NCBI GenBank assembly: GCA_903860135.1
Contig: CAIOPG010000008.1
Location: 64,127 to 128,126, forward strand
Direction of reading: 5' to 3'
DNA length: 64,000 nt
Source: Candidatus Omnitrophota bacterium
Lineage (GTDB): Bacteria > Omnitrophota > Gorgyraeia > Zapsychrales > Fredricksoniimonadaceae
This document shows positions 1 to 64,000 of the stretch, one piece after another. Position numbers and translations under genes: made by a program. Positions within the stretch are counted from its first letter, which is position 1, and each line of letters begins with the position of its first letter. The notes below the pieces were generated by a model. The model was not told the DNA's origin. It saw only the letters and a list, made by a program, of their open reading frames with translations, and made no database searches.

Positions 1-285
1 CCCCAGCCGGCCAGCCATGTCTGGCACGTATCCACCGACCATGTTTCCAGCACCTCGAGGGTCTTGTACCTTTCATCTTTCAGGAAAGACACCGCCTCCT
101 GCCGGATGACCGTATCCCGGTTGAGGACAACGATCGGCCGCGGATCGATCTTCTTGCAACGATCGACCGTCCACCAGAAATACCATTCACACTTCTTGTT
201 GTTCTCATACCCCATGTAGGGGAAAATGATCAACGGTTTGGAATGAATGCCTTTGCTCTCTGAAAGATGTGCCATATTATTCTTC
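1..285 (-). CDS. partial CDS (5' end present, 3' end beyond window edge), hypothetical protein
   Basis: ATG at 285..283 on the minus strand opens a frame that runs to position 1 without a stop (MAHLSESKGIHSKPLIIFPYMGYENNKKCEWYFWW...). It is absent from the ORF track because it is truncated, and it has no strong SD. Confidence 0.3.
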
Positions 286-304
286 AACGTTTAAGCGCGG
301 ATGT

Positions 305-1837
305 TCACGCCTGCCCCCGTTTAGCTTCCAACTGTTTGCGGATCTCATACGCCTTGTCTTCCGAAACCTCAAAGGTCGCGATAATGTAAATCGCGATCAG
401 CGTGGTCACGATCGGGATGCCGACATCGAACAGGCGCATATAAAACAGGGCATCGGGCGACTGATGCAACCCTAACTCCTGCTTGAAACCAGTGGCATTG
501 ATAAGAATACCTGCCAAAAGAGACGCGCCGGCCATGCCCAGTTTCTGTATCCACCAGTAAATGCCGCTGAACATCCCTTCCCGACGGGTACCGGTCTGCA
601 ATTCATCAAGATCGCACACATCCGCGACCATCGAAGGAACCATGGTAAAAAGCGATCCCAAGTGAAAGGCCAAAAATGGCGTGGAGATCAACAAGAGATA
701 AGGATGCTCCGGATTATAACCAATCCATTTTAATCCATACCCCACAATCGCCAACGACATAGTGAACAAGAATGTTTTACGCTTGCCCATCTTGGTGGAG
801 ATCCATGTTGTCAGCGGGATGGCAATAAAGGCTGTACAAATAGCACCAATCATGCCATTAAATCCCAACAAAGTTCCGCCATTCTGATACATCAGATCCA
901 TTGAGCTTTGCCCACCAAAGACGTAAAAGAAAATGACATACACGCTGAAAGAAGCCGCCAGCATAAAGCCGTTGAAGATCAAGAATGTCACGGCACACAA
1001 CTTGACAAACGGCAGGCACTGGAAAGAAGTCACACAATTAGCAACCAGATCCTTGATAACACCCATGGCGCCTTTTTCTTTTTTGGTTCGGGGTAAATTG
1101 GCATAAATTTCCCTGCTGAAAATCGCCGGCAGAATACCAAACACCGCAACAAAAACGCCCACAATGATCGCCACCACACGCGCACCGTGAACCATATCTG
1201 TAAACCCGGTATGCACCACAAACTTCGGGATAATGGTGAACGTGTAGTGCCACAATTTGATGGTCCATTCAATAACAAGATCTTTAGAGCTGATGACCAA
1301 AAGCACCCACGGTGCGATCATCCAAACCGGCTGGGCAAAAAAACTGGCAAAGGCTTGCAGGCGCGTGCGTTCATGATAGTCAGGGGTCATTTCATAACCC
1401 AGCGCGATCCAGGGGATGGAGAAACAGGCAAAAACTATAACGAAAAGGCACTGAACCCCCAGCACATACCAGAAATAAAAACTCTCACTCTGCCCCTGAT
1501 GGAGCTGAAACATCAACGCCAGCAAAATACCGGACACAAGGGCGCCAAAAAAGATCCATGGCCTGCGGCGACCATATTTCGTCCGCGTATTATCTGAACT
1601 GTAGCCGATCAGCGGATCTGAAAAAGCATCAATAAAACGAGGCACCGCCCCGATCAGTCCAACCGCGACAGGATTCATCCCCAGTCCGAGATTCAACACC
1701 ACGATCAACTGCCCTATGGCAGCACCAGCGAACTGATTAACAAAAGAGCCAAAACCATAAACAGCTTTCTGAAGAAAAGGGATACGGTCTTTCTTGGCTG
1801 TTATATGGTGGGTTGAATGCTCCATGCCTTGTCCCAT
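305..1837 (-). CDS. MFS transporter, glycoside-pentoside-hexuronide (GPH) sugar:cation symporter family
   Basis: 510 aa polytopic membrane protein with the GPH signature DPLIGYSSDNTRTKYGRRRPWIF near the N-terminus. Confidence 0.6.
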   Translation of the reverse strand: MGQGMEHSTHHITAKKDRIPFLQKAVYGFGSFVNQFAGAAIGQLIVVLNLGLGMNPVAVGLIGAVPRFIDAFSDPLIGYSSDNTRTKYGRRRPWIFFGALVSGILLALMFQLHQGQSESFYFWYVLGVQCLFVIVFACFSIPWIALGYEMTPDYHERTRLQAFASFFAQPVWMIAPWVLLVISSKDLVIEWTIKLWHYTFTIIPKFVVHTGFTDMVHGARVVAIIVGVFVAVFGILPAIFSREIYANLPRTKKEKGAMGVIKDLVANCVTSFQCLPFVKLCAVTFLIFNGFMLAASFSVYVIFFYVFGGQSSMDLMYQNGGTLLGFNGMIGAICTAFIAIPLTTWISTKMGKRKTFLFTMSLAIVGYGLKWIGYNPEHPYLLLISTPFLAFHLGSLFTMVPSMVADVCDLDELQTGTRREGMFSGIYWWIQKLGMAGASLLAGILINATGFKQELGLHQSPDALFYMRLFDVGIPIVTTLIAIYIIATFEVSEDKAYEIRKQLEAKRGQA

Positions 1838-1896
1838 GCATTACCTCCGATGTGTTGGATGATTATAAGATTGACAGACGGATCTACAGCCCGTCA

Positions 1897-2784
1897 TTAT
1901 GCTTTGACCGCAGAAGCCGCTGTGCGCGGCTGGCGCGCGCCGGTCCTGGCATAATCCAGGATCTTCGCGAGCAGGCCCTTCATGTCTTTGCGCGACACGA
2001 TCATATCGAGCAGCCCGTGGGCCAGCATGAATTCCGATGTTTGAAAACCCTTGGGGAGTTTCTGCCGCACGGTTGACTCGACCACGCGCGGGCCCGCAAA
2101 ACCCAGGAGGGCTTTGGGCTCGGCGATAATAATATCACCGATGCCGGCAAACGACGCCATGATACCGCCCATGGTGGGATTGGTCAGCACGGAAATATAC
2201 ACGAGCCCGGCTTTGCCATGACGCGATAACGCCGCGCAGGTCTTGGCCATCTGCATGAGCGAAATGCACCCCTCGTACATGCGTGCCCCGCCGCCGGAAC
2301 CTGACACAATGATCATCGCCAGTTTATGCGCCGTCGCGTACTCCACCGCCCGCGTCACCTTTTCGCCAACCACCGAACCCATCGACCCCATGATGAACTG
2401 CGAATCCGTCACCGCGATAACCGCAGGGCGTCCGTCGATCTTGCCGTGGCCGGTGATCGCCGCATCGTTTAACCCCGTCAACTTTTGATCGCTGGCGAGC
2501 TTTTCTTTATATGTTTTGACCCCTTTGAACTCGAGCGGATCCATCGACAACATATCAGGATCCATCTCGACAAAGGTCCCCTCGTCGATCAACACATCCA
2601 GGCGCTGGCGCGCGGTCAGCGTCATGTGATAACCGCACTTGGGGCAAAGGCTCTGATTACTGTCCACTTCTTTGGTATACGAAGGCTGGTCGCAGTCCGG
2701 GCATTTCAGCCAGACGCCGTCAGGAATAGCTTTTTTACGCGGGACACGCACAAACGTGTTACTTTTTTTTCCAAAAAGGCTCAT
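1897..2784 (-). CDS. accD: acetyl-CoA carboxylase carboxyltransferase beta subunit
   Basis: N-terminal Zn-ribbon CPDCDQ...CPKCGYH followed by the carboxyltransferase domain. The start was moved to the internal MSLFGKK Met. Confidence 0.85.
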   Translation of the reverse strand: MSLFGKKSNTFVRVPRKKAIPDGVWLKCPDCDQPSYTKEVDSNQSLCPKCGYHMTLTARQRLDVLIDEGTFVEMDPDMLSMDPLEFKGVKTYKEKLASDQKLTGLNDAAITGHGKIDGRPAVIAVTDSQFIMGSMGSVVGEKVTRAVEYATAHKLAMIIVSGSGGGARMYEGCISLMQMAKTCAALSRHGKAGLVYISVLTNPTMGGIMASFAGIGDIIIAEPKALLGFAGPRVVESTVRQKLPKGFQTSEFMLAHGLLDMIVSRKDMKGLLAKILDYARTGARQPRTAASAVKA

Positions 2785-2834
2785 GACGATCTCCACACCC
2801 GCCAAACCGCCTGCCCGAGGCAGGAAGGCCGCGG

Positions 2835-4097
2835 TTAAAGTTTATAAAGGGCAAGCCCTGACAGCGCCTTGGGATAAAAATAGGTGGTCTTGGGCGGCAT
2901 CTTCTCGCCATTCAAAGCGATCACGCGCAACTGGTCAATGCGCACCGGATTGAGGATAAAAGCCGCCTCGGCCTGGCCGTTATCCACCGCCGTGAAGCAG
3001 GCATCCATGTCCTTGTTGCAATACGTGATATCTTCGGACTTGATGTCCAGCTTGTCAAAGACAAAGGCCTTGAGGATCAACGAATCCAGGCAACGGTAAT
3101 CATCCGAACCTTCCTTGATGAACTCATTGATCTGGCTTTTGTTCTTCAGGCGCAGGAGCTGTATCCCTTTACGGGTATATAGCCCGAACGCATGCTCGTT
3201 GCGCCCCGCCTTGGCCAGCATGACCGCGAGGTCTTCCTTCTTCTTGATGCTGTCGATGCGAAAAAGCGTTTCCAGGAACCCGATGTCCCGAGGAAATGTT
3301 TTGATGATGCGATGGATGGGGAAAATCTGCAGTTCACGCGAATCGATATTCGTGAAATACGTCATCACATAATTCCAGGGCTCGTCGCCGGTGGCGTCGG
3401 GAGTCTTCTCGAGCATCAGCTCGCGGTAGCGCCGGGATACTTCATACCGGTGATGGCCGTCAGCGATAAAAAGGTTCTGATTCTCAAAAACATCAGCCAC
3501 CTGCCCGATCAGGTCCGGATCATCGAGGCGCCAAACCATGTTGCGCGTGCCGTCATCTTCGACCACATCCACAAACGGCTTGGTCATCGCCACCTTGCGC
3601 TGAAAGATCCCCTCAACCTTTTTCTGGCTATCGGAAAAACAGACAAAGATCGGGCTGCACGCCGCCTGGAGCGCTGTCCACAGCTTGAAGCGGTCTTCTT
3701 TGGCACCCGCGTGCGTTTTCTCATGCGGATGGATGCGCGTCTTTTCATTATCGATCTTCATGACCGCCAGGAACCCCATGCGGCTGTGGCGTTCACCGAC
3801 GATCTTGTATTCCTGGCGCGTATAATAAATGCACGGCTTCGCATCCTGGACCAGGACACCCGCCTTGAGCCATTTTTCAAACGTCTCGGCCGCCTTGGCG
3901 TAACGGGCATCATCTTCCCCGTGCCGGGCATCCGCCTTGGCGAGCATCACATGGATAAAATTAAAAGGACTGCGCTTCTTGAGGGCCGCTTCCTGTTCCG
4001 GGGATATCACATCATACGGCGGGCAAACGATCTTCGCCATGTCGCCGACTTTATCCGTGTTATACACAATACCATTAAAAGGTTTTATCACTGACAT
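2835..4097 (-). CDS. DUF1015 family protein
   Basis: N-terminus MSVIKPFNGIVYNTDKVGD...PPYDVISPEQ is typical of DUF1015. An AAGGAAGGAA SD lies 9 nt before the ATG at 4097; the track ORF starts 9 nt further upstream. Confidence 0.7.
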   Translation of the reverse strand: MSVIKPFNGIVYNTDKVGDMAKIVCPPYDVISPEQEAALKKRSPFNFIHVMLAKADARHGEDDARYAKAAETFEKWLKAGVLVQDAKPCIYYTRQEYKIVGERHSRMGFLAVMKIDNEKTRIHPHEKTHAGAKEDRFKLWTALQAACSPIFVCFSDSQKKVEGIFQRKVAMTKPFVDVVEDDGTRNMVWRLDDPDLIGQVADVFENQNLFIADGHHRYEVSRRYRELMLEKTPDATGDEPWNYVMTYFTNIDSRELQIFPIHRIIKTFPRDIGFLETLFRIDSIKKKEDLAVMLAKAGRNEHAFGLYTRKGIQLLRLKNKSQINEFIKEGSDDYRCLDSLILKAFVFDKLDIKSEDITYCNKDMDACFTAVDNGQAEAAFILNPVRIDQLRVIALNGEKMPPKTTYFYPKALSGLALYKL

Positions 4098-4106
4098 CCG
4101 CCGCAT

Positions 4107-4194
4107 TTCCTTCCTTGATTTTGATATTCAACCCCGTCAAACATCCATTTAGTATACAAAGAAAATCTGATTTGACAAGAAAAGGTTACACGAA
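4107..4194 (-). promoter_or_regulatory. sigma70-type promoter module (copy 1 of an ~88 bp duplicated element) driving the DUF1015 gene
   Basis: The minus strand reads TTGTCA-N16-TATACT (-35 at 4178..4173, -10 at 4156..4151), followed by AAGGAAGGAA. A near-identical copy lies at 5506..5593. Confidence 0.6.
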
Positions 4195-4466
4195 ACAGTG
4201 GGAACGAAACAGGTACAGGGAGAACGTAACTCTTATTGGTAAACCTCAGAACGTTTCGCGATCTTAGTCATGACGACAGGCCAAGTTCCTTTTCGATCCT
4301 GGCAGAAGGGATGCGGGGCGTTTTACGCGAAGCTTCTATCTCTTTCCAAAACTTTGGATCAGCGTATTCCATGGATTCAATCAGATCTTCCCAAACATTC
4401 TGAGGTAAAAGAACCCCTTTTGCCTGGCCTTTACTGTTGACCAGCCAGATTATTCTTGTGAGCGGG

Positions 4467-4820
4467 TTAACTTAACGGCAGGCCTAATAAATCGCGCAAC
4501 CTTGAATCTATTTCTTTCTGCATGGAAACACTAACATCTCCCAAAAAGCGCGCCGTGCTTGATTGTAACAGGCAAAAGATCTTATCTGTCTTGACCAAAG
4601 ATGCCACATGCAACCCGGTCCTGCTAAAATCAACATGCGTCGAAGAAATCAGGAGGTCAACTGACCGCGGCGAATCAATCACTGAACTAATGGCGATAAA
4701 TAGCGCGTCTTGACTTGTGCGATTGTATTGTTCAGAAGATATAACGAGGGCAGGACGAACTTTATTCCCAATCAAATCAGAAAAAGGATATTTAATCAGT
4801 ACAATATCCCCTTTCTTCAC
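4467..4820 (-). CDS. mazF: type II toxin MazF/PemK family endoribonuclease
   Basis: 117 aa, MKKGDIVLIKYPFSDLIGNKVRPALVIS matches the PemK/MazF N-terminal SH3-like barrel. There is a 4-nt overlap with the upstream ORF. Confidence 0.8.
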   Translation of the reverse strand: MKKGDIVLIKYPFSDLIGNKVRPALVISSEQYNRTSQDALFIAISSVIDSPRSVDLLISSTHVDFSRTGLHVASLVKTDKIFCLLQSSTARFLGDVSVSMQKEIDSRLRDLLGLPLS

Positions 4821-5053
4821 GACAAAGCCCTGCCATCTTCAAGCGTATAAATATCTTCAGCCGGATTGTCGAGGAATGAAAACATCCCTGTTTGAAAGGG
4901 AAGCCGCATTAATTCTTGGTCAGAAATTCCACCTTGAACTAAAGTCGGGGCAAAGACAAGGGTGCGATTAAAGAAAAAGGTCGCTTCAGCCGCGATCTCT
5001 GGTTTCTGATTTATTTTATAGCCAAGCGTCTCATGATCAATTGTTTGTGTCAT
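4817..5053 (-). CDS. hypothetical protein, candidate cognate antitoxin of MazF (non-canonical)
   Basis: 78 aa ORF translationally coupled to mazF (ATGA overlap). It has no AbrB/MazE or RHH signature. Confidence 0.4.
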   Translation of the reverse strand: MTQTIDHETLGYKINQKPEIAAEATFFFNRTLVFAPTLVQGGISDQELMRLPFQTGMFSFLDNPAEDIYTLEDGRALS

Positions 5054-5056
5054 CGC

Positions 5057-5455
5057 CTACACCCCCGATTGTGAAATTTGAAACCGTCTGGCGATGATGG
5101 GCTCGCTATCACATAATACTTCAAATCTATATTCACCGTAATCAGGAAAAGGAACATTGATCATTTCAAAATTAAATTCAACAATTTGCTTCGGGCTCTG
5201 AAAATTAATCTGCCCTTCCATCCCAAACAAATCAGTTTCTTTGCCTACTTGCAAACAGCGCAACCGCATCGTGTAGACCCCCGTGCCCTCTGTTAAGGAA
5301 AGAAATACATTTAAACGAGGATGCGCACAGGGCACCGTTGACGTTGTAATATTATTGAAAAGCCCCACAAGAGACTTCTTCCCCGTCGTCTTGTCGTCAA
5401 TAACAACATCACAAATCGCCATCACTAAAGCCATTGGCTTAGGTTTTTTAATCAT
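5057..5455 (-). CDS. hypothetical protein, first gene of the three-gene MazF module
   Basis: The first ATG gives MIKKPKPMALVMAICDVV... (about 133 aa). The track ORF is extended to a TTG at 5539 inside the promoter repeat. The stop lies 3 nt from the next gene. Confidence 0.4.
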   Translation of the reverse strand: MIKKPKPMALVMAICDVVIDDKTTGKKSLVGLFNNITTSTVPCAHPRLNVFLSLTEGTGVYTMRLRCLQVGKETDLFGMEGQINFQSPKQIVEFNFEMINVPFPDYGEYRFEVLCDSEPIIARRFQISQSGV

Positions 5456-5505
5456 ATGATGAGCACGCTCAGGATAATGGTCAAAAGAAACTTGGGGCGA
5501 AAATA

Positions 5506-5593
5506 CTTCCTTCTTGATTTTGATATTCAACCCTGTCAAACATCCATTTAGTATACAAAGAAAACCTGATTTGACAAGAAAAGGTTACACGAA
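5506..5593 (-). promoter_or_regulatory. sigma70-type promoter module (copy 2 of the ~88 bp duplicated element)
   Basis: Identical -35 TTGTCA (5577..5572), 16-nt spacer and -10 TATACT (5555..5550) as copy 1, with 2 substitutions plus a 1-bp indel across the element. Confidence 0.55.
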
Positions 5594-5611
5594 GAAGGGC
5601 AAGAAAGAAAC

Positions 5612-5944
5612 TCAACGCAAGCGCCGCGCGGCATAGGTGAAGGGCAAGAAATACTTCCGCCAGGAGGCATCGGTGGAACCAAACTCGTTTGAGCCCATAA
5701 AGAAATCAACAACCGCCTCGCGCACACGCGCCACTTCCTTAAGGCGCGGCAGGCCCGATACGCTGTCCAATGTCAGATCCAGAAGCTCCAGGGCCCTTTC
5801 CACGGCCCTGCGGCTGTAAGCGGGATTCTGCTTCACCTGCCAGTTGAGCGCGCGCTCCACCTCACTGCCGATATTGGCCATTTGCGCACACAGCGTCAAT
5901 TCCTTCCAACGCCCGGCAGCCAGATCCTTGTGCTGATAACTCAC
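5612..5944 (-). CDS. hypothetical helical protein
   Basis: 110 aa ORF with GC and codon usage like the host and no recognisable motif. Confidence 0.35.
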   Translation of the reverse strand: MSYQHKDLAAGRWKELTLCAQMANIGSEVERALNWQVKQNPAYSRRAVERALELLDLTLDSVSGLPRLKEVARVREAVVDFFMGSNEFGSTDASWRKYFLPFTYAARRLR

Positions 5945-6190
5945 GCTGTCACCCGCTGCATGACAAGACCCATGACAAAATCCCCAAACATCCCGGCCGC
6001 CATCTGGCGAAGTTCCACGCGGGAAATTGTATCCGTTATTATTTTCAATTTTTCCATCTCCCTGCCATTATTCAACCCCAAAAACCAGTGCTTACTATAA
6101 CGCCTGCCATAATCCGGGTCAATCTTGATCTTTTCCTCATGTTATGGGAAACTACCACCTTTTATTCACTTGGCAAAGATAATCAAGAAC

Positions 6191-6216
6191 AAAAGCCCGT
6201 CATAAGACGGGCTTTT
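6191..6216. terminator. bidirectional rho-independent terminator
   Basis: AAAAGCCCGTC-ataa-GACGGGCTTTT is a perfect 7-bp GC stem flanked by A and T runs, immediately 3' of the giant gene. Confidence 0.8.
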
Positions 6217-6238
6217 GAAGGATAACATGAAACGGTAC

Positions 6239-9200
6239 TTATGACGGCAACAGGCTCTTGACCGGGGTGATGTTAAGGATCACCGGCCGAAACCCGCTCA
6301 CGCCATCAGCCTTGATCCGCGCCAACTCCGCCGGATCCACCGTAACCTTCATCCCCGCGCCCGTGCGCTCGACCTTGAGGTTCAGCTGAGCCGGGTCGAA
6401 GTCGATACCACCGGTGGCGGAATTGTCACGAACCTCACGCATCAAACTTTGCCGTTCCGCAGTCATCTTAACATGATTCAATGTCCACTGAACATCTCGA
6501 CTATTCACACTTGTTTTTCCATCTTGTCCCAGGAAATTCTTCATTGTTATCGGCTCAACACCCGACTCTCTACTGGCGGGAATAATTAGCCTAGGATTCG
6601 TCACAGCCATTTCATCAAACCTCCCATGAATAATGTCGGCAAACGACGTTCCTTTATAATCCGCGATAAGAGATCTGTTAACAAACCTCGGCCCCCCTGT
6701 ATGCACTAATGAAATAATGATTTCATTTTCATACAACTCTAATTTGCTAACCTTTTCCCATCCATTTGAAGAAATATCCCAAACAGTCGGCTCTTCGTTA
6801 CCAACCACCACCCCCTGCAATGCAACATTAGCAATTCCAGGTGCAGCCGTTAAAGGCATATTAATATCACTCTCTTGAAGTATAAAATCCTTAAGATGTA
6901 GGTTATCTGGGACAATAAACTTACTATTTTGAAGATAAGAATTTCCATCCAAAATTAATTTAACACGCTTTGTGGGATCTGGATTTCTAATCGTCACATT
7001 TTCTAAGATCACATGCGCCCCGTCAGGAACAACAAGCTCTATGGTTTCATCAATTTGCACACGGCCTATCCTCGTTTCTTTACCGGGCATACTTTTTGCT
7101 TTATCATGAAAACCTCTAATATACCGATCAACATTCCCATCATCCTGAAATCCATTAACTTGACCAACAAGAATTTTATCTTCCTTCACAGAAACAGGCT
7201 TTGTCACAGCTGTATAAAATTTCTGTTCCTCCGCTGATAACGTTGCAAAGAAAGCAGGATTATACTGTTTCCCAACTGTTAAATCAAAATAACTTCCAGG
7301 GAATATACGTGCTGACTGTCCATTCATTACCCCTTCCTTATACGCAACCTGCTGCTGATCAAAAGCATCCCCAGTGTAAACAAGCAAAAACGCATTAGGA
7401 ATAATGCTGTTTGTATCAATCTTCTTTAACATAAAAAGCATTTGAACAGGCGTAGGTTTTTCCTGAAATAGTTTTTGCACTCCCGTATTTGAATCTGCAA
7501 AGTTTTCCCCCAAATCATGCCATTTATTCTTTTTAATACGTGCAATAGCAGCAGCCAAAGCAGGTGATTTCTTAATGACTGCGTTTTCCGTAATTCCGTC
7601 TTCTTTACCGTCATTGGCTTGAACCAACTCATCCAAAGCTTGAAAAACAGCTTGTTTATCTTGCGGCGCGAAAACCTGTCCAGGAACGCCAAGAATAGTT
7701 ACCCCGAAATTTCCATCATTCTTAAGTTCTGATATTTGCCGAGATCCAACCTTGATACCACCCACAAAATTATATGTTCCATCAGATGCCGCCCAAACCA
7801 GTCGACGCTGAGCACCTTCACCAAAATGAAGCATTTGTGAACGAACGGCCAGGATTGTTTTCATCACTTCCAAATAATATCTTGACCCATTAGCCGTTGG
7901 GAAATTACCGATATGCCCATTTTTTACTGTCGGCGGACCGCCACGATCTTTCGTGCCACCATCTGTAATAATATTGACATTAGCATTTTTAAAAAATTCA
8001 TATCCCATTGTATTCTGCACCGCCTGCACCGCAGATGTCATCCCGCATCCATCCCCCCTCAAAACCTTAACAGACTCTTCAACACTCAAAAATATCTGCA
8101 CATACCCATTGTATTGTTGAGATATTTGTTTCATAAACTCAAGGTACGCAATATGCGAATTCTCAGAAGCTCTTTTAATATTAGTTACAAAATACTGCAC
8201 GCCTAAAACACCACTCTTTAGTGCCGCCTGAAAAACCGCATCATTACGATCAGATTTTTCCTGAGTCTCAAAAGAAAACGGTTCTTTAACTTTTAATTTC
8301 CTAGCTTCTTCCTCTGTTATTCCATTTTCAATATATTGACCAACAACATCCTGAACATCACTCACGCTCATTGTTGTTAAATCAATAGGCTTGGGAGGAT
8401 TCTCCGTCTTTGCTAAAAAAAGCGCTGGCTTTGTCTCTTTGGGGCCATCAAGCTCATTAACACGGGCTTCTTCATAAATCCTATCAATTGCCGAAATATC
8501 ATGCCGCTCTGCCGCTTGTATAATTTGCTGAGAATGACGATTATTTTTTTCATAAAACATCTTTATCTTCTCGATCTTTACCAACTGCTCTTTTTGTCCC
8601 GCCACATCATTATCATCCCAGCGATCAATTAAATGCCCAAATCCATTTTCAGCTGCAAAAAATAATGTTGCTCTTTCCGGCGCATCCACCTGAGAACGCT
8701 CAAAATGAACTTTCGCTCTTTCTGGCAAATTAGAGCTTTTAACAAACTCAACCTGCTCTTGTGGCGTCGCAGCCCTGTCAAATGTCGTCTGCGGCCTCGC
8801 TTCAGGCTTCCCTGGCTTCTGCGTAATAGCAACCTTAACACTACTCAAATCATGACCCGCATCAGCCGCATCCCGAACCTGTACCGGCAATTTTTCAGCC
8901 CTGTCAACCTTTTGAGCATTCTCCCGAACCTTTGCCGCTAGTTCCGTACCCTGAAACCCCCCCGAAAAATACTTGCGCGGGAGGGTTTCCTGGGTGACGG
9001 GGTCTACGTCTTCTTTGATGTAATTGAACACGCCTTCTTTATAGGCGGCGATGTAGCGTTGGTAGATCTTTTCTTTGTCGGTCTTGTCGAGGATATCGAC
9101 GCCGTCGACTTTGTTCTTGTCGGCATAAACCTGGCCGAGGAGGCTGTCTTTAAGGTTGTTCTTGTACCACATGGCCAGCACCATCGCCTGGTAAACCTGG

Positions 9201-10021
9201 CGCAGGAGGGCGAAGTTTTTGCCGGTGTTGATCTCTTTCTCGATTTCGGGGATCACGACCTGGCGCATGACGTCGCTCGCTGATCGGGCGGCGTCGCGGA
9301 TGTCGGCATTGTTCATCTGGCCCATGCCGGCGGCCGGATCCTTCATGTTCTGCTTGAGCGCCAGGTAATCTTCTTCCATCATGACCTTCATGCGCGTCGC
9401 ACCGAGGATCGCGGTATCACCCACCTCATAAACCTTGGCCTGATCGGGCATGATCCAGACTTTATTGAAGGTATTGGTCGGCAGGTCAGCGGTACCGAGC
9501 ACCTGGGTAACCCTGGCGTACACGCGTGACCAGAATTCCTTGCCCAGGTCTTTTTCAGGATAAATGAGTGAAGCGGTCAGCTGTTTGAGCACATAGTCCT
9601 GCGCCAGAAGGTCGCGGCCCATTTCAGTCTGGCCAAAGGCTTCAGGCACAATGCGGTCGTGTTCGTAGGGCGACAGGTTGACCCATAGGTCTTTTTCAGG
9701 GATGGTGAGCGAGGCAAGGAAATATTTAACGAGTTTTTCGGTTTCGGTCTTGATGAGCGCCTGATTGGCATCTGTATCGCCGCTGTCGACGATAAAATCA
9801 AACACCAGGGGCTGGTCAGGGTACACCTTGACCGCGCGCAGAGACACCGGCATATACGCGGCGCTCGGCAGAACCATGGCACCGGGCCTGGGCAGGTCCA
9901 TCACGCCCTGGGCATAACCGGCCGGCAGAAGGCCTGTCAGCATAAAGCAAACCACGACCACTGCGGCTACCGTTTTTCTTAATCCCCGACCACAAGACGT
10001 TCTGTCAAAATGACCCAACAT
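6239..10021 (-). CDS. giant secreted protein (1260 aa): signal peptide, conserved N-terminal module, AT-rich variable core, conserved ~55 aa C-terminal domain
   Basis: Signal-peptide-like N-terminus AAVVVVCFMLTGLLPAGYAQG. The N-terminal ~230 aa are homologous to ORF 23135..23902, with about 85-90% nucleotide identity over a ~160 bp stretch (9550-9700 vs 23500-23660). The C-terminal GGIDFDPAQLNL...GFRPVILNITPVKSL is shared with ORFs 22730..23050 and 63125..63964. GC is ~42% across 6480-8750 versus ~60% in the flanks. Confidence 0.7.
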   Translation of the reverse strand: MLGHFDRTSCGRGLRKTVAAVVVVCFMLTGLLPAGYAQGVMDLPRPGAMVLPSAAYMPVSLRAVKVYPDQPLVFDFIVDSGDTDANQALIKTETEKLVKYFLASLTIPEKDLWVNLSPYEHDRIVPEAFGQTEMGRDLLAQDYVLKQLTASLIYPEKDLGKEFWSRVYARVTQVLGTADLPTNTFNKVWIMPDQAKVYEVGDTAILGATRMKVMMEEDYLALKQNMKDPAAGMGQMNNADIRDAARSASDVMRQVVIPEIEKEINTGKNFALLRQVYQAMVLAMWYKNNLKDSLLGQVYADKNKVDGVDILDKTDKEKIYQRYIAAYKEGVFNYIKEDVDPVTQETLPRKYFSGGFQGTELAAKVRENAQKVDRAEKLPVQVRDAADAGHDLSSVKVAITQKPGKPEARPQTTFDRAATPQEQVEFVKSSNLPERAKVHFERSQVDAPERATLFFAAENGFGHLIDRWDDNDVAGQKEQLVKIEKIKMFYEKNNRHSQQIIQAAERHDISAIDRIYEEARVNELDGPKETKPALFLAKTENPPKPIDLTTMSVSDVQDVVGQYIENGITEEEARKLKVKEPFSFETQEKSDRNDAVFQAALKSGVLGVQYFVTNIKRASENSHIAYLEFMKQISQQYNGYVQIFLSVEESVKVLRGDGCGMTSAVQAVQNTMGYEFFKNANVNIITDGGTKDRGGPPTVKNGHIGNFPTANGSRYYLEVMKTILAVRSQMLHFGEGAQRRLVWAASDGTYNFVGGIKVGSRQISELKNDGNFGVTILGVPGQVFAPQDKQAVFQALDELVQANDGKEDGITENAVIKKSPALAAAIARIKKNKWHDLGENFADSNTGVQKLFQEKPTPVQMLFMLKKIDTNSIIPNAFLLVYTGDAFDQQQVAYKEGVMNGQSARIFPGSYFDLTVGKQYNPAFFATLSAEEQKFYTAVTKPVSVKEDKILVGQVNGFQDDGNVDRYIRGFHDKAKSMPGKETRIGRVQIDETIELVVPDGAHVILENVTIRNPDPTKRVKLILDGNSYLQNSKFIVPDNLHLKDFILQESDINMPLTAAPGIANVALQGVVVGNEEPTVWDISSNGWEKVSKLELYENEIIISLVHTGGPRFVNRSLIADYKGTSFADIIHGRFDEMAVTNPRLIIPASRESGVEPITMKNFLGQDGKTSVNSRDVQWTLNHVKMTAERQSLMREVRDNSATGGIDFDPAQLNLKVERTGAGMKVTVDPAELARIKADGVSGFRPVILNITPVKSLLPS

Positions 10022-10147
10022 AGAACTCCTTTTGATTATTAAGTTCCACCACCATTGTTGTGAATATAACCCGATTGGTAACGAATATTATAACCATACA
10101 CTATAATTTTACGGGAAGCAACCCCATGACCAAAAATACAAAGAAAA

Positions 10148-10417
10148 CTACGCTCCGCATTTACCGGCGTGGGGGCAGGAGGCGGCGCAGGGAGGTGGGG
10201 TAGCGGGTTTGGCTTCTGTCTTGGGGGCATCTTTCTTCTTATAATCGGTTTCATAGAAACCGGTCCCTTTGAAGATAACGCCATTGCCTGACCCTATGAG
10301 GCGGTGCAGTTCTTTCTTGTGGCACCGGGGGCAATCGGTCAGCTTGAGCGCCTGCATGGACTGCAATTCTTCAAACGCATGGCCGCACGCGGCACATTCA
10401 TATTCGTACGTAGGCAT
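10148..10417 (-). CDS. FmdB family zinc-ribbon protein
   Basis: MPTYEYECAACGHAFE...CPRCH is the classic FmdB CxxC...CxxC motif. It sits immediately downstream of dnaJ. Confidence 0.75.
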   Translation of the reverse strand: MPTYEYECAACGHAFEELQSMQALKLTDCPRCHKKELHRLIGSGNGVIFKGTGFYETDYKKKDAPKTEAKPATPPPCAASCPHAGKCGA

Positions 10418-10426
10418 AACAACCTC

Positions 10427-11557
10427 TTATTTGAAAACCTTTTTGATTTTATCCGCGATCGAACCGCCGTGGACCTCTTCACCGCTGGCTTTGGCGAATT
10501 CTTCGAGCAGGCGGCGTTGTTCGGCGGTCAGTTTCTTGGGAACATCGACCATGACCCGGGCATAAAGATCACCGGTCGTCCCGGCATCATGCACATCGGG
10601 CATGCCCTTGGCCTTGAAGCGGAACACCTTGCCGCTTTCTGTTCCCGGCGGCAATTTCATGGTCACCGGGCCGGCCAGCGTATCGGCCGTTACCTCGCCG
10701 CCGAGCGCGGCCTGCGTGAAACTGACCAGCAGGTCCATCTCAAGATCCTTTCCCGAACGGCGGAACTTGGGATGGACGCTCACACGGATGGAAATATACA
10801 GGTCCCCCGCACCGCCCTGGCCAACCTCGCCCTCGCCGCGCATGCGCATCTGGGAATCATTGTCGAGCCCCGGCGGAAAAGTGACATCAATGTTGCGCAC
10901 CACACGGTTATGCCCGGCCCCGCGGCACACCGGGCACGTTTCCTTGATAACACGCCCGGCGCCCCGGCAGGACGGACACGCCTGCGCCATACGGAAAAAC
11001 CCGCTGTTAACCATGACCTGCCCCTGCCCGCCGCACGCGGCACAGGTGCTCAGCGCGGTGCCGCCCTTCGCCCCGGTGCCCTGGCAATCCCGGCAGGATT
11101 CATTGCGCGGAACCTTGATGGTTTTCTTGATCCCCTTGAAAGCTTCTTCGAGCGGGATCTCCACCTCGTACTGAATGTCCCTCCCGCGCGCCGCCCGGCG
11201 TGAACGCCGCCCGCCGCCGCCGCCAAAGGCATCGCCAAAGAAATGCCCCAGGATCTCGTCCATATTCCCTTCGCCAAAGACGCTCGAGAAATCCGCGCCA
11301 CGGAAAATATCCTCGGACGTGTAATTCTGGTCGATCCCCGAATGGCCGTACTGGTCATACGTCTGCCGCTTCTTGACGTCAGACAGGACGCCATAGGCCT
11401 CGGATATCTCCTTGAACCGCTCTTCCGCGGCTTTCTTTTCTTTCTCTTCAACGCGGTCGGGATGAAAGCGCATCGCCAGCTGGCGGTACACCTTCTTGAT
11501 CTCTTCAGCGCTGGCGTCTTTCTTGATCCCGAGGATCTCGTAATAATCTTTTTTCAT
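10427..11557 (-). CDS. dnaJ: molecular chaperone DnaJ
   Basis: J-domain with HPD (MRFHPDR), a G/F-rich linker and a four CxxCxGxG zinc-finger region. Confidence 0.9.
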
Positions 11558-13467
11558 TTATCATCCTGAACCTTAAAATCCGCGTCGATCACATCATCCT
11601 TGCCGCCCGACGGTTTCTCATTGTTCTGCGCCTGCCCGGGCTTCGCGTCCGGGCCGCACCCGCCGCCGCAACCTGGTTCGGCACCTGCCGCACCGGGCTG
11701 GGCCGCCTGGGCCTTATACATTTCTTCTGCCAATTTATGGCTGACCTTGGTCAATGCTTCCGTCGCGGCCTTGATCCGGTCAGGCGCCTTGTCCTTCACC
11801 GCCTGCTTGAGGGCCTCGAGTTCCTTGAGGATGCTGTCCCTCTCGGCCTGCGGCACCTTGTCGCCGTAATCCTTGAGCGATTTCTCGGTGGCATAGACAA
11901 GGGTATTGGCCTGGTTCTCGATCTCGACTTCATCCTTGCGCTTTTTGTCTTCTTCGGCGTATTTCTCGGCTTCCTTGACCATCTTCTGGATCTCTTCTTC
12001 GGAAAGTTTCTTCGGCGAAGTGATCCGGATGGACTGTTCCTTGCCCGTCGCCTTGTCCTTGGCATGAACATGCACAATACCGTTGACGTCGATGTCAAAG
12101 GTCACTTCGATCTGCGGGATGCCGCGCGGTGCCGGAGGAATACCCACAAGGTCGAAACGGCCGAGTTCGGTATTGTCATTGGCCATCTGGCGCTCGCCCT
12201 GCAGGACACGGATGGTGACCGCCGGCTGATTATCGTCGGCCGTCGAAAAGACCTGGCTTTTCTTGGTCGGGATGGTCGTATTGCGTTCAATGATACGGGT
12301 CGAAACGCCGCCCATGGTCTCGATCCCCAGCGACAACGGCGTCACGTCAAGGAGCAGAACATCCTTCACATCACCCTTGATGATGCCGCCCTGGACTGCC
12401 GCCCCGAGCGCCACGCACTCCATGGGGTCAATGCCGCGTTCGATCTTCTGGCCGACCTCTTTCTCGACGAAGCTCTGCACAATGGGCATGCGTGTCGGAC
12501 CGCCGACCATGATGATCTTGTCAACTTTGACATCCTGCCCGAGCTTGGTTGTCGCATCCTTGAGCGCCTGGCGGATCGGTCCGCGGCAACGCTCGACAAT
12601 AGGGCCGACCAGGCTTTCAAGCTTCGCGCGGTCAATCGACAGCGTCAAATGCTTGGGGCCTGTGGCATCGGCCGTGATGAACGGCAGGTTGATATCCGTC
12701 TGGATCGTCGAAGAAAGTTCAACCTTGGCTTTTTCCGCCGCTTCACGCAGGCGCTGGAAGGCCATCTTGTCCTGCATCAGGTCAATGCCGGTCTCTTTCT
12801 TGAACTCGCCCACAATGTGCGCAATGATGACATTGTCCATGTCCGTGCCACCGAGGAGATTGTCGCCGCTGGTCGAAAGGACCTCGAAGGTGCCGCCTTC
12901 GCCCATCTCAAGGATCGTGACGTCGAGCGTACCGCCGCCCAGGTCAAACACCATGATCTTCTGTTCCTTGCCCGCTTTATCAACACCATACGCCAGGCAG
13001 GCCGCTGTGGGCTCATTGATGATGCGCAGGACCTTGAGGCCCGCGATCTCGCCCGCGTCTTTGGTGGCCTGACGCTGGTTATCATTGAAATACGCCGGCA
13101 CCGTGATGACCGCGCCTTCGACGGTGTCCCCCAGGTATTTCTCGGCATCATCCTTGATCTTCTGAAGGATGAACGCGGAGATCTGCTGGGGAGTGAACTC
13201 TTTACCCATCACGCTGAACTTGTGATCTGTGCCCATCTTGCGCTTGGCGGCATAAACCGTCCCTTCAGAATTCATCGCGGCCTGACGACGGGCGGGCTCA
13301 CCTACGAGCCGCTGGCCGTCTTTGGTGAACGCCACAAACGACGGGAACGCTTTGCCCGATGCCACGCCCGCGCCTTCGGCTGACGGGATAATGACCGGAC
13401 GGCCACCCTCAAGGAGCGCCGCGGCCGAATTGGATGTTCCAAGATCGATACCGATAACTCTACCCAT
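11554..13467 (-). CDS. dnaK: molecular chaperone DnaK (Hsp70)
   Basis: [18 protein letters not shown] and the rest of the Hsp70 architecture; 637 aa. Confidence 0.9.
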
Positions 13468-13539
13468 AACTACCTCCTGTTAATGACGGATCATCATCCG
13501 CCACATCATTCGGGCGGGTTTGAAACCCGCCCCTACATG

Positions 13540-14073
13540 TTAATTTTTCTTTGAAACCTTCACTTTGGCGGTGCGTACCACGCGTCCGCCTAAGGTGTAA
13601 CCTTTTTGAAACACTTCAAGCACGGTGCCGTCTTCATGATCGGCGGATTCAAAGACCATGAGCGCCTCGTGATTTTCATGGTCGAACTTAAGCCCCAGGG
13701 CTTCGATCTCGCGCACATCGTACTTCTTTAATAACTGCTGCATCCGGGCATAGACCATTTCCACGCCCTTTAAAAGGATCTCGCCTTCGGCCGGGCTGGC
13801 CTTGGCCGCCGCGATCGTGCGCTCAAAATCCTCAAAGAACCCCAGGAGTTCAATGATCACTTCCTCATGCGCGTATTTGATCAAGGCCGCCCGGTCACGT
13901 TCATGGCGCTTGCGCATATTATCAAAATCAGCAAATAAACGGACATAGGCTTCTTTCGCTTCTGCCAACTCCTGCCGGAGTTTATCCGCCTCGCTGACAA
14001 CAACCTCTTCAGGTGCCGCCACCGGCTGTTCTTCTATATTTTTATTCTCATCGTCCATATTTCTCCAGAACAT
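13540..14073 (-). CDS. grpE: nucleotide exchange factor GrpE
   Basis: FADFDNMRKR motif and a GrpE-like C-terminus, positioned between hrcA and dnaK. Confidence 0.85.
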   Translation of the reverse strand: MFWRNMDDENKNIEEQPVAAPEEVVVSEADKLRQELAEAKEAYVRLFADFDNMRKRHERDRAALIKYAHEEVIIELLGFFEDFERTIAAAKASPAEGEILLKGVEMVYARMQQLLKKYDVREIEALGLKFDHENHEALMVFESADHEDGTVLEVFQKGYTLGGRVVRTAKVKVSKKN

Positions 14074-14080
14074 ATTAGGG

Positions 14081-14809
14081 TCAAAGTGTATCGTGCATCA
14101 GTTCCGCCACATATTCGAGCGTGGATACCACACGCGGATAATCCATCCGCACCGGCCCCAGGACCGCGATGCGCCCCGAAAGCCCGCCACGGGTGTTGAA
14201 CCGCGACACCGCCATCGCGCAATCCTCAAAAGCCGGGCAATCTGTTTCCTGCCCGATATAAACCTTGATCCGGCGGTCAAGGTCACGTCTCAACACCGCC
14301 AGGATCCGGTCTTTTTCCTCGAGCACTTTAAGGATAGCGACCATCTTCTGCAAACCCTGGGTGCCCACGGCTTCTGCCAGATAATTCATCCCGCGAAAAA
14401 TATATCCGTCGGGCTTGGCATCGATGCTGACAATGCTCATGCAATGCGTTGTTTCCGCGATCACCAGCGTTGTCATTTCTGCCAGCGCTTCCAGCTCTTC
14501 AATGCCGCGTTCATATTCTTTACGGATATGCAGCCGCTCTTCATCAAGCAGGGCCATTTCCTTCATCAGGAAATCAACATAATAACGGTACCCCCGCTCG
14601 GTCGGCACACGGCCCGCCGATGTGTGCGGATGCGTCAGATACCCATCCTCTTCGAGTTCCCCGAAAATATTGCGGATAGTCGCGGAACTGATATCCTGCT
14701 CATACTCATCGGCAATGAACGCGGAACTGATCGGCGTCGTCGTACGGATATAATGCCGGACCACCATGCCGAGAATGATATCTTTACGTTGATAAGGATC
14801 TGCACGCAT
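14081..14809 (-). CDS. hrcA: heat-inducible transcription repressor HrcA (short form)
   Basis: SSATIRNIFGELEEDGYLTHPHTSAGRVPTERGYRYYVD is the HrcA wHTH signature. At 242 aa it is about 100 aa shorter than typical HrcA. Confidence 0.75.
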   Translation of the reverse strand: MRADPYQRKDIILGMVVRHYIRTTTPISSAFIADEYEQDISSATIRNIFGELEEDGYLTHPHTSAGRVPTERGYRYYVDFLMKEMALLDEERLHIRKEYERGIEELEALAEMTTLVIAETTHCMSIVSIDAKPDGYIFRGMNYLAEAVGTQGLQKMVAILKVLEEKDRILAVLRRDLDRRIKVYIGQETDCPAFEDCAMAVSRFNTRGGLSGRIAVLGPVRMDYPRVVSTLEYVAELMHDTL

Positions 14810-14922
14810 AACGGTTTCCTTGCCTGACAGGGTTTAGCACTCTTGTCCTTGATTTGCCAAGCGCGCATTATAAAAAAAACACACCCCTGTGTCAACGTAT
14901 TTGCATCACAAAAAACAAATGA

Positions 14923-17055
14923 TCACACAACGATCCTGATCCCGCCCTCCTTGGCGGCATCGACCGTGATGGCCGCACCATCCTTGACATCCCCTTTCAG
15001 GATCCGGAGTGCCAAAGGATCCTGCACCGTACGCTGGATGAGCCGTTTCAGGGGCCTGGCCCCAAACTGCGGGTCATACCCTTCCTGGGCCAGCCAGGCA
15101 CGCGCCTTGTCCGTCACCTTGAGCGTCATCTTGCGTTCGGCCAGCCGCCGCGCCAGGATCGCCATCTGCATATCCACAATATGGATCACCGCCTCTTTCT
15201 TCAACCGCTCAAATACGATCACTTCATCGATACGATTCAGGAATTCAGGCCGAAAATGCCCCTGCAAGGCCCCGCGGATACGCGCCTCAACCACGCTCTT
15301 GGCCTGCTCTTCGAGGGCATATTCCGTTCCGATATTGGACGTCATGACAATGATCGTATTCTTGAAATTGATCGTACGCCCATGGCTGTCGGTCAGGCGC
15401 CCGTCGTCGAGGATCTGTAAAAGGACATTAAAAACATCCGGATGCGCTTTCTCGATCTCATCGAGAAGGACAACACAATAGGGGCGACGGCGCACGGCTT
15501 CAGCGAGCTGTCCGCCTTCTTCATACCCCACATACCCCGGAGGCGCTCCCACAAGGCGGGCCACCGAATGTTTTTCCATGTATTCGCTCATGTCCAGTCG
15601 CACCATGGCATTCTCGTCATCAAACAGGAATTCCGCCAGTGCCTTGGTCAGCTCCGTCTTCCCCACACCCGTCGGGCCGACAAAGATGAACGAGCCCATG
15701 GGCCGGTGCGGGTCATTGAGCCCCGCCCGCGAACGGCGCACACACGCCGCCACCAGGTCCAGCGCATCATCCTGCCCCACCACGCGCTTCTTCAACGCCT
15801 CCTCGATATGCACCAGTTTCCCGGCCTCGCCCTGACAAATGCGTTCCACCGGGATCTTGGTCCATTTCGCCACCACCGCCGCAATATCTTCCTCGCCCAC
15901 TTCTTCTTTTAGCAGGGGCTGTCCGCCCTGAAGCGCCAACAATACCGTATTCTTTGTATCGAGCTCTCGCTTCAATTCAACCAGCTTCCCGTAACGCAAT
16001 TCCGAGGCGCGCGCCAGATCGCCGGAACGCTCGGCCCTGGCTTCTTCAAGTTTGAACTGCTCCATGCTGGCTTTGATCTGACGCATCGTATCAATGACGG
16101 CCTTCTCTTTCTGCCAGCGCTTGCGCAGGTCGAGATTAATTTCTTTAAGGCCCTTCAACTGGGACTCCAGTTTCTCCAGGCGCTCTTTGGAGGCATCATC
16201 TTTTTCCTTCACCAGCGCCTGGCGCTCGATCTCGAGCTTCCGCACCTGCCGCTCATTCTCATCCAGGGCATGCGGCATGCTGTCAATGGCGATGCGCAGG
16301 CGCGAGGCCGCCTCATCAATCAAGTCTACCGCCTTGTCGGGCAGGAACCTGTCGGCAATATAACGGTCGGACATCACCGCCGCCGCCACGATCGCCGGGT
16401 CCTGGATGCGCACCCCATGATGCACCTCATAACGCTCCTTGAGCCCACGCAGGATCGCGATCGTATCCTCGACCGACGGCTCTGCCACCATGACCGGCTG
16501 GAACCGGCGTTCCAGGGCCGGGTCTTTTTCAATGTGCGTGCGATACTCATCGAGCGTTGTCGCCCCCACACAGCGCAGGGACCCCCGCGCCAGGGCAGGC
16601 TTCAACATATTCGACGCATCGAGCGCCCCATCCGCCCGCCCGGCACCCACGATCGTATGCAATTCATCAATGAAAAGCACGATCTCGCCAGCCTTGTCTT
16701 CCACTTCCTTTAACAGCGCCCGCAGACGCTCTTCAAACTCGCCACGAAATTTCGCCCCGGCCAACAAGGATCCCATATCAAGCGAAACCACCTTCTTGCC
16801 CTTGAGGCTTTCGGGGACATCCTGGGTCACAATGCGCTGGGCCAGCCCTTCCACGATCGCCGTCTTCCCGACCCCCGGCTCACCGATCAGGACCGGATTG
16901 TTCTTGGTGCGCCGCGACAACACCTGCACCACACGCCGGATCTCCTCATCACGCCCGATCACCGGATCAAGTTTCCCCTGGGCCGCCAACGCCGTCAGGT
17001 CCCGTCCGTATTTATCCAATGGACTTCTATTGTCGTCCTGATTTTCCATCTGCAT
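14923..17055 (-). CDS. clpB: ATP-dependent chaperone ClpB lacking the N-terminal domain
   Basis: It starts directly in NBD1 ([18 protein letters not shown]). A coiled-coil middle domain is present, and the second Walker A is [15 protein letters not shown]; 710 aa. Confidence 0.85.
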
Positions 17056-17087
17056 ATCATGCCCCTTCCGTAACCCTCATCACCATA

Positions 17088-17114
17088 TTATCACTCAGAT
17101 ACCAAGAGTGCTAA
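17088..17114. promoter_or_regulatory. CIRCE element (HrcA operator) upstream of clpB
   Basis: TTATCACTC-N9-GAGTGCTAA, one mismatch from the TTAGCACTC-N9-GAGTGCTAA consensus, 33 nt upstream of the clpB start codon. Confidence 0.7.
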
Positions 17115-17126
17115 TTGTTCTCGCTT

Positions 17127-17158
17127 AAAAAACCCCTTGGCTAAATCACACCAAGGGG
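17127..17158 (-). terminator. rho-independent terminator (minus strand)
   Basis: CCCCTTGG-11 nt loop-CCAAGGGG with a T6 run on the minus strand, separating the DUF2442 gene from the clpB promoter. Confidence 0.5.
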
Positions 17159-17333
17159 TGCATCTATTTCGAAATTAATACAACCTGCGAATTTTGTCAA
17201 GTATTTTTCATCAGAGATGTTGAATTGCCGACGATGAAACATGAAAATCACACACGTTTACAACAACGGAACGGCTTGAAACCGTTCCCTACGAAAATTT
17301 TCACATTAACCAATATCTGTCACCTTGACATCC

Positions 17334-17591
17334 TCACGCATGCGTCATTACAGGAGCCTGTGGCACCGCAAACGGTATAATAGCATCAATAGAAAGATCC
17401 TCGTCGATCAAGGGCCAATGGATACCATATCCGGAAGAAGTCACCTCGCAATACCGACGCTGATCCATAGATGAACGTGCAAGCCGAGCAGAGATCTTTC
17501 GAACCTCAACCCGATAACCAACCTCATCAATATTCAATAACATATAACCATGATCAAAAGAAATATCAGTAACACTATGTATTTTCTTCAT
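17334..17591 (-). CDS. DUF2442 domain protein
   Basis: 85 aa partner of a DUF4160 gene, with a 1-nt gap between the two. Confidence 0.55.
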   Translation of the reverse strand: MKKIHSVTDISFDHGYMLLNIDEVGYRVEVRKISARLARSSMDQRRYCEVTSSGYGIHWPLIDEDLSIDAIIPFAVPQAPVMTHA

Positions 17592-17592
17592 A

Positions 17593-17844
17593 TCAACGCC
17601 TTTCCTTCAATTCCTGCCATCTCTCAGTAATATAATCGAAATGATCAAAAATAATTCTACGGATCTCCCGTGATTCACTGGCTTTAAGCCCATATGAAAA
17701 GGCTTCCCGGACGTCAAACGTTTTTGAATCAAGCCAGAATTTACATTCAACCCCAGCTTTCCGCGCATGAATATGCATGGGCTCATGAGACTCATTGGAA
17801 TAAAAAAACAGTCGCCATCCGGATATTTCAAGTATTGTCGGCAT
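17593..17844 (-). CDS. DUF4160 domain protein
   Basis: 83 aa; the MHIHARKAGVECKFWL motif is typical of DUF4160. Confidence 0.6.
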   Translation of the reverse strand: MPTILEISGWRLFFYSNESHEPMHIHARKAGVECKFWLDSKTFDVREAFSYGLKASESREIRRIIFDHFDYITERWQELKERR

Positions 17845-17895
17845 AATTATAACCCAATTAAACTCATATCGAAACGATTTGAAACCGTTCTTCCA

Positions 17896-18099
17896 TTATT
17901 GATCAATCCCCTCAAAAAGCTCCTTTAAATCCTTTGTCTTAGTCACTCTCCCAGTCTTAATATCAATGGTCGCCCGACGTTCGTCAGCTTGCCACTCTTG
18001 CGTATAAAAATACTGCTGATCCTTTGGCACTGCAATCTGATTATTGTGTCCTAATTGGTATTGCATCAATGCCCCCTCCAAACATAACATCTGCATCAC
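17896..18099 (-). CDS. small hypothetical protein translationally coupled to vapC
   Basis: 67 aa ORF whose ATG overlaps the vapC stop (ATGA). Confidence 0.3.
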   Translation of the reverse strand: MMQMLCLEGALMQYQLGHNNQIAVPKDQQYFYTQEWQADERRATIDIKTGRVTKTKDLKELFEGIDQ

Positions 18100-18539
18100 G
18101 CGATGTCAAAGTGTTGCACATCAAAGGGATTAAATACCGACGCGCCGGTCATGGCGACATCTTTGGCATTGCGCGTGACGAGGGTCAAATTATGATGAAT
18201 CGCCGTAGCCGCCAAAAGGCCGTCGATCACAGGGATCAATACTTTGTTTTTCTGCGCATGACCGGCAATTACGCCCCAGCGGTCAGCCACACCTTCACTC
18301 ACTGGAATAATACGCCCTTCAAAACGGCGACGCAGGTCTTTTTCCAGCCAGGCCTCGATACTCACCCGGCGACCAGCGTCCGTCAGGGCGGCAACTCCTT
18401 TTCTAATTTCACCCAGCGTCAGAACACTCAAATAAAGCAGATCTTCATCGAGCCCTTTAAGCCATGCCGTGACCTTGGCATCAGGCCGTGGCCTGATCAA
18501 TTCGGAAATGATATTCGTATCCAGAAGAAAGCCGCTCAT
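18096..18539 (-). CDS. vapC: type II toxin VapC (PIN domain)
   Basis: MSGFLLDTNIISELIRP... with the PIN acidic residues (D6, E?, D in VIDGLLAATA and TRNAKD). Confidence 0.8.
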   Translation of the reverse strand: MSGFLLDTNIISELIRPRPDAKVTAWLKGLDEDLLYLSVLTLGEIRKGVAALTDAGRRVSIEAWLEKDLRRRFEGRIIPVSEGVADRWGVIAGHAQKNKVLIPVIDGLLAATAIHHNLTLVTRNAKDVAMTGASVFNPFDVQHFDIA

Positions 18540-18841
18540 AATGCAATGCTCCGGCCATGATCGGCATCACGTTGGAATTTAATTTCAGCACCAGACAGCG
18601 GCGACTTCGCAAAGAAATCAACCAAACTTTGCGATCCCGTATTTTTTCTAACCAGTCGCTCGAACTGCTCTGACGAAAGAATGACCACCGCCTCTTTTCC
18701 CTGGCGTGTAACCCATTGCGGCCCTTTGGTTCTAACCAACCGAAACAACTCGCTAAAACGCGCCTTGGCTACCTGCAACTGCCAGGCACCTTTCAAATTT
18801 ACGGAAACACTTCGCTTATCCAATACCTCGGCTGTAAACAT
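18536..18841 (-). CDS. phd: type II antitoxin Phd/YefM family
   Basis: KEAVVILSSEQFERL is the Phd/YefM signature. There is a 4-nt overlap with vapC. Confidence 0.8.
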   Translation of the reverse strand: MFTAEVLDKRSVSVNLKGAWQLQVAKARFSELFRLVRTKGPQWVTRQGKEAVVILSSEQFERLVRKNTGSQSLVDFFAKSPLSGAEIKFQRDADHGRSIAL

Positions 18842-18855
18842 AATATCCTTTCCTA

Positions 18856-18882
18856 TGACTAGTCTGACTAGTCTGACTAGTT
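18856..18882. promoter_or_regulatory. three tandem 9-bp repeats (TGACTAGTC x2 + TGACTAGTT), candidate Phd-VapC operator
   Basis: The repeats lie 15 nt upstream of the phd start. Each contains the palindrome ACTAGT. Confidence 0.45.
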
Positions 18883-19031
18883 AAGTATACAATCTATCAT
18901 CACATTTGACAATATATCATATCCATCCCAACGCCCCTCACAGCCCCAACTTCACATACACCGGCCTGTGGTCCGACCCCACATCAGGGCCTGTCCGGCG
19001 TTCCAGCACGGTGAAATCTTTCATCAGCAAC

Positions 19032-19370
19032 TCACCCCACTAAATTCGCCGCATGTTCGACGCAGTCGGCGCACGTTAGTTTGCCATTGGCCCGGATCTC
19101 GCGGCATGTCACGGCGCCGGCCTCTTTCATGAAATGCTCCTCTATAGCCGTTTCTTTGTTCAGCGACTTCATGGCAGATGCGGTTAGGGCCGCATACACC
19201 GCCCCGCAATACCCGCCCGGCGCGCGCCCGCCCCTGGCCCCGGCCATGGAGCCGACAAAAGCCTCATCGAGCCCCAACGGTTCGCGCAAGGCCTCTGCCA
19301 CGGCTTGGGCACACCCCAGCCGCGCCACCCCTTGCCCGAGATAATGTTTTCTTGCTGTTGATCCGACCAT
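19032..19370 (-). CDS. C_GCAxxG_C_C family putative redox protein (tentative)
   Basis: 112 aa with the Cys pattern LGCAQAV...YCGAV...TCREI...CADC. Confidence 0.45.
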   Translation of the reverse strand: MVGSTARKHYLGQGVARLGCAQAVAEALREPLGLDEAFVGSMAGARGGRAPGGYCGAVYAALTASAMKSLNKETAIEEHFMKEAGAVTCREIRANGKLTCADCVEHAANLVG

Positions 19371-19371
19371 G

Positions 19372-20610
19372 CTACACCGCCTTTTCTAATAATGCCGCCA
19401 GATGCCGCGGGACTGAGGCGCGGATATGAATTGTATTAGCGAGGTAATCCATACCTGAGATGGACCCTTCCTCGTGAACCCTGTTGACAAGGTCCATGCG
19501 AGTCATGGGGATACGGACATCAACGTCGACAACACGTCCGCCAAGTTCATGGTCAATGATGCGCAACAGACCGTCCATATTGATCTTGCCGCGGGCGGAG
19601 ATAACAACGGCATGACCGTATTCTTTGCGGATCGCCGAAACAAGTTCCGTGTCATTGACGGCATCGATCTTGTTGAGCACAAGGATCGTGGGCTTGGCGA
19701 GAGCGCCCAATTCCTCGAGCACCTTGTCAACACTGACTTTCAACGCACGGTGTGATGGGTTGCTGATATCGACAACATGCAACAGAAGGTCCGCGCTCTC
19801 GACCTCTTCGAGTGTTGCCTTGAAGGCTTCAATGAGATTATGCGGCAGGTCGTGCATGAACCCGACGGTATCCGAAAAAACAACCTTCTGGTGACTCGGC
19901 ATAACATGCTGACGCGCCAGGGAATCAAGGGTTGTGAAAAGCCCGTTACGGATCGTCTGGTGCGACCCGGTGAGCGCGTTCAAAAGAGTTGATTTGCCGG
20001 CATTGGTATACCCGACCAGCGAAATGAGCGGGATATGCTGGCGTTCACGATTCTTGCGTTTGGTCATGCGCCCCTGGGTCACGTCTTCCAGGTCTTTCTT
20101 CAGCCGGTCAATGCGTTCGCCGATACGGCGACGATCAGATTCAAGTTTTGTCTCCCCCGGGCCCAGGGTGCCGATGCCGCCGCCCTGGCGTGACAGATCA
20201 TTGTAATTCCCCGTTAGACGCGGCAAACGATACGCCAGCTGGGCCAATTCCACCTGCAATTTACCTTCCTGGGATACCGCCCGACGGGCAAAAATATCCA
20301 GGATCAGCTGGGTGCGGTCAAGGGTCTTCACCGCGATGGCTTCTTCAAGATTGCGCTGTTGCACGCCTTTTAATTCCTCGCTGAAAATAACCGCCTGGGC
20401 TGCAAGCGCCCGCGCATGCGCCGCCAACTCCTCGACCTTGCCGCTCTGGATCAGGGTCGCCGCCGTCGGAGGGCTTGCCGGGCAAACAAATGTCCCGACC
20501 ACCTCACCGCCGCAAGCCTTGACCAGCTCCGCCATCTCAAGGGATGTCTCCGGGATCGGCCATCCCCCACTGCGCCTGAAATCTACGATCGCTAAGATAA
20601 CTTTTTCCAT
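19372..20610 (-). CDS. hflX: GTPase HflX
   Basis: HflX N-domain followed by a G-domain with GYTNAGKSTLLNALTG and DTVGF. Confidence 0.85.
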   Translation of the reverse strand: MEKVILAIVDFRRSGGWPIPETSLEMAELVKACGGEVVGTFVCPASPPTAATLIQSGKVEELAAHARALAAQAVIFSEELKGVQQRNLEEAIAVKTLDRTQLILDIFARRAVSQEGKLQVELAQLAYRLPRLTGNYNDLSRQGGGIGTLGPGETKLESDRRRIGERIDRLKKDLEDVTQGRMTKRKNRERQHIPLISLVGYTNAGKSTLLNALTGSHQTIRNGLFTTLDSLARQHVMPSHQKVVFSDTVGFMHDLPHNLIEAFKATLEEVESADLLLHVVDISNPSHRALKVSVDKVLEELGALAKPTILVLNKIDAVNDTELVSAIRKEYGHAVVISARGKINMDGLLRIIDHELGGRVVDVDVRIPMTRMDLVNRVHEEGSISGMDYLANTIHIRASVPRHLAALLEKAV

Positions 20611-20612
20611 AA

Positions 20613-21524
20613 TTAACCCCTGATCTGTTTATATATTCTGTCTGCCGTTGCGCCAGGCGTTTCATCCGGTGCCAGCGTCAGCCATTCGATCCGTTTATCC
20701 TTGCGGAACCATGTCATCTGGCGTTTCACATAATGCCGCGTGTGCAATTTCATCAGATATCGGGCATGGTCGATAGCATAAAGCCCGTCGACAGCCCCCT
20801 TGACCTCCGGCAACCCGATGATCCGCGACCCGGTCGATGACAACGGCAATGCCAACAATGCCTGGACCTCCTCAACAAGCCCGCCCGCGAACATGGCATC
20901 GATCCTCGCCTCCGCCCGGCGATATAATTCTTCCCGCGGCCGTTCAAGGCCGAAGATCCGCACCGCATACTTCCCCCAGAAACCTTTGCGCTGCTGCTTG
21001 GCCTGTGAGAACGGAATGCCGGTGGCTTTATAAACCTCGAGCGCCCGCGCCACACGCCGAACATTGCCCGGCGGAATGGCCGCAGCCGCTTCAGGGTCAA
21101 CCCGTTGTAATTCGGTGTAAAGGTCCGTTGGATCTGCCGCTAGCAGCGCAGCCCTCAGATCAGGGTTGACTTCCCCCTCAAAGAGCCCGTCGAGCAGGGC
21201 CATCATGTACATCCCGCTACCGCCAACCACCAGCGGCACCTTGCCCCGGGCATGAATGCCCGCCACCGCCGCAGACGCCAACGCACGATAACGCGCCGCG
21301 CTGAATGCTTCGGTAACAGAAACAACGTCAATCAAATGATGCGCGATGCGCTGTTGAAGATCAAGGGAAGGTTTATCGCTGGCAATATGGGCTTCCCGAT
21401 AAACCTGCATGGCATCGCAGGAAACGATCTCGGCATTAACCAATGCCGCCAAGGCCACGGCGATCGCGGATTTCCCGACAGCTGTCGGCCCGACGATGAA
21501 AATAACAGGCAGACGATCAGTCAC
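20613..21524 (-). CDS. miaA: tRNA dimethylallyltransferase MiaA
   Basis: P-loop GPTAVGKS plus the MiaA architecture. There is a 4-nt overlap with the upstream gene. Confidence 0.85.
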   Translation of the reverse strand: MTDRLPVIFIVGPTAVGKSAIAVALAALVNAEIVSCDAMQVYREAHIASDKPSLDLQQRIAHHLIDVVSVTEAFSAARYRALASAAVAGIHARGKVPLVVGGSGMYMMALLDGLFEGEVNPDLRAALLAADPTDLYTELQRVDPEAAAAIPPGNVRRVARALEVYKATGIPFSQAKQQRKGFWGKYAVRIFGLERPREELYRRAEARIDAMFAGGLVEEVQALLALPLSSTGSRIIGLPEVKGAVDGLYAIDHARYLMKLHTRHYVKRQMTWFRKDKRIEWLTLAPDETPGATADRIYKQIRG

Positions 21525-22279
21525 GGATAAATACGCGTCGGGTAACCCAAACCGGAAAGTTTAGTCTCCAGGGCAAGGGCATCCTTCAAAGCCGTTGTCC
21601 GCCCCACACGCACACGATAAAAAAGCCGCCCGTCCGGGGCTGTCGTTGCGACGATGTAGGCATATTCCCCGCGGTCAAGGAGATCGCGCGTTAGCCGTTC
21701 CGCCAGCGCCTTGTCAAGAAAAGCACCCACCTGGACCGTGAAATACTGCTTCTCTTCGAGCAATTGCCGGGCCAGCCTGCCTTCGAAACTCTTAGGGTAA
21801 TCATGGACGATCTTTTGAAGGAAATCCTGCGCCTGGGCCCAATGAGCCAGCCTGAGACTGGCCCGCGCAGCCTTGAGATAGATCAATCCCAGCATCTCCG
21901 AACGGGGACGCCTGCCCATGAGCGACAACGCCTCCTGGAGCGCCTGCTCATAACGGCCCTGCATATAAAGCGCGTCGATCACGCCGATGTATGCCTTTTC
22001 ATATATTTGATCGGAGGGGCGCTCATTGACCACCTGTTTAAACGCGTCATACGCCTGCGGGTAATCGCCCAACCGCAAACGGCTCAACCCCAAATAATAC
22101 CCTGCGTACGCGGCATCATGGCGCGACAAATACCCCTTACGCGCCCCCTTGGCCAATGCCCCGGCTTTCTTGTAATCTTCCTGGATAATGGCCGCCTCAA
22201 TATCGGCCAAAGGGCTGGTGCGGGCCAACGCCGTCAACGGCACAGCCACCATGATCAGGCAAAACAGCATGCGTTTCAT
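21521..22279 (-). CDS. TPR-repeat protein with C-terminal SPOR domain
   Basis: Signal peptide, TPR-like helices, and a C-terminal YFTVQVGAF...YRVRVG SPOR motif. Confidence 0.6.
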   Translation of the reverse strand: MKRMLFCLIMVAVPLTALARTSPLADIEAAIIQEDYKKAGALAKGARKGYLSRHDAAYAGYYLGLSRLRLGDYPQAYDAFKQVVNERPSDQIYEKAYIGVIDALYMQGRYEQALQEALSLMGRRPRSEMLGLIYLKAARASLRLAHWAQAQDFLQKIVHDYPKSFEGRLARQLLEEKQYFTVQVGAFLDKALAERLTRDLLDRGEYAYIVATTAPDGRLFYRVRVGRTTALKDALALETKLSGLGYPTRIYP

Positions 22280-22729
22280 GAGTTTCCCTCGTTAAACGAA
22301 TACATAAGATATTATTAACTATACGCACACAAGGGAGTCTGTCAACGAAAGTTTAACCCGCACTTTTCAATAAACAGAGGTAATGCGGGCTGAATCCGGG
22401 GTTAGAAGGAAGAAACAGGGGCGACAGAGATTCGGAGGGAACTACAGTTTGGTGGATTCGTCATTACGGGAGGGCCCTGATCACCCCTGAATTCAATTGG
22501 GAAATTTGGTTTGAAACGATCCCTCACTCCCCTCCCACAACCAACCTAATAGGCTGACCACCTGCTAAAGTATGCACTAAAACCATAAGAAAATCAATGG
22601 TTAGAAACAAAAATTATCGAGGAATAAGGAAAAGTTCCTGTTATCGACGGATCGATGTGATTGATATTCAGCGTTTTATGAATCATGTTGAAAACTTTCG
22701 GTTGAAAGACACTCCAAAGCCAGCCAAGA

Positions 22730-23050
22730 TCACTTCCCCAATATCACCGAAAGACCTAGGAATTCCGAAAGACTTGCCAGCGGCTTAACGCCCATGATCA
22801 CCGGTGACACGCCGGAGGCGTTCTGCAGACGGGCAAGCATGGCAGGGTCGAGGTTGAATTCAATCGCCGGGCCATGGCTGTTGGTGGTCATGTTGATTTG
22901 GGAGGGATTGAGGTCGATACCGCCGGAGTGATTTACATTCATACTATTAGGAACATTTTTCGATGGTAATGCTTCAGGCATATTAATAACTTGCGTATAC
23001 AAATTAATTATATTGGGAAGTGATAAATCTCCTTTAAACTCAACATCCAC
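22730..23050 (-). pseudogene. remnant encoding only the conserved C-terminal module of the giant-protein family
   Basis: SGGIDLNPSQINM...NLDPAMLARLQNASGVSPVIMGVKPLASL aligns with the last ~55 aa of ORF 6239..10021. Upstream lies only ~85 bp of AT-rich filler before the N-module ORF. Confidence 0.4.
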
Positions 23051-23134
23051 ATACTTTGATCGTTTCTTATAAATCGAAGGATAATAAAAACGAATTTTTT
23101 TCCATCATCAGAAACAAACTCTTTGGCAACCGTT

Positions 23135-23902
23135 TCAATAAATAATCGTAACGCAGGACTGCCCTCCCCACGCTAGCGCGGGGGCGGGTGATAATTGGTT
23201 GATGCCCTGGGTCGCTTGCGTATCCGATAAAAAAGGGCGGGTCATGGCCCCGCCCCTACGTGAGAATTCATCATTTTCTGCGGTGGCCTTATAATCGGAC
23301 TCCAACATTACCTTTAACCTGGATTCAACGACGTAGGCGGCGTCTTGGTGTTCGTAGACGGTGGCTTTCTCGGGGGTGATCCAGACTTTGTTGAAGGTGG
23401 CGACGGGGATATCCGTGGTGCCGTAGCGTTTTAAGGCTTCGGCGTAGACTTTAGCCCAGAATTCCTTGCCGACTTTATCGTCGGGATAAATGACGGATGC
23501 GGTAATTTGTTTAAGAATATAATCCTGCGCCAAAAGGTCGCGGCCCATTTCGGTCTGGCCAAAGGCTTCGGGCACAATGCGGTCTTTTTCATACGGACTT
23601 AAATTCACCCACAGGTCTTTCTCGGGAACCGTGAGCGAGGCGAGAAAATATTTGATCAGGCGCAGGGAATCCCCTTCAGCCTTCGCATCCCCTTTATCCA
23701 AGATAAAATCAAAGCGGAAAGGGTCGTTCCGATACACCTTGATGCCCTTTAAAAGCGGCGGGGCAAAGACCGGGCTCAAAGCCAGGCGCGTACCCGGCGC
23801 GGGCAATGTCACCTGCGCATAAAGCCGTGCATCCGGCATGATCAATGCCGTGATCAGGATGCTGGCGATAAACTTATATAGTTTTACCCTGAAATTATAC
23901 AA
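23135..23902 (-). CDS. truncated paralog of the giant protein (signal peptide + conserved N-terminal module only)
   Basis: A TTG start at 23902 with a GAGGG SD gives a signal peptide KLYKFIASILITALIM. There is about 70% aa identity to residues ~60-280 of the giant protein, after which it diverges and stops. Confidence 0.5.
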   Translation of the reverse strand: MYNFRVKLYKFIASILITALIMPDARLYAQVTLPAPGTRLALSPVFAPPLLKGIKVYRNDPFRFDFILDKGDAKAEGDSLRLIKYFLASLTVPEKDLWVNLSPYEKDRIVPEAFGQTEMGRDLLAQDYILKQITASVIYPDDKVGKEFWAKVYAEALKRYGTTDIPVATFNKVWITPEKATVYEHQDAAYVVESRLKVMLESDYKATAENDEFSRRGGAMTRPFLSDTQATQGINQLSPAPALAWGGQSCVTIIY

Positions 23903-24063
23903 AATTATCCCTCTATTGATATAAATGAACCCAACCTTAATGATAAAGATAACATATATAAGCGAATGCAATATGTTGGACAAATTGGCAATTGAATTGA
24001 CAATTTGTCCAGTGCAGGAAATCTTGGGGAATGCTTTATGATTAAATCAGGGGAAATAAATCT

Positions 24064-24489
24064 TCAATCACGCCCTGCATCAAACGGGTTAACAATCTTG
24101 ATACCTTCATACAGGCACCCGACACTAAAATCTTCGCTCAGGATCTCGTCGGCCTTGGCTGACCTAGCTGCCGCGATGATCAATGAATCCCAAAAAGACA
24201 GCTTCAACCGCGACTTCAATCGCATCCCTTCGGTCAACAGCGCCGCATCATTAACAACAACATTCCATTGAAGCAAGTCTTCAATAATTTCTGCTGCCAG
24301 GTTTTCCGAGACACCCTTCCTGACAAAATTAACATAACACTCCTGCAAAACCTGAATACTGATGCTCGGCGGAATCGCTTGTCCCCATAATGATTTAAGG
24401 ATGCGCACCGCCATCGTGTGCCGCGCCCCCGCATCAAGGTCATAGGCATAAATGATTATATTGGAATCAACGAACACCTTTTTACTCAT
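24064..24489 (-). CDS. PIN domain toxin (VapC-like)
   Basis: MSKKVFVDSNIIIYAYD... PIN fold. Confidence 0.75.
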   Translation of the reverse strand: MSKKVFVDSNIIIYAYDLDAGARHTMAVRILKSLWGQAIPPSISIQVLQECYVNFVRKGVSENLAAEIIEDLLQWNVVVNDAALLTEGMRLKSRLKLSFWDSLIIAAARSAKADEILSEDFSVGCLYEGIKIVNPFDAGRD

Positions 24490-24709
24490 AAATATCAGCC
24501 CGGCTTAACGGCTTGCCGCCCAGATGAAACCCTTGCTTCAGGCTTGCCAATGCCCGTGCCCTTGCGCGCTGGTGATCATCTGACGCTGATACCTCAGAAG
24601 CAATAAGGTCACTGACCCATTGGGAAAGCGATTTATTATAAGCAACAGCCTTGTATCGCGCCTTATGCAAAAGCTGTGCATCCAGTCTCAATGTGATATT
24701 CTTTGTCAT
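24482..24709 (-). CDS. antitoxin partner of PIN toxin (RHH-like)
   Basis: 75 aa ORF that overlaps the PIN gene by 8 nt. Confidence 0.55.
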   Translation of the reverse strand: MTKNITLRLDAQLLHKARYKAVAYNKSLSQWVSDLIASEVSASDDHQRARARALASLKQGFHLGGKPLSRADIYE

Positions 24710-24789
24710 GAATTCATCCTCCTCAGACCAATATTAGCACATTTTGTGTGCAGAATAAAGGCGGATAGGGATCAATGCTGCTTTGTTCT

Positions 24790-25041
24790 TTACATAACAG
24801 CATGAAAATGTTGCGCCACCAAAACCTTGACAACCGCCTGACGCGTAATGCCAAGACGCCCGGCCTCTTTATCCAGTGAATTCAACATCCACACAGGAAA
24901 ATCAACATTAACCCGCTTGATCTCCTGCCCACCACGTCTTGTTTTAGCAAGATCCAAATGTGTTGTCACATTTTTACCTGCATCAAAAATAGCATCAAAT
25001 TCTTTAGCTTTCATAAATAGCCCTCTCTTCTGGCCTTGCAC
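24790..25041 (-). CDS. BrnA-like (CopG family) antitoxin, orphan
   Basis: KAKEFDAIFDAGKNVTTHLDLAKTRR resembles BrnA. No BrnT-like ORF is adjacent. Confidence 0.45.
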   Translation of the reverse strand: MQGQKRGLFMKAKEFDAIFDAGKNVTTHLDLAKTRRGGQEIKRVNVDFPVWMLNSLDKEAGRLGITRQAVVKVLVAQHFHAVM

Positions 25042-25052
25042 GGCGCATCTAT

Positions 25053-25793
25053 TCAGCGCCCGAGAGATTTTAGGTAGTCGTCGATGACATTGTTGTGGTC
25101 AAAGGCGCAAGGGGTGGTGCGTAAGGCGGTAAAGGGAATGATGCGCAGGGCTTGGGCGTCGTCTCCGGCCTGGGGGTTGCCGATGCCTTTGGCGGTAAAG
25201 ACGGTGGTGACCGTATGGAAACGCGGGTCACGGGACGGGTCGGAATAGATGTGGAACTGCTTTAGATCTTCCAGGTCCATGCCCGTTTCTTCCTTGGCTT
25301 CACGCCGGGCAGCGGTTTCAAGGCTTTCCCCGCGGTCCACAAAACCTCCGGGCAAAGCCCAGCCAAAGGGCGGATTGGTGCGCTCGATCAGGATGATCCC
25401 TTCGCCAACCTCAATGATGATATCCGTTGTCACGTAAGGCCCCCAGGCAAGGTCTTCCATGATATGGCGCAGGTAACCAAAGACCTGTTTTTCAAAAAGA
25501 CGCAACATATCATCTGTCGGCAACGTAATAACAATTTCTTTAAGAATGCTGTCTGTCGCCGCCTCACGGGCAACACGTAAAATTTCCTGCGACATGATTT
25601 TAGACGACGCGATCAACGGGAATCCGACATCACACCCCACCGCCGGAAGGGCTAGCACCGGCAATGCGGCATTCTGGACAAAAAATCCCGCATAAGCCGC
25701 ACGCACTGTATGTTCATTGACCCCTGCCCCGATAACAACAGCCGGGACATGCCCCTTGACGATCGAAACCTTGATGTGGCGCACCATGATCAT
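25053..25793 (-). CDS. NUDIX hydrolase with N-terminal extension
   Basis: NUDIX box [23 protein letters not shown]. Confidence 0.6.
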
Positions 25794-27223
25794 GACGTAA
25801 CCGCCTTTCTGACAAATTCCAAGGCCTGTTCTTTGGTCGTGATCTTGCCCAAATGCTGGGCCTCTTCGACCTGCTCAAGCCACACGGCAAAATCCGGCCC
25901 GGGCTTAAGGCCAAGCACTCGGATCAGATCATCCCCACCGAGCAGACGCACGAACGGTTTTTCCTTCTTCTTCTGAAAATACTGCCGCATCAACGGCAGG
26001 CAGATAGCCTGCATATGCGCAAGGTCCCCGTCGGTGGTCAAAGGGCCGCGCGTGGCGCGCTGATCAGCCAGGCACAACAAAAGGATCGCCGCCGCCTCAT
26101 CTTTGGCATCACGGAAATAACGGAAAACCGCCTTGTCCGACGGCCGCTTGAAATTGGCCAGATACCCCGGGCGCAAATGCAAGGCCACCATATCTTCGAG
26201 GGCGTGCCGTTCTTTCGTCGAAAATAATAATTGCCGGGCCATGATCTGCACGATCCGGCGCCCCACATGTTCATGGCCGTGAAAACTGGTACGCCCGCCC
26301 GGTTCTTTCTTCATGGTGTCCGGCTTGCCGCTATCATGCCACAGGCAGGCCAGCTTGAGGAGCGCGCCGCGCCTGTGCCCTCCGGCGATCTCCTCGTCGA
26401 GATAAGCCTTAAGGTCAGGCTCAGCGGCCAGTTCAACCAAGAGCTTTTCGAGCTGAACAAGCGTTTCGAGCGAATGCTTCCAGACATCCAGATGATGATA
26501 CCCCCCCTGCACCACGCCATACATCACCCGCACCTGCGGCATGACCATAAAAAGCACCCCGTCGCGGTCCATGGCCTTGATCACCCGCGCCGCTCGCGGG
26601 CTCTGCAATATCTTGAAAAGTTCTTCGCGCACGCGTTCGGGAGATACCGCCTTAATCAAGGAACATTCCGCCTTAATGCGCGCCCTGGTCAACGGCTCGA
26701 TCTTGAAACCCAGCTGGGCCGAAAGGCTGTAGGCACGCAATATCCTTAAGGGATCTTCCTTAAACGCTGCGGCAAACGCCATGCGGATCACCTTCGCCGC
26801 GATGTCCGCTTTCGCCCGGGGATGGGCGATGACACGCAAAGGTGTCTGATGCAGCTGACCGTCGATACCGGAAATATCCGCCGCAAAAGTGTTGATCGTA
26901 AAGTCCCGGCGCCGCAAGTCCCCCCGGATGGTCGTAGCCCGCAGGTCAGCAAAGTCATACGTCCATAACCCGTCAGGCCGTTTACGGACCACACGGCCAC
27001 AGCCATGGTCAGCATCGAGAAGGACAAAAGCCCCGCGTACCGCCCTGGCAAAACGCCGCGCCAGCGCCACAGCCCCCGAGGAGACCGCAAAGTCAAGGTC
27101 GCGCCCAGACCGCCCGACCTGGGCATCGCGTAAATAGCCGCCGACGAGGAAAACCTGTGTTTTCCCCCGGCGGAGCATTTTTTGTAATAACTGGAGTTCG
27201 GGTTGATCAGGCAGGAACAGCAT
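25790..27223 (-). CDS. cca: CCA-adding tRNA nucleotidyltransferase with HD domain
   Basis: PolyA-polymerase head domain GGYLRD...DLDF followed by an HD domain. Confidence 0.8.
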
Positions 27224-27226
27224 CGG

Positions 27227-27631
27227 CTATGCGTCCGTACCAAGGACCTGCGCAAAGATCTTGTTCTCGATGAAGATCGGGATATTCATGCGCACGGACA
27301 AGGCAATGCCGTCGGACGGCCGGCAATCTATCAGCACCTGTGCCCCTTCCCTGTTCTTCAAACACAGTTTGGCAAAGAATGTCCCTTCAAGAAAACCATC
27401 AATGAAAAGATGTTCCACTTCGGCCTCCAACGCTTTGATCACCGCCGAGAGAAGATCATGCGTCATGGGGCGCGGGGTCGTGACACCGGCGATGCACATC
27501 TGGATGCTCGACGCCTCAACAAAACCGATCATGATCGGGATCAGGCGGCCGCCGTCCTTCTCGCGCAGGACAACGGCCTGGTCATGATTCTTCTCGTCGA
27601 TAATGATCCGTGCCAGCTCAACCCTGATCAT
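27227..27631 (-). CDS. bifunctional nuclease (BFN/DUF151) family protein
   Basis: 134 aa with the RPSDGIALSV motif. Confidence 0.65.
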   Translation of the reverse strand: MIRVELARIIIDEKNHDQAVVLREKDGGRLIPIMIGFVEASSIQMCIAGVTTPRPMTHDLLSAVIKALEAEVEHLFIDGFLEGTFFAKLCLKNREGAQVLIDCRPSDGIALSVRMNIPIFIENKIFAQVLGTDA

Positions 27632-28101
27632 GCCCGCACCTTTTCTTTCTCGCGCTCAAGGATGACCTTGATCTCGTTCATGAAATGATTCACGTCGCGG
27701 AATTGACGGTAAACAGAAGCAAAACGCACATAGGCCACTTCATCCAGGTCGTAAAGCCTTTCCATGATCTGCTCGCCGATCACGGTCGCGGCCACTTCAC
27801 GGTCATAGCGCTTCTGAAGTTCCCGCTCGATGTCCATGGCAATGTTCTCGATCTGGACAATGCTGACCGGCCGTTTTTCGCAGGCCTTGATCATGCCGTT
27901 AATGATGCGCGCGCGGTCATACGCCTGGCGCCGGCCGTCTTTCTTGATGATCATCAGAGACACATGCTCGATATATTCGTGCGTCGTAAAACGCTTCGAA
28001 CACTTCAGGCACTCCCTACGGCGGCGGATAGATGAACCTTCCGCGTTCATGCGCGAATCGATGACCTTGGTCTCTTTATACTGACACGCCGGGCATTTCA
28101 T
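27628..28101 (-). CDS. nrdR: transcriptional repressor NrdR
   Basis: MKCPACQYKETKVIDSR Zn-ribbon followed by an ATP-cone. Confidence 0.85.
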   Translation of the reverse strand: MKCPACQYKETKVIDSRMNAEGSSIRRRRECLKCSKRFTTHEYIEHVSLMIIKKDGRRQAYDRARIINGMIKACEKRPVSIVQIENIAMDIERELQKRYDREVAATVIGEQIMERLYDLDEVAYVRFASVYRQFRDVNHFMNEIKVILEREKEKVRA

Positions 28102-28104
28102 GTA

Positions 28105-29349
28105 TCAGGCAAGCCCTGGATAGATCGGAAATTTCTTTGTCAACGCCGCGACACCCGCGCGCACCTTGTCAAGCGCTGGGGCATCATCACGGTGGATAAT
28201 GGCCTCATCGATGAAACGGGCGATCTCTTCCACCTCCGCCTCGTCCATGCCGCGGGTCGTGACCGCCGGTGTGCCGATACGGATGCCGCTGGTGACCGCC
28301 GGTGCCTGGGTATCAAAAGGAACAAGATTTTTATTGACCGTGATCTTGACCGTATCCAGGAGCGTCGCGGCATCCTTGCCGGTAATATTCTTGGGGCGCA
28401 GGTCAACCATGAAAAGATGGTTATCCGTCCCGCCGGAAACAATGCGGAAACCGCGCCGCTCGAGTGCCGCGGCAAAAACCTTGGCGTTGCGGACAACACG
28501 TTCCTGGTACGCCTTGAATCCGGGAGCAAGGGCTTCCTTGAAAGCCACGGCCTTGCCGGCAATGACATGCATCAACGGGCCGCCCTGAATACCGGGGAAA
28601 ATGGCCGCATCGATTTTCTTGGCAAATGCCTGACGGCACAGGATGATCCCGCCGCGCGGGCCACGCAGGGTCTTGTGCGTCGTAGAAGTAACAAAATCAG
28701 CATACGGCACCGGGCTTGGATGAAGCCCCGCCGCCACAAGCCCCGCAAAATGAGCCATATCTACAAAAAGGTAGGCACCCACCTTATCGCAGATCTCACG
28801 GAACCGCTTGAAATCCAGGACGCGGGAATACGCTGAATACCCGGCAATGATCATTTTAGGTTTATGCTCGAGCGCGATACGCTCCACCTCATCCATATCA
28901 ATGCGCTCGGTAACCGCATCAACTTTGTAGGAAACAATATTATAAAGGCGGCCGGAAATATTGATCTTCAATCCGTGCGTCAAATGCCCGCCGCAAGCCA
29001 GGTCAAGGCCCATCAGGGTGTCGCCGGGCTTGAGGGCCGCTAGAAAAACGGCGGTGTTCGCCTGAGAACCGGAATGCGGCTGAACATTGGCATGATCCGC
29101 CCCGAAAAGCTGTTTGAGACGGTCAAGGGCCAGCTGTTCCACGGCATCAACGTGCTCACAACCGTTGTACCAGCGCGCCGCGGGATACCCTTCGGCATAC
29201 TTGTTGGTCAGAACCGAACCCATGGCCTCGATCACGGCTTCGGAAACGATATTCTCCGACGCAATAAGTTCAAGGTTCTCCTGCTGACGCCCAAGCTCCG
29301 CCTGAATGGCATTAAAAATTTCCTGATCCGCTTGTTGAAGATATGACAT
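28105..29349 (-). CDS. glyA: serine hydroxymethyltransferase
   Basis: [14 protein letters not shown] and [12 protein letters not shown]. The start was moved to the MSYLQQ Met, which has a GGAG SD; the track ORF is 75 aa too long. Confidence 0.9.
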
Positions 29350-29362
29350 ACCTGCTCCGTTA

Positions 29363-29836
29363 TTAAAGATCCTTGAAAAGTTTTTTCTCCATCGCCGCGA
29401 TCTGCTTCGTGCGGCGCAAATGCCTGCCCCCTTCAAACTCCGTTGCCAACCATACCTTGATGATCTCGAATAGATCCTCATGCGCCACGAACTTCGCGCC
29501 CAGGACAAGGATATTGGCATTATTATGCTGACGCGATAATATGGCTGCTTCCTTGTTATAGCACAACGCGGCATAAGCCCCGGGCACTTTGTTGGCCGCG
29601 ATCGAATGCCCGATCCCGCTCATGCAGACCAGGATACCGCGCCCTTTCTTAAAACGGGCCACCTGCGATGCCACCTCATAAGCAATGAGCGGATAATCAC
29701 AAGGCTCAACATCATAAGAACCAGCGTCGATCACCTCATGCCCGAGCTTCTTAAGAAACACCATGATCTCCGCCTTCAGCTCAAACCCGCGATGATCGGC
29801 GCCGATAAAAACAGGGCTGCGTCCTTTAACTGTCAT
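29363..29836 (-). CDS. rpiB: ribose-5-phosphate isomerase B
   Basis: RpiB/LacA/LacB fold with [10 protein letters not shown]. The start was moved to MTVKGRSPV. Confidence 0.8.
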
Positions 29837-29840
29837 AACC

Positions 29841-30905
29841 TCACACCAATCCTTTAATGCGGCCAAGGCAATCCTTGATCGCGTCACGGCATAACTGATA
29901 TTCCCCCTGCGCCTTGCCGATAGGATCCGGGATATCCAGATCGTGTTCATGCCGCACCTTGTGGCTGGCAAACTCGCCGAGCAGATAAACCCTTTTCTCG
30001 ACCGACGGGGCACGCTCGAGCACCTGATTGCGGTGGGCGCGTGTCATCACAAAAATAAGATCCGCTTGCTTAAGGAGCATGCTCGTCACAGGCCGTGAAC
30101 GATGCGCCCGCGCCTCGATGCCCTCTTCCCGAAGAACATTGACCGCCTCGGCACTGGCCGCAGAGTGGAAATAAACGCCTATTCCCGCCGAAGCCACCGT
30201 AACATCCGGATGAGCCCCGAGCATCTTCCTGAAAAGATACTCGGCCATGACCGAACGGCAGCTGTTCCCTGTGCAAACAAACAGAACCTGCCGGGTTCCT
30301 GTAACCTTCAAGACATCTGCCGTCGAGATCGCGCCTTCGCGCACGACCGATAAGGGGTCGGTCGCGAAATCAACGATCGTCGACGCCGTGCCAATGGCCA
30401 CCGGCCCGCTGTCGATAGCCATGTCCACCAACCCGTCAAGATCACGCAGGGCTTCCGCGCACGTCGTTGGTGCCGGAGCCCCTTCAACATTGGCTGAAGG
30501 CGCGGCGATGGTACAGTGGGCATGCTCCACCAGCTTGAGAGCCACCGGATGATCCGGGATACGGATACCGAGCGTGCCACCGGCCTTCCCCGTCGGGACA
30601 ATGACCGTCAACGGCCCTGGCCAGTAATGATCAATGAGCTTGAATAATTTGGGATCTTGATGATCCGTATAATTGCCGATCAATTCTTTCTGGGCGATCA
30701 TCACCGAAAAAGGTTTGCCCGCCGAACGCTTTTTCACTGCCTGTAAACGCCGCATCGCCTGGGGATTGGCATGGTCCGCGGCAATGCCGTAAACCGTCTC
30801 CGTCGGAAAAATAACAAGCCCACCCTGATGTACCAGGCGGGCCGCGTCAAGGATAAGATTGGCTTCGGGCGACTTCGGGTTGATCCTGACAACTTTTGTT
30901 TTCAC
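29841..30905 (-). CDS. tsaC: fusion protein: L-threonylcarbamoyladenylate synthase (TsaC/YwlC, Sua5-YciO-YrdC domain) + low-molecular-weight protein tyrosine/arginine phosphatase
   Basis: N-terminal YrdC domain (GGLVIFPTETVYGIAAD), then a C-terminal LMW-PTP P-loop VLFVCTGNSCRSVMAE and DP motif. Confidence 0.75.
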   Translation of the reverse strand: MKTKVVRINPKSPEANLILDAARLVHQGGLVIFPTETVYGIAADHANPQAMRRLQAVKKRSAGKPFSVMIAQKELIGNYTDHQDPKLFKLIDHYWPGPLTVIVPTGKAGGTLGIRIPDHPVALKLVEHAHCTIAAPSANVEGAPAPTTCAEALRDLDGLVDMAIDSGPVAIGTASTIVDFATDPLSVVREGAISTADVLKVTGTRQVLFVCTGNSCRSVMAEYLFRKMLGAHPDVTVASAGIGVYFHSAASAEAVNVLREEGIEARAHRSRPVTSMLLKQADLIFVMTRAHRNQVLERAPSVEKRVYLLGEFASHKVRHEHDLDIPDPIGKAQGEYQLCRDAIKDCLGRIKGLV

Positions 30906-30942
30906 AGACGATCCTCGGCGTTCAAAGGCCGCTTCTTTTTGA

Positions 30943-31419
30943 CTATCCCTTTAAGATCTTTTCCGCCTGGTCTCTGTTAAAAGCTTCGAGTTTCCCGACC
31001 AGTGCCGTATCCGACAAGGCCAGGATCCGCACCGCCACCAGTGCCGCATTCTTGGCACCAGGCTTGCCGATACCCACCCCCGCCACAGGCACTCCGGGCG
31101 GCATCTGAACGGTTGATAACAGCGCATCCAGGCCATTGAATCCCATGGAATCAAGCGGGATGCCAATGACCGGCAGGCAGGTGTGCGCCGCGACCGTCCC
31201 GGCCAGCGCCGCAGAACCGCCCGCCGCACAAATAACAACCTTGACCCCTCGCCCGGCCAGTGCTTCAGCGTAAGCCACCGTTTCTTTAGGCGTGCGATGT
31301 GCTGACAAAACCCGCGTCTCATGCCGCACACCAAAAACATCCAACATTTTTAACGCTTCTTCCACGACAGGCATATCATTCCTGCTGCCCATCATCAATG
31401 CCACCTGGATTTCTTCCAT
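30943..31419 (-). CDS. purE: N5-carboxyaminoimidazole ribonucleotide mutase
   Basis: VALMMGSRNDMPVVEE...AGGSAALAG. The start was moved to MEEIQV. Confidence 0.85.
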   Translation of the reverse strand: MEEIQVALMMGSRNDMPVVEEALKMLDVFGVRHETRVLSAHRTPKETVAYAEALAGRGVKVVICAAGGSAALAGTVAAHTCLPVIGIPLDSMGFNGLDALLSTVQMPPGVPVAGVGIGKPGAKNAALVAVRILALSDTALVGKLEAFNRDQAEKILKG

Positions 31420-31459
31420 AATATCTCCCGTCAACGGTACGCTCAACGCGCCGCCTGCC

Positions 31460-32728
31460 TCAATGCCGGTCCAAGGCCTTCTTGCCGATATCACGGCGGA
31501 ACTGCATGCCTTCAAAAGTGATCTTGCTGACATCCCCGTACGCCTGGTTGATCGCACCGGCAATATCTTCGCCGAGCGCCGTCACACCCAGGACACGCCC
31601 GCCGGCGGTAACAACCCCGGCACCCTGTTTCCTGGTACCGGCATGAAAAACATGCGCCAGAGAAGAGACCCGGTCAAGGCCGTTGATCGGCGCGCCCACA
31701 GGAGACTCGCCGGGATAACCACCCGCGGCCAGCACCACACACACACAGGCACGCGCCTCCCACTCAAGCTTCACCTCGGCCAGCCGTCCTTCAACAGAAG
31801 CCAGCATTAAATCCACAAGATCCGACTTTAAGCGCGGCAGGATCGCCTGCGCTTCAGGATCGCCAAAACGCACATTAAACTCAAGGACCTTCGGGCCATC
31901 AGCCGTCACCATGATACCGGCGTAAAGGATGCCTTTGAACGGAGCGCCCTCATCGGCCATGCCCTCCATCACGGGACGGATGATCGTATCAGCGATCACG
32001 CGTGAAAGCGCGGGGGTAATGACCGGAGCCGGAGAATATGCCCCCATCCCGCCGGTGTTGGGTCCTTCATCCTGGTCAAAAATACGTTTATGATCCTGCG
32101 ACGATTCAAGGACAATAAAATCTTTACCGTCAGCAATGGCAAGGATCGACGCTTCCTCGCCGGCCATGAACGCTTCGATGACCACGCTATTGCCCGCATC
32201 GCTGAACATCTTCCCGGACATGATCCGCGATACCGCGCCTTCCGCCTGCGCCTGGTCACGGCAAATGATAACGCCTTTGCCGGCGGCAAGGCCTGATGCC
32301 TTGACGACCAGCGGATACTTCTGCCCGGCAAGATACGCCAACGCCGCTTTCTCCTGGCTGAAAGCCGCGTAACCGGCCGTCGGTATATCCCAGCGTTTCA
32401 TGAAATTCTTCGCAAAGACCTTACTGCCTTCAAGGCGTGCCGCGGCCTGCGAAGGCCCGAAGATCTTAAGGCCTTCTTCTTCAAAAAGGTCAACGATCCC
32501 CGCCGCCAGAGGCACCTCTGGCCCGACGACTGTCAGGTCGATGCCCTCGGCCAGCGCGAAATCCGCAAGGGCAATGATATCGTCAGCCTTGATGTCCACA
32601 CACTCAGCTATATCCGCGATGCCGCCGTTGCCCGGCGCACAAAAAACCCTGCTCACACGGGGATTTTGTCTGATCTTCCAAATAAGCGCATGTTCGCGCC
32701 CGCCTGAACCCACTACAAGTATTTTCAT
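31460..32728 (-). CDS. purD: phosphoribosylamine--glycine ligase
   Basis: MKILVVGSGGREHAL and the ATP-grasp domain. Confidence 0.9.
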   Translation of the reverse strand: MKILVVGSGGREHALIWKIRQNPRVSRVFCAPGNGGIADIAECVDIKADDIIALADFALAEGIDLTVVGPEVPLAAGIVDLFEEEGLKIFGPSQAAARLEGSKVFAKNFMKRWDIPTAGYAAFSQEKAALAYLAGQKYPLVVKASGLAAGKGVIICRDQAQAEGAVSRIMSGKMFSDAGNSVVIEAFMAGEEASILAIADGKDFIVLESSQDHKRIFDQDEGPNTGGMGAYSPAPVITPALSRVIADTIIRPVMEGMADEGAPFKGILYAGIMVTADGPKVLEFNVRFGDPEAQAILPRLKSDLVDLMLASVEGRLAEVKLEWEARACVCVVLAAGGYPGESPVGAPINGLDRVSSLAHVFHAGTRKQGAGVVTAGGRVLGVTALGEDIAGAINQAYGDVSKITFEGMQFRRDIGKKALDRH

Positions 32729-33729
32729 ATCAGCTCTAATTTCTCTTTGCCGCGCCCGGTCACCGCACCAATAAGGTAAGACGGCATCCCTGTTTTCTTG
32801 AGCGCTGATTGAACCGCGTTAATATCCTTGGCCTTGACGATCACCATGAAACCGATCCCCATGTTGAACGTCCTGTACAGCTCACGCTCGGCGATATCCG
32901 CCTTCTGCGTGATCAACTTGAAAATTTCAGGCAGGGGCCATGTGCCCTTATGAATGGCCAGGCTGCAATGATCAGGCAGGCATTTGGTCAGCTTCTCATA
33001 AAACGCACCGCCGGTATTGTGCGCCATGCCATGAATATCAAACTTTTTGACCAGCGGCAAAATGTTCCGCACATAGATACGCGTCGGTTCCATGATGAGC
33101 TGGGCATATTTCTTCTGTTCCGCCGGTGTAAAAACTTTCCGGACCATGGAATACCCGTTGGAATGCACCCCGCTCGATGGGAGGCCGATGACCGCATCCC
33201 CCGGCATGATCTTCGCCCCGTCGATGATGCGCGCCTTCTCAACGACACCGACGGTAAACCCGGCCAGGTCATAATCACCATGATGGTACATTCCCGGCAT
33301 CTCGGCTGTCTCGCCGCCAACCAGGGCGCAATCCGCCTGCCGGCAGCCCTCGGCGATACCCTTCATCACCTCGACAAGGATCTTTTTATCCACCTTGCCG
33401 CAGGCCACATAATCAAGGAAGAACAAAGGCTTGGCGCCGACACAGAGGACATCATTGACATTCATTGCTACAAGGTCGATCCCCACCGTATCATGACGCC
33501 CGACGTGGTTGGCGATGAGGAGTTTGGTGCCAACACCGTCGGTCGACGCCACCAGCACCGGTTCACGGTACCCTTTGGGAAGGGCGAACAAAGAACCAAA
33601 GGCCCTGGTCCTGTCCATGACCCCGGGCTTGCGGGTCGACCCCACAAGGCCCTTGATCGCGGCCACGAACGCATCCGCCTTGGCAATATCCACACCACTG
33701 TCTTTATACGTCAGCTGTTTTTTTGTCAC
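32725..33729 (-). CDS. purM: phosphoribosylformylglycinamidine cyclo-ligase
   Basis: AIR synthase-related architecture, YKDSGVDI. Confidence 0.9.
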   Translation of the reverse strand: MTKKQLTYKDSGVDIAKADAFVAAIKGLVGSTRKPGVMDRTRAFGSLFALPKGYREPVLVASTDGVGTKLLIANHVGRHDTVGIDLVAMNVNDVLCVGAKPLFFLDYVACGKVDKKILVEVMKGIAEGCRQADCALVGGETAEMPGMYHHGDYDLAGFTVGVVEKARIIDGAKIMPGDAVIGLPSSGVHSNGYSMVRKVFTPAEQKKYAQLIMEPTRIYVRNILPLVKKFDIHGMAHNTGGAFYEKLTKCLPDHCSLAIHKGTWPLPEIFKLITQKADIAERELYRTFNMGIGFMVIVKAKDINAVQSALKKTGMPSYLIGAVTGRGKEKLELI

Positions 33730-34541
33730 AAAAGATTTTCTTTCACGTAATTGATACCGTTGGCGAATATCTGCGCTCCGTCGCCGAGCGCCGCACGGTC
33801 ATGCCCGCCCTCAGCCTTGAGCCTGGTCCAGAAAGGATGCTGGGTGAAATGGAAATGCCTTTCCGGATGAGGCATAAGCCCCAGGATGCGGCCTGTAGCA
33901 TCCGTGATCCCGGCCACATCATCCACCGCTCCGTTGGGATTGTGCGGATACCCACCGCGCGCACCGTCGGCACACACATAGCGGAACGCCACCTGACCGT
34001 TAGCCGCCAGCGCCTTCATCAACTGGTCATTGGCCGGAATGAACTTGCCTTCCCCATGAGCGACGGGGATGTAAATCACATCTTTAAGCCCTCGAGTCCA
34101 AACGCTATGGCCTTCGACCTTCAGATACGTCCACCGGTCCTCAAATTTACCGGAATCATTGTTGGTCAGCGTCACCGTCTGCTGGCCGGACGCTTCAGGC
34201 GCAAAAGGCCCGGGAAGGATACCGGCCTTGACGAGGATCTGAAAGCCGTTGCAAATCCCGATAATTAATTTCTTGTCGTCAATGAAACGGGCAATGTCCT
34301 TGCCCAGGCGAAGCCTCAGCTCATTGGCAAAGATGCGGCCCGAAGCAATATCATCCCCGTAACTGAACCCGCCCGGCAAAGCCAGGATATGGTAATCGGC
34401 CAGCTTGACCTCGCCGGCAAACACCCGTTCCAGATGCACTTCGTCGACCACCGCGCCGCCGTGCGTGAACGCAAAAGCTGTTTCCACATTACAATTGGTC
34501 CCTGCCGTACGCAGGACCAGAACCCGGACTTTTTGAGGCAT
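33726..34541 (-). CDS. purQ: phosphoribosylformylglycinamidine synthase subunit PurQ (glutaminase)
   Basis: Class I glutamine amidotransferase (GICNGFQ), long PurQ form. Confidence 0.85.
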   Translation of the reverse strand: MPQKVRVLVLRTAGTNCNVETAFAFTHGGAVVDEVHLERVFAGEVKLADYHILALPGGFSYGDDIASGRIFANELRLRLGKDIARFIDDKKLIIGICNGFQILVKAGILPGPFAPEASGQQTVTLTNNDSGKFEDRWTYLKVEGHSVWTRGLKDVIYIPVAHGEGKFIPANDQLMKALAANGQVAFRYVCADGARGGYPHNPNGAVDDVAGITDATGRILGLMPHPERHFHFTQHPFWTRLKAEGGHDRAALGDGAQIFANGINYVKENLL

Positions 34542-34544
34542 GGC

Positions 34545-35213
34545 CTATTTCGCCTTGTTTTTCTTGTAAAAATTTTTGATAACCTTGAGGGCATCCTCTG
34601 GTTCATCCACAATATGATAAAGATACAGGTCATTCTCGTCAATGCACTGCTCGCCGAGGATCTTGTCCTTGATCCAGGCCTCCAGCCCGTTCCAGTAATA
34701 ACTGCCGAACAAGATCACCGGCACCTTCGGCATACGGCCCGTCTGAACGAGCGTCAGGCTTTCAAAAAGCTCGTCGAGCGTCCCGAAACCGCCGGGAAAC
34801 ACAATGACCGCCTTGGCGTATTTAACGAACATGACCTTGCGGCAAAAGAAATAATGAAAATTGATGAGCGTCCGGATAAAAGGATTCGGCTTCTGCTCAA
34901 ACGGCAATTCAATATTCAGACCGATCGACTCGCCCTTGGCCATGAACGCCCCGCGATTGCCCGCCTCCATGATGCCAGGGCCTCCGCCGGTGATGACCGC
35001 ATAACCATTCTCGACCAGCAGCTGAGCCGTTTGTTCGGCGAGCTGGTACATCTTGTGATTAGGCTTCAGACGCGCGGAACCAAAGATCGTAACCCCGTTA
35101 TCAACCTTGTGCAGGCTGTCAAAGCCTTCCACAAATTCCGCCATGATGCGAAAAATACGCCACTGATCCATTTCATAAAAATCAGCTGCTGAACCTTCAT
35201 TCTTCCTGCTCAT
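34545..35213 (-). CDS. LOG family protein (cytokinin riboside 5'-monophosphate phosphoribohydrolase-like, TIGR00730)
   Basis: GGGPGIMEA and PGGFGTLDE motifs. It is embedded between purSL and purQ. Confidence 0.8.
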   Translation of the reverse strand: MSRKNEGSAADFYEMDQWRIFRIMAEFVEGFDSLHKVDNGVTIFGSARLKPNHKMYQLAEQTAQLLVENGYAVITGGGPGIMEAGNRGAFMAKGESIGLNIELPFEQKPNPFIRTLINFHYFFCRKVMFVKYAKAVIVFPGGFGTLDELFESLTLVQTGRMPKVPVILFGSYYWNGLEAWIKDKILGEQCIDENDLYLYHIVDEPEDALKVIKNFYKKNKAK

Positions 35214-35222
35214 AGGCCCTCA

Positions 35223-38138
35223 CTAGAATTGCAACGGTTTCTTCCAGGTTTCCTTCAGCGCATGCACCTTCGCCTTGAGGCAGAGATTATCCTTCAGCCC
35301 GTAAACAAAGAGTTCCGGCGCCTGCTGGACGCGGCCGATCAATCCCACGGGAACCCCCGCCATCGCCTGCGCGAACGCTTTCTGACGGGAAGGATCCACC
35401 TCGACCAGAAACCTTGAATTCGATTCGGAAAAAAGGACGGTGTCATCGCGCCTGGCGGTGCCTTCAAAAGGCACAGCCCCGAGGATCGCATTGGCGCCAA
35501 ACCCGCCGGCGAACGCCATTTCAGCCAAAGCCACCGCAAGCCCTCCCTCGGAACAATCATGCGCGGCCAGGACCAGCCCGCGGCGGATCGCACCAGCGAG
35601 AGCCGTATACGCTGCCAAGGCCTCTGCCGGACGCACCTGCGGCACAGCATTCCCCAAAGCACCGAATGTCTTAAAATAAACGGAGCCGCCCAGCTCATCA
35701 TACGTCTTGCCGACGGCATAGATCAAACTGCCGGCTTTCTTGAAGTCCATGGTGACTGCCTTGGCCACATCGCTGACAATGGCCATCGCAGAAATGAGCA
35801 GCGTCCCCGGGATCGCGATCGAACGGCCCTTGTCCGTGTATTCATTGTAAAAACTGTCTTTGCCGGAAATAAAAGGCGTCGCGTAAGCCACGGCAAAATC
35901 ATGACAGCCCTTGGCCGCACGCACAAGGCCGCCCAGCCGGTCAGGCTTATCCGGATTTCCCCAGCAGAAATTATCAAGGATGGCGATGGTCGGGATATCA
36001 CCGCCGACAGCCACGATCTGGCGTATCGCCTCGTCGATCACGCTGCCAGCCATCCAGTAAGGGTCGATCAGGCCAAAGCGCGGGTTGATGCCGTTGGACA
36101 CCGCGATGCCTTTTTTGGAATCAAGGCGCGGGCGGATGACACTCGCATCCGACGGGCCGTCGCAGGCAGGGCCGACTAAAGGCTTCACCACACTGCCACC
36201 CTGAACCTCATGGTCATAGCGGCGGATGATAGCCTCCTTGGAGCACACATTGTAATCGGCGAGGACTTCCTCCAGTTTCGGCAAGAGATCCGCCGGACAG
36301 GCAAACTTCGGCTCCTTATGCCGCGGCTCCGCCCATACAGCTTCCTTGGCGATCTTGGGGATACCGCCGTGCATGAAAGACATATCCAGGTCACAGACCC
36401 GCACCGCATGGTAATAAAGTTCAAGCCGCCCGGTGCCCGTGTAGGTACCGATGACCGCCAGCTCAACATTTTCCGATGCGAAGAGAGCCTTGAGTGTGGC
36501 GATCTTCGACGGAGAGACAGCCATGACCATGCGTTCCTGCGACTCGCTGATCCATATTTCCGTATAATGAAGACCCTGATATTTCAGCGGCACCTTGTCC
36601 AGATCGACACGCGCGCCAAGCACCTCGCCCATCTCGCCCACGGCGCTCGAAAGGCCGCCGGCACCGCAATCGGTCAAGGCCGTAAAAAGCCCCTGGTCAC
36701 GGGCCTGCATCAGCACATCGAGGACTTTCTTCTCTTCAATCGGATTACCGATCTGCACCGCCCCTGATGACACCACTTCGGACTCGTGCGTGAGTTCACC
36801 GGAAGAAAAGGTAGCGCCGTGGATACCGTCACGCCCCGTGCGCCCGCCGGCCACGACCACAAGATCGCCCTTGCGGGCAGCCTTCTTGTCCTTCCCCTTG
36901 GGGATCAAGCCGATCGTGCCGCAGAAAACCAGCGGATTACCAACAAAATGTTCGTGGAAACAAACCGCGCCATTGACCGTGGGGATACCCATCTTGTTGC
37001 CATAATCGCGCACCCCGCTGACAACGCCTTTCATCACACGCTTGGGATGAAGGACGCCCGCAGGCAACTTGTCCGCAGGGAAGTCCGGCGGTGCAAAACA
37101 AAAAATATCCGTATTGCAAACAGGCTTGGCGCCAAGGCCGGTGCCCAGGATATCACGGATAACGCCGCCCACCCCGGTATTCGCTCCGCCAAAAGGCTCG
37201 AGCGCCGACGGATGATTGTGCGTTTCCGCCTTGAAACACATATTATATTCATTGTCAAACTTCACAATACCGGCATTGTCATGAAAAACAGAAACACACC
37301 ACGACTTATTGAGCGTCGTGGTCGCCTTAACGATCGTGTTCTTTAAAAGGTTCTGGATCAGCTCCGTCTTGGCCTTGCCTTTGTGCTTGACCGTGTAACG
37401 GATATCGCCACGGAAGGTCTTGTGATGGCAGTGCTCGCTCCAGGTCTGGGCAATGGTCTCAAGCTCAATGTCCGTCGGCGCACGGCCCTTGCCATCAAAA
37501 TGCGCCTGGATCGCCTTCATCTCATTGGCATTAAGGTACAGCTGGCCGCAGGCGGCAAGCGCGGTCAACTTCTTGGCCGAAAGCCCTTTCAACGGGACCA
37601 CCGCCACAGCAGGCACGGCCTTGGTCACCCGGTCAAGCACGACCGTACGGAAGGAATCCGCCGGATCCTTGACCGCGTGCTGGATCAGCTTGTTCATCAG
37701 GGCCTTATCCTTGATGAGCTCAAATTCTTTGTCACTCACCGTGCCGCCGATCACAAACTGCCGGGCGGTGCGCACGGACTTGATGCCGGCGACCCGCATA
37801 TCAGCGATCCCCTTGAGGGTTGTTGTTTCCACCGGATCCATCACGCCGGGATTATAGGCCACTTCGGCCACGCGTGATCGCACCGCCGAAGAAACCACGA
37901 ACGGTTCAGCCACAGGCTTGCCTGTAATACGGTAATCCTGCGCCACCGGATCAACGAGAAGTTCACGGGCAATACGATCCGCATCTGGCAGGCTGAAGTC
38001 GCCTTCAAGGATAAAAACCTGCACCACGCGCACATCCACCACCGATGCCACGCCCATATCGGCGATGTCGCGCAGGACGCCATGCCCTGCGGCATCAAAA
38101 ATACCGTCTTTGTCTTTTATTTCAATACGACAGATCAT
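35223..38138 (-). CDS. purL: phosphoribosylformylglycinamidine synthase PurL with fused N-terminal PurS domain (PurSL)
   Basis: 971 aa. The first ~80 aa (IEIKDKDGIFDAAGHGVLRDIADMGV...VRVVQVFILE) are PurS-like; the rest is the PurL AIRS/AIRS_C duplication. Confidence 0.85.
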   Translation of the reverse strand: MICRIEIKDKDGIFDAAGHGVLRDIADMGVASVVDVRVVQVFILEGDFSLPDADRIARELLVDPVAQDYRITGKPVAEPFVVSSAVRSRVAEVAYNPGVMDPVETTTLKGIADMRVAGIKSVRTARQFVIGGTVSDKEFELIKDKALMNKLIQHAVKDPADSFRTVVLDRVTKAVPAVAVVPLKGLSAKKLTALAACGQLYLNANEMKAIQAHFDGKGRAPTDIELETIAQTWSEHCHHKTFRGDIRYTVKHKGKAKTELIQNLLKNTIVKATTTLNKSWCVSVFHDNAGIVKFDNEYNMCFKAETHNHPSALEPFGGANTGVGGVIRDILGTGLGAKPVCNTDIFCFAPPDFPADKLPAGVLHPKRVMKGVVSGVRDYGNKMGIPTVNGAVCFHEHFVGNPLVFCGTIGLIPKGKDKKAARKGDLVVVAGGRTGRDGIHGATFSSGELTHESEVVSSGAVQIGNPIEEKKVLDVLMQARDQGLFTALTDCGAGGLSSAVGEMGEVLGARVDLDKVPLKYQGLHYTEIWISESQERMVMAVSPSKIATLKALFASENVELAVIGTYTGTGRLELYYHAVRVCDLDMSFMHGGIPKIAKEAVWAEPRHKEPKFACPADLLPKLEEVLADYNVCSKEAIIRRYDHEVQGGSVVKPLVGPACDGPSDASVIRPRLDSKKGIAVSNGINPRFGLIDPYWMAGSVIDEAIRQIVAVGGDIPTIAILDNFCWGNPDKPDRLGGLVRAAKGCHDFAVAYATPFISGKDSFYNEYTDKGRSIAIPGTLLISAMAIVSDVAKAVTMDFKKAGSLIYAVGKTYDELGGSVYFKTFGALGNAVPQVRPAEALAAYTALAGAIRRGLVLAAHDCSEGGLAVALAEMAFAGGFGANAILGAVPFEGTARRDDTVLFSESNSRFLVEVDPSRQKAFAQAMAGVPVGLIGRVQQAPELFVYGLKDNLCLKAKVHALKETWKKPLQF

Positions 38139-38171
38139 ATAAGGTAGGAAAAAATGAAACGCTGATTAAAT

Positions 38172-38885
38172 TCAAGCTGCCTTGCCCGTTACTCTTTTTA
38201 AAACTTCCTGGTACCCTTCCTTTATATTCCCAAGGTCATGGCGAAAACGATCTTTGTCAAGGCGCACCCCGGTGCCCACTTCCCAGAAACGGCACGTGTC
38301 CGGTGATATCTCGTCGGCAAGAATAACCTCGCCTTTGTGCCGGCCGAATTCGACCTTAAAATCGATCAACTCGATATTGAGCGCCAGAAAGAACTTCTTC
38401 ATCAGTTCATTGATCTTGAAGGTCAACTCCCTGATCGTGGCAATTTCAGATGCCGTGGCGATATCCAGCGCCAGGATGTGCGTCTCATTCATCAAAGGAT
38501 CATTGAACGCATCCTCTTTATAACAGAATTCAAGGACGGGCGCCGATAATGTCCGGCCTTCGGTCACACCATAGTTGCGGCACAAGGAACCTGCCGCACG
38601 GTTACGGATGATGACCTCGACCTTGACGATCTCGACTTTCTTGACCAGCATTTCCCGGTCGGATAGCTGTCGGACAAAATGCGTCGGAATGCCGTTCTGC
38701 CCCAGGTACTCAAACACCTTGGTCGAAATGGCATTGTTCATGATCCCTTTTTCATCGACCGTGCCTTTTTTCTTGGCATTGAACGCCGTCGCATCATCCT
38801 TGAAATACTGGATAACGCAATCCGGATTATCGGTCGCGTAAAGGATCTTGGCCTTGCCCTCGTAAAGTTTAGCGCGCTTTTCCAT
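38172..38885 (-). CDS. purC: SAICAR synthetase
   Basis: LYEGKAKILY motif. Confidence 0.9.
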   Translation of the reverse strand: MEKRAKLYEGKAKILYATDNPDCVIQYFKDDATAFNAKKKGTVDEKGIMNNAISTKVFEYLGQNGIPTHFVRQLSDREMLVKKVEIVKVEVIIRNRAAGSLCRNYGVTEGRTLSAPVLEFCYKEDAFNDPLMNETHILALDIATASEIATIRELTFKINELMKKFFLALNIELIDFKVEFGRHKGEVILADEISPDTCRFWEVGTGVRLDKDRFRHDLGNIKEGYQEVLKRVTGKAA

Positions 38886-40180
38886 TACTTAAGCCCCACT
38901 TTTTTGAAAATAAGGTCGCGGTGTTTGATGTAATACTTGATATCGAAACAGGCATTGATCTCGTCTTGCGACATATGCTTGCGCACGCGGCGGTCGCGGG
39001 AAAGGACATCCTTGAAATCCGATGTCTCCTGCCACACCTGCATGGCACAGCTCTGGATGATCTCGTAAGCCTCCGAGCGCGGCAGGCCTTTCTTCATCAA
39101 CTCAAGCAGGCAGCGCTGCGAGTAGATAAGGCCGCGTGTCTTCTGCAGGGACTCGATCATGTTCTTGGGATAAACGAGCAACCCTTCAACCAGCGGAATG
39201 AACTTGTTGAGCATATAATCCAGGGCGATGGTGCTATCGGGGATAATGACGCGTTCTGCCGACGAATGGCTGATGTCGCGCTCGTGCCAGAGATCCATAT
39301 TATCAATGCCGACCTGGGCATTGGCCTTGAGGATACGCGCCAGCCCGCAGATACGTTCGCACGTGACAGGGTTACGCTTATGCGGCATGGCAGATGACCC
39401 GATCTGCCCCTTGAAGAAAGGCTCCTCAACTTCGAGCACTTCAGTCTTTTGAAGAAGGCGGATCTCCGTGGCGAACTTGCTCAAAGACGCGCCGACAACC
39501 GCAATGACATTCAAAAAATGCGCATGATGATCGCGCTGGATGACCTGCGTGGCGATATTGGCAGGCTTTAATTTCAGCTTCTCGCAGACATACTGCTCGA
39601 CCTGCGGATCAATATTGGCATACGTCCCCACTGCTCCGGAAAGTTTACCGATGCGCATATCTTCGGCGGCTGTTTCAAGGCGGATAAGATTGCGGCTCAT
39701 CTCATCGTACCAGATGGCCAGCTTGAGCCCAAAGGTCATGGGTTCGGCGTGCACACCGTGCGTACGGGCGATACATACGGTATCTTTATACTTCTTGGCC
39801 TTAAGTTTCAGGACACCGAGCAGTTTCTTGATATCACCAATAACAATATCACTGGCCTCAACGCACTGCACCGACAATGCCGTGTCAAGCAGGTCGGAAG
39901 AGGTCATCCCGATATGCAGGTATTGCGCTTCAGGTCCGAGATTCTGGCCGACGTTCTGGATGAACGCCACAACATCGTGCTTGGTGCGCTCTTCGATGCG
40001 CTTAACCTCGTCGAGATCGAACCGAGCATTCTTCTTTATTTTTTCAAGAGCCGGTTTGGGGATCTTCCCCAGGCCGCACATCGCTTCGCAGGCAAGGACT
40101 TCAATCTGGAGCATGATCTCAAGCTTGTGCTGTTCCGACCATATCCGCCCCATCTTCGAAAGTGTATACCTGTCGATCAT
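38885..40180 (-). CDS. purB: adenylosuccinate lyase
   Basis: Lyase_1 family with GSSAMPHKRNP. Confidence 0.9.
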   Translation of the reverse strand: MIDRYTLSKMGRIWSEQHKLEIMLQIEVLACEAMCGLGKIPKPALEKIKKNARFDLDEVKRIEERTKHDVVAFIQNVGQNLGPEAQYLHIGMTSSDLLDTALSVQCVEASDIVIGDIKKLLGVLKLKAKKYKDTVCIARTHGVHAEPMTFGLKLAIWYDEMSRNLIRLETAAEDMRIGKLSGAVGTYANIDPQVEQYVCEKLKLKPANIATQVIQRDHHAHFLNVIAVVGASLSKFATEIRLLQKTEVLEVEEPFFKGQIGSSAMPHKRNPVTCERICGLARILKANAQVGIDNMDLWHERDISHSSAERVIIPDSTIALDYMLNKFIPLVEGLLVYPKNMIESLQKTRGLIYSQRCLLELMKKGLPRSEAYEIIQSCAMQVWQETSDFKDVLSRDRRVRKHMSQDEINACFDIKYYIKHRDLIFKKVGLK

Positions 40181-40288
40181 AATATGCTCCTTTTAATAGA
40201 TTAAAAATCTCATCTGATGTTCAAGGAATTCCCAATATAACAAAGAACCCCCTTGAAATCAAATAAATTTTACCCGTAAAATTATAAA

Positions 40289-40945
40289 CTATTGCGCGGT
40301 AACAGGTTGAGTGGCTGCCGGCTCACCCTGATCCTGCTTGAGGCTCGCGGGAAGATGCGCATCGAGGTATTTCATGCTCATTTCCACGGAATCCTTCATC
40401 AGAAGGGGCAGGGTCTGTACCAGTTTTCTACCTTCAGGTGATGCGTAAAAACGAATATAGGCACGCAGGTCGGCTTCAGAAAAATGTTTGTCATAGATCG
40501 GCAAAAGTTCCTGGATGATCTCATCCACTTTGACCGAACCACGAAATGCTTCCGCTTGCTCAGGCTTAAGGGAAGCGGTCATCTGATCAAAATTCGCCTG
40601 CATATTCTCCTTGACCCCGTAAATTTCGACAAACTTGCGGATCAGAGCGTCCTTCTGCAAGCCGTCAAACTCATCTGCCGGAACCACTGGTGCCAATATC
40701 TTATCGGACGCAGGTAGCACGGCCGGTGCTGCCGCCGCAACTGGTTCCTGGGAAGATTCAACCGCATCGACTTCATCATTATAATAGGTCAGCGGCACGC
40801 CATTGACATTGATCTTGATCCATTCAGAGCTTCTCTCGATAAGATTCCCTTCAACCACGGAGCCGTTCTTCAATTTGACAGTATCCGCGAGAGCCGGCAT
40901 AGCACCCAGACACAAACCCACAAGCATGACAATAAGTCCCCTCAT
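40289..40945 (-). CDS. DUF2059 domain periplasmic protein
   Basis: Signal peptide MRGLIVMLVGLCLGAMPALA and a C-terminal YIRFYASPEGRK motif. Confidence 0.5.
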   Translation of the reverse strand: MRGLIVMLVGLCLGAMPALADTVKLKNGSVVEGNLIERSSEWIKINVNGVPLTYYNDEVDAVESSQEPVAAAAPAVLPASDKILAPVVPADEFDGLQKDALIRKFVEIYGVKENMQANFDQMTASLKPEQAEAFRGSVKVDEIIQELLPIYDKHFSEADLRAYIRFYASPEGRKLVQTLPLLMKDSVEMSMKYLDAHLPASLKQDQGEPAATQPVTAQ

Positions 40946-41061
40946 AGCATCCCCCTTGTTGTTATGATCCAAAGATATACCATCGATTGTAAAAACTTTA
41001 CGCCTGCCGTCAATCGAATTCGTACTTGGACGCAAGCGGTGTTCATGATACCATAACCGTT

Positions 41062-42147
41062 ATGTTAAACAACCTGCGCCAGAAAATCGATCAAACCCTT
41101 GTCTCTTTCCTTGATACCGTCGAGAAGGAATACAACTTCCACCGCGTTAACCCTTTGCTTTACACCAGTATCCGCGAATTCTCCTTGCGCGAAGGCAAGC
41201 GCATCCGGCCACTCTTGTTCCTGCTCGCCTACAAAGGGTATGCCCCTCAAGGGAAAAAGATCACGGCGGCGCTGTACCGTACCGCCACCGCCATCGAATT
41301 CCTGCACAACTTCATGCTCATCCACGACGACATCATCGACCGCTCGGACCTGCGCCGTGGCCGGCCAACCATGCATCGCCTGCTCGAGAAAACTATCCCG
41401 GCCGCAGATCCCTACAGGCTGGGTACCGATCTGGCGATCATCGCGGGCGACATTGTCCATGCCATGGCCATCGACGCCTTCCTCGCCGTCAGCGAAGACC
41501 CCGCGCGCAAAGAACGCGCCTTAAGCTATTTCGTCCACACCTCCGCCTTCACGGCCATGGGCGAATTCGTGGACACCCTGCACGGGGTAGACCAGCTGAA
41601 ACATGTCGCCGAGGATGATGTCTTCCTCAATTATTCCCTGAAGACCGCGCGCTACACTTTCCAGTGCCCACTGGTTACAGGCGCGATCCTCGCCGGTGCT
41701 TCCCGGCACGAAACGCAGCGTCTGGCCGAGTTCGGGCTACTTATCGGGCAGGCCTTCCAGATCCAGGATGATATCATCGGGATATTTGAGACCGAACAAG
41801 CCATTGGCAAGTCCATTTTGAGCGACCTGGCCGAACAAAAAAAGACACTGCTCATGGTGCACGCCGACCGCACCCTCAGGGGCAAAGCCCATCAGCATTT
41901 CACGCAATTATTCCTCAAGCCCGCTCCAAACCTGGCGGATCTGGATGCCATACGCAAGATCCTCGTCGATGCCGGCACGCTGGTCTATGCCCTCGATGCC
42001 ATGCGCACCCACGCCACTCAAGCCAACACGATCCTCAAAAGCCTCAAGCTAACCCCGCGCTACCGCACCCTCATCCACACCGCCCTCTTCAACCTCTTCC
42101 GGCACGCCGAAACTGTTGCTAAAAAGTGGCAATCTCCAGGAAGTTAA
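41062..42147 (+). CDS. polyprenyl diphosphate synthase (trans-isoprenyl diphosphate synthase family)
   Basis: Two DDxxD motifs: LIHDDIIDR and FQIQDDIIG. Confidence 0.8.
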   Translation: MLNNLRQKIDQTLVSFLDTVEKEYNFHRVNPLLYTSIREFSLREGKRIRPLLFLLAYKGYAPQGKKITAALYRTATAIEFLHNFMLIHDDIIDRSDLRRGRPTMHRLLEKTIPAADPYRLGTDLAIIAGDIVHAMAIDAFLAVSEDPARKERALSYFVHTSAFTAMGEFVDTLHGVDQLKHVAEDDVFLNYSLKTARYTFQCPLVTGAILAGASRHETQRLAEFGLLIGQAFQIQDDIIGIFETEQAIGKSILSDLAEQKKTLLMVHADRTLRGKAHQHFTQLFLKPAPNLADLDAIRKILVDAGTLVYALDAMRTHATQANTILKSLKLTPRYRTLIHTALFNLFRHAETVAKKWQSPGS

Positions 42148-42212
42148 AAACCGGAGCTGCTGAATACGCCGATTCAACAACTCCGGTTCAAAATATTCAC
42201 TTTCGTGTGTCC

Positions 42213-42626
42213 TTATTTCGTCACCCAGCGGCCCGAGGGTTCCTGGATTTTTTCACCCACAGCGGCTTTGTCGCGCTGAACACCGGCGAAAACACCTTCA
42301 ACCGTGGCCATGGCTTTAGCACCGAGGTCATTCTGCTCGACGATCGCCTGGTAAAGCTCTTTACGATTGGCATTCTCGGCGTTAACAAGTTCTTTCACAA
42401 AAACACCGCTCCCGTCGAAGATTTCCACATAACCACGGTTATTCTCACCCACAACGCCCTGCCCTTTGATCGCTTTCAACTCGGCAAAACGGGCTTTGCG
42501 CGCCTGCAGCGCGGCCTCGACCTGCGGAGTCATGACCTTGATATCATAACCGGCCTGCGCCGCGGACATACCGCAAACACCTGCCAGAAAGACCGCCAAA
42601 AAAACAGCACAACCGAACTTTCTCAT
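42213..42626 (-). CDS. YdbL-like DUF1318 periplasmic protein
   Basis: Signal peptide; this gene order matches the ydbH-ynbE-ydbL neighbourhood. Confidence 0.55.
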   Translation of the reverse strand: MRKFGCAVFLAVFLAGVCGMSAAQAGYDIKVMTPQVEAALQARKARFAELKAIKGQGVVGENNRGYVEIFDGSGVFVKELVNAENANRKELYQAIVEQNDLGAKAMATVEGVFAGVQRDKAAVGEKIQEPSGRWVTK

Positions 42627-42636
42627 AACCCCCCCC

Positions 42637-42825
42637 TTATTTGGTTTGCCCGCCGCTGATCATATCCTCGATACCCGACGCGGTCTTTTCCAGGCCTTTG
42701 ATATCAATGGTAATATGCGCATTGATCGTGATCGGACGATTGGGATCGCCGATAGCCTTGACGGTACAACCACTCCCAACCGCCATGCTCATCATCAGGA
42801 CAAAAATCATTTTCGATCGTTGCAT
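42637..42825 (-). CDS. YnbE family lipoprotein
   Basis: 62 aa with a lipobox-like AVGSGC; lies between the YdbH-like and YdbL-like genes. Confidence 0.5.
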   Translation of the reverse strand: MQRSKMIFVLMMSMAVGSGCTVKAIGDPNRPITINAHITIDIKGLEKTASGIEDMISGGQTK

Positions 42826-42834
42826 GCCTCCTCC

Positions 42835-43857
42835 TCATTTCAAGAATTTCTGACCGTACGCCGCTAGGGAAGCGAGCGTCCCATCCGTATTGATCTCGTG
42901 CGCCAGATTCAACTCAAGATTAACCTCTCGGCTTCTCAGGCGCAGTTCCCCCGTGAATTTCCCCTTGGCACCGCCCTTCATTGTAAACGAAAAAAGCTCC
43001 ATGGCAAGCTTCCCGCCATTGCGGATAAGAAAATCCAGCCGTTTCTTCTCGCGCGACCTGGGCAAATACTGTGTCAACGCCGCCAGCAACGCCGCACTCA
43101 CCTGGCCTCCGGCGGGCATGGTCAGGTCGACATCCAGGGTATCCACCGTACCGATACCACCTGCCAGCTTGACCGCGCCTGTCATCACACCATTTAATTG
43201 ATCAGCGAGTTCACGGTTAAGCTCTGCCAGCTGTGCCACATCGCACCCTTCAACAAAGATCTCCGCCGCATACGTCAACGATGGACCCAGATGAACAACC
43301 GCCTGCCCCGTCACACGGCCACCATAAGCCTGCAGCTTGACCGCACGCCATTCAATCTCCGCGCCTTTGATGATAATAAAGGCCGACACAGCCCGCGCAC
43401 GGATATTATCCCAGACCGCCTCCTGCGCTGTAACGGAACCGCTCAGCGTATCCCCGGCGAGCGTCAACTGCAGACCCGCCTCCCTGGCATCGCCGGCATC
43501 ATAAACCCCATGGGCATGCTCTAGGCTCACCAGGATCCGCCGCTCCCTGCCCCACACACTTTGCAACCCGGTAACAATGACGCCGGGCGTTTCCAAGATC
43601 AACGGTTTACCATTGATCCCAAGCTCAATGCGGACGTCCTTCAGTTCTAACCGGCCAGGCAGGGAAAACGACTGCCGGCCGATGCGCAGTTCTTTCATAA
43701 CAACCCCGGGACGTCCTGCCAACGCACGGCTACAGGCTTCACGGGTCAACCAAGGGGTTTGCAACGCGCTCACCACCAACAGCACCACAGATAAAGAAAT
43801 GGCCGGAATCAACCAACGCATAAACAGCTCCATTGTGTATTCAAAGAAACCTATCAA
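42835..43857 (-). CDS. YdbH/AsmA-like membrane-anchored protein (short form)
   Basis: N-terminal TM segment; grouped with ynbE-ydbL by synteny. Confidence 0.45.
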   Translation of the reverse strand: MIGFFEYTMELFMRWLIPAISLSVVLLVVSALQTPWLTREACSRALAGRPGVVMKELRIGRQSFSLPGRLELKDVRIELGINGKPLILETPGVIVTGLQSVWGRERRILVSLEHAHGVYDAGDAREAGLQLTLAGDTLSGSVTAQEAVWDNIRARAVSAFIIIKGAEIEWRAVKLQAYGGRVTGQAVVHLGPSLTYAAEIFVEGCDVAQLAELNRELADQLNGVMTGAVKLAGGIGTVDTLDVDLTMPAGGQVSAALLAALTQYLPRSREKKRLDFLIRNGGKLAMELFSFTMKGGAKGKFTGELRLRSREVNLELNLAHEINTDGTLASLAAYGQKFLK

Positions 43858-44966
43858 ATAAGCCTGGCCGATATTTCATCGAGCACCAGGCGCCCGCGGT
43901 CAGCCACTTGCATACACGCCCCGTCGCGGATCAGCCATCCGTCGGCTACCAGCACATCCAGTTCTTCACGCCGGTCAACAGGCAACAAGACACCAAAACG
44001 TTCCTCGAGCAGGGCGATATTGATACCCGCGTTCATCCGTAACCCGAGAACAAGCGTTTCCATCAACCTTGCCACCGGCGTCAAATGCTCCTGCCCGATG
44101 ACGGCACGCCCGCCGGTACGGATCATCTTGAGGTACTGCGGCAGGGTGTCCGCGTTCCAGGAGCGCTGGCCGTCATGATGCGCATGCGCCCCCATCCCCA
44201 GCCCCACATAATTACCGCCCTGCCAGTAATGGCTATTATGGCGCGACTCAAATCCGGACCTGGCGAAATTACTGACCTCATACTGGAAAAGCCCCGCCGC
44301 TTTCAACCGGGCACACACCTGCTGGTACAATTCCGCTTGGCTATCCAGCGATACCTTTTCTCCGCGCACATGAAAGACACTGCGCTCCTCGACGGTAAGG
44401 GCATAAACCGCCACATGCTCACTGCCCAGGGACACCAACGCATCCATATCCTGATCCAGCTGCGCCGTCGTCTGCCCCGGGAACCCGAACATCAGATCGA
44501 CACTGATATTATCAAAACCAGCCGATCGAAGCACCTTAAATGCGTAAAAGTTTTCCGCGACCCCGTGCGTCCGCCCCAGCCATGACAAATACCGACGGTC
44601 AAACGACTGCGCGCCAAAACTCACACGGTTAAAACCGAGCGATCTTAATAGGGCTGCTTTCTCTGGCGTCACGCTTTCGGGGTTCATTTCAAACACACGC
44701 TCGGCATCCCCGCCGATGAAGTTCTCCCTGACCAACGCAGCCAGGCGTCTGATCCCGTCCGTAGACAAGAGCGAGGGCGTCCCGCCGCCCACATACAACG
44801 AAGAAACCGCCTGTTGCCTGTACGGCTGTGCCTCGAGCTCCACAGCGTCAAGATAGTCCGCTTCACGGAAAAATCTGCCCGTCACGACAGGGAACGCGCA
44901 ATACAGGCATTTCCGCGCGCAGCACGGGATATGAATATACAGCGATGTCATCATAAGCAGCCTCAT
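43854..44966 (-). CDS. hemW: radical SAM heme chaperone HemW (HemN-like)
   Basis: YIHIPCCARKCLYCAF CxxxCxxC radical SAM motif and a HemN C-domain. Confidence 0.8.
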   Translation of the reverse strand: MRLLMMTSLYIHIPCCARKCLYCAFPVVTGRFFREADYLDAVELEAQPYRQQAVSSLYVGGGTPSLLSTDGIRRLAALVRENFIGGDAERVFEMNPESVTPEKAALLRSLGFNRVSFGAQSFDRRYLSWLGRTHGVAENFYAFKVLRSAGFDNISVDLMFGFPGQTTAQLDQDMDALVSLGSEHVAVYALTVEERSVFHVRGEKVSLDSQAELYQQVCARLKAAGLFQYEVSNFARSGFESRHNSHYWQGGNYVGLGMGAHAHHDGQRSWNADTLPQYLKMIRTGGRAVIGQEHLTPVARLMETLVLGLRMNAGINIALLEERFGVLLPVDRREELDVLVADGWLIRDGACMQVADRGRLVLDEISARLI

Positions 44967-45086
44967 TTTCTCACCCACCCACAGGAAAAATTGAACCCAT
45001 GAAGGCTTCCTTATCAACACCGTCGATAAGCAATAACTCGTTATCATGTCATAATTAATAATTAAAGAAAAAATAATTAAATATTT

Positions 45087-45115
45087 TTTACATCTTAAAC
45101 TATAAATGTTAATAT
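45087..45115 (+). promoter_or_regulatory. strong sigma70-type promoter for the small basic protein gene
   Basis: TTTACA-N17-TAATAT in an AT-rich tract, about 40 nt upstream of an AAAGGAG SD. Confidence 0.6.
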
Positions 45116-45157
45116 AAACGTAAGTTTTAACATTTAATCATGAAAGGAGAAAATAAC

Positions 45158-45271
45158 ATGGCTTGCTCAACAAAATGCTGTCCCAAGGGCGTCACCAAGA
45201 AGGCTCCCGCTGCGAAAGCAGCTCCTGCCAAGAAGGCGGCTCCTGCGAAGAAAACAGCGAAGAAGAAGTAA
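45158..45271 (+). CDS. small (37 aa) Lys/Ala-rich basic protein, histone-H1-like AKKAAPAKK repeats with an N-terminal CxxxCC
   Basis: MACSTKCCPKGVTKKAPAAKAAPAKKAAPAKKTAKKK. A perfect AAAGGAG SD lies 8 nt upstream and a terminator immediately downstream. It is below the 60-aa ORF-track cutoff. Confidence 0.6.
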   Translation: MACSTKCCPKGVTKKAPAAKAAPAKKAAPAKKTAKKK

Positions 45272-45297
45272 GACCTCTTATCGTGATGTGTTAAAGA

Positions 45298-45326
45298 CCC
45301 TCCGGGATTCCGGGGGGTTTTTTATA
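45298..45326. terminator. rho-independent terminator shared by convergent genes
   Basis: CCCTCCGG-gatt-CCGGGGGG followed by TTTTTT. Confidence 0.7.
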
Positions 45327-45345
45327 GCACGGACACCCCCACTTG

Positions 45346-46590
45346 TCAGAAATTTAACATCATCTCTTTTATATCCGCAGACGTTTTAGTCTCTGATAAT
45401 AACACGGAGCGACGGGCCATGTCGGTTCGTGCTGTGTCGACGTGTGCGGCGAGGGCGGCAATAAGTTCCTTGTAGGCCAACACGTCGGAACGGTCTGCCC
45501 TTGCGACCCTGCGGGCATACGTCAGCACTTGTTGCTTGTCACGCACGATCTGCCGGAATTCACTGGACAGGGCGGGATCAGCAAGGCAATAGTTCAGGTA
45601 TTCATCCGCCTGGAGGTAAAGCCCGTCCACTTCGGCAAAAGCCCCAGCATCGGCCAATTTCAGGATCATGATCCCCTGCGGCACATCAGCCAGCAGGTCG
45701 ACCCCGGCCAGGGTGCGCGCCGTAACAGGAACGCCAGACCATGATAATTCTTCCAAGGCTGCCGTTGTCCCCTTACCGGTGGCGCGGAACTTGGCCAGTG
45801 CCTCACGCCAGCGACGCGCCTTGACCTCCCTCGCTTCATTGAATGCCTGAACGAAGGTCTTGACCGGAAACACCTCTTTATAACTATCCTCGGAAAGCAC
45901 CCGATCACCGGTGATCCCAATGACCTGGTCAATGCGTCTTTGATCAAGTCCCAGGCGACCGAGCGCCTGCGCCACCACATGGATGCGCCGCCTCCCGTCG
46001 GACAATGATACGGTGCCGTCTAAACTGGCCAGCGCGTCAAAAGGCCGAACGGATTTCTGGCACACCCGCATGGCCTCGACCAACCCCAAGCCCTGATTGG
46101 CCTTGAGGCACTCCCGCTCCGACTGCCGGCTCAATCGCTCCGCCGGGCCTTCAGCGCCGCGTTCGATCTCGGACAGCCGCGCCGACTCCATGGCAAGCCG
46201 CTCGTAAGCGGCCATGCGGTAATGTTTAAGAACATCAGCGGTCACGGGGCTTGAGTATTCAAGTAATAGCAAAGGATGCCGGAGCGAAACATAACTCTGG
46301 TAATCCTTATCCTGCCGCAGGTTCTTGATTAAATATTTATCGAAGGCCGCGTCAAGGTCGCGCAAGGCACTCGGGCGTGTCATCCCCTCGACCGCAAGCG
46401 CTTTAACCTCGGACATCTTCTCCTGATGCCCGACCTGGTCGATGCCAGGCGTGCGAAAATAATAATCTGCCTGATCCTCTTTCAGGGCTTCGCGGAGCAC
46501 CGTATCCGCCGGACGGACACGTTCAAAAATATCGGCGTGCGCCAACGGCATGGCCGGCAGCATCAGCAAAAACAGGATCAAGCCTCTCAT
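45346..46590 (-). CDS. periplasmic T4SS accessory protein, TraH/PFL_4711-like (tentative); last gene of the T4SS/T4P operon
   Basis: Signal peptide MRGLILFLLMLPAMPLAHA. It follows traU as in F/G-type mating-pair-formation (MPF) systems. No direct motif was confirmed. Confidence 0.4.
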   Translation of the reverse strand: MRGLILFLLMLPAMPLAHADIFERVRPADTVLREALKEDQADYYFRTPGIDQVGHQEKMSEVKALAVEGMTRPSALRDLDAAFDKYLIKNLRQDKDYQSYVSLRHPLLLLEYSSPVTADVLKHYRMAAYERLAMESARLSEIERGAEGPAERLSRQSERECLKANQGLGLVEAMRVCQKSVRPFDALASLDGTVSLSDGRRRIHVVAQALGRLGLDQRRIDQVIGITGDRVLSEDSYKEVFPVKTFVQAFNEAREVKARRWREALAKFRATGKGTTAALEELSWSGVPVTARTLAGVDLLADVPQGIMILKLADAGAFAEVDGLYLQADEYLNYCLADPALSSEFRQIVRDKQQVLTYARRVARADRSDVLAYKELIAALAAHVDTARTDMARRSVLLSETKTSADIKEMMLNF

Positions 46591-46874
46591 TCCGGCAGCC
46601 TCTCCAGGATACGCTGAGCCGCGGCGATCTTCTTGAGACGTTCTTTCTGCCACGCGAGGTATTTCAGCGCTGTTGTTGCATTGGGGTCATCGAGAAAAGC
46701 CTCGACGACCGCTGGCGGCGCGAAACCTCTTTCCACCCATAAAGGATCCGGGAACGAAGGCTTAGCCTGGGCATTTTCTTTAACGGCAAAATATTCGATC
46801 CGGCCGATGCCGTAAAGATCCGCCGCGACCACCGACGGGAAGGCCGCACAGCCCACGATCAAAACAAGCAACAT
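46587..46874 (-). CDS. small periplasmic protein (TrbC/TraW-like position, tentative)
   Basis: Signal peptide MLLVLIVGCAAFPSVVAA; ATGA overlap with the downstream gene. Confidence 0.35.
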   Translation of the reverse strand: MLLVLIVGCAAFPSVVAADLYGIGRIEYFAVKENAQAKPSFPDPLWVERGFAPPAVVEAFLDDPNATTALKYLAWQKERLKKIAAAQRILERLPE

Positions 46875-47722
46875 TCTTTTTTTCGCCAGTAGATCCACAC
46901 AAACCTCCCGTCGCGTGCGTTCACGCCATTGTCCCATAAGGCCGGATCTGCCCCGACAGCCATGCAGCGCTGCTTGACCGGCGACACCATCTGCAAGCGG
47001 TCAAAACGGACATCCGGCCAGAAAAGCACCGGGGCTACAACCTGATGCGGTGTCTGAGGTTTTAGCGCCGCGATATCAACCGCCCTGAAAGCCGCCACCG
47101 CAGAAGCCGTGGCCGGGCTGGCGTGCACCACAAACCCGGTGCGCGGATAAAGCGGCCCCCAGACCCCCAGACATAACCCCGGGAATAAAGCACCGTAACG
47201 CGCACAGACAGGGGCGACCTTAGCGGTCATCTGCGCCAGGGGATGCTTCATCTCGTAACGCGCGCGCCGCCATTCATCCCTGTCCTGTTCACTGATATAA
47301 CTGATCGCACTCCCCAAATCCGGCAGACCTTCACACGGGGCTTCGACCATGAGTGAAAAGGTATCTGAAAAAGGAAACCCGAAAACATGGGCCTCGTTCA
47401 GGTGAAGATTGGTCGTATCGGCTTGTCCCGCGGCCCCGCACGCAGAGGCCTCTGCCCGCGAACCGGCCATAGCGGCCACAACAGACTTATATTCCATGAT
47501 GCCCGATACCCCGGAACGTCGGGTGGTTTCAACCAGCAAGACCGGCTGCCAGTAACGGACCTTGGCTCCTACAAAGGGCGGTGAATTCCTCCGGCAAACG
47601 CCGAGCACCTGGAACCTGACACACGGCCAGTCCGCCTGGGCTGCCAAAGCAACAAGGCTTTCATCGGCTGTCACCGGAACAACAGTAAAAGTCAAAAGGA
47701 TCAGGGCAATGATGGCTTGCAT
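46859..47722 (-). CDS. traU: conjugal transfer protein TraU family
   Basis: Signal peptide and conserved Cys residues. The C-terminus VWIYWRKKECCLF matches the F TraU C-terminus ...MWRKRNCVFL. Confidence 0.7.
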   Translation of the reverse strand: MQAIIALILLTFTVVPVTADESLVALAAQADWPCVRFQVLGVCRRNSPPFVGAKVRYWQPVLLVETTRRSGVSGIMEYKSVVAAMAGSRAEASACGAAGQADTTNLHLNEAHVFGFPFSDTFSLMVEAPCEGLPDLGSAISYISEQDRDEWRRARYEMKHPLAQMTAKVAPVCARYGALFPGLCLGVWGPLYPRTGFVVHASPATASAVAAFRAVDIAALKPQTPHQVVAPVLFWPDVRFDRLQMVSPVKQRCMAVGADPALWDNGVNARDGRFVWIYWRKKECCLF

Positions 47723-47723
47723 A

Positions 47724-48611
47724 TCACGACCTTATGATCCAGTACAACGCCATCGACGGCTGAACGTTGTTGTGCGCAAGGCCGCCCCCGGCTGCTGCTG
47801 TGACGCCCGCGCGCTGGGATGTGAGTAACGGGGAAGAACTCCCATCGTACCGACTGCCCGTCCAAGGTGATTCGTTATAGCCGTGCGTGTGCGCCGGCAT
47901 TTCGGCGATGGTCAACCGATGCGCTTCTTCACCGAAGATCCCGCCCAGCGAACGCCCCCGGGTATCGGTCATGACATTGGCCGCAGAGCCGCCCATATTA
48001 TCAAGCCCCACGACCGTGCGTCCGCGCAAATCAGGCAGATTGAACGTTGTTGACCCGTTGCCTGGACCATAGGTGGTGCCGATCACAGCGAACAATCCCG
48101 TATAATCCGCGCGCGCCACAGCGCGGCCGTCACAGATCAGCCAGCCTGAGGGCAGTGTCCCCGCAGGCCACGGCACGATCGTCCCGGCCGCTGCCAGTGA
48201 TTCCGTCCCCGGCGGTGTTACCTTGAGATTGACCCGTGTTCCGTTGATAACCGGCATCGGCAATAACACGGCTGTCGCTGACGCAAGGTCCGCCGGTAAA
48301 GTCGTGGTCAAATTTAGAAGCGCCCCCGCCTTCTGAACTTCATAAAGGTTCCCAAAAGGATTCCTGGTGCTCCAGGCTGTGTCTAGGAATCCGGCCGTAC
48401 GCAAAGCATCAAGGCTGTCAGGCCATTGTTGTTTTTCGATATAATACGCGCGCGCAACCTCGGCGATCTGGGACATCTCCATCGCCGTCTTTCTGGCCGC
48501 TTCCAAGCGCACCCCGCGGACAAAATCAGGGACGACCGCGCCGGCCAGGATCATGGCCATGGCCAGGGCCAGCGACAATTCGATCAAGGTGAAACTCCGT
48601 CTACGGTGCAT
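47724..48611 (-). CDS. minor pilin with class-III prepilin N-terminus fused to a phage tail-collar (MdpB-like) domain; candidate pilus-tip adhesin
   Basis: RRRSFTLIELSLALAMAMIL prepilin leader/helix. The C-terminus carries the LICDGRAVARADYTGLFAVIGTTYG...FNLPDLRGR...AHTHGY tail-collar signature. Confidence 0.6.
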   Translation of the reverse strand: MHRRRSFTLIELSLALAMAMILAGAVVPDFVRGVRLEAARKTAMEMSQIAEVARAYYIEKQQWPDSLDALRTAGFLDTAWSTRNPFGNLYEVQKAGALLNLTTTLPADLASATAVLLPMPVINGTRVNLKVTPPGTESLAAAGTIVPWPAGTLPSGWLICDGRAVARADYTGLFAVIGTTYGPGNGSTTFNLPDLRGRTVVGLDNMGGSAANVMTDTRGRSLGGIFGEEAHRLTIAEMPAHTHGYNESPWTGSRYDGSSSPLLTSQRAGVTAAAGGGLAHNNVQPSMALYWIIRS

Positions 48612-49050
48612 GCTTATTCCTTTGTTGGTATAATAACCGCGCCGCTTGGCCATGATCCTTTCCAATCGACAGACGGATCAGGTCCCAGGAGCCCCTGGAC
48701 TGAACCACAAACCCGTATCTCCCGGCGTCTGCTTTGGCCGTTCCGGCGGGAACCTCGGTTTCGATCCACAGGCGCCGCGCGTCTGAAGCAAAGGTGTACG
48801 CACGGCCCCAGCTATTATTTTCCGGCATCCTGGGAAGCACCCCATGGATCTCCTGCCACGCGGCAGGCCATACCCCCTGAAGGCTGGCGTATTGACGGCC
48901 AGCCTCAAGAAAAGCCGCCATATCATTGACCGTGCGCCGGGCACGGGCCATGGCCACCGGTTTACCGGCAGAACAGAGAACCCCGCCGGCCACGGCCACG
49001 AGCAAGACGCACGTCAACGACAATTCCAGCAAGCTGGCCGCGCGCTTCAT
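48601..49050 (-). CDS. minor (pseudo)pilin
   Basis: MKRAASLLELSLTCVLLVAVAGG is a prepilin-like N-terminal helix. Confidence 0.5.
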   Translation of the reverse strand: MKRAASLLELSLTCVLLVAVAGGVLCSAGKPVAMARARRTVNDMAAFLEAGRQYASLQGVWPAAWQEIHGVLPRMPENNSWGRAYTFASDARRLWIETEVPAGTAKADAGRYGFVVQSRGSWDLIRLSIGKDHGQAARLLYQQRNKHAP

Positions 49051-49496
49051 CAAAACGTGGCTTTCCATACCTTGCCTGCCTGGTCGTAATTAGTCGCTTC
49101 CGCTCGCGATAGAAACGTACTGGTCAATTCAGCACCCGCCGACGCAGGGACGCTGGCGAGCGCAATGTCCACCCGCGTATTATCCGCCGCGTTCGCCGCC
49201 ACGGTGTAATCACCGCCAAAGCTATTGGCAAGGGCAGGATCAAAGTTGTTGGGCAACAGGCCGGCAGTCTTGAGCGTCCCTACGCTAACGCCGGTATAGG
49301 TGAGATTCTGCCCCGAAAGATAATTCTGCGCAGCGATGCGCAAACTGTCGACCGCCTGCGCCTCCCGCTGAAGGCGGCATTTATTCATCATCCCGCCACC
49401 GGCGGCCACAACGCTCACAAGGACACCCATGAGCCCTATGGCTATCGCCAGTTCCATCAAAGAAAATCCCCGGTTATAACGTGCGTTCCTCTTCAT
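49050..49496 (-). CDS. major type IV pilin (class III signal peptide)
   Basis: MKRNARYNRGFSLMELAIAIGLMGVLVSVVA has a G|FSLMEL cleavage/methylation motif. The start was moved; the track ORF is 64 aa too long. Confidence 0.7.
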   Translation of the reverse strand: MKRNARYNRGFSLMELAIAIGLMGVLVSVVAAGGGMMNKCRLQREAQAVDSLRIAAQNYLSGQNLTYTGVSVGTLKTAGLLPNNFDPALANSFGGDYTVAANAADNTRVDIALASVPASAGAELTSTFLSRAEATNYDQAGKVWKATF

Positions 49497-49510
49497 CTTC
49501 CCCTCCTGGT

Positions 49511-50572
49511 TTACGGTTTCAACACACCAATGTGTGTCAGATTGGCATAAATAGGTTTCAAGAATGCAAGTGCCATGAGCATGACAAAGAACGCCGCTAC
49601 GCCCAGCAAGGCCGGCTGAAGTGTTGCCGCCAGCAGGCCGACGCGCGTTTCGAAGGAACGATAATAAAATTTGAACACACGCTCGCAATATTCATCGTAA
49701 TGCCCGGTTTCCTCGCCGAGCCTGACAGTTTCAACAACCAGCCGCGGGAAATATTTTCCAACAGCCAAAGCAGCTGAAAACGTATGCCCTCCGGCAAGGT
49801 ATTGCCGGCAGTGTTTTAATTCCATCCCGGTTCTGTTGACAGCCGCGGCCGCCGCCTCCGTGAGGGCGGTGTCGAGCGGAATACCACTGCGCAACAGCAC
49901 AAAGATATCGAAAAAACACAAGGCGATCTCGAGGTCCCGGTGCGCCCGGCCAACCAAAGGAAGTTCATTCAAAAAGGCATGCCATTGATCAGGATAGCGT
50001 GAGATCAATCCCATCATGGTCAGCCCCAGGACTGCGGTCCCACCAAACAACCATCCCCCCGCGTGCACGATGAAAGCGCTGAAAGTGATAAGGGCGCGTG
50101 TCAACCAATTATCCAAGGCCTCCGGCGGTAACAGCGGCGCCAGTTGGGGCACAACGGCCTGTGCCATATAAATGAGCACCACCAAAAGAAGCCCGATGAC
50201 GCTTGCCGGATAAATAACCGCCTGAAGGCATTTATCCTTTAAACGCGCGGACAGGTCAAAATGATCCGCCAGAAGCCCCATGACCAAAGGTAGATTCCCG
50301 GCATGCTCGCCAGCCTTAACCGCATTTAAAGCCAAACGAGGGAAAAGGCCTGTTTGCCCCATGGCCTGTGCCAACGGGCGGCCTGCGGCAAGTTCAAGGA
50401 GCATCACCGCACAACCCCGCGACAACCGTGGATCAAGGACAGCTTCTTTGAGTGAACCCAGGGCATGGTTAAGGGCAATGCCCGCCACCAGCATATTGGC
50501 AAGGTCCCTGAAGAAAAACGACAGACGTGCGGCCGGGACAGCCCTTGGCGGTAACAAGAACAACGCTGTCAT
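49511..50572 (-). CDS. type II secretion/type IV pilus platform protein (GspF/PilC/PilR family)
   Basis: 353 aa polytopic membrane protein with duplicated GspF-like cytoplasmic domains; directly downstream of the ATPase. Confidence 0.7.
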   Translation of the reverse strand: MTALFLLPPRAVPAARLSFFFRDLANMLVAGIALNHALGSLKEAVLDPRLSRGCAVMLLELAAGRPLAQAMGQTGLFPRLALNAVKAGEHAGNLPLVMGLLADHFDLSARLKDKCLQAVIYPASVIGLLLVVLIYMAQAVVPQLAPLLPPEALDNWLTRALITFSAFIVHAGGWLFGGTAVLGLTMMGLISRYPDQWHAFLNELPLVGRAHRDLEIALCFFDIFVLLRSGIPLDTALTEAAAAAVNRTGMELKHCRQYLAGGHTFSAALAVGKYFPRLVVETVRLGEETGHYDEYCERVFKFYYRSFETRVGLLAATLQPALLGVAAFFVMLMALAFLKPIYANLTHIGVLKP

Positions 50573-52197
50573 CGCACCACCCGCGCAGCCTCTTCGGGCG
50601 CGATGACCCCTTCGCGCACAAGCCGGCAGGCATCGGCGTGCATGGTGATCACGCCGGGCCTGGCCCTGACTTTCAAGAAGATCTCGTTGACCAGCCCCTG
50701 CTCGATCATGAAACGTATTTCATCATCGATGAACAAGGTTTCCGCCACCACGGTCCGCCCCCGATAACCGTCAAAACACCAGGGGCATCCCCGCGGATCC
50801 GCCCGATGAATGATCTGCCCCGGCCCGTTGACAAAAGCCTGTTCCGCCTCGCCGAGGAGCAGCGGCGTCACAAATTCCTCGATCCGGCAATGCGGACAAA
50901 GCTTGCGCACCAGCCGCTGGGCGACAACACACTTCAGGGTGCTGGCGATATAACTGTTATCCACTCCCAGGTCACGCAGGCGCAAGATGGCACTTACGGC
51001 ATCACGGGTATGCAGTGTTGAAAAGACCTTGTGCCCCGTGATCGCCGCACGCACGGCTTCTTTGGCCGTCTTTTCATCGCGGATCTCGCCGATCAGGATG
51101 ATATCCGGGTCATGCCGCAGAAAGGCCCGTGCCAACTGATGGAAATCATGCCCTTTACGGATATCGACCGGCACCTGGGTCACCAGCGGCAATTTGATCT
51201 CAACCGGATCTTCCGCCGCCACAACCTTGATCCCGACAGCCTTGACATGATTGAGCATGGCATAAAGGCTGGTGGTCTTGCCACAACCGGTAGGCCCGGT
51301 CAAGAGCACGATACCGCCGGGGCTTTTAACCGCACGCTCAATGACACGGCAATGCCCCGGGGCATAACCCAGGCTTTCCAGGGGCACGGCCGAGCGTGTT
51401 TTATCGAGAAGCCTCAGTACGAGCGAGGCCCCGTTGACCGACGGTATGTGCGAAAGCCGGATATCCATCCGGCGGTTGCCGCACACATGATCAAAGCGCG
51501 CGTCATGCAGTTTCATGAAATCGCCCGCGCTGATCTCGGCACGATTAAAGAATATGTTCACGATCCGTGCATGATCCCCGCGCGCGAAAGAACGGTGAAA
51601 GCGCAGGACCCCGTCGAGACGCAAGCGCACTTCGACCGAGTCTCCCGAAGGTTCGATGTGGATATCCGTTGCGCCCAGATCGATCGCTTCTTCCAGAAGG
51701 CTGTCCGCGGCATCCTGGACACCGCGTGTGCCGGCCTCAACAGCCCCTTGCTGCGCCTTCACGAAATGGGCCGCCCCCGCCGCAATGGTATCGCTATTGC
51801 CAATAAAGAACCGCACCTCCGAACCGAACACCGACACCACCTGATCCGTTGCCCGGGTATCATACGGGTCCGCAAGGACAAAAACGGTCCCCGCCGTATC
51901 GGTGCAAGGTAAAACCAGATGCTCCTGCATGAAAGCCCCGCCCAACCGGCTCGCCGCCGCTTGATCGAGGCACGCCGCACCTTCATAAACCGGCCAGCCT
52001 GATTGCTCGGACAATCCGGCCATCAGGTCTTCCTCACGCACAAGCGCATACTGACGCAAGATGTTCCCGAGGCGTTCGCGCCCCGCTGAAGACGCCTGCA
52101 CCCCAAGGCCCAACGCCACATCGCCCGACGTCAGGGCGCCCCGCCTTACCAGCAATGCTCCCAAGGGTTCGGGTTTCATCCGTCGTGCCGTTATCAT
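50569..52197 (-). CDS. type II/IV secretion system ATPase (GspE/PilB/PilQ-R64 family)
   Basis: Walker A LLTGPTGCGKTTSLYAML, a tetracysteine motif (CPHC...CPWC), and a GspE N-domain. Confidence 0.85.
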   Translation of the reverse strand: MITARRMKPEPLGALLVRRGALTSGDVALGLGVQASSAGRERLGNILRQYALVREEDLMAGLSEQSGWPVYEGAACLDQAAASRLGGAFMQEHLVLPCTDTAGTVFVLADPYDTRATDQVVSVFGSEVRFFIGNSDTIAAGAAHFVKAQQGAVEAGTRGVQDAADSLLEEAIDLGATDIHIEPSGDSVEVRLRLDGVLRFHRSFARGDHARIVNIFFNRAEISAGDFMKLHDARFDHVCGNRRMDIRLSHIPSVNGASLVLRLLDKTRSAVPLESLGYAPGHCRVIERAVKSPGGIVLLTGPTGCGKTTSLYAMLNHVKAVGIKVVAAEDPVEIKLPLVTQVPVDIRKGHDFHQLARAFLRHDPDIILIGEIRDEKTAKEAVRAAITGHKVFSTLHTRDAVSAILRLRDLGVDNSYIASTLKCVVAQRLVRKLCPHCRIEEFVTPLLLGEAEQAFVNGPGQIIHRADPRGCPWCFDGYRGRTVVAETLFIDDEIRFMIEQGLVNEIFLKVRARPGVITMHADACRLVREGVIAPEEAARVVR

Positions 52198-52655
52198 CGG
52201 ACCTCCAGCAAGCTTTCATGCCCGTCTTGCGTCACCATGGTGATCTCCGTCGCGGATATTTTCTTGATGATCCTGTCCGCGCAACGATCGCCTTCTTGCC
52301 AACGCTTGAGCACGCCGTCCACATCCACCACCGCTTCCTTGCGCGTCCCGGTGATGGCTATATAACGCACATGAATATTGGGCTCCGTTCCGGCTTGTTC
52401 GTGCGGCTTTCGGGTTTCCCCGCCGCCTGAAAGCCCGGCGAGTTCGAGTGAAACTTTTTTGCGCTCAAGTTCAAGCTTCAAGCGCTCCACATCCAGATGC
52501 AGTAACTGCAGTTCTTCCTCCCTGGCGCGCTCCGTGTCAACACGCCCCCGCATCTTTTCGAGCGTTGCCGTCCCGTCGTCAACAGCCGGTCCGGCCGCCA
52601 GTGCCGCGCTGGCGAACATGAAGATCAAGCAAATGCTCCCCACCTGTTTTTTCAT
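52194..52655 (-). CDS. pilus assembly protein, PilP-like periplasmic beta-domain protein
   Basis: Signal peptide MKKQVGSICLIFMFASAALA, a coiled-coil, and a C-terminal beta domain. Confidence 0.45.
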   Translation of the reverse strand: MKKQVGSICLIFMFASAALAAGPAVDDGTATLEKMRGRVDTERAREEELQLLHLDVERLKLELERKKVSLELAGLSGGGETRKPHEQAGTEPNIHVRYIAITGTRKEAVVDVDGVLKRWQEGDRCADRIIKKISATEITMVTQDGHESLLEVR

Positions 52656-53161
52656 GATGCCCCCTCCTGAAGTCCAACAATAATAACTTCCATCTCGAGC
52701 GTATCTTTTGTTCCCTTTATACGACGGATCACCGCCGTCCCCTTCTCTTCTATCCCTGAGAAAGCCCTCAGCATCGAAAAGAAGGCACTCCGGCTCTGTA
52801 GCCCCGTGCAATGCACATTTAGCGGCAGTTGCTGCACCCCCGCCCAGGGAGAAGCTTCCACCGCGCGGCGCATATCCCCTTGAACCATGCCCGGGACGAT
52901 CACCGTGCAGGCCGTATGCTCCGAGCGCCCGATTACATAAATGTCATTGATAAACCCGGCGTACGCCTCTTTAAAAATATCTTTCGGGGGTGTGCGCTCC
53001 AGCACGGCACAAGCTTTAAGCTCCTCGTTCAGACGGCGTGTCTCGTGCAGCGTTTGGGCCAGTGCCACGTTCTTTCTGGCCGCACGATCCCGAGCGGCAT
53101 AGCCTGTCACTAAGCCCGCAACCAGCAACAGGCTTCCGGCAAAGATCACCAGCAGCCTCAT
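52652..53161 (-). CDS. pilus assembly protein, PilO-like (TM + periplasmic domain)
   Basis: N-terminal TM MRLLVIFAGSLLLVAGLVTGY; ATGA overlaps on both sides. Confidence 0.45.
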   Translation of the reverse strand: MRLLVIFAGSLLLVAGLVTGYAARDRAARKNVALAQTLHETRRLNEELKACAVLERTPPKDIFKEAYAGFINDIYVIGRSEHTACTVIVPGMVQGDMRRAVEASPWAGVQQLPLNVHCTGLQSRSAFFSMLRAFSGIEEKGTAVIRRIKGTKDTLEMEVIIVGLQEGAS

Positions 53162-54231
53162 GGTGCTCTCCTTTCTTCGGCCGGGCAGGTAGAAAATACA
53201 GCACGGATCTTCAACCCCGGCTTATCCTCTATCACAATAGCCTCGCTGACAGCTTCCGTAAAAAGCCCATGGCCTGAAAAAGGGAAAACCTGTTTTTGTT
53301 CAAACACAAGCTCACCTGTGAAGATCCACCCGTCGCTCTGCCCGCGTTCAAACGTAACTGAACTGACCCGGCTCTCCAAAGGCAAGCCCTCCATAAACTG
53401 ACGGGACACATCAAAAAAATCAACGCGCGGCCATTGCCTGAGGCGCGCCTGATAGGTCACGATCGACACCTCTTTCAAGGCCGGCACACCACCGGCTCTT
53501 TGATCAGTAGCCTCCTGTGCCGCCGTGTCAACCGCCTGTTCAGACATGACCGCGCTCCAGCCATACCCGATACCGGCCAAGGCCATCAGCAACGCCATCG
53601 CCCCTGCACCCAACAAGCCCCGCCGGTCTGCCTGCCGCTGCCTTGCGGCCGCATCTTCCGGTGCCATCAAATGCACCGCGAACCTGACCGTACCCAACAC
53701 CTCAAAAGCCGGGAATAATGTTTCAAAGAAAACTACATTTTCTTTATCTTCCGCGCTCAACACCTCGATCACGGCGGCGTCATTGCCCAGCAAGCAGCAG
53801 GCCGCCGTCGGCAGCCCTTCGATCAAATTCTTGCGGGAACGCCGCACTTCCTCGGCGATCCGCTCCGCGTTCTGTGGCAGGAGCACCCGTGTTTCCACGG
53901 CCTCACGCGTGTTATAGGCCGTGAGCAAATACCTGTCGCCGATGTTGTCAATCACGATCATGGGCTGTTCGGCCGGGACCAAATTCTGCCCCCAAAGATA
54001 AGCCCGCAACGCCAGGCTGTACGGCACAAATGTCCTGATCCCGCCGCGCGGGAAAGCCCGGCTGATACGCCGGATCATGGCCGGCTGATCCTCCGTCGAC
54101 AGCACCAGCAGGACATGCGCCTCCTTATCTGCAACATGCGCAGAAGCCATAAAATCATCAACCGTCATGCAGGTCGGGTCATCCCCGCAGGCAAAGTAAA
54201 CATTCCCGTTCTGAAAAAGATAGCGTCCCAT
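53158..54231 (-). CDS. pilus assembly protein, GspL/PilM-PilN-like (cytoplasmic domain + TM + periplasmic domain)
   Basis: 357 aa with a central TM GLLGAGAMALLMALAGIGYGW. It follows the secretin, in the position of R64 PilO. Confidence 0.45.
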   Translation of the reverse strand: MGRYLFQNGNVYFACGDDPTCMTVDDFMASAHVADKEAHVLLVLSTEDQPAMIRRISRAFPRGGIRTFVPYSLALRAYLWGQNLVPAEQPMIVIDNIGDRYLLTAYNTREAVETRVLLPQNAERIAEEVRRSRKNLIEGLPTAACCLLGNDAAVIEVLSAEDKENVVFFETLFPAFEVLGTVRFAVHLMAPEDAAARQRQADRRGLLGAGAMALLMALAGIGYGWSAVMSEQAVDTAAQEATDQRAGGVPALKEVSIVTYQARLRQWPRVDFFDVSRQFMEGLPLESRVSSVTFERGQSDGWIFTGELVFEQKQVFPFSGHGLFTEAVSEAIVIEDKPGLKIRAVFSTCPAEERRAP

Positions 54232-54233
54232 AT

Positions 54234-55814
54234 TTAACCTTGGTGCGGGGTCATGAAAATGACCAGTTCTGTCCGCCGGTTTCGGCGAACCTCATAGGAA
54301 AACAATCTGCCCAATACAGGCAGGCGGCACAGGAAAGGCACCCCCTGCTGTTCCTTCCGCTTGTCGCGCGTGATAAGCCCGCCGATGGCTACCGTCTGCC
54401 CGTCTTTCACCCGCACCTGCGTGGTCATGGTCTTGATGGACGTGTCGGGCGCCTCCAGCCGGCTCCCGCCGCCGAGCGTGATCGTGCGGATATCATCAAT
54501 GCTGGTCACGACCGGCGTCACCCCCAGGAACACATCCTCGCCGGCAATACTGCCGACGATCTGGAGCGTCACGCCGCCATGGACTTCATTCAAGGCCGCC
54601 GACGTGATCGTACCCCCGTTCTGTGTGGTTTCCACGTTACTGCTCTCCACATACGATCGGGTTTCCCCGACCTGAATACTGGCCACCGCGTTATTGAGCA
54701 TCATGAGGCGCGGCTGAGACACCACCTCGATCTGCCCGAATGATTCCAGCGCTTTTAAGACGGCCTTGATCCCCGATGCGGTATCACCCGCCCCGCTTCG
54801 GCCGGCGCTGGCCGCCAGGGTCATCACATTGCCGGTGGCCATATTCCCGGAGGCAAAGTTCGTCGACGCCCGCAGGCCTTTTAAACTGCCCCCGGCCATC
54901 AGGGCACCCCAATCGATCCCCAGCTTATGCTCCCTGGAAAGTTCCACCTCGACGACCTTGACATCCACCATGATCTGACGCGCCGCCCGGGCATTGATAT
55001 CCTTGAGAAAAGTTTCCAGCGTTTCCAGCCGTCGCGGCGTATCCGTGACCACGATCACACCGGCCGCCTTGTTAACCGAAACAAGCCCGTCCTTGGAAAC
55101 AAGATTCCTCACACCCGCTTCAACATCACTCCAGTAGGAAAGTGCCTCGGCCTTGTTGTGGATAACAACCCTGGCTCCCACGCGCACATGACTGCGCCCG
55201 GCGGTGCCCGCCCCTGCATTACCTTCCTCGCCGGCACTTGAACTTTCATTGGTCGTGGCTGTATCAAAAGCCTGCGCCACCGGTGGTAGGTCGATGCGGA
55301 AAGACTGCGTATCACGGGCCAGGATAACAAGCTCTCCCCCGTTGACCTTATACCCGTATTCGAGCGGAACCAGGATGGCCCTTAACGCGCGCGCCAGCGG
55401 GGCTTGGCTAATATTCAGCGTCAATTCAGTGTCCACGACACCCGGCCCCAGGACAACCTGCTTTCCGGCGGCTTCGGCGATGATCTTCAAAGCTTCAAAC
55501 AGTTTCACCTGCCCTGCCAGCGTGATCAGCCGCGGTGCTCCGCCTTTAAACACCACGGTGCCGGTGCCCGTTGCAACAGCCTGCACAGGCATGACCAGCG
55601 GCTGAGCCGGTGCCCTCACCCAGGCCCCAGGCCTTAGGATCACCAGCTCATCACGGGCAGGATAATAAACACCGTCAGTGATCCCCGCCGGGACCCGCAC
55701 CTCTGAAACCAGAGGCTCCACCCACTGGTCGCTGGCTTGCGTCGCTGCCGCCCAGCCGCCTGACAGGCACCACAACCATAACCCTGCCCACACAATATTG
55801 GTCCGCATGATCAT
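54234..55814 (-). CDS. secretin (GspD/PilQ/PilN-R64 family)
   Basis: Signal peptide and STN-like N-domain. The secretin core IMVDVKVVEVELS...LGIDW and the C-terminal GVPFLCRLPVLGRLFSYEVRRNRRTELVIFMTP are present. Confidence 0.85.
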   Translation of the reverse strand: MIMRTNIVWAGLWLWCLSGGWAAATQASDQWVEPLVSEVRVPAGITDGVYYPARDELVILRPGAWVRAPAQPLVMPVQAVATGTGTVVFKGGAPRLITLAGQVKLFEALKIIAEAAGKQVVLGPGVVDTELTLNISQAPLARALRAILVPLEYGYKVNGGELVILARDTQSFRIDLPPVAQAFDTATTNESSSAGEEGNAGAGTAGRSHVRVGARVVIHNKAEALSYWSDVEAGVRNLVSKDGLVSVNKAAGVIVVTDTPRRLETLETFLKDINARAARQIMVDVKVVEVELSREHKLGIDWGALMAGGSLKGLRASTNFASGNMATGNVMTLAASAGRSGAGDTASGIKAVLKALESFGQIEVVSQPRLMMLNNAVASIQVGETRSYVESSNVETTQNGGTITSAALNEVHGGVTLQIVGSIAGEDVFLGVTPVVTSIDDIRTITLGGGSRLEAPDTSIKTMTTQVRVKDGQTVAIGGLITRDKRKEQQGVPFLCRLPVLGRLFSYEVRRNRRTELVIFMTPHQG

Positions 55815-55843
55815 GCCCTCTCCTTGATGTTCTTCCGCATCCT

Positions 55844-58291
55844 TCAGCGCACACCGCCGGGATATTTTGCCGCACAAACCCTGAGGGCTTCCAATAGGTC
55901 ACCCCCGGCCTTTTCCTTTTCCGCATCTAATAGCGCATTGTCGCGCGGCTCTGACGTGGCCGCCCAATAAAGCAGAGGGTCAGGCACCAGCCGGATAACC
56001 CCTGTCGAAGAAGGCGTCATCACCAAAGCCTCGGCATACCGCCCTTTGACCGTGCGGACCGACCGCAGCAAACCTGCCGCCTCGTCGGCGAGAGACAATT
56101 CTCTTTTTAAATGTTCGATCAGCGCAACTTCCTGCTTCAAAAAGATCTTGTTGGCTGTATTGGCCAGGATCGCCAGCCCGCTCTTTTGTTGCAGGAAGTC
56201 AGCAACCTCCTGGGTAACCGCCACTGCCGCACAGCGGTATTTGCGGAATGTCTTGAAGGCATTGGCAATAAAATCACCGGTGCTGGCGAGCTTTAATAAC
56301 TGCCACGCTTCATCGATCAGCATGAACTTCCTCTTGCCGCGGATGCGCGGATCACCCACAAACTGCGTCACAAAGAACATGATATTAAGGAGCACCACCA
56401 GCTGAAGGTCCGGGTAAGCACTCAGATTCGCCAGTTCAAACACCGTGAAACGGCTGTTCACTGTAAACTGATTCTGCCCGTCGAAGAATTTCCCGTACGG
56501 CCCTTTCCGGGTGAACGGTGCCAGCCTGAGCGCCAAACGAGGCCCCATTGCACTCACATCCTCGAGCGTCGCGTTGTTCAACACGCCGGCGACATCGGTC
56601 AATGTCACCTCACGGCCTTTCACCGTCCTGTACGCTTCAAGCACTGCCTGCTGGAGAAAGCCTTTCTCCTCGCGCGTCAGGCGGTCGCGTTCATCGCCGC
56701 CCGAAGCCATGAAACCCAGCACTTCGACAAGGAAAGCCAGATTTTCGCTGTCAGGAGCACACAGGAACGGATTGATCGTCAGCGGCGCCCGCAGGTCAAA
56801 ATCAAGGTACTGCCCGCCGAGGATGGCGCAGGTCTTGCGGTAAGAATGCCCTTTGTCGAGCACAAAGAAATGCGCGCCCAAACGGTAATTCTGATAAATA
56901 AAATCATTGATCAGGAATGACTTCCCGGCCCCCGAAGCCCCGATCACCAGCCCGTGAGGATTTGTTTCCGAATCAAAAAGATCCAGCCATACCGGCTCGC
57001 CCCGGCGGTTCATGTAAAGCCCCGCCGGTGTGGCTGTACCGCGGCAGGCGCCGTAAAAGGGCAGCATATCCGCGAAATTATCTGAGAGAATGCGGCGTTC
57101 CCGGCGCACAAAACACTCGTTGCGGTGGTCGAAATTTAGCGGCAGGCATGTCAGGTAGATCGACGGAGCAATGATCTCTTCTTTCAAGCCTTCGGCCCCC
57201 ATCCGGTGCAGAGCGGCCAGCAGTGTGTCGCACACCCCTTCAAGGGCAGGCAAAGCCTCGCCCCACACCACGAGATGCCAGCGCGCCTGCACGATCACCT
57301 TGCCGCTCTTAAAGGTCTGCGTGATAAGCCCGCTCAGTTCCTCTTTCTTTTGCACCGCCTCCTCGCTCACATCACCCATCGACGACGTCCGCTGCATAAA
57401 CGCCAGGGCCTTCTGAAATTTGAGCCGCGACAGGGCCGACTGCTGATCGGGCACCGTGAAATTGACAACGACCATCATGTCCCTGTGACTGTCACATAAG
57501 CCTTCGCGGGTTGATAACATCCCCGCCCATGTCGCCGGCGGTAATTCCTTCAGGCTCAACACCCGGGTGTGATAACCGTCAAAGATAAAGCCGTTGCCAT
57601 GCACGTCCGGTGCCCCGTACAAAACCTGTTCTCTCAAAAAGTCTTGTCCCAGCCGTGGCGGCGGAATTCTGAGCGCACGGCGAGGGTTCAACAGCCGGTA
57701 AACAAGCGCACACAAACCCGCTCCGTCGATTTCAACCCACGGGATCCGCATGGCCTGCAGTTGGCTTTCGATGACGGCACAAAATCGAAGAAAATCACCG
57801 CGCACTTTGTCTTGCGTCCGGGCATCGTGCGCCGCGCCTTGAGACACCGGAAAAGACCGTACAGTCAAAAACAGCCGCATCCGCCTGGGGAACAGTTCTT
57901 CCCCGGCCTGCCGGAAAAACCCTTCCCGGCTGTCTTCCATATGCTGCACTTTCCCGTCGATGATCATCGCTGTGGCCTTATCCGCTCCGGCCGGCGTCAT
58001 GGCCTGGTACGGACCGGTCAGCGGCGTAATATCGCTGTCCGATACGAGGATGGCCTGCGCGCTGATCCCCGGTAACATACGCCCGACAAGCCCCCCGAGC
58101 ATATGCACAAATTCATCCAGCTGTGCCGCCCCTACAGCCTCGGATTCATAAAGGGATAGTTCCCACACGCGCCCGATACTGCCGTCCACATGAAGAAATA
58201 TCCCGCCAGCGTATTCCGCGTACGGCAAATGATCAACGAGCGATTTCCCTTCATCGAACAAAGCCTGTATCCCTGACACGGTCAACATCAC
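55844..58291 (-). CDS. traC: conjugative transfer ATPase TraC/VirB4 family
   Basis: 815 aa with Walker A VIGASGAGKSFLINDFI and a Walker B-like FMLIDEAW. Confidence 0.8.
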   Translation of the reverse strand: MMLTVSGIQALFDEGKSLVDHLPYAEYAGGIFLHVDGSIGRVWELSLYESEAVGAAQLDEFVHMLGGLVGRMLPGISAQAILVSDSDITPLTGPYQAMTPAGADKATAMIIDGKVQHMEDSREGFFRQAGEELFPRRMRLFLTVRSFPVSQGAAHDARTQDKVRGDFLRFCAVIESQLQAMRIPWVEIDGAGLCALVYRLLNPRRALRIPPPRLGQDFLREQVLYGAPDVHGNGFIFDGYHTRVLSLKELPPATWAGMLSTREGLCDSHRDMMVVVNFTVPDQQSALSRLKFQKALAFMQRTSSMGDVSEEAVQKKEELSGLITQTFKSGKVIVQARWHLVVWGEALPALEGVCDTLLAALHRMGAEGLKEEIIAPSIYLTCLPLNFDHRNECFVRRERRILSDNFADMLPFYGACRGTATPAGLYMNRRGEPVWLDLFDSETNPHGLVIGASGAGKSFLINDFIYQNYRLGAHFFVLDKGHSYRKTCAILGGQYLDFDLRAPLTINPFLCAPDSENLAFLVEVLGFMASGGDERDRLTREEKGFLQQAVLEAYRTVKGREVTLTDVAGVLNNATLEDVSAMGPRLALRLAPFTRKGPYGKFFDGQNQFTVNSRFTVFELANLSAYPDLQLVVLLNIMFFVTQFVGDPRIRGKRKFMLIDEAWQLLKLASTGDFIANAFKTFRKYRCAAVAVTQEVADFLQQKSGLAILANTANKIFLKQEVALIEHLKRELSLADEAAGLLRSVRTVKGRYAEALVMTPSSTGVIRLVPDPLLYWAATSEPRDNALLDAEKEKAGGDLLEALRVCAAKYPGGVR

Positions 58292-58680
58292 GGCTCCTTT
58301 ACCGGTAAGACCGGAACGATCGCTCGTCCGTCGGTGCTTTCCCCCGCAGGCCGCTCGATATACCAGTGCGGCTCATCGACCATGAGAAACGTCCAATGCC
58401 CGGCGACCATGGCGTCGCGGCCGTGGCCGCTCACATGCGCCGGGATCCATACTTTCCGGATGCGCGGGGGTTCATAGATCGGCCAATACGGTCGCACCAC
58501 GCCAGCCTCAGGCAAAAGCTCCACCCTGCCCGTAGCACCACCCTCGGCAGTGCCGCACGAATGGTGATAGATCTGTGCCAGCGTACGCGGCGCCTCCCCT
58601 TGCGCCGGGACTGCCTGACGGCCCGCGCAACCGCTAATCAGCGTAACGCACAGGCATAACAGCACTCTTCTTGAGCCCAT
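58288..58680 (-). CDS. T4SS lipoprotein (TraV/TIGR03751-like position)
   Basis: Lipobox LCLCVTLISGC. It lies immediately upstream of traC, as TraV does in F-like systems. Confidence 0.5.
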   Translation of the reverse strand: MGSRRVLLCLCVTLISGCAGRQAVPAQGEAPRTLAQIYHHSCGTAEGGATGRVELLPEAGVVRPYWPIYEPPRIRKVWIPAHVSGHGRDAMVAGHWTFLMVDEPHWYIERPAGESTDGRAIVPVLPVKEP

Positions 58681-59806
58681 AAACCGCCGTCCCTTCGAGT
58701 ACAATGAAATAAACGCCGACCCCGGCCTCAACCTTGACCGCCGGGACAATATTCCCCAGCTGATCCTCGTAATACTTGGACATTTGCGCCGCGCTCTGCG
58801 CCAACCCCTGAAACCCGGCATTCTTTGTGCGGCTCCCGGTCACATTCCTTGTCATATGCCCGTTATCGCCCATGACCGTTGTTGTCTGGGCGTCGGCCAT
58901 GGCCTGCGCAGCCCCGCCGGTAAATCCGGTCATGAACGACATCGCCAACTGCCGGCCGGCGTTATAAACGACCTCGCCTTTCAAGCCCAACTGGCCGGAA
59001 ACATCTGTCAGATACCCGATATTCCCTTTGTGCTCAAAAGTCTCACCTTGCGGGAACACCGCCGACACCGTCGTGATCTGGACAAGCGCCCGTTCGCTCA
59101 CAAGATCCCCCGACGCCTTGCCTGCCGCCAGGGCACCTTCGAGCGGTATGCGCGACCCGTTGGGGCCATAAAAAGCTTCCTTAAGGCGGATCAAGACCGG
59201 CAAGGGATTGGCATTGCCTGACGGCGCATAAACCCCCGTCAGCAATGTCCCGCTCACAAAACTGCCGGCGGGCAAATACACCCGGTCTCTGTCGTTCTCG
59301 CGCGCAACAGGGGCCGCGATATTGATCACATCCATCTGATACCGCCGCATATCCGGCTGTTGCACCATAGCCCCGGCGGGGGATGACACCTCCGCCTTGT
59401 TGCTCACCGCCTCGGCCATGCGCCCGGCAAGGCTCGCGAAACTCTCGGACAACCGCCCCTGGCCCTTGGACAGCTCACTCACTTTCCCGGCAAGATCGTC
59501 GATCCGCCCCTGCAAAAGCTGATCTTTCTCTGCGGCAGAAAAATATTGCGCCTCAAGCCGCTGCACATACGCCTTCTTGTCAATGTCCTCCCCCAGGAAA
59601 TACCCGCCCTCGTCCTTCTTCACCTCTTGCGGCGACGCCAATGGCTTCACCGGGCCATCGCCGGGCACTGGTTCTTTGGGCAGAAACAGCCAGCACGCCG
59701 CGATCAGCAAGCCTCCGGCCGCGCACAGTGCCGTCAAGCGCCCGCGCGTGTCCAGTGCCTGAAATTTTTCCTGCCACGACCGGATCAACGCCTGAATATT
59801 ATTCAT
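58634..59806 (-). CDS. traB: TraB/VirB10 family protein
   Basis: N-terminal TM, a coiled-coil, and a C-terminal beta-barrel region (RVYLPAGSFVSGTLLTGV). Confidence 0.6.
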   Translation of the reverse strand: MNNIQALIRSWQEKFQALDTRGRLTALCAAGGLLIAACWLFLPKEPVPGDGPVKPLASPQEVKKDEGGYFLGEDIDKKAYVQRLEAQYFSAAEKDQLLQGRIDDLAGKVSELSKGQGRLSESFASLAGRMAEAVSNKAEVSSPAGAMVQQPDMRRYQMDVINIAAPVARENDRDRVYLPAGSFVSGTLLTGVYAPSGNANPLPVLIRLKEAFYGPNGSRIPLEGALAAGKASGDLVSERALVQITTVSAVFPQGETFEHKGNIGYLTDVSGQLGLKGEVVYNAGRQLAMSFMTGFTGGAAQAMADAQTTTVMGDNGHMTRNVTGSRTKNAGFQGLAQSAAQMSKYYEDQLGNIVPAVKVEAGVGVYFIVLEGTAVYGLKKSAVMPVRYAD

Positions 59807-60468
59807 CGCCGGACCACCATATAAATCCGCCCTTTCATCCGCGGGCCAAGCGTATCTTCCTCTGCCGCCACCGCCAGCAGGCCGGGATACGTTATCCGCT
59901 GCAACGGCAGTATGACCGGCGCATCCGTCACATTCTCAGCGGCGAGCACATACCCGGCGACCATGGGCCATTCATCGCTCCATAAAAGAACCAGCCTGAG
60001 CTGGGCATCCTCAAAAACCACCTGCCCGCCGTTGTGCCGCACAACCCCCTCCGGCTGACGCTCCTGCATCAAGGCCCGCATGGCCGCCATGACCGGATCC
60101 GTTCCCGCCGCTGGCCCTGCCGGCACGCGGCAATCCGCGATCGTCACCTTGTCATCGACCCCCTCACCAAAAACATACCTGACCCGGTGCGAACGCCCAT
60201 TGCTATCGAGGATGGTGATGCCCGCCGGCGCGGCTGTAAGCGGCGTCAGAAAAAGATGCCCCGCCGCGTGCTCCACCTTCACCGTTGCCGGATCACCCCA
60301 GCGCACAAGATCGGATATCCCATCCTCCATATAAATATCGACCATCTTGCCGACCTCCACCCGCACCGCTGTATCAGCCCCGGCGCAGATACGTTTTTCC
60401 GCCGCCGCGCCGCCCACCCCGCCGAGCAGGATCAGCCCTGCCACCAGACAATGCTCAACTCGGATCAT
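59803..60468 (-). CDS. traK: TraK/VirB9-like protein
   Basis: Signal peptide MIRVEHCLVAGLILLGGVGGAAA; placed between the TraE-like and TraB-like genes. The start was moved. Confidence 0.5.
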   Translation of the reverse strand: MIRVEHCLVAGLILLGGVGGAAAEKRICAGADTAVRVEVGKMVDIYMEDGISDLVRWGDPATVKVEHAAGHLFLTPLTAAPAGITILDSNGRSHRVRYVFGEGVDDKVTIADCRVPAGPAAGTDPVMAAMRALMQERQPEGVVRHNGGQVVFEDAQLRLVLLWSDEWPMVAGYVLAAENVTDAPVILPLQRITYPGLLAVAAEEDTLGPRMKGRIYMVVRR

Positions 60469-61078
60469 GGCTGGCCTTCTCTTTCCTGACATCCTCGACC
60501 GCAAGCCCGTAAGGATTGCGCGTCGTTGGCGTGATCCGCCGGACAGCCACCGTGAAACGCACGGCTTCACCTGACATTTCTTCCTTGCCCATGTAGATCC
60601 GGCGCTCGCCCTCAAAAACAACCGTAAAACCCACCGCTTGCGCCTCACACTGCGGCACGCCTTTCAGCGTGAATACCGACGACAATCTGTCGCGGGCGAT
60701 CTTTTCAAGCTCGGCCTTCAACCCCGCCTGGATCCTGGCCGTGAACCCGGGCATGACCAGGGTGAGCGCCCGCTGATAAACGCTTTCGGCGGTGTCGGGG
60801 GTATAATTCATCCAGTCCAGGATCCAGGCCGCCGTGAAACTGCTCACCGACGGCAAAGGCACCTGTCCCGGGTAGGATAGTCCCGCCGCGGGCATGGCCG
60901 GAATATAATGAATAGGCTTGGGGCGCAGGGCTGTCATCACCAGGGCCGCCGCCAGCACCACACTGACCAACCCCAAAACAAAAACAGCCCCTGCCAGCAC
61001 CGCGCGCTGTTGTTCCGCCTGGGCGTAGCGTTCAAAATACAGGGAACTTTTGGATCTCACCGCCTTCTCCTGACTCAT
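60455..61078 (-). CDS. traE: TraE/VirB8-like bitopic protein
   Basis: N-terminal TM VLAGAVFVLGLVSVVLAAALVM followed by a periplasmic domain; F-type gene order. Confidence 0.5.
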   Translation of the reverse strand: MSQEKAVRSKSSLYFERYAQAEQQRAVLAGAVFVLGLVSVVLAAALVMTALRPKPIHYIPAMPAAGLSYPGQVPLPSVSSFTAAWILDWMNYTPDTAESVYQRALTLVMPGFTARIQAGLKAELEKIARDRLSSVFTLKGVPQCEAQAVGFTVVFEGERRIYMGKEEMSGEAVRFTVAVRRITPTTRNPYGLAVEDVRKEKASHDPS

Positions 61079-61368
61079 GCCGCCTCCTTAAGGAATGCCC
61101 CGTAACGTTCTCCGTGCGCAGGTACCGGCGGCAAAAGTCCAGGCAGTGGTACGCCTGCCCGGTACAAGGCATGCGCCACATACCCTTCTGGCTTGCCCCG
61201 CTTGAAGGCGACGAGCGCCGGCCAGACCGCAAAGATCAGGATCAACGGGATCGCCGGAGAGATCAGGATCGCCGGCACCCCGAACAAGAGCATCAGCACC
61301 GCGATATCCTCCCCTTCGAGCCCGAGGATCAGCAAAGGCTTGTCAATGGTCTTGGGGCAATGCCGCAT
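61075..61368 (-). CDS. traL: TraL/VirB3-like small membrane protein
   Basis: 97 aa; LILGLEGEDIAVLMLLFGV resembles the TraL family. Confidence 0.5.
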   Translation of the reverse strand: MRHCPKTIDKPLLILGLEGEDIAVLMLLFGVPAILISPAIPLILIFAVWPALVAFKRGKPEGYVAHALYRAGVPLPGLLPPVPAHGERYGAFLKEAA

Positions 61369-61371
61369 CTG

Positions 61372-61686
61372 TCACCGCCCGAACACGTTTAAGATCTGCG
61401 GTAAAAAAACCAGGGCCAGCAAGGCGATCACACACCCCACCGCCGTGCCATAATCCCGGTTGATGATCTTCCATATACCGACGAGAAGCAGTACCAGCGC
61501 GATGATCTTGGCCACCGGCCCGGTCATGACCGTCACGATGAATTTCGACAGGTTGTCAAACTGTTGCTTTGTTTCATCTTCGATCCCGGATGCCTGGGCC
61601 CATGCCCGGGTGACCACCCCCATCACAACCACCGCCCCCGCACTCACGCGTAACAAGATCCGCTCCCCGACTTTGATATACCTCAT
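61372..61686 (-). CDS. conjugative pilin (TraA/VirB2/PFL_4701-like)
   Basis: About 104 aa: a signal-like segment plus two hydrophobic helices (KIIALVLLLVGIW, VGCVIALLALVFL). The track ORF is over-extended upstream in a Gly-rich out-of-context frame. Confidence 0.45.
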   Translation of the reverse strand: MRYIKVGERILLRVSAGAVVVMGVVTRAWAQASGIEDETKQQFDNLSKFIVTVMTGPVAKIIALVLLLVGIWKIINRDYGTAVGCVIALLALVFLPQILNVFGR

Positions 61687-62906
61687 GCCTGCCCCCTTGT
61701 TGAATGGCATCTGTTGAGAACCAAAAGAAATACCCCCAGCCCTGCCAGCGGCAACACCAAGACCGCGGTCGCCGTTATCACATTCACCACCGGCGACAAC
61801 CACAGCGCCGTACTCCCCGGCATCGCCGGCAACAGGAACAATACCCCCGCCGCCTTGGCCGCCAAGACCCACAAGACTGTCCAGCCTTTCACCGCCAGCA
61901 ACAACCCCAGCCATAACGCCAGTGCCCCCGCCGCACGGCATAAGAGTGCCGCCACCATAACCACAGGCAAGGCCACCCATAAACACAGCAGGCACAATCC
62001 TTGCGCCGCAGGATAAAACCGCACGATCACCCAGGCAAAGGCATCGAGCACGCCCGGTGCCCCCGCTTCAACCGCGACCTGCTGGGGTGCCCCATAAGCA
62101 AAGCGCGTATACGCTTGCGGTCTCAACCGCATTTCCTGTTCGAGCAAGGCCTGCACCACCGCATCCTTGTCGATCACCGCGCCGTAAAACCGCTCGAACA
62201 TCCGGTCAAAGATCTTTTCCTGGTTCACACAACCATACAACGCATCACGTAACACGCCCCAGCGTGCCCGGGCGTCTTCCTTATACACAGCCACCACCCG
62301 CTTATCCCCCGGCCACAGGCCCACGGTCTCAACATCCAATCCGCGCACGGCTTTCCAGTAATCCTGCTGATAGAACCTGGCCGCGGCATCGCTCAACGCA
62401 CGATCCGTGATCCCCCGCCCGATGATCGCGCGCGTGATCAGCGACACCTTGACCGCCAGGAACGGACTCGCCAGATACCCCCGCGCACCGCCGCCCTTCC
62501 CCATCCGGTCAACGACCGCCGCCACGCCCGTGACCAGCGCGTCAACGCCCCGGCTGACCGCAAAGAAAACCGGATTAACCACCACCGCGTCATATCCACC
62601 CTTCTTTATCAGTTCCGCCGCGCTCAAGCCCTGATACCCGTTGCGTTCCATGGCTGACACAGGCGCCACGACCGTTGCCCGCGGCTGAACCCCCAGGAAC
62701 CACACCCCAAAGAAGGCAACCACAAACACCATAACCCCCTTAAAATTTCCCCTCTCTAACCCCCTGGCAAGCCCGAGGATAAAACCCAGCGCAAAAATAA
62801 CTTTCCCGCCGAGCGTCTCTACAAAAATAAACCGCATCAACGCCTGCGCCTCGTGCAAGCCCATCATTTCAAATGCCGCATCGACCGGTGTGATCCCCAA
62901 GATCAT
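61683..62906 (-). CDS. polytopic membrane protein, first gene of T4SS/T4P operon (VirB6/TraG-N-like?, tentative)
   Basis: Multiple TM helices throughout. A GGAGAGAGGGG SD lies before the ATG at 62906. Confidence 0.4.
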   Translation of the reverse strand: MILGITPVDAAFEMMGLHEAQALMRFIFVETLGGKVIFALGFILGLARGLERGNFKGVMVFVVAFFGVWFLGVQPRATVVAPVSAMERNGYQGLSAAELIKKGGYDAVVVNPVFFAVSRGVDALVTGVAAVVDRMGKGGGARGYLASPFLAVKVSLITRAIIGRGITDRALSDAAARFYQQDYWKAVRGLDVETVGLWPGDKRVVAVYKEDARARWGVLRDALYGCVNQEKIFDRMFERFYGAVIDKDAVVQALLEQEMRLRPQAYTRFAYGAPQQVAVEAGAPGVLDAFAWVIVRFYPAAQGLCLLCLWVALPVVMVAALLCRAAGALALWLGLLLAVKGWTVLWVLAAKAAGVLFLLPAMPGSTALWLSPVVNVITATAVLVLPLAGLGVFLLVLNRCHSTRGQA

Positions 62907-62943
62907 AACCCCTCTCTCCACGTGTACGCCCATCAACCAGAGA

Positions 62944-62988
62944 TTTGATTTATAATCAAAATATAAACCATCGTTGCACGAAAAGCAA
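62944..62988 (-). promoter_or_regulatory. promoter of T4SS/T4P operon with an overlapping palindromic operator
   Basis: The minus strand reads TTGCTT-N17-TATATT (-35 at 62988..62983, -10 at 62965..62960). A perfect palindrome TTTGATT-tat-AATCAAA (62944..62960) spans the -10/+1 region. Confidence 0.5.
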
Positions 62989-63027
62989 GTTTTATTTTGA
63001 TATTACATCAAAACAAACCCCAAGGAA

Positions 63028-63050
63028 AAACCCCGCTCGTCGGGGATAAT
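63028..63050. terminator. bidirectional terminator hairpin
   Basis: AAAAA-CCCCG-ctcgt-CGGGG-ataATAAAAAA. Confidence 0.5.
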
Positions 63051-63065
63051 AAAAAAGTATATGTT

Positions 63066-63097
63066 TAAAAAGCCCGCGCGATGACCCGCACGGGCTT
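63066..63097 (-). terminator. rho-independent terminator of gene 63125..63964
   Basis: The minus strand reads GCCCGTGCGGG-tcat-CGCGCGGGC followed by TTTTT, a 9-bp stem with one G.U pair. Confidence 0.6.
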
Positions 63098-63124
63098 TCA
63101 AGTACGTCCAATACCGCTACGCGC

Positions 63125-63964
63125 TTACGGCGTTATCAGGCCCTGCAACAGGCTGGCGCCGACAGGCTGTATGCTCAGGATCTCGGGCACAAGGCCGTCG
63201 ATCCGTATATTCTCCAGATTCTGCTGGCTCACCGGCAAAACCACCCCGGCCCCATCACGCTTGATCTGCATGTCAAGGTTCGACTGCGCAAAGTCGATAC
63301 CACCTTTTAAATCTTGACTATTATCATGGTTAGTCGTGAATTTGTTATGTTTATCCTGCTCAATAAGTTGTTTCGCTGTGTTACCTTTCAACATTCCCTC
63401 AATATAGGGCCTGACACGAAAATATTCATTCGAGTCTTTTTCAAAAATGGCCTTAAGTGCCACACCCACACGATAATTCAGACTATCTATCTGAACTGTT
63501 GGAAAATGATCCAAGAATGGCGTCATGCTGATAACATGCAACGCCATGGCGCGTCCATTCCCACGCTTAAAATCCTCTTCCATTGCTGTATTAAAACGAG
63601 CAAATATCCCATTTAAATAATTTTCAGTTATCGCGCTCGCCTGATCGACCTTAAAAGAAATAACAACAGGATTCATTTGAAAGTCTGGATTGCCTATAAC
63701 TTCTAAACTCTTAACATCCCAATTCATGGCATCAGCAAATATTTTCGTATAGTTTCTTACGTCGCCATTATCGACAAATGGCATCGATACCGTAATAACC
63801 TGTCGATCATTTGATGTTATTTTTATCCTTTTATAGATCGTTGCATTGATATTGTTAATATTCCTTTCATTTTCTAAGCTATGCTTTAGAATATAGATCG
63901 TTGCATTGATATTGTTAATATTCCTTTCATTTTCTAAGCTATGCTTTAGAATAAAAGCATGCAA
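63125..63964 (-). CDS. protein with AT-rich N-terminal region and conserved GC-rich C-terminal domain shared with the giant protein; possibly 5'-incomplete at window edge
   Basis: The C-terminus GGIDFAQSNLDMQIKRDGAGVV...GLVPEILSIQPVGASL aligns with the C-terminus of ORF 6239..10021. GC drops sharply at ~63310. It contains an in-frame 60-bp tandem duplication. Confidence 0.5.
   Translation of the reverse strand: MHAFILKHSLENERNINNINATIYILKHSLENERNINNINATIYKRIKITSNDRQVITVSMPFVDNGDVRNYTKIFADAMNWDVKSLEVIGNPDFQMNPVVISFKVDQASAITENYLNGIFARFNTAMEEDFKRGNGRAMALHVISMTPFLDHFPTVQIDSLNYRVGVALKAIFEKDSNEYFRVRPYIEGMLKGNTAKQLIEQDKHNKFTTNHDNSQDLKGGIDFAQSNLDMQIKRDGAGVVLPVSQQNLENIRIDGLVPEILSIQPVGASLLQGLITP
63834..63953. 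repeat. perfect 60-bp tandem duplication (2 copies) inside a CDS
   Basis: TAGATCGTTGCATTGATATTGTTAATATTCCTTTCATTTTCTAAGCTATGCTTTAGAATA x2, in-frame, which duplicates the peptide ILKHSLENERNINNINATIY. Confidence 0.9.
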
Positions 63965-64000
63965 AATGATGGGCGAAAGTTATCCAGAGAAGTTCAGGAA

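What the first reader, a model, noticed from the sequence alone, without database searches (positions are those of the whole stretch)
4107..5593. An ~88 bp promoter-plus-RBS module duplicated 1.4 kb apart in front of unrelated genes
4107-4194 and 5506-5593 differ by 2 substitutions plus a 1-bp indel. Both carry TTGTCA-N16-TATACT on the minus strand plus an AAGGAAG SD. Copy 1 drives the DUF1015 gene with correct SD spacing. Copy 2 sits before the first gene of the MazF module, but the SD is not followed by a start codon at a usable distance; the first ATG is ~90 nt downstream. A portable promoter cassette copied between operons suggests either recent promoter capture by the TA module or a short mobile regulatory element.
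Basis: seen in the sequence. Interest (0 to 1): 0.6.

Follow-up and report, generated by a model that had tools for sequence, protein, structure and literature searches.

The report
Duplicated host promoter flanking toxin-antitoxin islet
The 88-bp repeat is the bacterium's own DUF1015 gene promoter, copied once so that it brackets a strain-specific 1.4-kb insert carrying an acquired toxin-antitoxin module; it is not a mobile promoter element.

Summary
In detail: 4107-4194 and 5506-5593 are the only two copies in the 64-kb window. They differ by 2 substitutions and 1 indel.

The 88-mer is not a portable element. Its -35/-10 core is conserved, as a single copy, directly upstream of DUF1015 in eleven related Omnitrophota genomes.

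A strain of the same species (L027, 98.4% nt identity) has orf110, the same 18-nt spacer, one 88-mer and then DUF1015. The window therefore carries a 1399-bp indel bracketed by the duplicated promoter.

The insert holds:
- a low-GC, horizontally acquired three-gene module (DUF6941, a 78-aa ORF, MazF/PemK);
- the decayed remains of a RelE-like toxin-antitoxin pair, which is intact at this locus in a sister species (L008).

The upstream copy is the only recognisable promoter for the acquired module. The downstream copy keeps DUF1015 expressed.

One 1.3-kb metagenome contig (L030) carries the circularly permuted junction with a hybrid repeat. That fits excision or tandem amplification through the repeats, but a low-coverage misassembly is not excluded.

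This is promoter duplication or capture at a toxin-antitoxin insertion hot spot: tidy, but of a known kind.

The parts
5506..5593 (-). Promoter copy 2 (upstream, derived copy). -35 TTGTCA at 5577-5572, -10 TATACT at 5555-5550, orphan SD AAGGAAG at 5512-5506. It abuts orphan orf110 through an 18-nt spacer (5594-5611) and leads into the DUF6941 gene.
4107..4194 (-). Promoter copy 1 (native position). -35 at 4178-4173, -10 at 4156-4151, SD AAGGAAGGAA at 4116-4107, 9 nt before the DUF1015 ATG at 4097. It is identical to the single copy in the empty allele L027.
4195..5593 (-). The 1399-bp segment absent from strain L027 of the same species. It equals the cassette, the TA remnant, the spacer and one promoter copy. 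Because of the repeat, 4107-5505 is an equivalent description.
5057..5455 (-). DUF6941 gene (132 aa, true start MIKKPKP...), first gene of the acquired module. The predicted fold is an all-beta sandwich.
4817..5053 (-). 78-aa ORF, the presumed antitoxin. Its stop overlaps the MazF start. The C-terminal motif is conserved in the middle gene of homologous modules. It matches no family.
4467..4820 (-). MazF/PemK-family toxin gene (117 aa).
   Evidence: (PF02452, E 2.6e-12)
4268..4465 (-). Pseudogene: the C-terminal 65 codons of the antitoxin of a resident RelE-like TA pair (94% aa identity to L008 4225-4419). The promoter and the first ~27 codons are replaced by the cassette.
4233..4271 (-). Stub of the RelE/ParE-family toxin (MTKIAKRSEVYQ*). 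An in-frame internal deletion removed about codons 2-72 of the 83-aa gene, which is intact in L008.
2835..4097 (-). DUF1015 gene (420 aa from the second ATG), the gene natively served by the promoter. accD follows at 2805-1897.
5612..5944 (-). orf110 (no family match), the conserved left flank of the insertion site. Its protein is identical in the empty allele L027.

Best explanation
The 88-mer is the native sigma-70-type promoter, 5'UTR and ribosome-binding site of the DUF1015-accD operon of this Omnitrophota lineage.

The slot just upstream of this promoter is a recurrent landing place for toxin-antitoxin (TA) modules. In this strain, a rearrangement at that slot produced the order: orf110, promoter copy 2, the DUF6941/78-aa/MazF cassette, the truncated antitoxin and gutted toxin of an older RelE-like pair, promoter copy 1, DUF1015.

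Inferred function:
- Copy 2 supplies transcription for the acquired cassette through an ~88-nt leader whose duplicated SD is unused. The cassette arrived without a recognisable promoter.
- Copy 1 preserves normal DUF1015 expression. DUF1015 may also receive read-through from copy 2, because no terminator is predicted between the copies.

Inferred origin: one illegitimate join plus one homologous join between alleles of this locus that carried different TA cargo (homology-facilitated illegitimate recombination, or displacement). The alternative is a local duplication of the promoter.

The two direct repeats make the 1.4-kb unit excisable and re-insertable by ordinary homologous recombination. 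This would explain the empty allele in the same species and, if it is real, the permuted-junction contig.

Shown: the repeat, its identity as the native promoter, the indel polymorphism, the cassette's foreign composition, and the TA remnant.
Inferred: promoter activity, which promoter drives what, and the recombination pathway.
For: 1. Native promoter. The core AACCTTT(T/C)CTTGTCAAATC...TTTGTATACT lies 45-75 nt upstream of DUF1015 in L002, L003, L005, L008, L010, L011, L013 and others. blastn of the 88-mer against 285 kb of window plus loci finds one copy per relative and two only in the occupied allele.

2. Empty allele. L027 has an identical orf110 protein and 98.3-98.5% nt identity on both flanks. 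It reads orf110 stop, the same 18-nt spacer, one 88-mer identical to copy 1, then DUF1015. No cassette protein variant at 90% identity or more exists in the protein collection beyond the exact sequences, and the exact MazF and 78-aa sequences were recorded only in samples other than L027's.

3. Older resident TA. L008/L019 (DUF1015 91% aa identical) carry an intact 92-aa antitoxin and an 83-aa RelE/ParE-like toxin between orf110 and the single promoter. The toxin matches PDB 2khe at E 3.5e-5 and Pfam ParE_toxin at E 7.8e-4, below the cut-off. Window 4465-4233 aligns to it with the antitoxin's N-terminus missing and the toxin deleted internally.

4. The cassette is foreign and modular.
   - GC is 40-46% against 51-59% in the flanks.
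   - DUF6941 / small ORF / PemK is a conserved gene trio in unrelated contexts: next to a tRNA in L020 and next to a Y1 transposase in L021/L022.
   - The nearest homologue is only 63% identical.

5. The only strong promoter match upstream of the cassette is copy 2. The cassette's own leader gives only a 9/12 match that ends at the ATG.

6. Hot spot. Different TA types occupy the same slot in other species: AbiEii in L011 and BrnT/CopG-like in L016. None of these has flanking repeats.

7. L030 carries remnant-spacer, a hybrid 88-mer and then the cassette. Together with the other three junctions this completes an attB/attP/attL/attR-like set.

8. A published analogue exists: an incoming toxin/immunity module displaces the resident one through a homologous anchor plus an illegitimate end, leaving orphans downstream (PMC5361080).
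Against: - No transcription data exist. Promoter calls are consensus matches in a phylum whose promoters are uncharacterised.
- The recombination pathway cannot be reconstructed uniquely. At least three two- or three-step histories fit.
- The cassette donor was not found.
- Copy 2 differs from the empty-allele promoter at 3 of 88 positions, while the adjacent 480 bp of orf110 differ at 2. Copy 2 may therefore be imported or fast-evolving rather than a simple local duplicate.
- L030 is a single short contig. Its two ends flank the same 74-nt gap, which a linear occupied allele with a coverage gap and a misjoin in the repeat would also produce.
- The rest of this genome could not be searched for more copies. 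The genome is absent from the GTDB-representative and JGI collections.
Confidence: 0.78

Rival explanations
1. The 1.4-kb unit is a small site-specific integrative element. The 88-mers are attL and attR, L027 is attB and L030 is attP. A recombinase encoded elsewhere moves it.
For: All four junction types exist. The element-side and chromosome-side variants at site 2 and in the SD indel segregate as expected for attP versus attB. The unit is low in GC.
Against: - The unit and its neighbours (accD, MFS, dnaK operon) contain no integrase or transposase.
- The unit includes a remnant of a TA pair that is chromosomal at this very locus in a sister species. Its ends are therefore defined by the duplicated host promoter, not by element termini.
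- An 88-bp identity block is what RecA needs, not what a tyrosine or serine recombinase needs.
- Other TA islets at this slot have no such repeats.
- L030 may be a misassembly.
Confidence: 0.07
2. The 88-mer is a short mobile regulatory element (MITE-like or Correia-like) that carries a promoter and has inserted in front of two genes.
For: Two near-identical copies lie in front of unrelated genes. A different hairpin-rich ~130-bp insert sits in the same 5'UTR in L008, so small insertions do occur here.
Against: - There are no terminal inverted repeats, no hairpin (z +0.3 to +0.5) and no target-site duplication.
- The core is orthologously conserved upstream of DUF1015 across genomes whose DUF1015 is 75-93% aa identical, one copy each.
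- The only metagenome hits are DUF1015-linked.
- There is no third copy in the 64-kb window.
Confidence: 0.02
3. The two copies are independent members of a regulon: similar promoters kept alike by selection for a common regulator, not by duplication.
For: The promoter hexamers are intact in both copies. A short palindrome AAATCAGATTT sits in the spacer of copy 1.
Against: - Identity of 97% runs through the 5'UTR, which is not conserved even in the closest other species (L002 and L003).
- The boundaries are sharp.
- The empty allele shows that the second copy arrived together with the insert.
- The substitution in copy 2 breaks the palindrome.
Confidence: 0.02
4. The duplication is an assembly artefact: a chimeric contig that joins two loci through a shared promoter.
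For: The source is a metagenome assembly, and repeats are classic misjoin points.
Against: - The repeat (88 bp; longest exact block about 30 nt) is shorter than the final k of 141.
- The same structure comes from two assemblers and several samples at 100% identity.
- Both outer junctions exist in relatives: orf110-promoter in L003/L027 and remnant-promoter-DUF1015 in L008.
Confidence: 0.02

Closest known systems
Displacement of toxin/immunity modules by homology-facilitated illegitimate recombination (T6SS effector-immunity arrays in Vibrio cholerae, Rhs/CDI orphan arrays; PMC5361080)
   Same: An incoming toxin-containing module lands at a fixed locus, replaces the front of the resident module and pushes its remains downstream. 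A conserved sequence shared by donor and recipient acts as the homologous anchor.
   Different: Here the shared sequence is a housekeeping gene's promoter and it ends up duplicated. The cargo is a type II-like MazF module. The mechanism was not tested.
Genomic islets flanked by direct repeats that regenerate the target (for example tRNA-gene-targeting integrative elements, attL/attR)
   Same: There are flanking direct repeats, a presence/absence polymorphism with a single-copy empty site, and restoration of the interrupted function by the duplicated copy. A possible circular junction exists.
   Different: There is no integrase. The repeat is a promoter rather than a tRNA 3' end. The unit contains formerly chromosomal DNA.
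Promoter capture or duplication by local rearrangement
   Same: A promoterless or poorly expressed gene set gains expression by acquiring a copy of a resident promoter.
   Different: The usual examples arise by tandem amplification or IS-borne promoters. Here a discrete 88-bp copy brackets the cargo.
Promoter-bearing MITEs (Correia/CREE, ERIC-like elements)
   Same: A short sequence with promoter activity, repeated in front of different genes.
   Different: It lacks inverted termini, target duplications, multicopy distribution and non-orthologous locations.

Membership tests
MITE / short mobile regulatory element | Terminal inverted repeats or a stable hairpin | tested here: not met
   The only inverted match is the GTATAC palindrome inside the -10. 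DNA folds give z +0.3 to +0.5.
MITE / short mobile regulatory element | Many dispersed copies in non-orthologous contexts | tested here: not met
   There are two copies in the 64-kb window and one per relative, always upstream of DUF1015. The metagenome scan gave 2 hits, both DUF1015-linked. The viral and GTDB scans gave 0. The remainder of this genome was not available.
Site-specific integrative element (att sites) | Direct repeats at both ends and a single-copy empty site in a related genome | tested here: met
Site-specific integrative element (att sites) | Integrase or recombinase gene within or next to the element | tested here: not met
   The ORFs in 4195-5593 are DUF6941, a 78-aa ORF, MazF and TA remnants. 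The neighbours are housekeeping genes.
Site-specific integrative element (att sites) | Circular (attP) junction | tested here: inconclusive
   L030 has the permuted junction with a hybrid repeat. It is one 1325-bp contig, and tandem duplication or a low-coverage misjoin would give the same sequence.
Integron gene cassette / attC | Imperfect palindromic attC able to fold as single-stranded DNA | tested here: not met
   Neither strand has significant structure, and there are no inverted arms.
Sigma-70-type promoter | -35 and -10 hexamers at 16-18 nt spacing, conserved in orthologous position | tested here: met
   TTGTCA-N16-TATACT matches 10 of 12 positions. CTTG(T/G)CAAA and TGTATACT are conserved in relatives.
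Sigma-70-type promoter | Transcription initiates downstream of the -10 | not testable with these tools
   No RNA data are available.
Type II MazEF/PemIK toxin-antitoxin | PemK/MazF-fold toxin | tested here: met
   PF02452 at E 2.6e-12, 47.4 bits against a cut-off of 23.1. MazF6 structures match at E ~1e-3.
Type II MazEF/PemIK toxin-antitoxin | Recognisable antitoxin gene immediately upstream | tested here: inconclusive
   A 78-aa ORF overlaps the toxin start, and homologous modules have a conserved counterpart. It has no Pfam, NCBIfam or PADLOC match.
RelE/ParE toxin-antitoxin (the remnant) | Homology to a complete RelE/ParE-family pair | tested here: met
   The window remnant is 94% aa identical to the L008 antitoxin. 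The L008 toxin matches PDB 2khe (E 3.5e-5), Rv2866 and RelE3. Pfam ParE_toxin is below its cut-off. In the window both genes are truncated, so the pair is non-functional.

The most novel reading that the evidence does not exclude
The 1.4-kb unit behaves as an integrase-free mobile cassette. It carries a copy of a conserved housekeeping promoter that serves both as its expression signal and as its homologous integration site. It would excise as a circle (L030) and re-enter empty alleles (L027-type) by RecA-mediated recombination, so that TA cargo spreads through the population by hitch-hiking on a host promoter. A secondary novelty: DUF6941 / small ORF / MazF would be an undescribed three-component toxin-antitoxin family.
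Probability: 0.15. Interest if true: 0.55.

Novelty: new member of a known kind. Interest (0 to 1): 0.3.

Why it matters
This is a clean natural example, in an uncultivated phylum, of how an acquired toxin-antitoxin module becomes wired into the host. It sits behind a duplicated copy of a housekeeping promoter, while the second copy protects expression of the gene it displaced.

The comparison also shows that the slot upstream of the DUF1015 promoter is a TA insertion hot spot across related Omnitrophota. The direct repeats make the islet reversible.

It does not reveal a new class of regulatory or mobile element.

Tried and rejected
- Rfam scan of 3500-6500 at E<=1: only a chance rnk-leader hit outside the repeat.
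- RNA folds of both 5'UTRs: no structure, z -0.3 and +1.2.
- DNA folds and an inverted-repeat search of the 88-mer: nothing. This rejects the attC and MITE readings.
- A small leader peptide starting at the ATGs just after the -10: not conserved in L002 or L003, so dropped (sequence inspection).
- Whole-collection scans:
  - a 22-mer in GTDB representative genomes gave 0 hits;
  - the degenerate promoter pattern gave 2 hits in JGI metagenomes, both DUF1015 orthologues, and 0 in viral contigs;
  - the DUF6941 profile gave 0 hits in viral contigs.
- Search for the cassette donor: the nearest DUF6941 is 63% identical. Exact-protein look-ups of MazF, the 78-aa ORF and DUF6941 returned only the same allele plus L030 and L031.
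- NCBIfam and PADLOC gave no hits for the cassette, orf110 or orf46. There is no literature on DUF6941.
- SNP distribution between the window and L027, examined for recombination tracts: uninformative.
- Flanking repeats around TA islets in L008, L011 and L016: none.

Full report
**Observation**

All genes in this part of the window are on the minus strand. 4114-4194 and 5513-5593 are 98% identical without gaps, and a gapped alignment extends the match to 4107-4194 and 5506-5593. Identity stops sharply on both sides. The differences are:
- a substitution at 4166/5565, in the promoter spacer;
- a substitution at 4135/5534, in the 5'UTR;
- a 1-nt deletion in the Shine-Dalgarno run of copy 2.

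A 41-nt core with up to three mismatches occurs exactly twice in 64 kb, against 0 expected. A whole-window repeat search finds no third copy. Both copies carry TTGTCA-N16-TATACT.

Two details need correction:
- DUF1015 starts at the second ATG (4097), as in all 420-aa orthologues. This is 9 nt after AAGGAAGGAA.
- DUF6941 starts at ATG 5455 (alignment of homologues). This is 50 nt after the unused SD of copy 2 and about 88 nt after the predicted start site.

**Gene order, in the direction of transcription**

| Feature | Coordinates |
|---|---|
| 1260-aa protein gene | 10021-6239 |
| strong terminator | 6217-6190 |
| orf46 / orf110, overlapping pair with no family match | 6081-5612 |
| 18-nt spacer | 5611-5594 |
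| promoter copy 2 | 5593-5506 |
| DUF6941 | 5455-5057 |
| 78-aa ORF | 5053-4817 |
| MazF/PemK | 4820-4467 |
| open frame without a start codon | 4465-4268 |
| 12-codon stub | 4271-4233 |
| 38-nt spacer | 4232-4195 |
| promoter copy 1 | 4194-4107 |
| DUF1015 | 4097-2835 |
| accD | 2805-1897 |

**What the 88-mer is**

The organism is an Omnitrophota MAG. In relatives whose DUF1015 is 75-93% identical, the gene is always preceded by a single copy of the same core, AACCTTT(T/C)CTTGTCAAATC...TTTGTATACT, followed by a variable 5'UTR and a GGAAGG-type SD. A blastn of the 88-mer against the window and all fetched loci (285 kb) finds one copy per relative and two only in this allele. A degenerate pattern covering all observed variants hit only two of 241 million metagenome records, both upstream of DUF1015 orthologues, and nothing in viral contigs.

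The 88-mer has no inverted termini and no fold. It has no Rfam match and no UTR structure. It is therefore the native promoter, leader and RBS of DUF1015, not a mobile or structured element.

**The repeats bracket an indel**

A contig from another sample, L027, encodes an identical orf110 protein and is 98.3-98.5% identical in DNA on both flanks. It reads orf110 stop, the same 18-nt spacer, one 88-mer identical to copy 1, then DUF1015. The window therefore carries a 1399-bp segment that this strain of the same species lacks.

The cassette proteins have no variants at 90% identity or more anywhere in the protein collection beyond the exact sequences. The exact MazF and 78-aa sequences were recorded only in samples other than L027's. 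This argues that L027 is a true empty allele rather than a collapsed repeat. The occupied allele was recovered at 100% identity by a different assembler (L028/L029, Logan) and in several ENA assemblies.

**What is inside the segment**

1. A three-gene module: DUF6941, a 78-aa ORF and MazF. Its GC content is 40-46%, against 51-59% in the flanking genes. The same trio occurs in unrelated contexts elsewhere, next to a tRNA gene in L020 and next to a Y1 transposase in L021/L022, and the middle ORF has a conserved C-terminal motif. The nearest homologue is only 63% identical, so the donor is unknown.
2. The wreck of an older TA pair. In the sister species L008/L019, a complete 92-aa antitoxin and an 83-aa RelE/ParE-family toxin lie between orf110 and the single promoter. 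The toxin matches PDB 2khe at E 3.5e-5 and Pfam ParE_toxin at E 7.8e-4, below the cut-off. The window retains the last 65 codons of that antitoxin (94% aa identity) and a toxin reduced to Met plus its last 11 codons by an in-frame deletion. The cassette ends at the MazF stop codon and replaces the old pair's promoter and the first ~27 antitoxin codons.

**Hot spot**

The same slot holds other TA types in other species: an AbiEii module in L011 and a BrnT/CopG-like pair in L016. It is empty in L002, L005, L010 and L014. L003 has orf110 directly followed by the promoter. None of these islets has flanking repeats. The promoter duplication is thus a one-off of this allele, not a general insertion signature.

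**How it most likely works**

This section is inference. The only strong promoter match upstream of the cassette is copy 2. The cassette's own 50-nt leader offers only a 9/12 match whose -10 abuts the ATG. Copy 2 therefore most likely transcribes the acquired module, with a long leader carrying a vestigial SD. Copy 1 keeps DUF1015-accD under its normal signal. With no terminator predicted between the copies, DUF1015 may also receive read-through.

None of the three changes in copy 2 touches a hexamer. At two of the three sites, copy 1 has the state seen in relatives.

**Origin**

Several short histories fit:
- a cassette-bearing fragment from an allele that still had the RelE-like pair recombined into an empty allele, homologously in the promoter/DUF1015 region and illegitimately at the other end;
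- an orf110-promoter-cassette fragment displaced the front of the resident pair;
- the promoter was duplicated locally.

The first two are the displacement/HFIR scheme proposed for T6SS effector-immunity arrays (PMC5361080). The SNP pattern between the window and L027 does not discriminate between them.

**The permuted contig**

L030 (1325 bp, ENA ERZ27313295) consists of window 4278-4195, then an 88-mer, then window 5505-4353. The remnant and spacer thus lie upstream of the promoter copy that precedes DUF6941. Its 88-mer is a hybrid, with the copy-1 state at site 1 and copy-2 states at site 2 and in the SD.

With the window's two junctions and L027, this completes a set of four junctions equivalent to attL, attR, attB and attP. 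That is what recombination between the two direct repeats would produce, either as a circle or, between sister chromosomes, as a tandem array. I rate it as suggestive only, for three reasons:
- it is one short contig;
- its two ends flank the same 74-nt gap;
- a low-coverage assembly of the linear allele could join the two loci through the shared block of the repeat.

No recombinase is encoded in or near the unit. The unit also contains formerly chromosomal DNA, so homologous rather than site-specific recombination is the better reading.

**Verdict**

The feature is a duplicated native promoter bracketing a strain-specific TA islet at an insertion hot spot. It is a well-resolved instance of known processes, with a modest chance that the repeats make the islet a recombination-driven, integrase-free mobile unit.

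The main untested points are promoter activity, the reality of the circular or tandem form, and the absence of further copies in the unsampled remainder of the genome.

Noticed in passing
window 4195-6238; L008 3996-4760; L011 3531-4827; L016 2080-2735: The slot between the large protein gene and the DUF1015 promoter carries a different toxin-antitoxin type in each of four related species: MazF trio, RelE-like, AbiEii and BrnT/CopG-like. It is empty in others, so it is a TA insertion hot spot.
   Followed up: partly
window 4467-5455; L020 226-1030; L021 1362-2480: DUF6941 / small ORF / PemK is a conserved three-gene module in several unrelated contigs. DUF6941 models as a confident all-beta sandwich (pLDDT 92) with only generic structural matches and no literature. 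It may be an undescribed three-component TA system.
   Followed up: partly
L030 1-1325 (ENA ERZ27313295 k141_476319): This contig is a circular permutation of the 1399-bp unit with a hybrid 88-mer. It could be an excised circle, a tandem duplication or a low-coverage misjoin. L031 (623 bp) ends within 7 nt of the same point, at window 4346 against 4353.
   Followed up: partly
L008 4826-4955 (also in L019): A ~130-bp hairpin-rich insert (DNA fold z -5.2, inverted arms GATTTTGCAGTAGCACCATTTT / AAAATGGTGCGGATGCAAAATC) sits inside the DUF1015 5'UTR of the sister species. It is absent from L003 and is MITE/REP-like.
   Followed up: partly
window 5612-6081: orf46 and orf110 overlap by 4 nt and match no Pfam, NCBIfam or PADLOC family. 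orf110 is present in some relatives (L003, L008, L027) and absent in others (L002, L005). In L027 the upstream partner is called as 82 aa. This may be another small accessory pair.
   Followed up: no
window 6140-7900; L027 1-2805: Homology between the window and the same-species strain L027 ends at window 6140. L027 has a 2216-aa CofD-domain protein where the window has a 1260-aa protein with no family match. Part of the window gene (about 6450-7800) is only 38-42% GC. This is a second strain-variable region next to the hot spot.
   Followed up: no
window 63832-63951: A perfect tandem duplication of a 60-bp AT-rich unit lies near the end of the window (family D5).
   Followed up: no
window 9515-9727 and 23441-23653: A 213-nt direct repeat at 78% identity lies 13.9 kb apart. 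One copy is inside the 1260-aa gene, which suggests a paralogous large protein (family D1).
   Followed up: no

What the first reader, a model, noticed from the sequence alone, without database searches (positions are those of the whole stretch)
4467..5455. Three-gene MazF module with a non-canonical antitoxin candidate and an extra upstream gene
mazF (4467-4820) is preceded by a 78-aa ORF (ATGA overlap) that lacks AbrB/MazE, RHH or Phd features. A third ~133-aa beta-rich ORF ends 3 nt before that ORF. The arrangement is reminiscent of tripartite toxin-antitoxin-chaperone or toxin-antitoxin-regulator systems. It may define a new antitoxin family for MazF.
Basis: partly seen in the sequence, partly recalled or inferred. 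Interest (0 to 1): 0.55.

Follow-up and report, generated by a model that had tools for sequence, protein, structure and literature searches.

The report
Three-gene MazF toxin module with DUF6941
A real three-gene operon (a DUF6941 beta-sandwich protein, a 78-residue antitoxin that fits no curated family, and a MazF RNA-cutting toxin) recurs as a unit in at least 15 uncultured bacterial lineages, which makes it a previously undescribed three-part variant of an otherwise ordinary toxin-antitoxin system.

Summary
On the minus strand lie DUF6941 (5057-5455, 132 aa), a 78-aa ORF (4817-5053) and MazF/PemK (4467-4820). The first two are 3 nt apart. The last two share a GTGA overlap, not ATGA.

- **The 78-aa protein.** It matches no Pfam, NCBIfam, PADLOC, PHROG or PDB entry. 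Its last ~37 residues carry an invariant motif, F-x-F-x5-EDIY-x3-DG. I found that motif in 116 small ORFs from metagenomes. Eighty of the 112 with enough downstream sequence sit directly upstream of an intact MazF.
- **N-terminal variation.** In those relatives the N-terminal half is RelN/AF2212-like, Phd/YefM, DUF433 or unrecognised. Here it is a separate ~40-residue region with no detectable relation to the RelN-like type.
- **The triad.** DUF6941-antitoxin-MazF recurs in at least 15 distinct lineages, in different genomic contexts, with tight gene spacing. Two DUF6941 genes stand alone.
- **Swapped first gene.** In close relatives of this MazF, DUF6941 is replaced by one of two unrelated families of unknown function.
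- **DUF6941 fold.** It models as a 10-strand beta-sandwich, neither SecB-like nor a recognisable DNA-binding fold.

Most likely this is a type II MazF system in which the 78-aa tail neutralises the toxin and DUF6941 is an accessory partner. The accessory role is inferred, not shown. It is a new variant of a known kind and moderately interesting.

The parts
5513..5593 (-). Upstream copy of an 81-nt direct repeat. It carries a sigma-70-like promoter (TTGTCA-16-TATACT, 5577-5550) and an AAGGAAG Shine-Dalgarno sequence. It is a duplicate of the promoter/RBS region of the neighbouring DUF1015 gene.
   Evidence: 98% identical to 4114-4194. There are 2 matches in the window against 0 in shuffles. The promoter scan found it.
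5456..5484 (-). Weak promoter-like site (TTGACC-17-CATCAT) that abuts the DUF6941 ATG. It sits where other triads have TTGAnA-N17-TATACT 6-9 nt before the start codon.
   Evidence: Promoter scan, 9 of 12 matches. Upstream regions of L007, L015 and L142 were aligned.
5057..5455 (-). DUF6941 gene, 132 aa. It is the first gene of the operon and models as an all-beta 10-strand sandwich. Residues C15, D16, D21, K26, G31, F33, P42, T55, G107 and R123 are invariant across 11 relatives.
   Evidence: Pfam PF22091 at E 3.9e-20. AF2 model with pLDDT 86. Foldseek results. Alignment A8.
4817..5053 (-). 78-aa antitoxin candidate. It has an N-terminal ~40-residue region of unknown fold followed by the C-terminal tail.
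   Evidence: No curated family hit. Homologues occupy the same position.
4820..4930 (-). Tail of the antitoxin, residues 42-78: SDQELMRLPFQTGMFSFLDNPAEDIYTLEDGRALS. F58, F60, E66, D67, Y69, D73 and G74 are invariant in all 104 aligned tail-bearing ORFs, and I68 in at least 90% of them. This is the inferred MazF-binding segment.
   Evidence: Alignments A3, A5 and A6. The same motif lies directly upstream of MazF in 80 of 112 metagenome loci.
4467..4820 (-). MazF/PemK-family toxin, 117 aa, GTG start within a GTGA overlap with the antitoxin stop. The RP motif (R22, P23) and a Ser/Thr at position 45 are conserved in the relatives aligned.
   Evidence: Pfam PF02452. PHROG 'MazF-like growth inhibitor' at E 1.6e-13. 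Alignment A2. Remote match to M. tuberculosis MazF6 at E 8e-4.
4268..4465 (-). Open frame without a start codon. It is followed by a 12-codon ORF that starts in an ATGA overlap (ATGACTAAG...). This may be the remnant of a second, decayed toxin-antitoxin pair. It lies inside the repeat-bounded segment.
   Evidence: Read from the sequence. No Pfam or plasmid match, so the remnant reading is unconfirmed.
4114..4194 (-). Downstream copy of the 81-nt direct repeat. This is the working promoter/RBS of the DUF1015 gene (ATG at 4106). Together with 5513-5593 it bounds a 1,399-bp unit that holds the whole module.

Best explanation
This is a three-gene type II toxin-antitoxin operon, DUF6941 -> 78-aa antitoxin -> MazF.

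**Transcription and translation.** The three genes are read from one promoter region upstream of DUF6941. Translation is coupled through the 3-nt gap and the GTGA overlap.

**Toxin.** MazF is an endoribonuclease that would stop growth when free. This is inferred from family membership.

**Antitoxin.** The 78-aa protein blocks MazF directly with its acidic, aromatic C-terminal tail (F58, F60, EDIY66-69, DG73-74). That tail is an evolutionary module that travels with this MazF clade, whatever N-terminal domain it is attached to.

**DUF6941.** In two-gene relatives the N-terminal half of the antitoxin is an AF2212/RelN-like, Phd/YefM or RHH-like domain. Here it is a short beta-prone region. I propose that this region docks on the DUF6941 beta-sandwich, which would then control the stability or availability of the antitoxin as a stabiliser or a trigger-sensing subunit.

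**What is shown and what is inferred.** Shown: gene order, coupling, family membership of MazF and DUF6941, conservation of the triad, and the tail-MazF association. Inferred: tail-MazF binding, any DUF6941-antitoxin contact, and every physiological role.

**My own estimates.** The 78-aa protein is the MazF antitoxin acting through its tail: about 0.85. DUF6941 is functionally coupled: about 0.55. The specific docking, stabiliser or sensor role: about 0.3.
For: **1. Anatomy.** The gap between DUF6941 and the antitoxin is 3 nt, and the antitoxin and MazF overlap by 4 nt. In eight triads the spacing ranges from -17 to +16 nt for the first junction, and is -4 nt at the second junction in six of them.

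**2. The triad recurs.**
- Complete triads: window, the L007/L016 group, L015, L020, L021, L124, L137, L142, L153, L154 and L155.
- A triad with a truncated MazF: L040.
- Contigs cut upstream that show only the DUF6941 C-terminus beside the antitoxin: L143, L145 and L053.
- Flanking genes differ from locus to locus: SecY and an NADH-dehydrogenase subunit, sulfite reductase and a PEP-CTERM protein, P5C reductase, Mla genes, and DUF1015 with accD.

**3. Correlated divergence.** Pairwise similarity of the three proteins is rank-correlated across triads, with Spearman 0.83-0.97. The pairs are not independent, so this is descriptive only.

**4. The tail goes with MazF.** Of these, 116 contain a tail ORF. 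Of the 112 with downstream room, 80 have an intact MazF immediately next to it, and several others have MazF remnants.

**5. N-termini vary in two-gene relatives.** Of 104 tail proteins, 68 match the N-terminal half of NCBIfam RelN, 6 match AF2212-like, 2 match Phd/YefM and 1 matches DUF433. No conserved upstream gene accompanies these.

**6. The literature model fits.** The antitoxin C-terminus and the toxin form one evolutionary module. In the MazE-MazF structure an aromatic residue (MazE Trp73) sits in a MazF pocket (PMC3879964).

**7. A promoter sits in front of DUF6941.** In other triads a promoter-like TTGAnA-N17-TATACT lies just before the DUF6941 start codon, and the short or overlapping junction with the antitoxin gene leaves no intergenic room for another one.

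**8. DUF6941 looks functional.** It has many invariant polar residues, which suggests a specific binding or active site rather than a spacer gene.
Against: - No experiment or complex model supports a DUF6941-antitoxin contact.
- Two DUF6941 genes, 51-52% identical to this one, stand alone. They are followed by a patatin-like lipoprotein (L018) and a PEP-CTERM-like protein (L019).
- The MazF closest to this one (L003, 66% identical by BLASTP) has an unrelated 233-aa first gene instead of DUF6941. The toxin and tail therefore do not need DUF6941 as such.
- The DUF6941 fold matches are generic beta-sandwiches with TM-scores of 0.47-0.60 to PDB entries.
- The single-sequence model of the 78-aa protein is poor, with pLDDT 55.
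Tail-MazF binding rests on genomic association and analogy.
- In this window the promoter-like site next to DUF6941 is degenerate, and a decayed gene pair may lie beside MazF. This particular copy could be decaying.
Confidence: 0.5

Rival explanations
1. This is an ordinary two-gene toxin-antitoxin pair riding behind an unrelated gene. DUF6941 has its own cellular job, and the antitoxin-MazF pair simply uses its promoter and translation signals, much as mazEF lies in one operon with unrelated genes in some Firmicutes (my own knowledge). The antitoxin N-terminal region would then be a minimal dimerisation or degron segment.
For: - DUF6941 genes occur alone in L018 and L019.
- A DUF6941 relative sits at the edge of an integrase-bearing element with no toxin-antitoxin pair visible, although that contig ends there.
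- The same antitoxin/MazF clade occurs behind two other unrelated first genes.
- In this window transcription appears to be borrowed from a duplicated neighbouring promoter.
Against: - At least 15 triads were found against 2 solo DUF6941 genes, in unrelated genomic contexts.
- Spacing is consistently tight or overlapping.
- Divergence of the three proteins is correlated.
- A tightly coupled conserved first gene appears in the loci whose antitoxins lack a recognised N-terminal domain, and not in the 2-gene relatives examined.
Confidence: 0.25
2. This is a regulator-antitoxin-toxin arrangement like omega-epsilon-zeta or PaaR-PaaA-ParE. DUF6941 would be the DNA-binding autorepressor that the short antitoxin lacks.
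For: - The first-gene position matches that of omega.
- The antitoxin has no recognisable DNA-binding domain.
- One weak Foldseek hit is to the DNA-bound glycosylase AlkC, with TM-score 0.49.
Against: - The all-beta sandwich shows no RHH, HTH or AbrB signature.
- There is no Pfam DNA-binding hit.
- The promoter in this window is a copy of a housekeeping gene's promoter rather than a dedicated operator.
- Solo DUF6941 genes exist.
Confidence: 0.08
3. This is a toxin-antitoxin-chaperone (TAC) analogue in the strict sense. DUF6941 would be a dedicated chaperone, without which the antitoxin aggregates or is degraded.
For: - The system has three genes.
- The antitoxin has a hydrophobic, beta-prone segment (residues ~24-38, ATFFFNRTLVFAPTL) that could be aggregation-prone.
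- The first gene is swappable.
Against: - DUF6941 is not SecB-like.
- TAC chaperone genes follow the toxin-antitoxin pair, and the chaperone-addiction segment lies at the antitoxin C-terminus (my own knowledge). Here the extra gene comes first and the antitoxin ends 4 residues after the tail motif.
Confidence: 0.12

Closest known systems
MazEF / PemIK (Kis-Kid) type II toxin-antitoxin systems
   Same: - The toxin is a PemK/MazF family member above the Pfam threshold.
- The small upstream gene overlaps the toxin gene by 4 nt.
- The acidic C-terminal tail with aromatic residues resembles in character the MazE C-terminus that occupies MazF site 1 (PMC3879964).
   Different: - The antitoxin has no AbrB/SpoVT, CopG/RHH, DUF3018 or winged-HTH domain.
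- Its tail has no significant sequence match to MazE, PemI or any PDB chain.
- A third conserved gene precedes the pair.
RelN-like / AF2212-like (DUF104, COG2880) antitoxins paired with MazF
   Same: They carry the same C-terminal motif, F-x-F-x5-EDIY-x3-DG, directly upstream of MazF.
   Different: - Their N-terminal ~45 residues form a RelN/AF2212-type domain. The window protein's N-terminus shows no relation to the RelN-like N-terminal region (hhalign probability 0.7%; no NF050107 or PF01954 hit).
- They are two-gene systems without a conserved upstream gene.
Toxin-antitoxin-chaperone systems (HigBA-SecB TAC, CmdTAC)
   Same: Three co-oriented genes, with an accessory protein that could govern the fate of the antitoxin.
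   Different: - The accessory protein is a DUF6941 beta-sandwich, not SecB-like.
- It is encoded first rather than last.
- There is no C-terminal extension beyond the toxin-binding tail.
- The toxin is MazF, not HigB or an ADP-ribosyltransferase.
omega-epsilon-zeta and PaaR-PaaA-ParE three-component systems
   Same: The antitoxin lacks a DNA-binding domain, and a separate gene in the operon could supply the missing function. As with omega, that gene comes first.
   Different: DUF6941 has no RHH or HTH signature, and the toxin family differs.

Membership tests
MazF/PemK toxin (PF02452) | Sequence match to the family profile above the curated threshold | tested here: met
   47.4 bits against a cut-off of 23.1, E 2.6e-12, covering profile positions 1-108 of 109. 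PHROG 'MazF-like growth inhibitor' at E 1.6e-13.
MazF/PemK toxin (PF02452) | Conserved catalytic-region residues (the Arg of the RP motif and a downstream Ser/Thr) | tested here: inconclusive
   R22 and P23 are invariant, and a Ser/Thr at position 45 is kept in the 7 relatives aligned. The mapping onto the catalytic residues of characterised MazF proteins rests on my own knowledge. Only a remote alignment to MazF6 was obtained.
MazF/PemK toxin (PF02452) | Endoribonuclease activity and growth arrest | not testable with these tools
   This needs expression and cleavage assays.
Type II toxin-antitoxin pair | A small antitoxin gene immediately upstream of the toxin gene, translationally coupled to it, and conserved as a pair | tested here: met
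   GTGA overlap. The same pairing with a -4 nt overlap occurs in 6 of 8 triads and in 80 metagenome loci.
MazE (AbrB/SpoVT-type, PF04014) antitoxin | N-terminal swapped-hairpin AbrB/SpoVT DNA-binding domain | tested here: not met
   No Pfam hit at E<=1. No significant PDB profile hit: the best was E 0.35 to prefoldin. A fold-level test was not possible because the model had pLDDT 55.
RelN family antitoxin (NCBIfam NF050107) | Match to the family profile | tested here: not met
   No hit at E<=10 for the window protein. hhalign of the N-terminal regions gave probability 0.7%. Two-gene relatives that carry the same tail match only profile positions 2-46, at 44-48 bits against a cut-off of 70.
AF2212-like (PF01954), Phd/YefM (PF02604), RHH antitoxins | Match to the family profile | tested here: not met
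   The window protein has no hit. Some other tail-bearing proteins do: 6 match AF2212-like and 2 match Phd/YefM.
DUF6941 (PF22091) | Match to the family profile above the curated threshold | tested here: met
   72.9 bits against a cut-off of 27, covering profile positions 2-124 of 125. The first genes of L124, L137 and L040 also pass.
Toxin-antitoxin-chaperone (TAC) | A SecB-like chaperone gene in the operon | tested here: not met
   There is no SecB Pfam hit. The model is a 10-strand beta-sandwich whose best PDB matches are UNC119, PDE-delta and the Wzt carbohydrate-binding domain.
Toxin-antitoxin-chaperone (TAC) | A chaperone-addiction extension at the antitoxin C-terminus | tested here: not met
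   The protein ends 4 residues after the conserved DG of the tail.
omega-epsilon-zeta-type three-component toxin-antitoxin system | The first gene encodes an RHH/HTH DNA-binding repressor | tested here: not met
   There is no DNA-binding family hit, and the fold is all-beta. DNA binding itself was not testable.

The most novel reading that the evidence does not exclude
The first gene may be an exchangeable specificity subunit of a MazF-based abortive-infection system. Three unrelated families can occupy that position:
- DUF6941;
- a 233/244-aa family (L003, L129, L144);
- a 124-128-aa family (L023, L101, L127).

Each would hold the antitoxin until a particular phage protein displaces or modifies it, which would free MazF.

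Several observations are consistent with this reading, and none proves it:
- The best structural matches of DUF6941 are uncharacterised phage proteins of the same size (TM-score 0.72-0.77).
- The closest MazF relative sits among Mrr, Fic and integrase genes.
- Four phage contigs encode stand-alone proteins that carry only the MazF-binding tail, with no MazF beside them. These would then be counter-defence antitoxin mimics.
Probability: 0.15. Interest if true: 0.8.

Novelty: new variant of a known kind. Interest (0 to 1): 0.55.

Why it matters
- **A role for DUF6941.** It would give a first functional context to DUF6941, a Pfam family that no paper in the searchable library mentions.
- **An unnamed antitoxin tail.** It defines a widespread MazF-associated antitoxin tail that current annotation does not name. 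A RefSeq plasmid calls such a protein 'hypothetical protein'.
[quoted passage not shown] That makes it a good system for asking what the non-neutralising half of an antitoxin is for: regulation, stability or sensing.
- **Possible link to phage defence.** If the first gene turns out to be a trigger sensor, the system would join the recent toxin-antitoxin-chaperone defence systems as a second route to three-part toxin-antitoxin immunity.

Tried and rejected
**Searches that found nothing for the 78-aa protein**
- The word-indexed homology search found only the protein itself. The exhaustive phmmer search was needed to find 18 small relatives. Three of its hits, long or repetitive proteins (P0026, P0031, P0041), were judged spurious; P0026 and P0041 were read, P0031 was set aside unread.
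- The PDB sequence profile searches of the antitoxin family, the tail alone and DUF6941 gave nothing significant.
- tblastn of the antitoxin against plasmids found no match.

**Ideas tested and dropped**
The result was not significant, so it is kept only as an analogy.
- The idea that the N-terminus is a diverged RelN/AF2212 domain failed (hhalign probability 0.7%).
- The idea that the 128-aa alternative first gene is a distant DUF6941 failed (hhalign probability 0.1%).
- The upstream 81-nt repeat is absent from the other triads, so it belongs to this genome and not to the module.

**Structure and fold work that was blocked or weak**
- The single-sequence AlphaFold2 model of the 78-aa protein was too poor to search with (pLDDT 55).

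**Other dead ends**
A hand-made degenerate DNA pattern replaced it.
- tblastn of DUF6941 against plasmids and phages found no match.
- The supposed Phd/YefM-like remnant downstream of mazF has no Pfam or plasmid match.
- PADLOC has no model for any of the three proteins.
Full report
**What is in the window**

Three co-oriented ORFs lie on the minus strand.
- The first runs from the ATG at 5455 to the TAG stop at 5059-5057 (132 aa). It matches Pfam DUF6941 (PF22091) at E 3.9e-20, above the curated cut-off.
- Three bases later (GCG), an ATG at 5053 opens a 78-aa ORF that ends at 4817.
- The TGA stop of that ORF overlaps a GTG start as GTGA. The GTG opens a 117-aa protein that matches PemK/MazF (PF02452) at E 2.6e-12 and the PHROG 'MazF-like growth inhibitor' family.

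The only slip is 'ATGA' for what is GTGA. The 78-aa protein has no hit in Pfam, NCBIfam, PADLOC or PHROGs.

**The 78-aa protein has relatives, and they show what matters in it**

A word-indexed search of 5.8 billion proteins found only the protein itself. An exhaustive phmmer search of 1.84 billion representatives found 18 small proteins of 75-107 aa. In the alignment the N-terminal ~40 residues are loosely conserved. They open with MTxTxD and are followed by a hydrophobic, strand-like stretch. The last ~37 residues carry a sharp motif, SDxE-h-h-x-L-P-x3-G-x-F-S-F-L-x4-E-D-I-Y-x3-D-G, in which E66, D67, I68, Y69, D73 and G74 are invariant.

I wrote that motif as a degenerate DNA pattern and scanned the metagenome collection. 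By my own arithmetic the pattern carries about 38 bits, so only a handful of chance matches are expected.
- 116 of the stretches contain a small ORF that matches the tail profile.
- Of the 112 with at least 150 nt downstream, 80 have an intact MazF gene directly adjacent, usually overlapping.
- Several of the rest have truncated or frameshifted MazF remnants.

The motif was searched without any reference to MazF, so this is a real association. The tail is a MazF-linked module.

**The tail sits on interchangeable N-terminal domains**

Of 104 distinct tail-bearing proteins:
- 68 match the N-terminal half (profile positions 2-46 of 79) of the NCBIfam RelN antitoxin model, at 44-48 bits in the two examples scanned individually, below the curated cut-off of 70;
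- 6 match AF2212-like (PF01954);
- 2 match Phd/YefM;
- 1 matches DUF433;
- 1 shows weak RHH-like hits.

No curated model covers the tail itself, and no PDB chain matches a tail-only profile. A tail-bearing protein on the RefSeq plasmid pAACI01 of Alicyclobacillus is annotated 'hypothetical protein', next to a gene named PemK/MazF.

[quoted passage not shown] It also fits the finding that an aromatic residue of the extended MazE C-terminus fills a pocket on MazF (PMC3879964).

The resemblance is therefore one of character, not of demonstrated homology. The N-terminal region of the window protein is not detectably related to the RelN-like N-terminal domain (hhalign probability 0.7%).

**The third gene belongs to the unit**

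Gene calls around homologues show DUF6941, then a ~74-88-aa antitoxin, then MazF, at these loci:
- the L007/L008/L009/L011/L016 group;
- L015, L020 and L021 from Omnitrophota genome bins;
- L124 and L137 from the motif scan, plus L040, where the MazF is truncated;
- L142, L153, L154 and L155;
- L143, L145 and L053, which are cut at the contig end but show the DUF6941 C-terminus beside the antitoxin.

That gives at least 15 distinct lineages, with DUF6941 identity to the window protein falling as low as 24%.

Flanking genes share no similarity between loci, apart from copies of the same genome. They are unrelated housekeeping genes, so the three genes move together. The gap between DUF6941 and the antitoxin ranges from -17 to +16 nt. 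The antitoxin-MazF junction is -4 nt in six of eight triads. Pairwise similarities of the three proteins are strongly rank-correlated (Spearman 0.83-0.97). The pairs are not independent, and shared species history would produce the same pattern, so this is descriptive only.

In L007, L015 and L142 a promoter-like TTGAnA-N17-TATACT lies 6-9 nt before the DUF6941 start codon. That suggests a near-leaderless transcript that begins with DUF6941.

**What argues for caution**

- Two DUF6941 genes, 51-52% identical to this one, have no toxin-antitoxin pair after them. L018 is followed by a patatin-like lipoprotein and L019 by a PEP-CTERM-like protein.
- The MazF closest to this one (P0003, 66% identical by BLASTP) is preceded by a 107-aa antitoxin. 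The tail of that antitoxin is 68% identical to the window tail. The first gene there is an unrelated 233-aa protein with a distant relative in L129 (BLASTP E 9e-6) and in L144.
- A third family of 124-128 aa occupies the same position in L023, L101 and L127.
- None of these alternative proteins has a Pfam or NCBIfam match, and the two searched against the PDB (L023, L129) have no match there either.
- In a rough neighbour-joining tree of MazF sequences, these loci nest among the DUF6941-linked ones.

The first gene has therefore been exchanged while the tail and toxin stayed. By contrast, the two-gene relatives whose antitoxins have recognisable N-terminal domains show no conserved upstream gene.

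**What DUF6941 looks like**

With an 11-sequence alignment, AlphaFold2 gives a confident all-beta model with mean pLDDT 86, pTM 0.78 and ten strands.
- Foldseek against the PDB finds only generic beta-sandwich matches: the lipid-binding proteins UNC119 and PDE-delta (TM-score ~0.47) and the Wzt carbohydrate-binding domain (TM-score ~0.60).
- Against predicted viral structures, the best matches are uncharacterised phage proteins of the same size (TM-score 0.72-0.77, for example from Anoxybacillus phage A403).
- A 28%-identical relative lies at the edge of an integrase-bearing viral contig.
- The fold is not SecB-like, and it shows no RHH, HTH or AbrB signature.
- The family has many invariant polar residues, including C15, D16, D21, K26, T55 and R123. 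That points to a specific site.

The single-sequence model of the 78-aa protein was too poor to use (pLDDT 55), and no structure jobs remained for a complex.

**Most likely mechanism**

MazF is the toxin, and the 78-aa protein is its direct antitoxin through the C-terminal tail. My confidence in that is about 0.85. It rests on gene order, coupling and the tail-MazF association.

DUF6941 is probably a functional third component rather than a bystander (about 0.55). My specific proposal is that the short beta-prone N-terminal region of the antitoxin docks on the DUF6941 sandwich, and that DUF6941 thereby controls antitoxin stability or release. That part is inference only (about 0.3).

The rivals are:
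- a two-gene pair riding behind an unrelated gene (0.25);
- a strict chaperone analogue (0.12);
- a DNA-binding regulator of the omega type (0.08).

**Local setting in this window**

The whole module lies in a 1,399-bp unit bounded by two 81-nt direct repeats that are 98% identical, at 4114-4194 and 5513-5593. Each copy carries TTGTCA-16-TATACT and an AAGGAAG ribosome-binding site. The downstream copy is the promoter and leader of the DUF1015 gene, whose ATG is at 4106. The repeat is absent from other triads, so it belongs to this genome. The pattern is what a single-crossover insertion or a local duplication would leave.

The site that corresponds to the module's own promoter is degenerate here (TTGACC-17-CATCAT). 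Between mazF and the downstream repeat lies an open frame without a start codon, followed by a 12-codon ORF in an ATGA overlap. This may be a decayed second pair, but it has no database support.

**Verdict**

This is a new three-gene variant of the MazF toxin-antitoxin kind. Its antitoxin combines a widespread but unnamed MazF-associated tail with an N-terminal region of its own. Its conserved first gene belongs to a family that no paper in the searchable library mentions. Interest is moderate, and rises if the exchangeable first gene proves to be a sensor.

Noticed in passing
window 4114-4194 and 5513-5593: An 81-nt direct repeat, 98% identical, bounds a 1,399-bp unit that holds the whole module. 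It is the promoter and RBS of the DUF1015 gene, duplicated in front of DUF6941, with the junction falling exactly between the RBS and the start codon. This looks like the scar of a single-crossover insertion or a local duplication. A Microcystis toxin-antitoxin module flanked by 152-bp direct repeats has been described (PMC7935541).
   Followed up: partly
window 4268-4465 (minus strand) and 4232-4270: An open frame with no start codon (…LPQNVWEDLIESMEYADPKFWKEIEASRK…) is followed by a 12-codon ORF in an ATGA overlap. By eye it looks like a decayed antitoxin/toxin pair next to mazF. It has no Pfam or plasmid match.
   Followed up: partly
window 5612-6081 (minus strand): A 46-aa ORF (5941-6081) overlaps a 110-aa ORF (5612-5944, GTG start) by 4 nt. 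This is another tightly coupled small pair of unknown function just upstream of the module. The 110-aa ORF has no hit in Pfam, NCBIfam, PADLOC, PHROGs or the PDB, and the 46-aa ORF, scanned against Pfam only, has none.
   Followed up: partly
L003 931-1632; L129 1463-2197; L144 3-236: An unannotated family of 233/244 aa takes the place of DUF6941 as the first gene upstream of tail-bearing antitoxins and MazF. L003 carries the closest relative of this window's MazF, and there the system sits among Mrr, Fic and integrase genes.
   Followed up: partly
L023 789-1175; L101 534-920; L127 732-1106 (possibly L146 2-97): A second unannotated family, of 124-128 aa, ends exactly where a 99-aa tail-bearing antitoxin begins, with MazF after it. 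It is unrelated to DUF6941 by hhalign.
   Followed up: partly
L149 2075-2236; L150 3609-3959; L151 4389-4508; L152 6636-6890 (viral contigs): Four phage contigs encode small proteins that end in the same MazF-associated tail, with no MazF gene beside them. They lie among small early-type ORFs. They could be phage-borne antitoxin mimics that disarm host MazF.
   Followed up: partly
L090 87-509; L025 4696-5094: These Phd/YefM-type antitoxins carry the tail motif twice in tandem (…FDFLKDPEEDIYTLADG…PSDPEEDIYTLADG…).
   Followed up: no
L094 3198-4415: A 405-aa ORF, rich in TPR-like repeats by eye, ends in the same tail motif and is followed by MazF. It is either a genuine fusion or an over-extended ORF call.
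   Followed up: no
L010 1316-2291: This is a deletion variant of the triad. DUF6941 is intact, but the antitoxin is reduced to its last 40 residues and MazF to its C-terminal 78 residues.
   Followed up: no
L007 ~2890-2934; L015 ~2960-3004; L142 ~140-181: In other triads a promoter-like TTGAnA-N17-TATACT lies only 6-9 nt before the DUF6941 start codon. That implies a leaderless or nearly leaderless operon transcript.
   Followed up: no
L020 877-954 and 4001-4078: A 78-nt direct repeat (83% identical) has its second copy starting 2 nt after the MazF stop codon. The first copy lies 2 kb upstream, beyond a SecY-like gene. Its nature is unknown.
   Followed up: no
L018 3001-4643: A solo DUF6941 gene overlaps the start of a 408-aa patatin-like lipoprotein gene by 4 nt. 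DUF6941 can therefore be coupled to partners other than a toxin-antitoxin pair.
   Followed up: no
L022-L141 (about 30 loci, e.g. L038, L069, L089, L121): About a quarter of the tail-bearing ORFs have no intact MazF beside them. They are orphan antitoxins or lie next to frameshifted or truncated MazF genes, as in L025, L048 and L074.
   Followed up: partly

Follow-up and report, generated by a model that had tools for sequence, protein, structure and literature searches.

The 64,000-nucleotide stretch analysed here (the window) contains three representatives of a modular protein family: an intact member, a degraded one that lacks cargo, and a 3' fragment, the last of these lying beside a hybrid operon of F-like T4SS and T4P genes (Table 1). 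Members of the family share a plan in which a signal peptide is followed by an N-terminal domain of approximately 320-330 aa (N-domain), a hypervariable middle region (the cargo), and finally a C-terminal domain opening with the motif GGID (C-domain). The middle region is missing from the smallest member and exceeds 3,000 aa in the largest. The tail of roughly 55 aa, found three times in the window, forms the C-terminal bookend of this single, very large and unannotated family.

Table 1. Bookend family features and the neighbouring operon in the window.
Feature	Position	Strand	Basis
Intact family member, 1260 aa (signal peptide, N-domain, variable cargo, C-domain)	6239..10021	-	ORF
C-terminal bookend domain copy 1, GGIDFDPAQLNLKVERTGAGMKVTVDPAELARIKADGVSGFRPVILNITPVKSLLPS	6242..6406	-	Profile and BLASTP; GC3 0.84
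Variable AT-rich cargo, aa 356-1205	6407..8956	-	GC3 0.34
N-terminal bookend domain, about aa 38-355	8957..9910	-	Homologues and alignment; GC3 0.71
Predicted Sec-type signal peptide, aa 1-37, ...LLPAGYA/QG	9911..10021	-	Read from the sequence by eye
C-terminal bookend domain copy 2 (remnant)	22733..22924	-	End of 106-aa ORF 22730..23050
Degenerate stretch with stop codons, in place of the second half of the N-domain	22925..23260	-	ORF map
First half of the N-domain, degraded member without cargo	23261..23881	-	Inside ORF 23135..23983
Hybrid operon, F-like T4SS and T4P genes, immediately downstream of copy 3	45346..62936	-	Pfam
C-terminal bookend domain copy 3, majority subtype GGIDFAQSNLDMQIKRDG...	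63128..63304	-	End of 279-aa ORF 63125..63964
Cargo fragment, AT-rich, truncated member similar to P0100	63305..63964	-	GC3 0.35; P0100 alignment
Perfect 60-bp tandem duplication at the 5' end of the truncated ORF, beside the contig end	63832..63953	.	Sequence

The 1260-aa protein returned no Pfam or NCBIfam match. Its signal region, as judged by eye, comprises a basic n-region, a hydrophobic core and a G-x-A site, a pattern that recurs in its homologues and is matched by a helix at residues 3-22 in the model of the minimal member P0221; its N-domain carries the motifs WVNLSPYE, MGRDLLAQDY and PRKYFSGG. The cargo has only two relatives among 5.8 billion proteins. An ortholog (P0290) is 73% identical in the N-domain, 45% in the cargo and 72% in the C-domain, and another member (P0169) matches the 1260-aa protein at 87% identity in the N-domain yet carries a different cargo.

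The second copy belongs to a degraded gene. The ORF directly upstream of the apparent remnant aligns with residues 14-225 of the 1260-aa protein at 52% identity (E = 5e-72). When the region 22730-23983 is compared with the minimal family member (P0221, 438 aa), which consists of the N-domain, a 12-aa linker and the C-domain, the two align in one frame, with 67% identity in the N-domain (P0221 residues 6-220) and 47% in the C-domain, and P0221 residues 221-366 have no counterpart at the degraded locus. The third copy terminates a 279-aa ORF that is the 3' fragment of a family member, cut near the contig end, which lies 30-odd nt past the ORF and about 30 nt outside the window. Residues 63-273 of this ORF are 51% identical (E = 6e-61) to residues 649-868 of an 877-aa member with a full N-domain (P0100), the aligned part being the last quarter of the latter. 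The sequence-only reading had described the bearers of the tail as three otherwise unrelated proteins; the tails are real and significantly similar, but the N-domain, P0221 and P0100 alignments assign all three copies to one family, of which only one copy is intact.

The three C-terminal sequences on which that reading was built are present in the window as quoted, and a profile constructed from them retrieved only those three from the six-frame translation of the window (E values of 4e-30 to 4e-28, the next match being at 0.18). In a BLASTP comparison of the 1260-aa and 279-aa proteins only the C-termini aligned, with 40% identity (E = 6e-8). Searched more widely, the C-domain profile matched 5,919 cluster representatives at E <= 1e-3, 2,639 of them at E <= 1e-10. 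Among the best 150 of the 5,919 matches, which range from 68 to 2,232 aa in length, the C-domain occupies the extreme C-terminus in every case (150/150), followed by a median of 4 and a maximum of 32 residues. It occurs once per protein in 164 of 171 matches and is always terminal. Across the whole phylum it is conserved at the amino-acid level, with a near-invariant GGID and invariant G, P and I columns. Short ORFs among the matches raised the possibility of a stand-alone small protein, which was rejected, as the exhaustive search and the genome loci showed these to be fragments or split genes.

The bookend family appears to be specific to Omnitrophota. Named matches to the C-domain profile belong to this phylum with three exceptions, and the 1,365 N-domain homologues found at E <= 1e-10 are, where named, almost all from Omnitrophota. 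The genome loci of the family were retrieved with the N-domain alignment, not with that of the C-domain; at least 580 stretches were confirmed in this way in species-representative genomes, and neighbourhoods were analysed in 80 loci (each ±10 kb). Nearly all of the genome loci are from Omnitrophota, and they revealed several copies per genome, including tandem arrays, and no conserved specific neighbour gene. The only candidate partner to emerge was a grouping by single linkage of generic two-component signalling domains, whose positions vary, and it was rejected. No public name or description of the family was found in the literature on the motif strings and on Omnitrophota protein families.

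Neither domain matched a known family. Pfam and NCBIfam scans of four window proteins, 15 N-domain members and 29 C-domain members gave nothing meaningful, and searches of PDB sequences with both profiles likewise returned no meaningful match, the sole one listed (PilM, E = 0.19) being treated as noise. Modelled alone, a 60-aa C-domain forms a beta-hairpin and one helix at moderate confidence (pLDDT 72.2), with the most conserved C-terminal stretch devoid of secondary structure; the best Foldseek match of this model in the PDB had an E value of 0.74. The proposal that the C-domain is not a common known domain therefore agrees with the Pfam, NCBIfam, PDB-sequence and fold searches. A Big/Ig-like repeat, the identity that the sequence-only reading had named as contrary to its own proposal, found no Pfam match, and the domain is single-copy and terminal rather than an internal repeat. 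A tripartite sorting signal of the LPXTG, PEP-CTERM or GlyGly-CTERM type was also sought: the sequence past GGID is amphipathic or polar with no hydrophobic helix, the short tails have a high content of Ala, Ser, Gly and Pro, and no NCBIfam sorting-domain model matched the C-domain.

The cargo is diverse, including AvrB_AvrC, receiver domains with a cNMP-binding domain, HEAT, ankyrin, NUDIX and HAD types. A syntenic gene in a metagenome locus (L082) provides a direct view of its exchange: compared with copy 3, its C-domain is 90% identical in amino acids and 81% in nucleotides, the cargo is unrelated, and homology ends at window position 63307, the start of GGID. Together with the position of the domain in the best 150 of 5,919 matches, this locus bears out the earlier proposal of a conserved, strictly C-terminal module on swapped cargo. 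The base composition described earlier, a C-domain of host-like GC next to AT-rich upstream sequence, also holds: GC3 is 0.71 in the N-domain, 0.34 in the middle and 0.84 in the C-domain of the 1260-aa gene, and 0.35 in the body and 0.69 in the C-domain of the 279-aa ORF. A recurrent D-x-A-M motif was considered as a DNA-level feature (an internal start or a recombination site) and rejected, as codon usage at the motif varies.

The C-domain is closely tied to the N-domain. Among C-domain matches of at least 400 aa, 70 of 87 contain the N-domain, and the remainder look like 5'-truncated fragments. The 80 genome loci contain 63 ORFs with both domains. Each of the seven closed ORFs with only the C-domain directly follows, on the same strand, an ORF with only the N-domain, and these are therefore regarded as split genes; the remaining eight C-only ORFs run off the start of the locus, with their N-terminal part beyond view. 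Among the ORFs that could be judged in these loci, the C-domain never occurs without the N-domain. Since it always accompanies this domain of about 320 aa, it is no free-standing tag. The divergence of the two domains is correlated (r = 0.60, a value reached in 0 of 500 permutations). Both bookends are inherited together, and recombination at the domain boundaries exchanges the middle.

The reading that we favour, at roughly even odds (about 0.5), is that the C-domain acts with the N-domain as a terminal sorting, anchoring or processing module across the whole family, and is not dedicated to the operon adjacent to copy 3. According to this scheme, Sec would take the proteins across the inner membrane, after which the terminal C-domain would serve as a sorting, anchoring or processing module of the cell envelope. 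The conserved hydrophobic strand VPVILNIxP may dock onto a partner, since it is predicted to be unpaired in the model of the isolated C-domain. GGID, located at the cargo junction, is a candidate processing site, cleavage there being conjectural. The two bookends together would display or deliver a polymorphic cargo that includes effector-like and signalling domains.

The obligate coupling of the C-domain to the N-domain is equally well accounted for by a single co-folding scaffold, in which the two bookends fold as one unit, the cargo is an insertion in a permissive loop, and the C-domain is one structural half of a display or polymer subunit rather than a signal; flagellins are built in this way. 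Such an arrangement would explain why no C-domain that can be assessed lacks an N-domain and why the two diverge in step, although the correlation is expected from plain co-inheritance as well. An insert varying from 0 to more than 3,000 aa, and the natural existence of a minimal member with only a 12-aa linker, are also consistent with it. The model of this minimal member has a moderate pLDDT of 69.5 and a mixed alpha/beta N-domain; isolated beta-bridges predicted close to where the N-domain ends (residues 335 and 342), together with short C-domain strands, suggest that the two domains might pair. However, the C-domain is predicted with no greater confidence in the full-length model (pLDDT about 70-78) than alone (about 72-83), and the linker between the domains has a pLDDT below 50. 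The strictly terminal position and the invariant GGID at the junction are, moreover, more typical of terminal signals. On balance, the scaffold is a genuine possibility, less probable than the sorting, anchoring or processing module.

Several known systems offer partial parallels to the family. Like the T9SS CTD (Por_Secre_tail) of Bacteroidota, the bookend family combines an N-terminal Sec signal with an extreme C-terminal domain on hundreds of diverse cargo proteins, has many paralogues per genome, and shows a conserved junction that may be a processing site. In contrast to the T9SS CTD, which is a beta-sandwich of about 80 aa, the bookend C-domain is about 55 aa long, consists of a hairpin and a helix in a moderate-confidence model, and is always paired with a 320-aa N-domain, in Omnitrophota. 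No window copy and none of the 29 aligned members matched the Pfam or NCBIfam models (E <= 5), and no counterpart of a PorU/PorV-type partner was identified for the family.

Flagellins, among them giant and enzymatic forms, keep their N- and C-termini conserved on either side of a hypervariable central insert. In the bookend family, similarly, both ends are conserved and co-inherited, the middle extends from none to very large and may carry enzymes, and insert-less minimal members exist. There is nevertheless no homology, and the Flagellin_N and Flagellin_C profiles gave no match. Flagellins use the flagellar T3SS, whereas the bookend proteins carry Sec signal peptides (by eye); the flagellin N-terminus is a coiled coil, whereas the bookend N-domain, about 320 aa long, is of mixed alpha/beta type. 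Two-partner-secretion, CdiA and Rhs proteins share with the family a conserved N-terminal module, possibly for export, and swappable polymorphic parts, and the likeness extends to tandem arrays, orphan fragments, composition mosaics and effector-like cargo such as AvrB_AvrC. In all of these groups, however, the variable part is a C-terminal tip followed by an immunity gene, whereas bookend proteins vary internally and keep a conserved C-terminus. Pfam gave no TPS, Rhs or haemagglutinin match for the window proteins, and the 80 family loci showed no conserved small downstream gene.

The sequence-only reading had proposed that the C-domain is a substrate tag for the neighbouring hybrid T4SS/T4P machine. 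Such a tag could serve, for example, in secretin or pilus export of periplasmic substrates. The operon includes a collar-domain minor pilin (47724-48665) and a secretin (54234-55877), and its gene order is kept in 31 metagenome loci. The window, L082 (TraC 76% identical) and the more distant L088 (TraC 49% identical) each have a co-oriented family gene directly upstream of the operon; this amounts to three of the seven operon loci with a readable upstream region and to two independent lineages, with no family gene upstream in the other four. Conversely, TraC, TraE, TrbI, TraU, TraK and pilins occur in none of the 80 family loci (±10 kb), in which a secretin was found once and a T2SSE-type ATPase four times. 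The two other copies in the window lie far from the operon, beside dnaK/dnaJ and miaA, and the family numbers thousands of clusters against 31 operon relatives (the searches are not strictly comparable).

The type of targeting signal also bears on this proposal. Family members start with a basic n-region, a hydrophobic core and an ...A/Q site (judged by eye), and Sec-type signal peptides do not fit a T4SS substrate recruited from the cytoplasm. Judged from these sequences, the peptides would still be compatible with periplasmic export through a secretin, and a secretin-bearing machine could take Sec-exported proteins from the periplasm. Type IVb pili provide precedents for periplasmic substrates in TcpF and CofJ, as does the Ptl T4SS in pertussis toxin. 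The likeness to TcpF, CofJ and T4SS effectors lies in one copy adjoining a T4P/T4SS operon and in the ability of type IVb pili to secrete Sec-exported proteins. The C-domain differs from both kinds of signal, those of type IVb pilus substrates being N-terminal and C-terminal T4SS signals being short, charged and carried by cytoplasmic proteins. Giant Omnitrophota genes have been reported next to T2SS/T4P-like loci (10.1101/2023.11.21.568195), which is in keeping with a link. A tag specific to this operon is unlikely in view of the 80 family loci; the upstream family gene in three of the seven informative operon loci leaves room for a functional link.

That the conserved ends are kept mainly as DNA homology arms for cassette exchange of the middle, in the manner of antigenic-variation systems, with little protein-level function for the C-domain, would suit the GC3 mosaic along the genes, the recombination breakpoints exactly at domain boundaries and the tandem arrays, but is very improbable given the phylum-wide amino-acid conservation with invariant GGID, G, P and I columns, and given that the three copies in this genome are only 36-40% identical in protein and hence share no usable DNA homology.

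A broader and more speculative version of the sorting, anchoring or processing module can be formulated tentatively. The N- and C-domains might constitute a hitherto unrecognised, phylum-specific export and display pathway for a huge repertoire of rapidly exchanged cargo in predatory or episymbiotic Omnitrophota, with GGID and the recurrent D-x-A-M as putative processing sites that release the cargo, and with the hybrid T4SS/T4P operon, habitually headed by one member, possibly serving as one outlet.

The Omnitrophota comprise ultra-small bacteria that are uncultured and are probably predators or dependent on a host; what is said of their biology derives almost entirely from genomes, and their large proteins are mostly unannotated. 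A single family with thousands of members represents a sizeable share of this unannotated sequence, and its description provides two annotation profiles, a candidate processing motif to be sought in proteomes, and a defined group of likely effectors, surface-located or secreted. The family is also a probable contributor to the broken state of Omnitrophota assemblies: many N-domain matches carry a partial annotation, and of 105 N-domain ORFs, 29 run off the end of the contig or locus. If the bookends do mark a dedicated sorting route, they would represent a new terminal-domain sorting system outside Bacteroidota.

The sequence-only reading had described a domain of about 55 residues at the C-terminal ends of three otherwise unrelated proteins, and all three C-termini were found at the ends of the ORFs listed in the table. 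A profile built from the three copies matched only these sites in a six-frame translation of the window, with E-values from 4e-30 to 4e-28 (next match 0.18), and BLASTP of the 1260-aa against the 279-aa protein aligned the tails alone (40% identity, E = 6e-8); the tails are thus genuinely alike, beyond what chance would give. The AT-rich composition reported upstream of the domain was likewise recovered, GC3 being 0.71, 0.34 and 0.84 in the N-terminal part, middle and C-domain of the 1260-aa gene, and 0.35 and 0.69 in the body and C-domain of the 279-aa ORF.

Window features considered in the analysis
Feature	Window coordinates	Strand	Remarks
C-domain copy 1	6242-6406	minus	end of 1260-aa ORF 6239..10021
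C-domain copy 2 (remnant)	22733-22924		end of 106-aa ORF 22730..23050
C-domain copy 3	63128-63304		end of 279-aa ORF 63125..63964
Hybrid T4SS/T4P operon	45346-62936	minus	gene order kept in 31 metagenome loci (L082-L112)

The carriers of the domain, in contrast to what had been proposed, are related. Residues 14-225 of the 1260-aa protein are 52% identical to ORF 23135..23983, which directly precedes the remnant (E = 5e-72). The stretch 22730-23983 also aligns in a single reading frame with P0221, a 438-aa database protein made of an N-domain, a 12-residue linker and the C-domain, at residues 6-220 (67% identity) and 367-426 (47%). With stop codons present and the second half of the N-domain missing, this locus is a degraded family member without cargo. 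Gene calls of a close NCBI MAG with WCI27_ tags likewise contain the remnant C-domain (22730-22980) as a 59-83 aa ORF (P0001 and P0026), and the degraded copy thus seems to be kept across related genomes rather than arising from a single-assembly error. The 279-aa ORF is a 3' fragment of a family member: its residues 63-273 match the C-terminal quarter of P0100 (51% identity, E = 6e-61), which has 877 aa, a signal peptide and a full N-domain, and some 30 nt separate the ORF from the end of the 128-kb metagenome contig, of which the window is the final 64 kb. The AT-rich 5' end of this truncated ORF contains a 60-bp sequence perfectly duplicated in tandem (2.0 copies; 63832-63953), about 50 nt from the window end and about 80 nt from the contig end, which may reflect either misassembly or a recent duplication event. 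Two probable toxin-antitoxin pairs flank the intact family gene: a PemK/MazF-type toxin-like ORF (4467-4820) and the small ORF upstream of it (4817-5053), both on the minus strand and recognised by eye, and a PhdYeFM antitoxin with a PIN toxin (about 18096-18841; 1181-1926 of family locus L001), taken from precomputed Pfam annotation.

When searched exhaustively against 1.84 billion cluster representatives, the C-domain profile matched 5,919 proteins at E ≤ 1e-3 and 2,639 at E ≤ 1e-10. Among the matches listed (the best 150 of 5,919; 68 to 2,232 aa), the domain formed the extreme C-terminus in 150/150, followed by a median of 4 and a maximum of 32 residues, as the suggested positional bias implied. 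Full-length matches share one layout, namely an N-terminal signal, a conserved N-domain of about 320 aa (motifs WVNLSPYE, MGRDLLAQDY and PRKYFSGG), a middle without similarity from member to member, and the C-domain. Their N-termini are basic, then hydrophobic, and end in ...A|Q, which, judged from sequence only, is a Sec-type signal peptide. The N-domain is present in 70 of the 87 listed matches of at least 400 aa, and the remainder look like 5'-truncated fragments. Searched alone, the N-domain profile retrieved 1,365 proteins at E ≤ 1e-10, many flagged 'partial'; all but three of those naming an organism belong to Candidatus Omnitrophota or Omnitrophica, and species-representative genomes contain at least 580 N-domain-coding stretches.

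Eighty family loci were retained from Omnitrophota MAGs, some labelled 'uncultured Planctomycetales' and one only 'bacterium'. Single MAGs often hold several loci, and tandem arrays of two to four members are common. Both domains occur on 63 ORFs, while 29 N-domain ORFs run off the contig or locus end. Every closed ORF with a C-domain alone (7/7) is immediately preceded on its strand by an ORF holding an N-domain alone, so these are split genes; the other eight C-domain-only ORFs extend past the locus start, where the N-terminal part is unreadable. Across the 80 loci, no C-domain was found on a protein demonstrably devoid of an N-domain. The divergence of the two domains is correlated (r = 0.60, reached by 0/500 permutations). 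Some members exceed 3,700 aa; at L005, L008, L015, L017, L018, L035 and L063, ORFs that open with an N-domain are still uninterrupted after more than 3,680 aa, where the retrieved locus ends, and at L018 a C-domain closes an ORF of 3,306 aa or more whose immediate downstream neighbour is a second member of 3,682 aa or more. Like the 279-aa ORF, a large share of family genes (N-domain matches; L003, L007, L009, L022, L023 and others) are partial and located at contig ends, and the conserved bookends probably break short-read Omnitrophota assemblies.

The C-domain is not a common known domain: Pfam and NCBIfam gave no match for the window proteins or aligned family members, PDB sequence searches with the family profiles returned nothing, and the best Foldseek match to the C-domain model had E = 0.74. 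The family is not described in the Omnitrophota literature examined, including work on giant proteins, and its motif strings are absent from the relevant literature searched.

Cargo exchange, as the retention of a module on swapped cargo had implied, is real. At L082, a metagenome locus with an operon syntenic with that of the window (TraC 76% identical), the position of the 279-aa ORF is taken by an intact 780-aa member. Its C-domain is 90% identical to copy 3 in protein and 81% in DNA, compared with 69-73% for the adjoining operon genes; homology ends at 63307, exactly at the C-domain start, and the cargos are unrelated. Database protein P0169 and the 1260-aa protein share 87% identity in the N-domain, and their sequences part ways after about residue 403. 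P0290, the true ortholog of the 1260-aa protein, is 73%, 45% and 72% identical in N-domain, middle and C-domain, and only two relatives of this cargo exist among 5.8 billion proteins. Over 58 genome loci, mean GC3 is 0.51 in the N-domain, 0.43 in the middle and 0.51 in the C-domain. Recognised cargo domains include AvrB_AvrC, receiver in combination with cNMP-binding, HEAT, ankyrin, NUDIX and HAD. P0047 (1381 aa) carries two domains of the type III effector family AvrB_AvrC (residues ~826-920, E = 3e-15), and P0088 (1805 aa) a cNMP-binding domain and two response-regulator receiver domains; these three domain types normally work in a cytoplasm and here occur in proteins bearing signal peptides. 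A further motif, D-x-A-M (mostly DAAM), recurs in the variable regions (P0038, P0050, P0055, P0067, P0088 and others; L002-L081), one set containing 181 copies where 12.6 are expected and a second 152 where 19.3 are expected; it is absent from the 1260-aa protein. Copies concentrate in the first 30 aa behind the N-domain and the last 20 aa ahead of GGID, and their median spacing is about 240 aa. Because the motif is encoded by varying codons, the constraint acts on the protein, and the motif could be a processing site or an inter-module linker.

The family's layout, the terminal placement of the C-domain, its coupling to the N-domain, the confinement to Omnitrophota and the replacement of cargo at domain boundaries are shown by these data. 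As to function, the C-domain may act after Sec export, together with the N-domain, as a terminal sorting, anchoring or processing module (probability about 0.5), since it lies strictly at the protein end, GGID is nearly invariant at the cargo junction, and a conserved hydrophobic strand is unpaired in the stand-alone model (pLDDT 72). This model comprises one beta-hairpin and one helix, and the most conserved stretch, DG-L-VPVILNIxP, lacks secondary structure. The main alternative, tentative by comparison, is that the N-domain and C-domain co-fold as one scaffold into which cargo is inserted as a loop, a layout likened to that of flagellins.

It is improbable that the C-domain is a substrate tag for the neighbouring machine, as first suggested. 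The hybrid character of that operon was confirmed; its order is orf417, TrbC pilin, TraE, TraK, TrbI, TraV, TraC, secretin, orf357, orf205, T2SSE, T2SSF, PilS-type pilin, collar-domain pilin and TraU, the Trb and Tra proteins being F-like T4SS components and the secretin, T2SSE, T2SSF and the latter two pilins T4P components. No coupling protein or relaxase was found among the ORFs scanned. The order is retained down to 46% TraC identity, and the operon is in itself a conserved composite machine. Most evidence speaks against a tie to the family: T4SS genes or pilins lie within 10 kb of family genes at 0/80 loci, a secretin at 1/80 and a T2SSE ATPase at 4/80, no other specific conserved neighbour gene was found across the 80 loci, and the other two window copies adjoin dnaK/dnaJ and miaA. 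The region upstream of the operon's first gene was readable in seven instances, the window included; in three of these (the window, L082 and L088, whose TraC is 49% identical) a family gene of the same orientation terminates directly before that first gene, and in four (L083, L093, L098 and L103) there is none. These three cases, from two independent lineages, are suggestive of a functional link but too few to establish one. Sec-type signal peptides argue against classical cytoplasmic recruitment by a T4SS and may be compatible with periplasmic export through the secretin. Export from the periplasm has precedents in TcpF and CofJ with type IVb pili and in pertussis toxin with Ptl; in TcpF and CofJ the signal is N-terminal. 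Least probable is that the conserved ends are purely DNA-level homology arms, since paralogues from one genome share only 36-40% protein identity, and yet the key residues do not vary throughout the phylum.

The three window copies are thus the tails of a phylum-wide, previously unannotated bookend family, and not a secretion tag on unrelated proteins; the proposed tie to the adjacent machine lacks support from most of the evidence. Under the sorting, anchoring or processing reading, each family protein would first be exported via Sec, and its C-domain would then serve with the N-domain as the terminal module.
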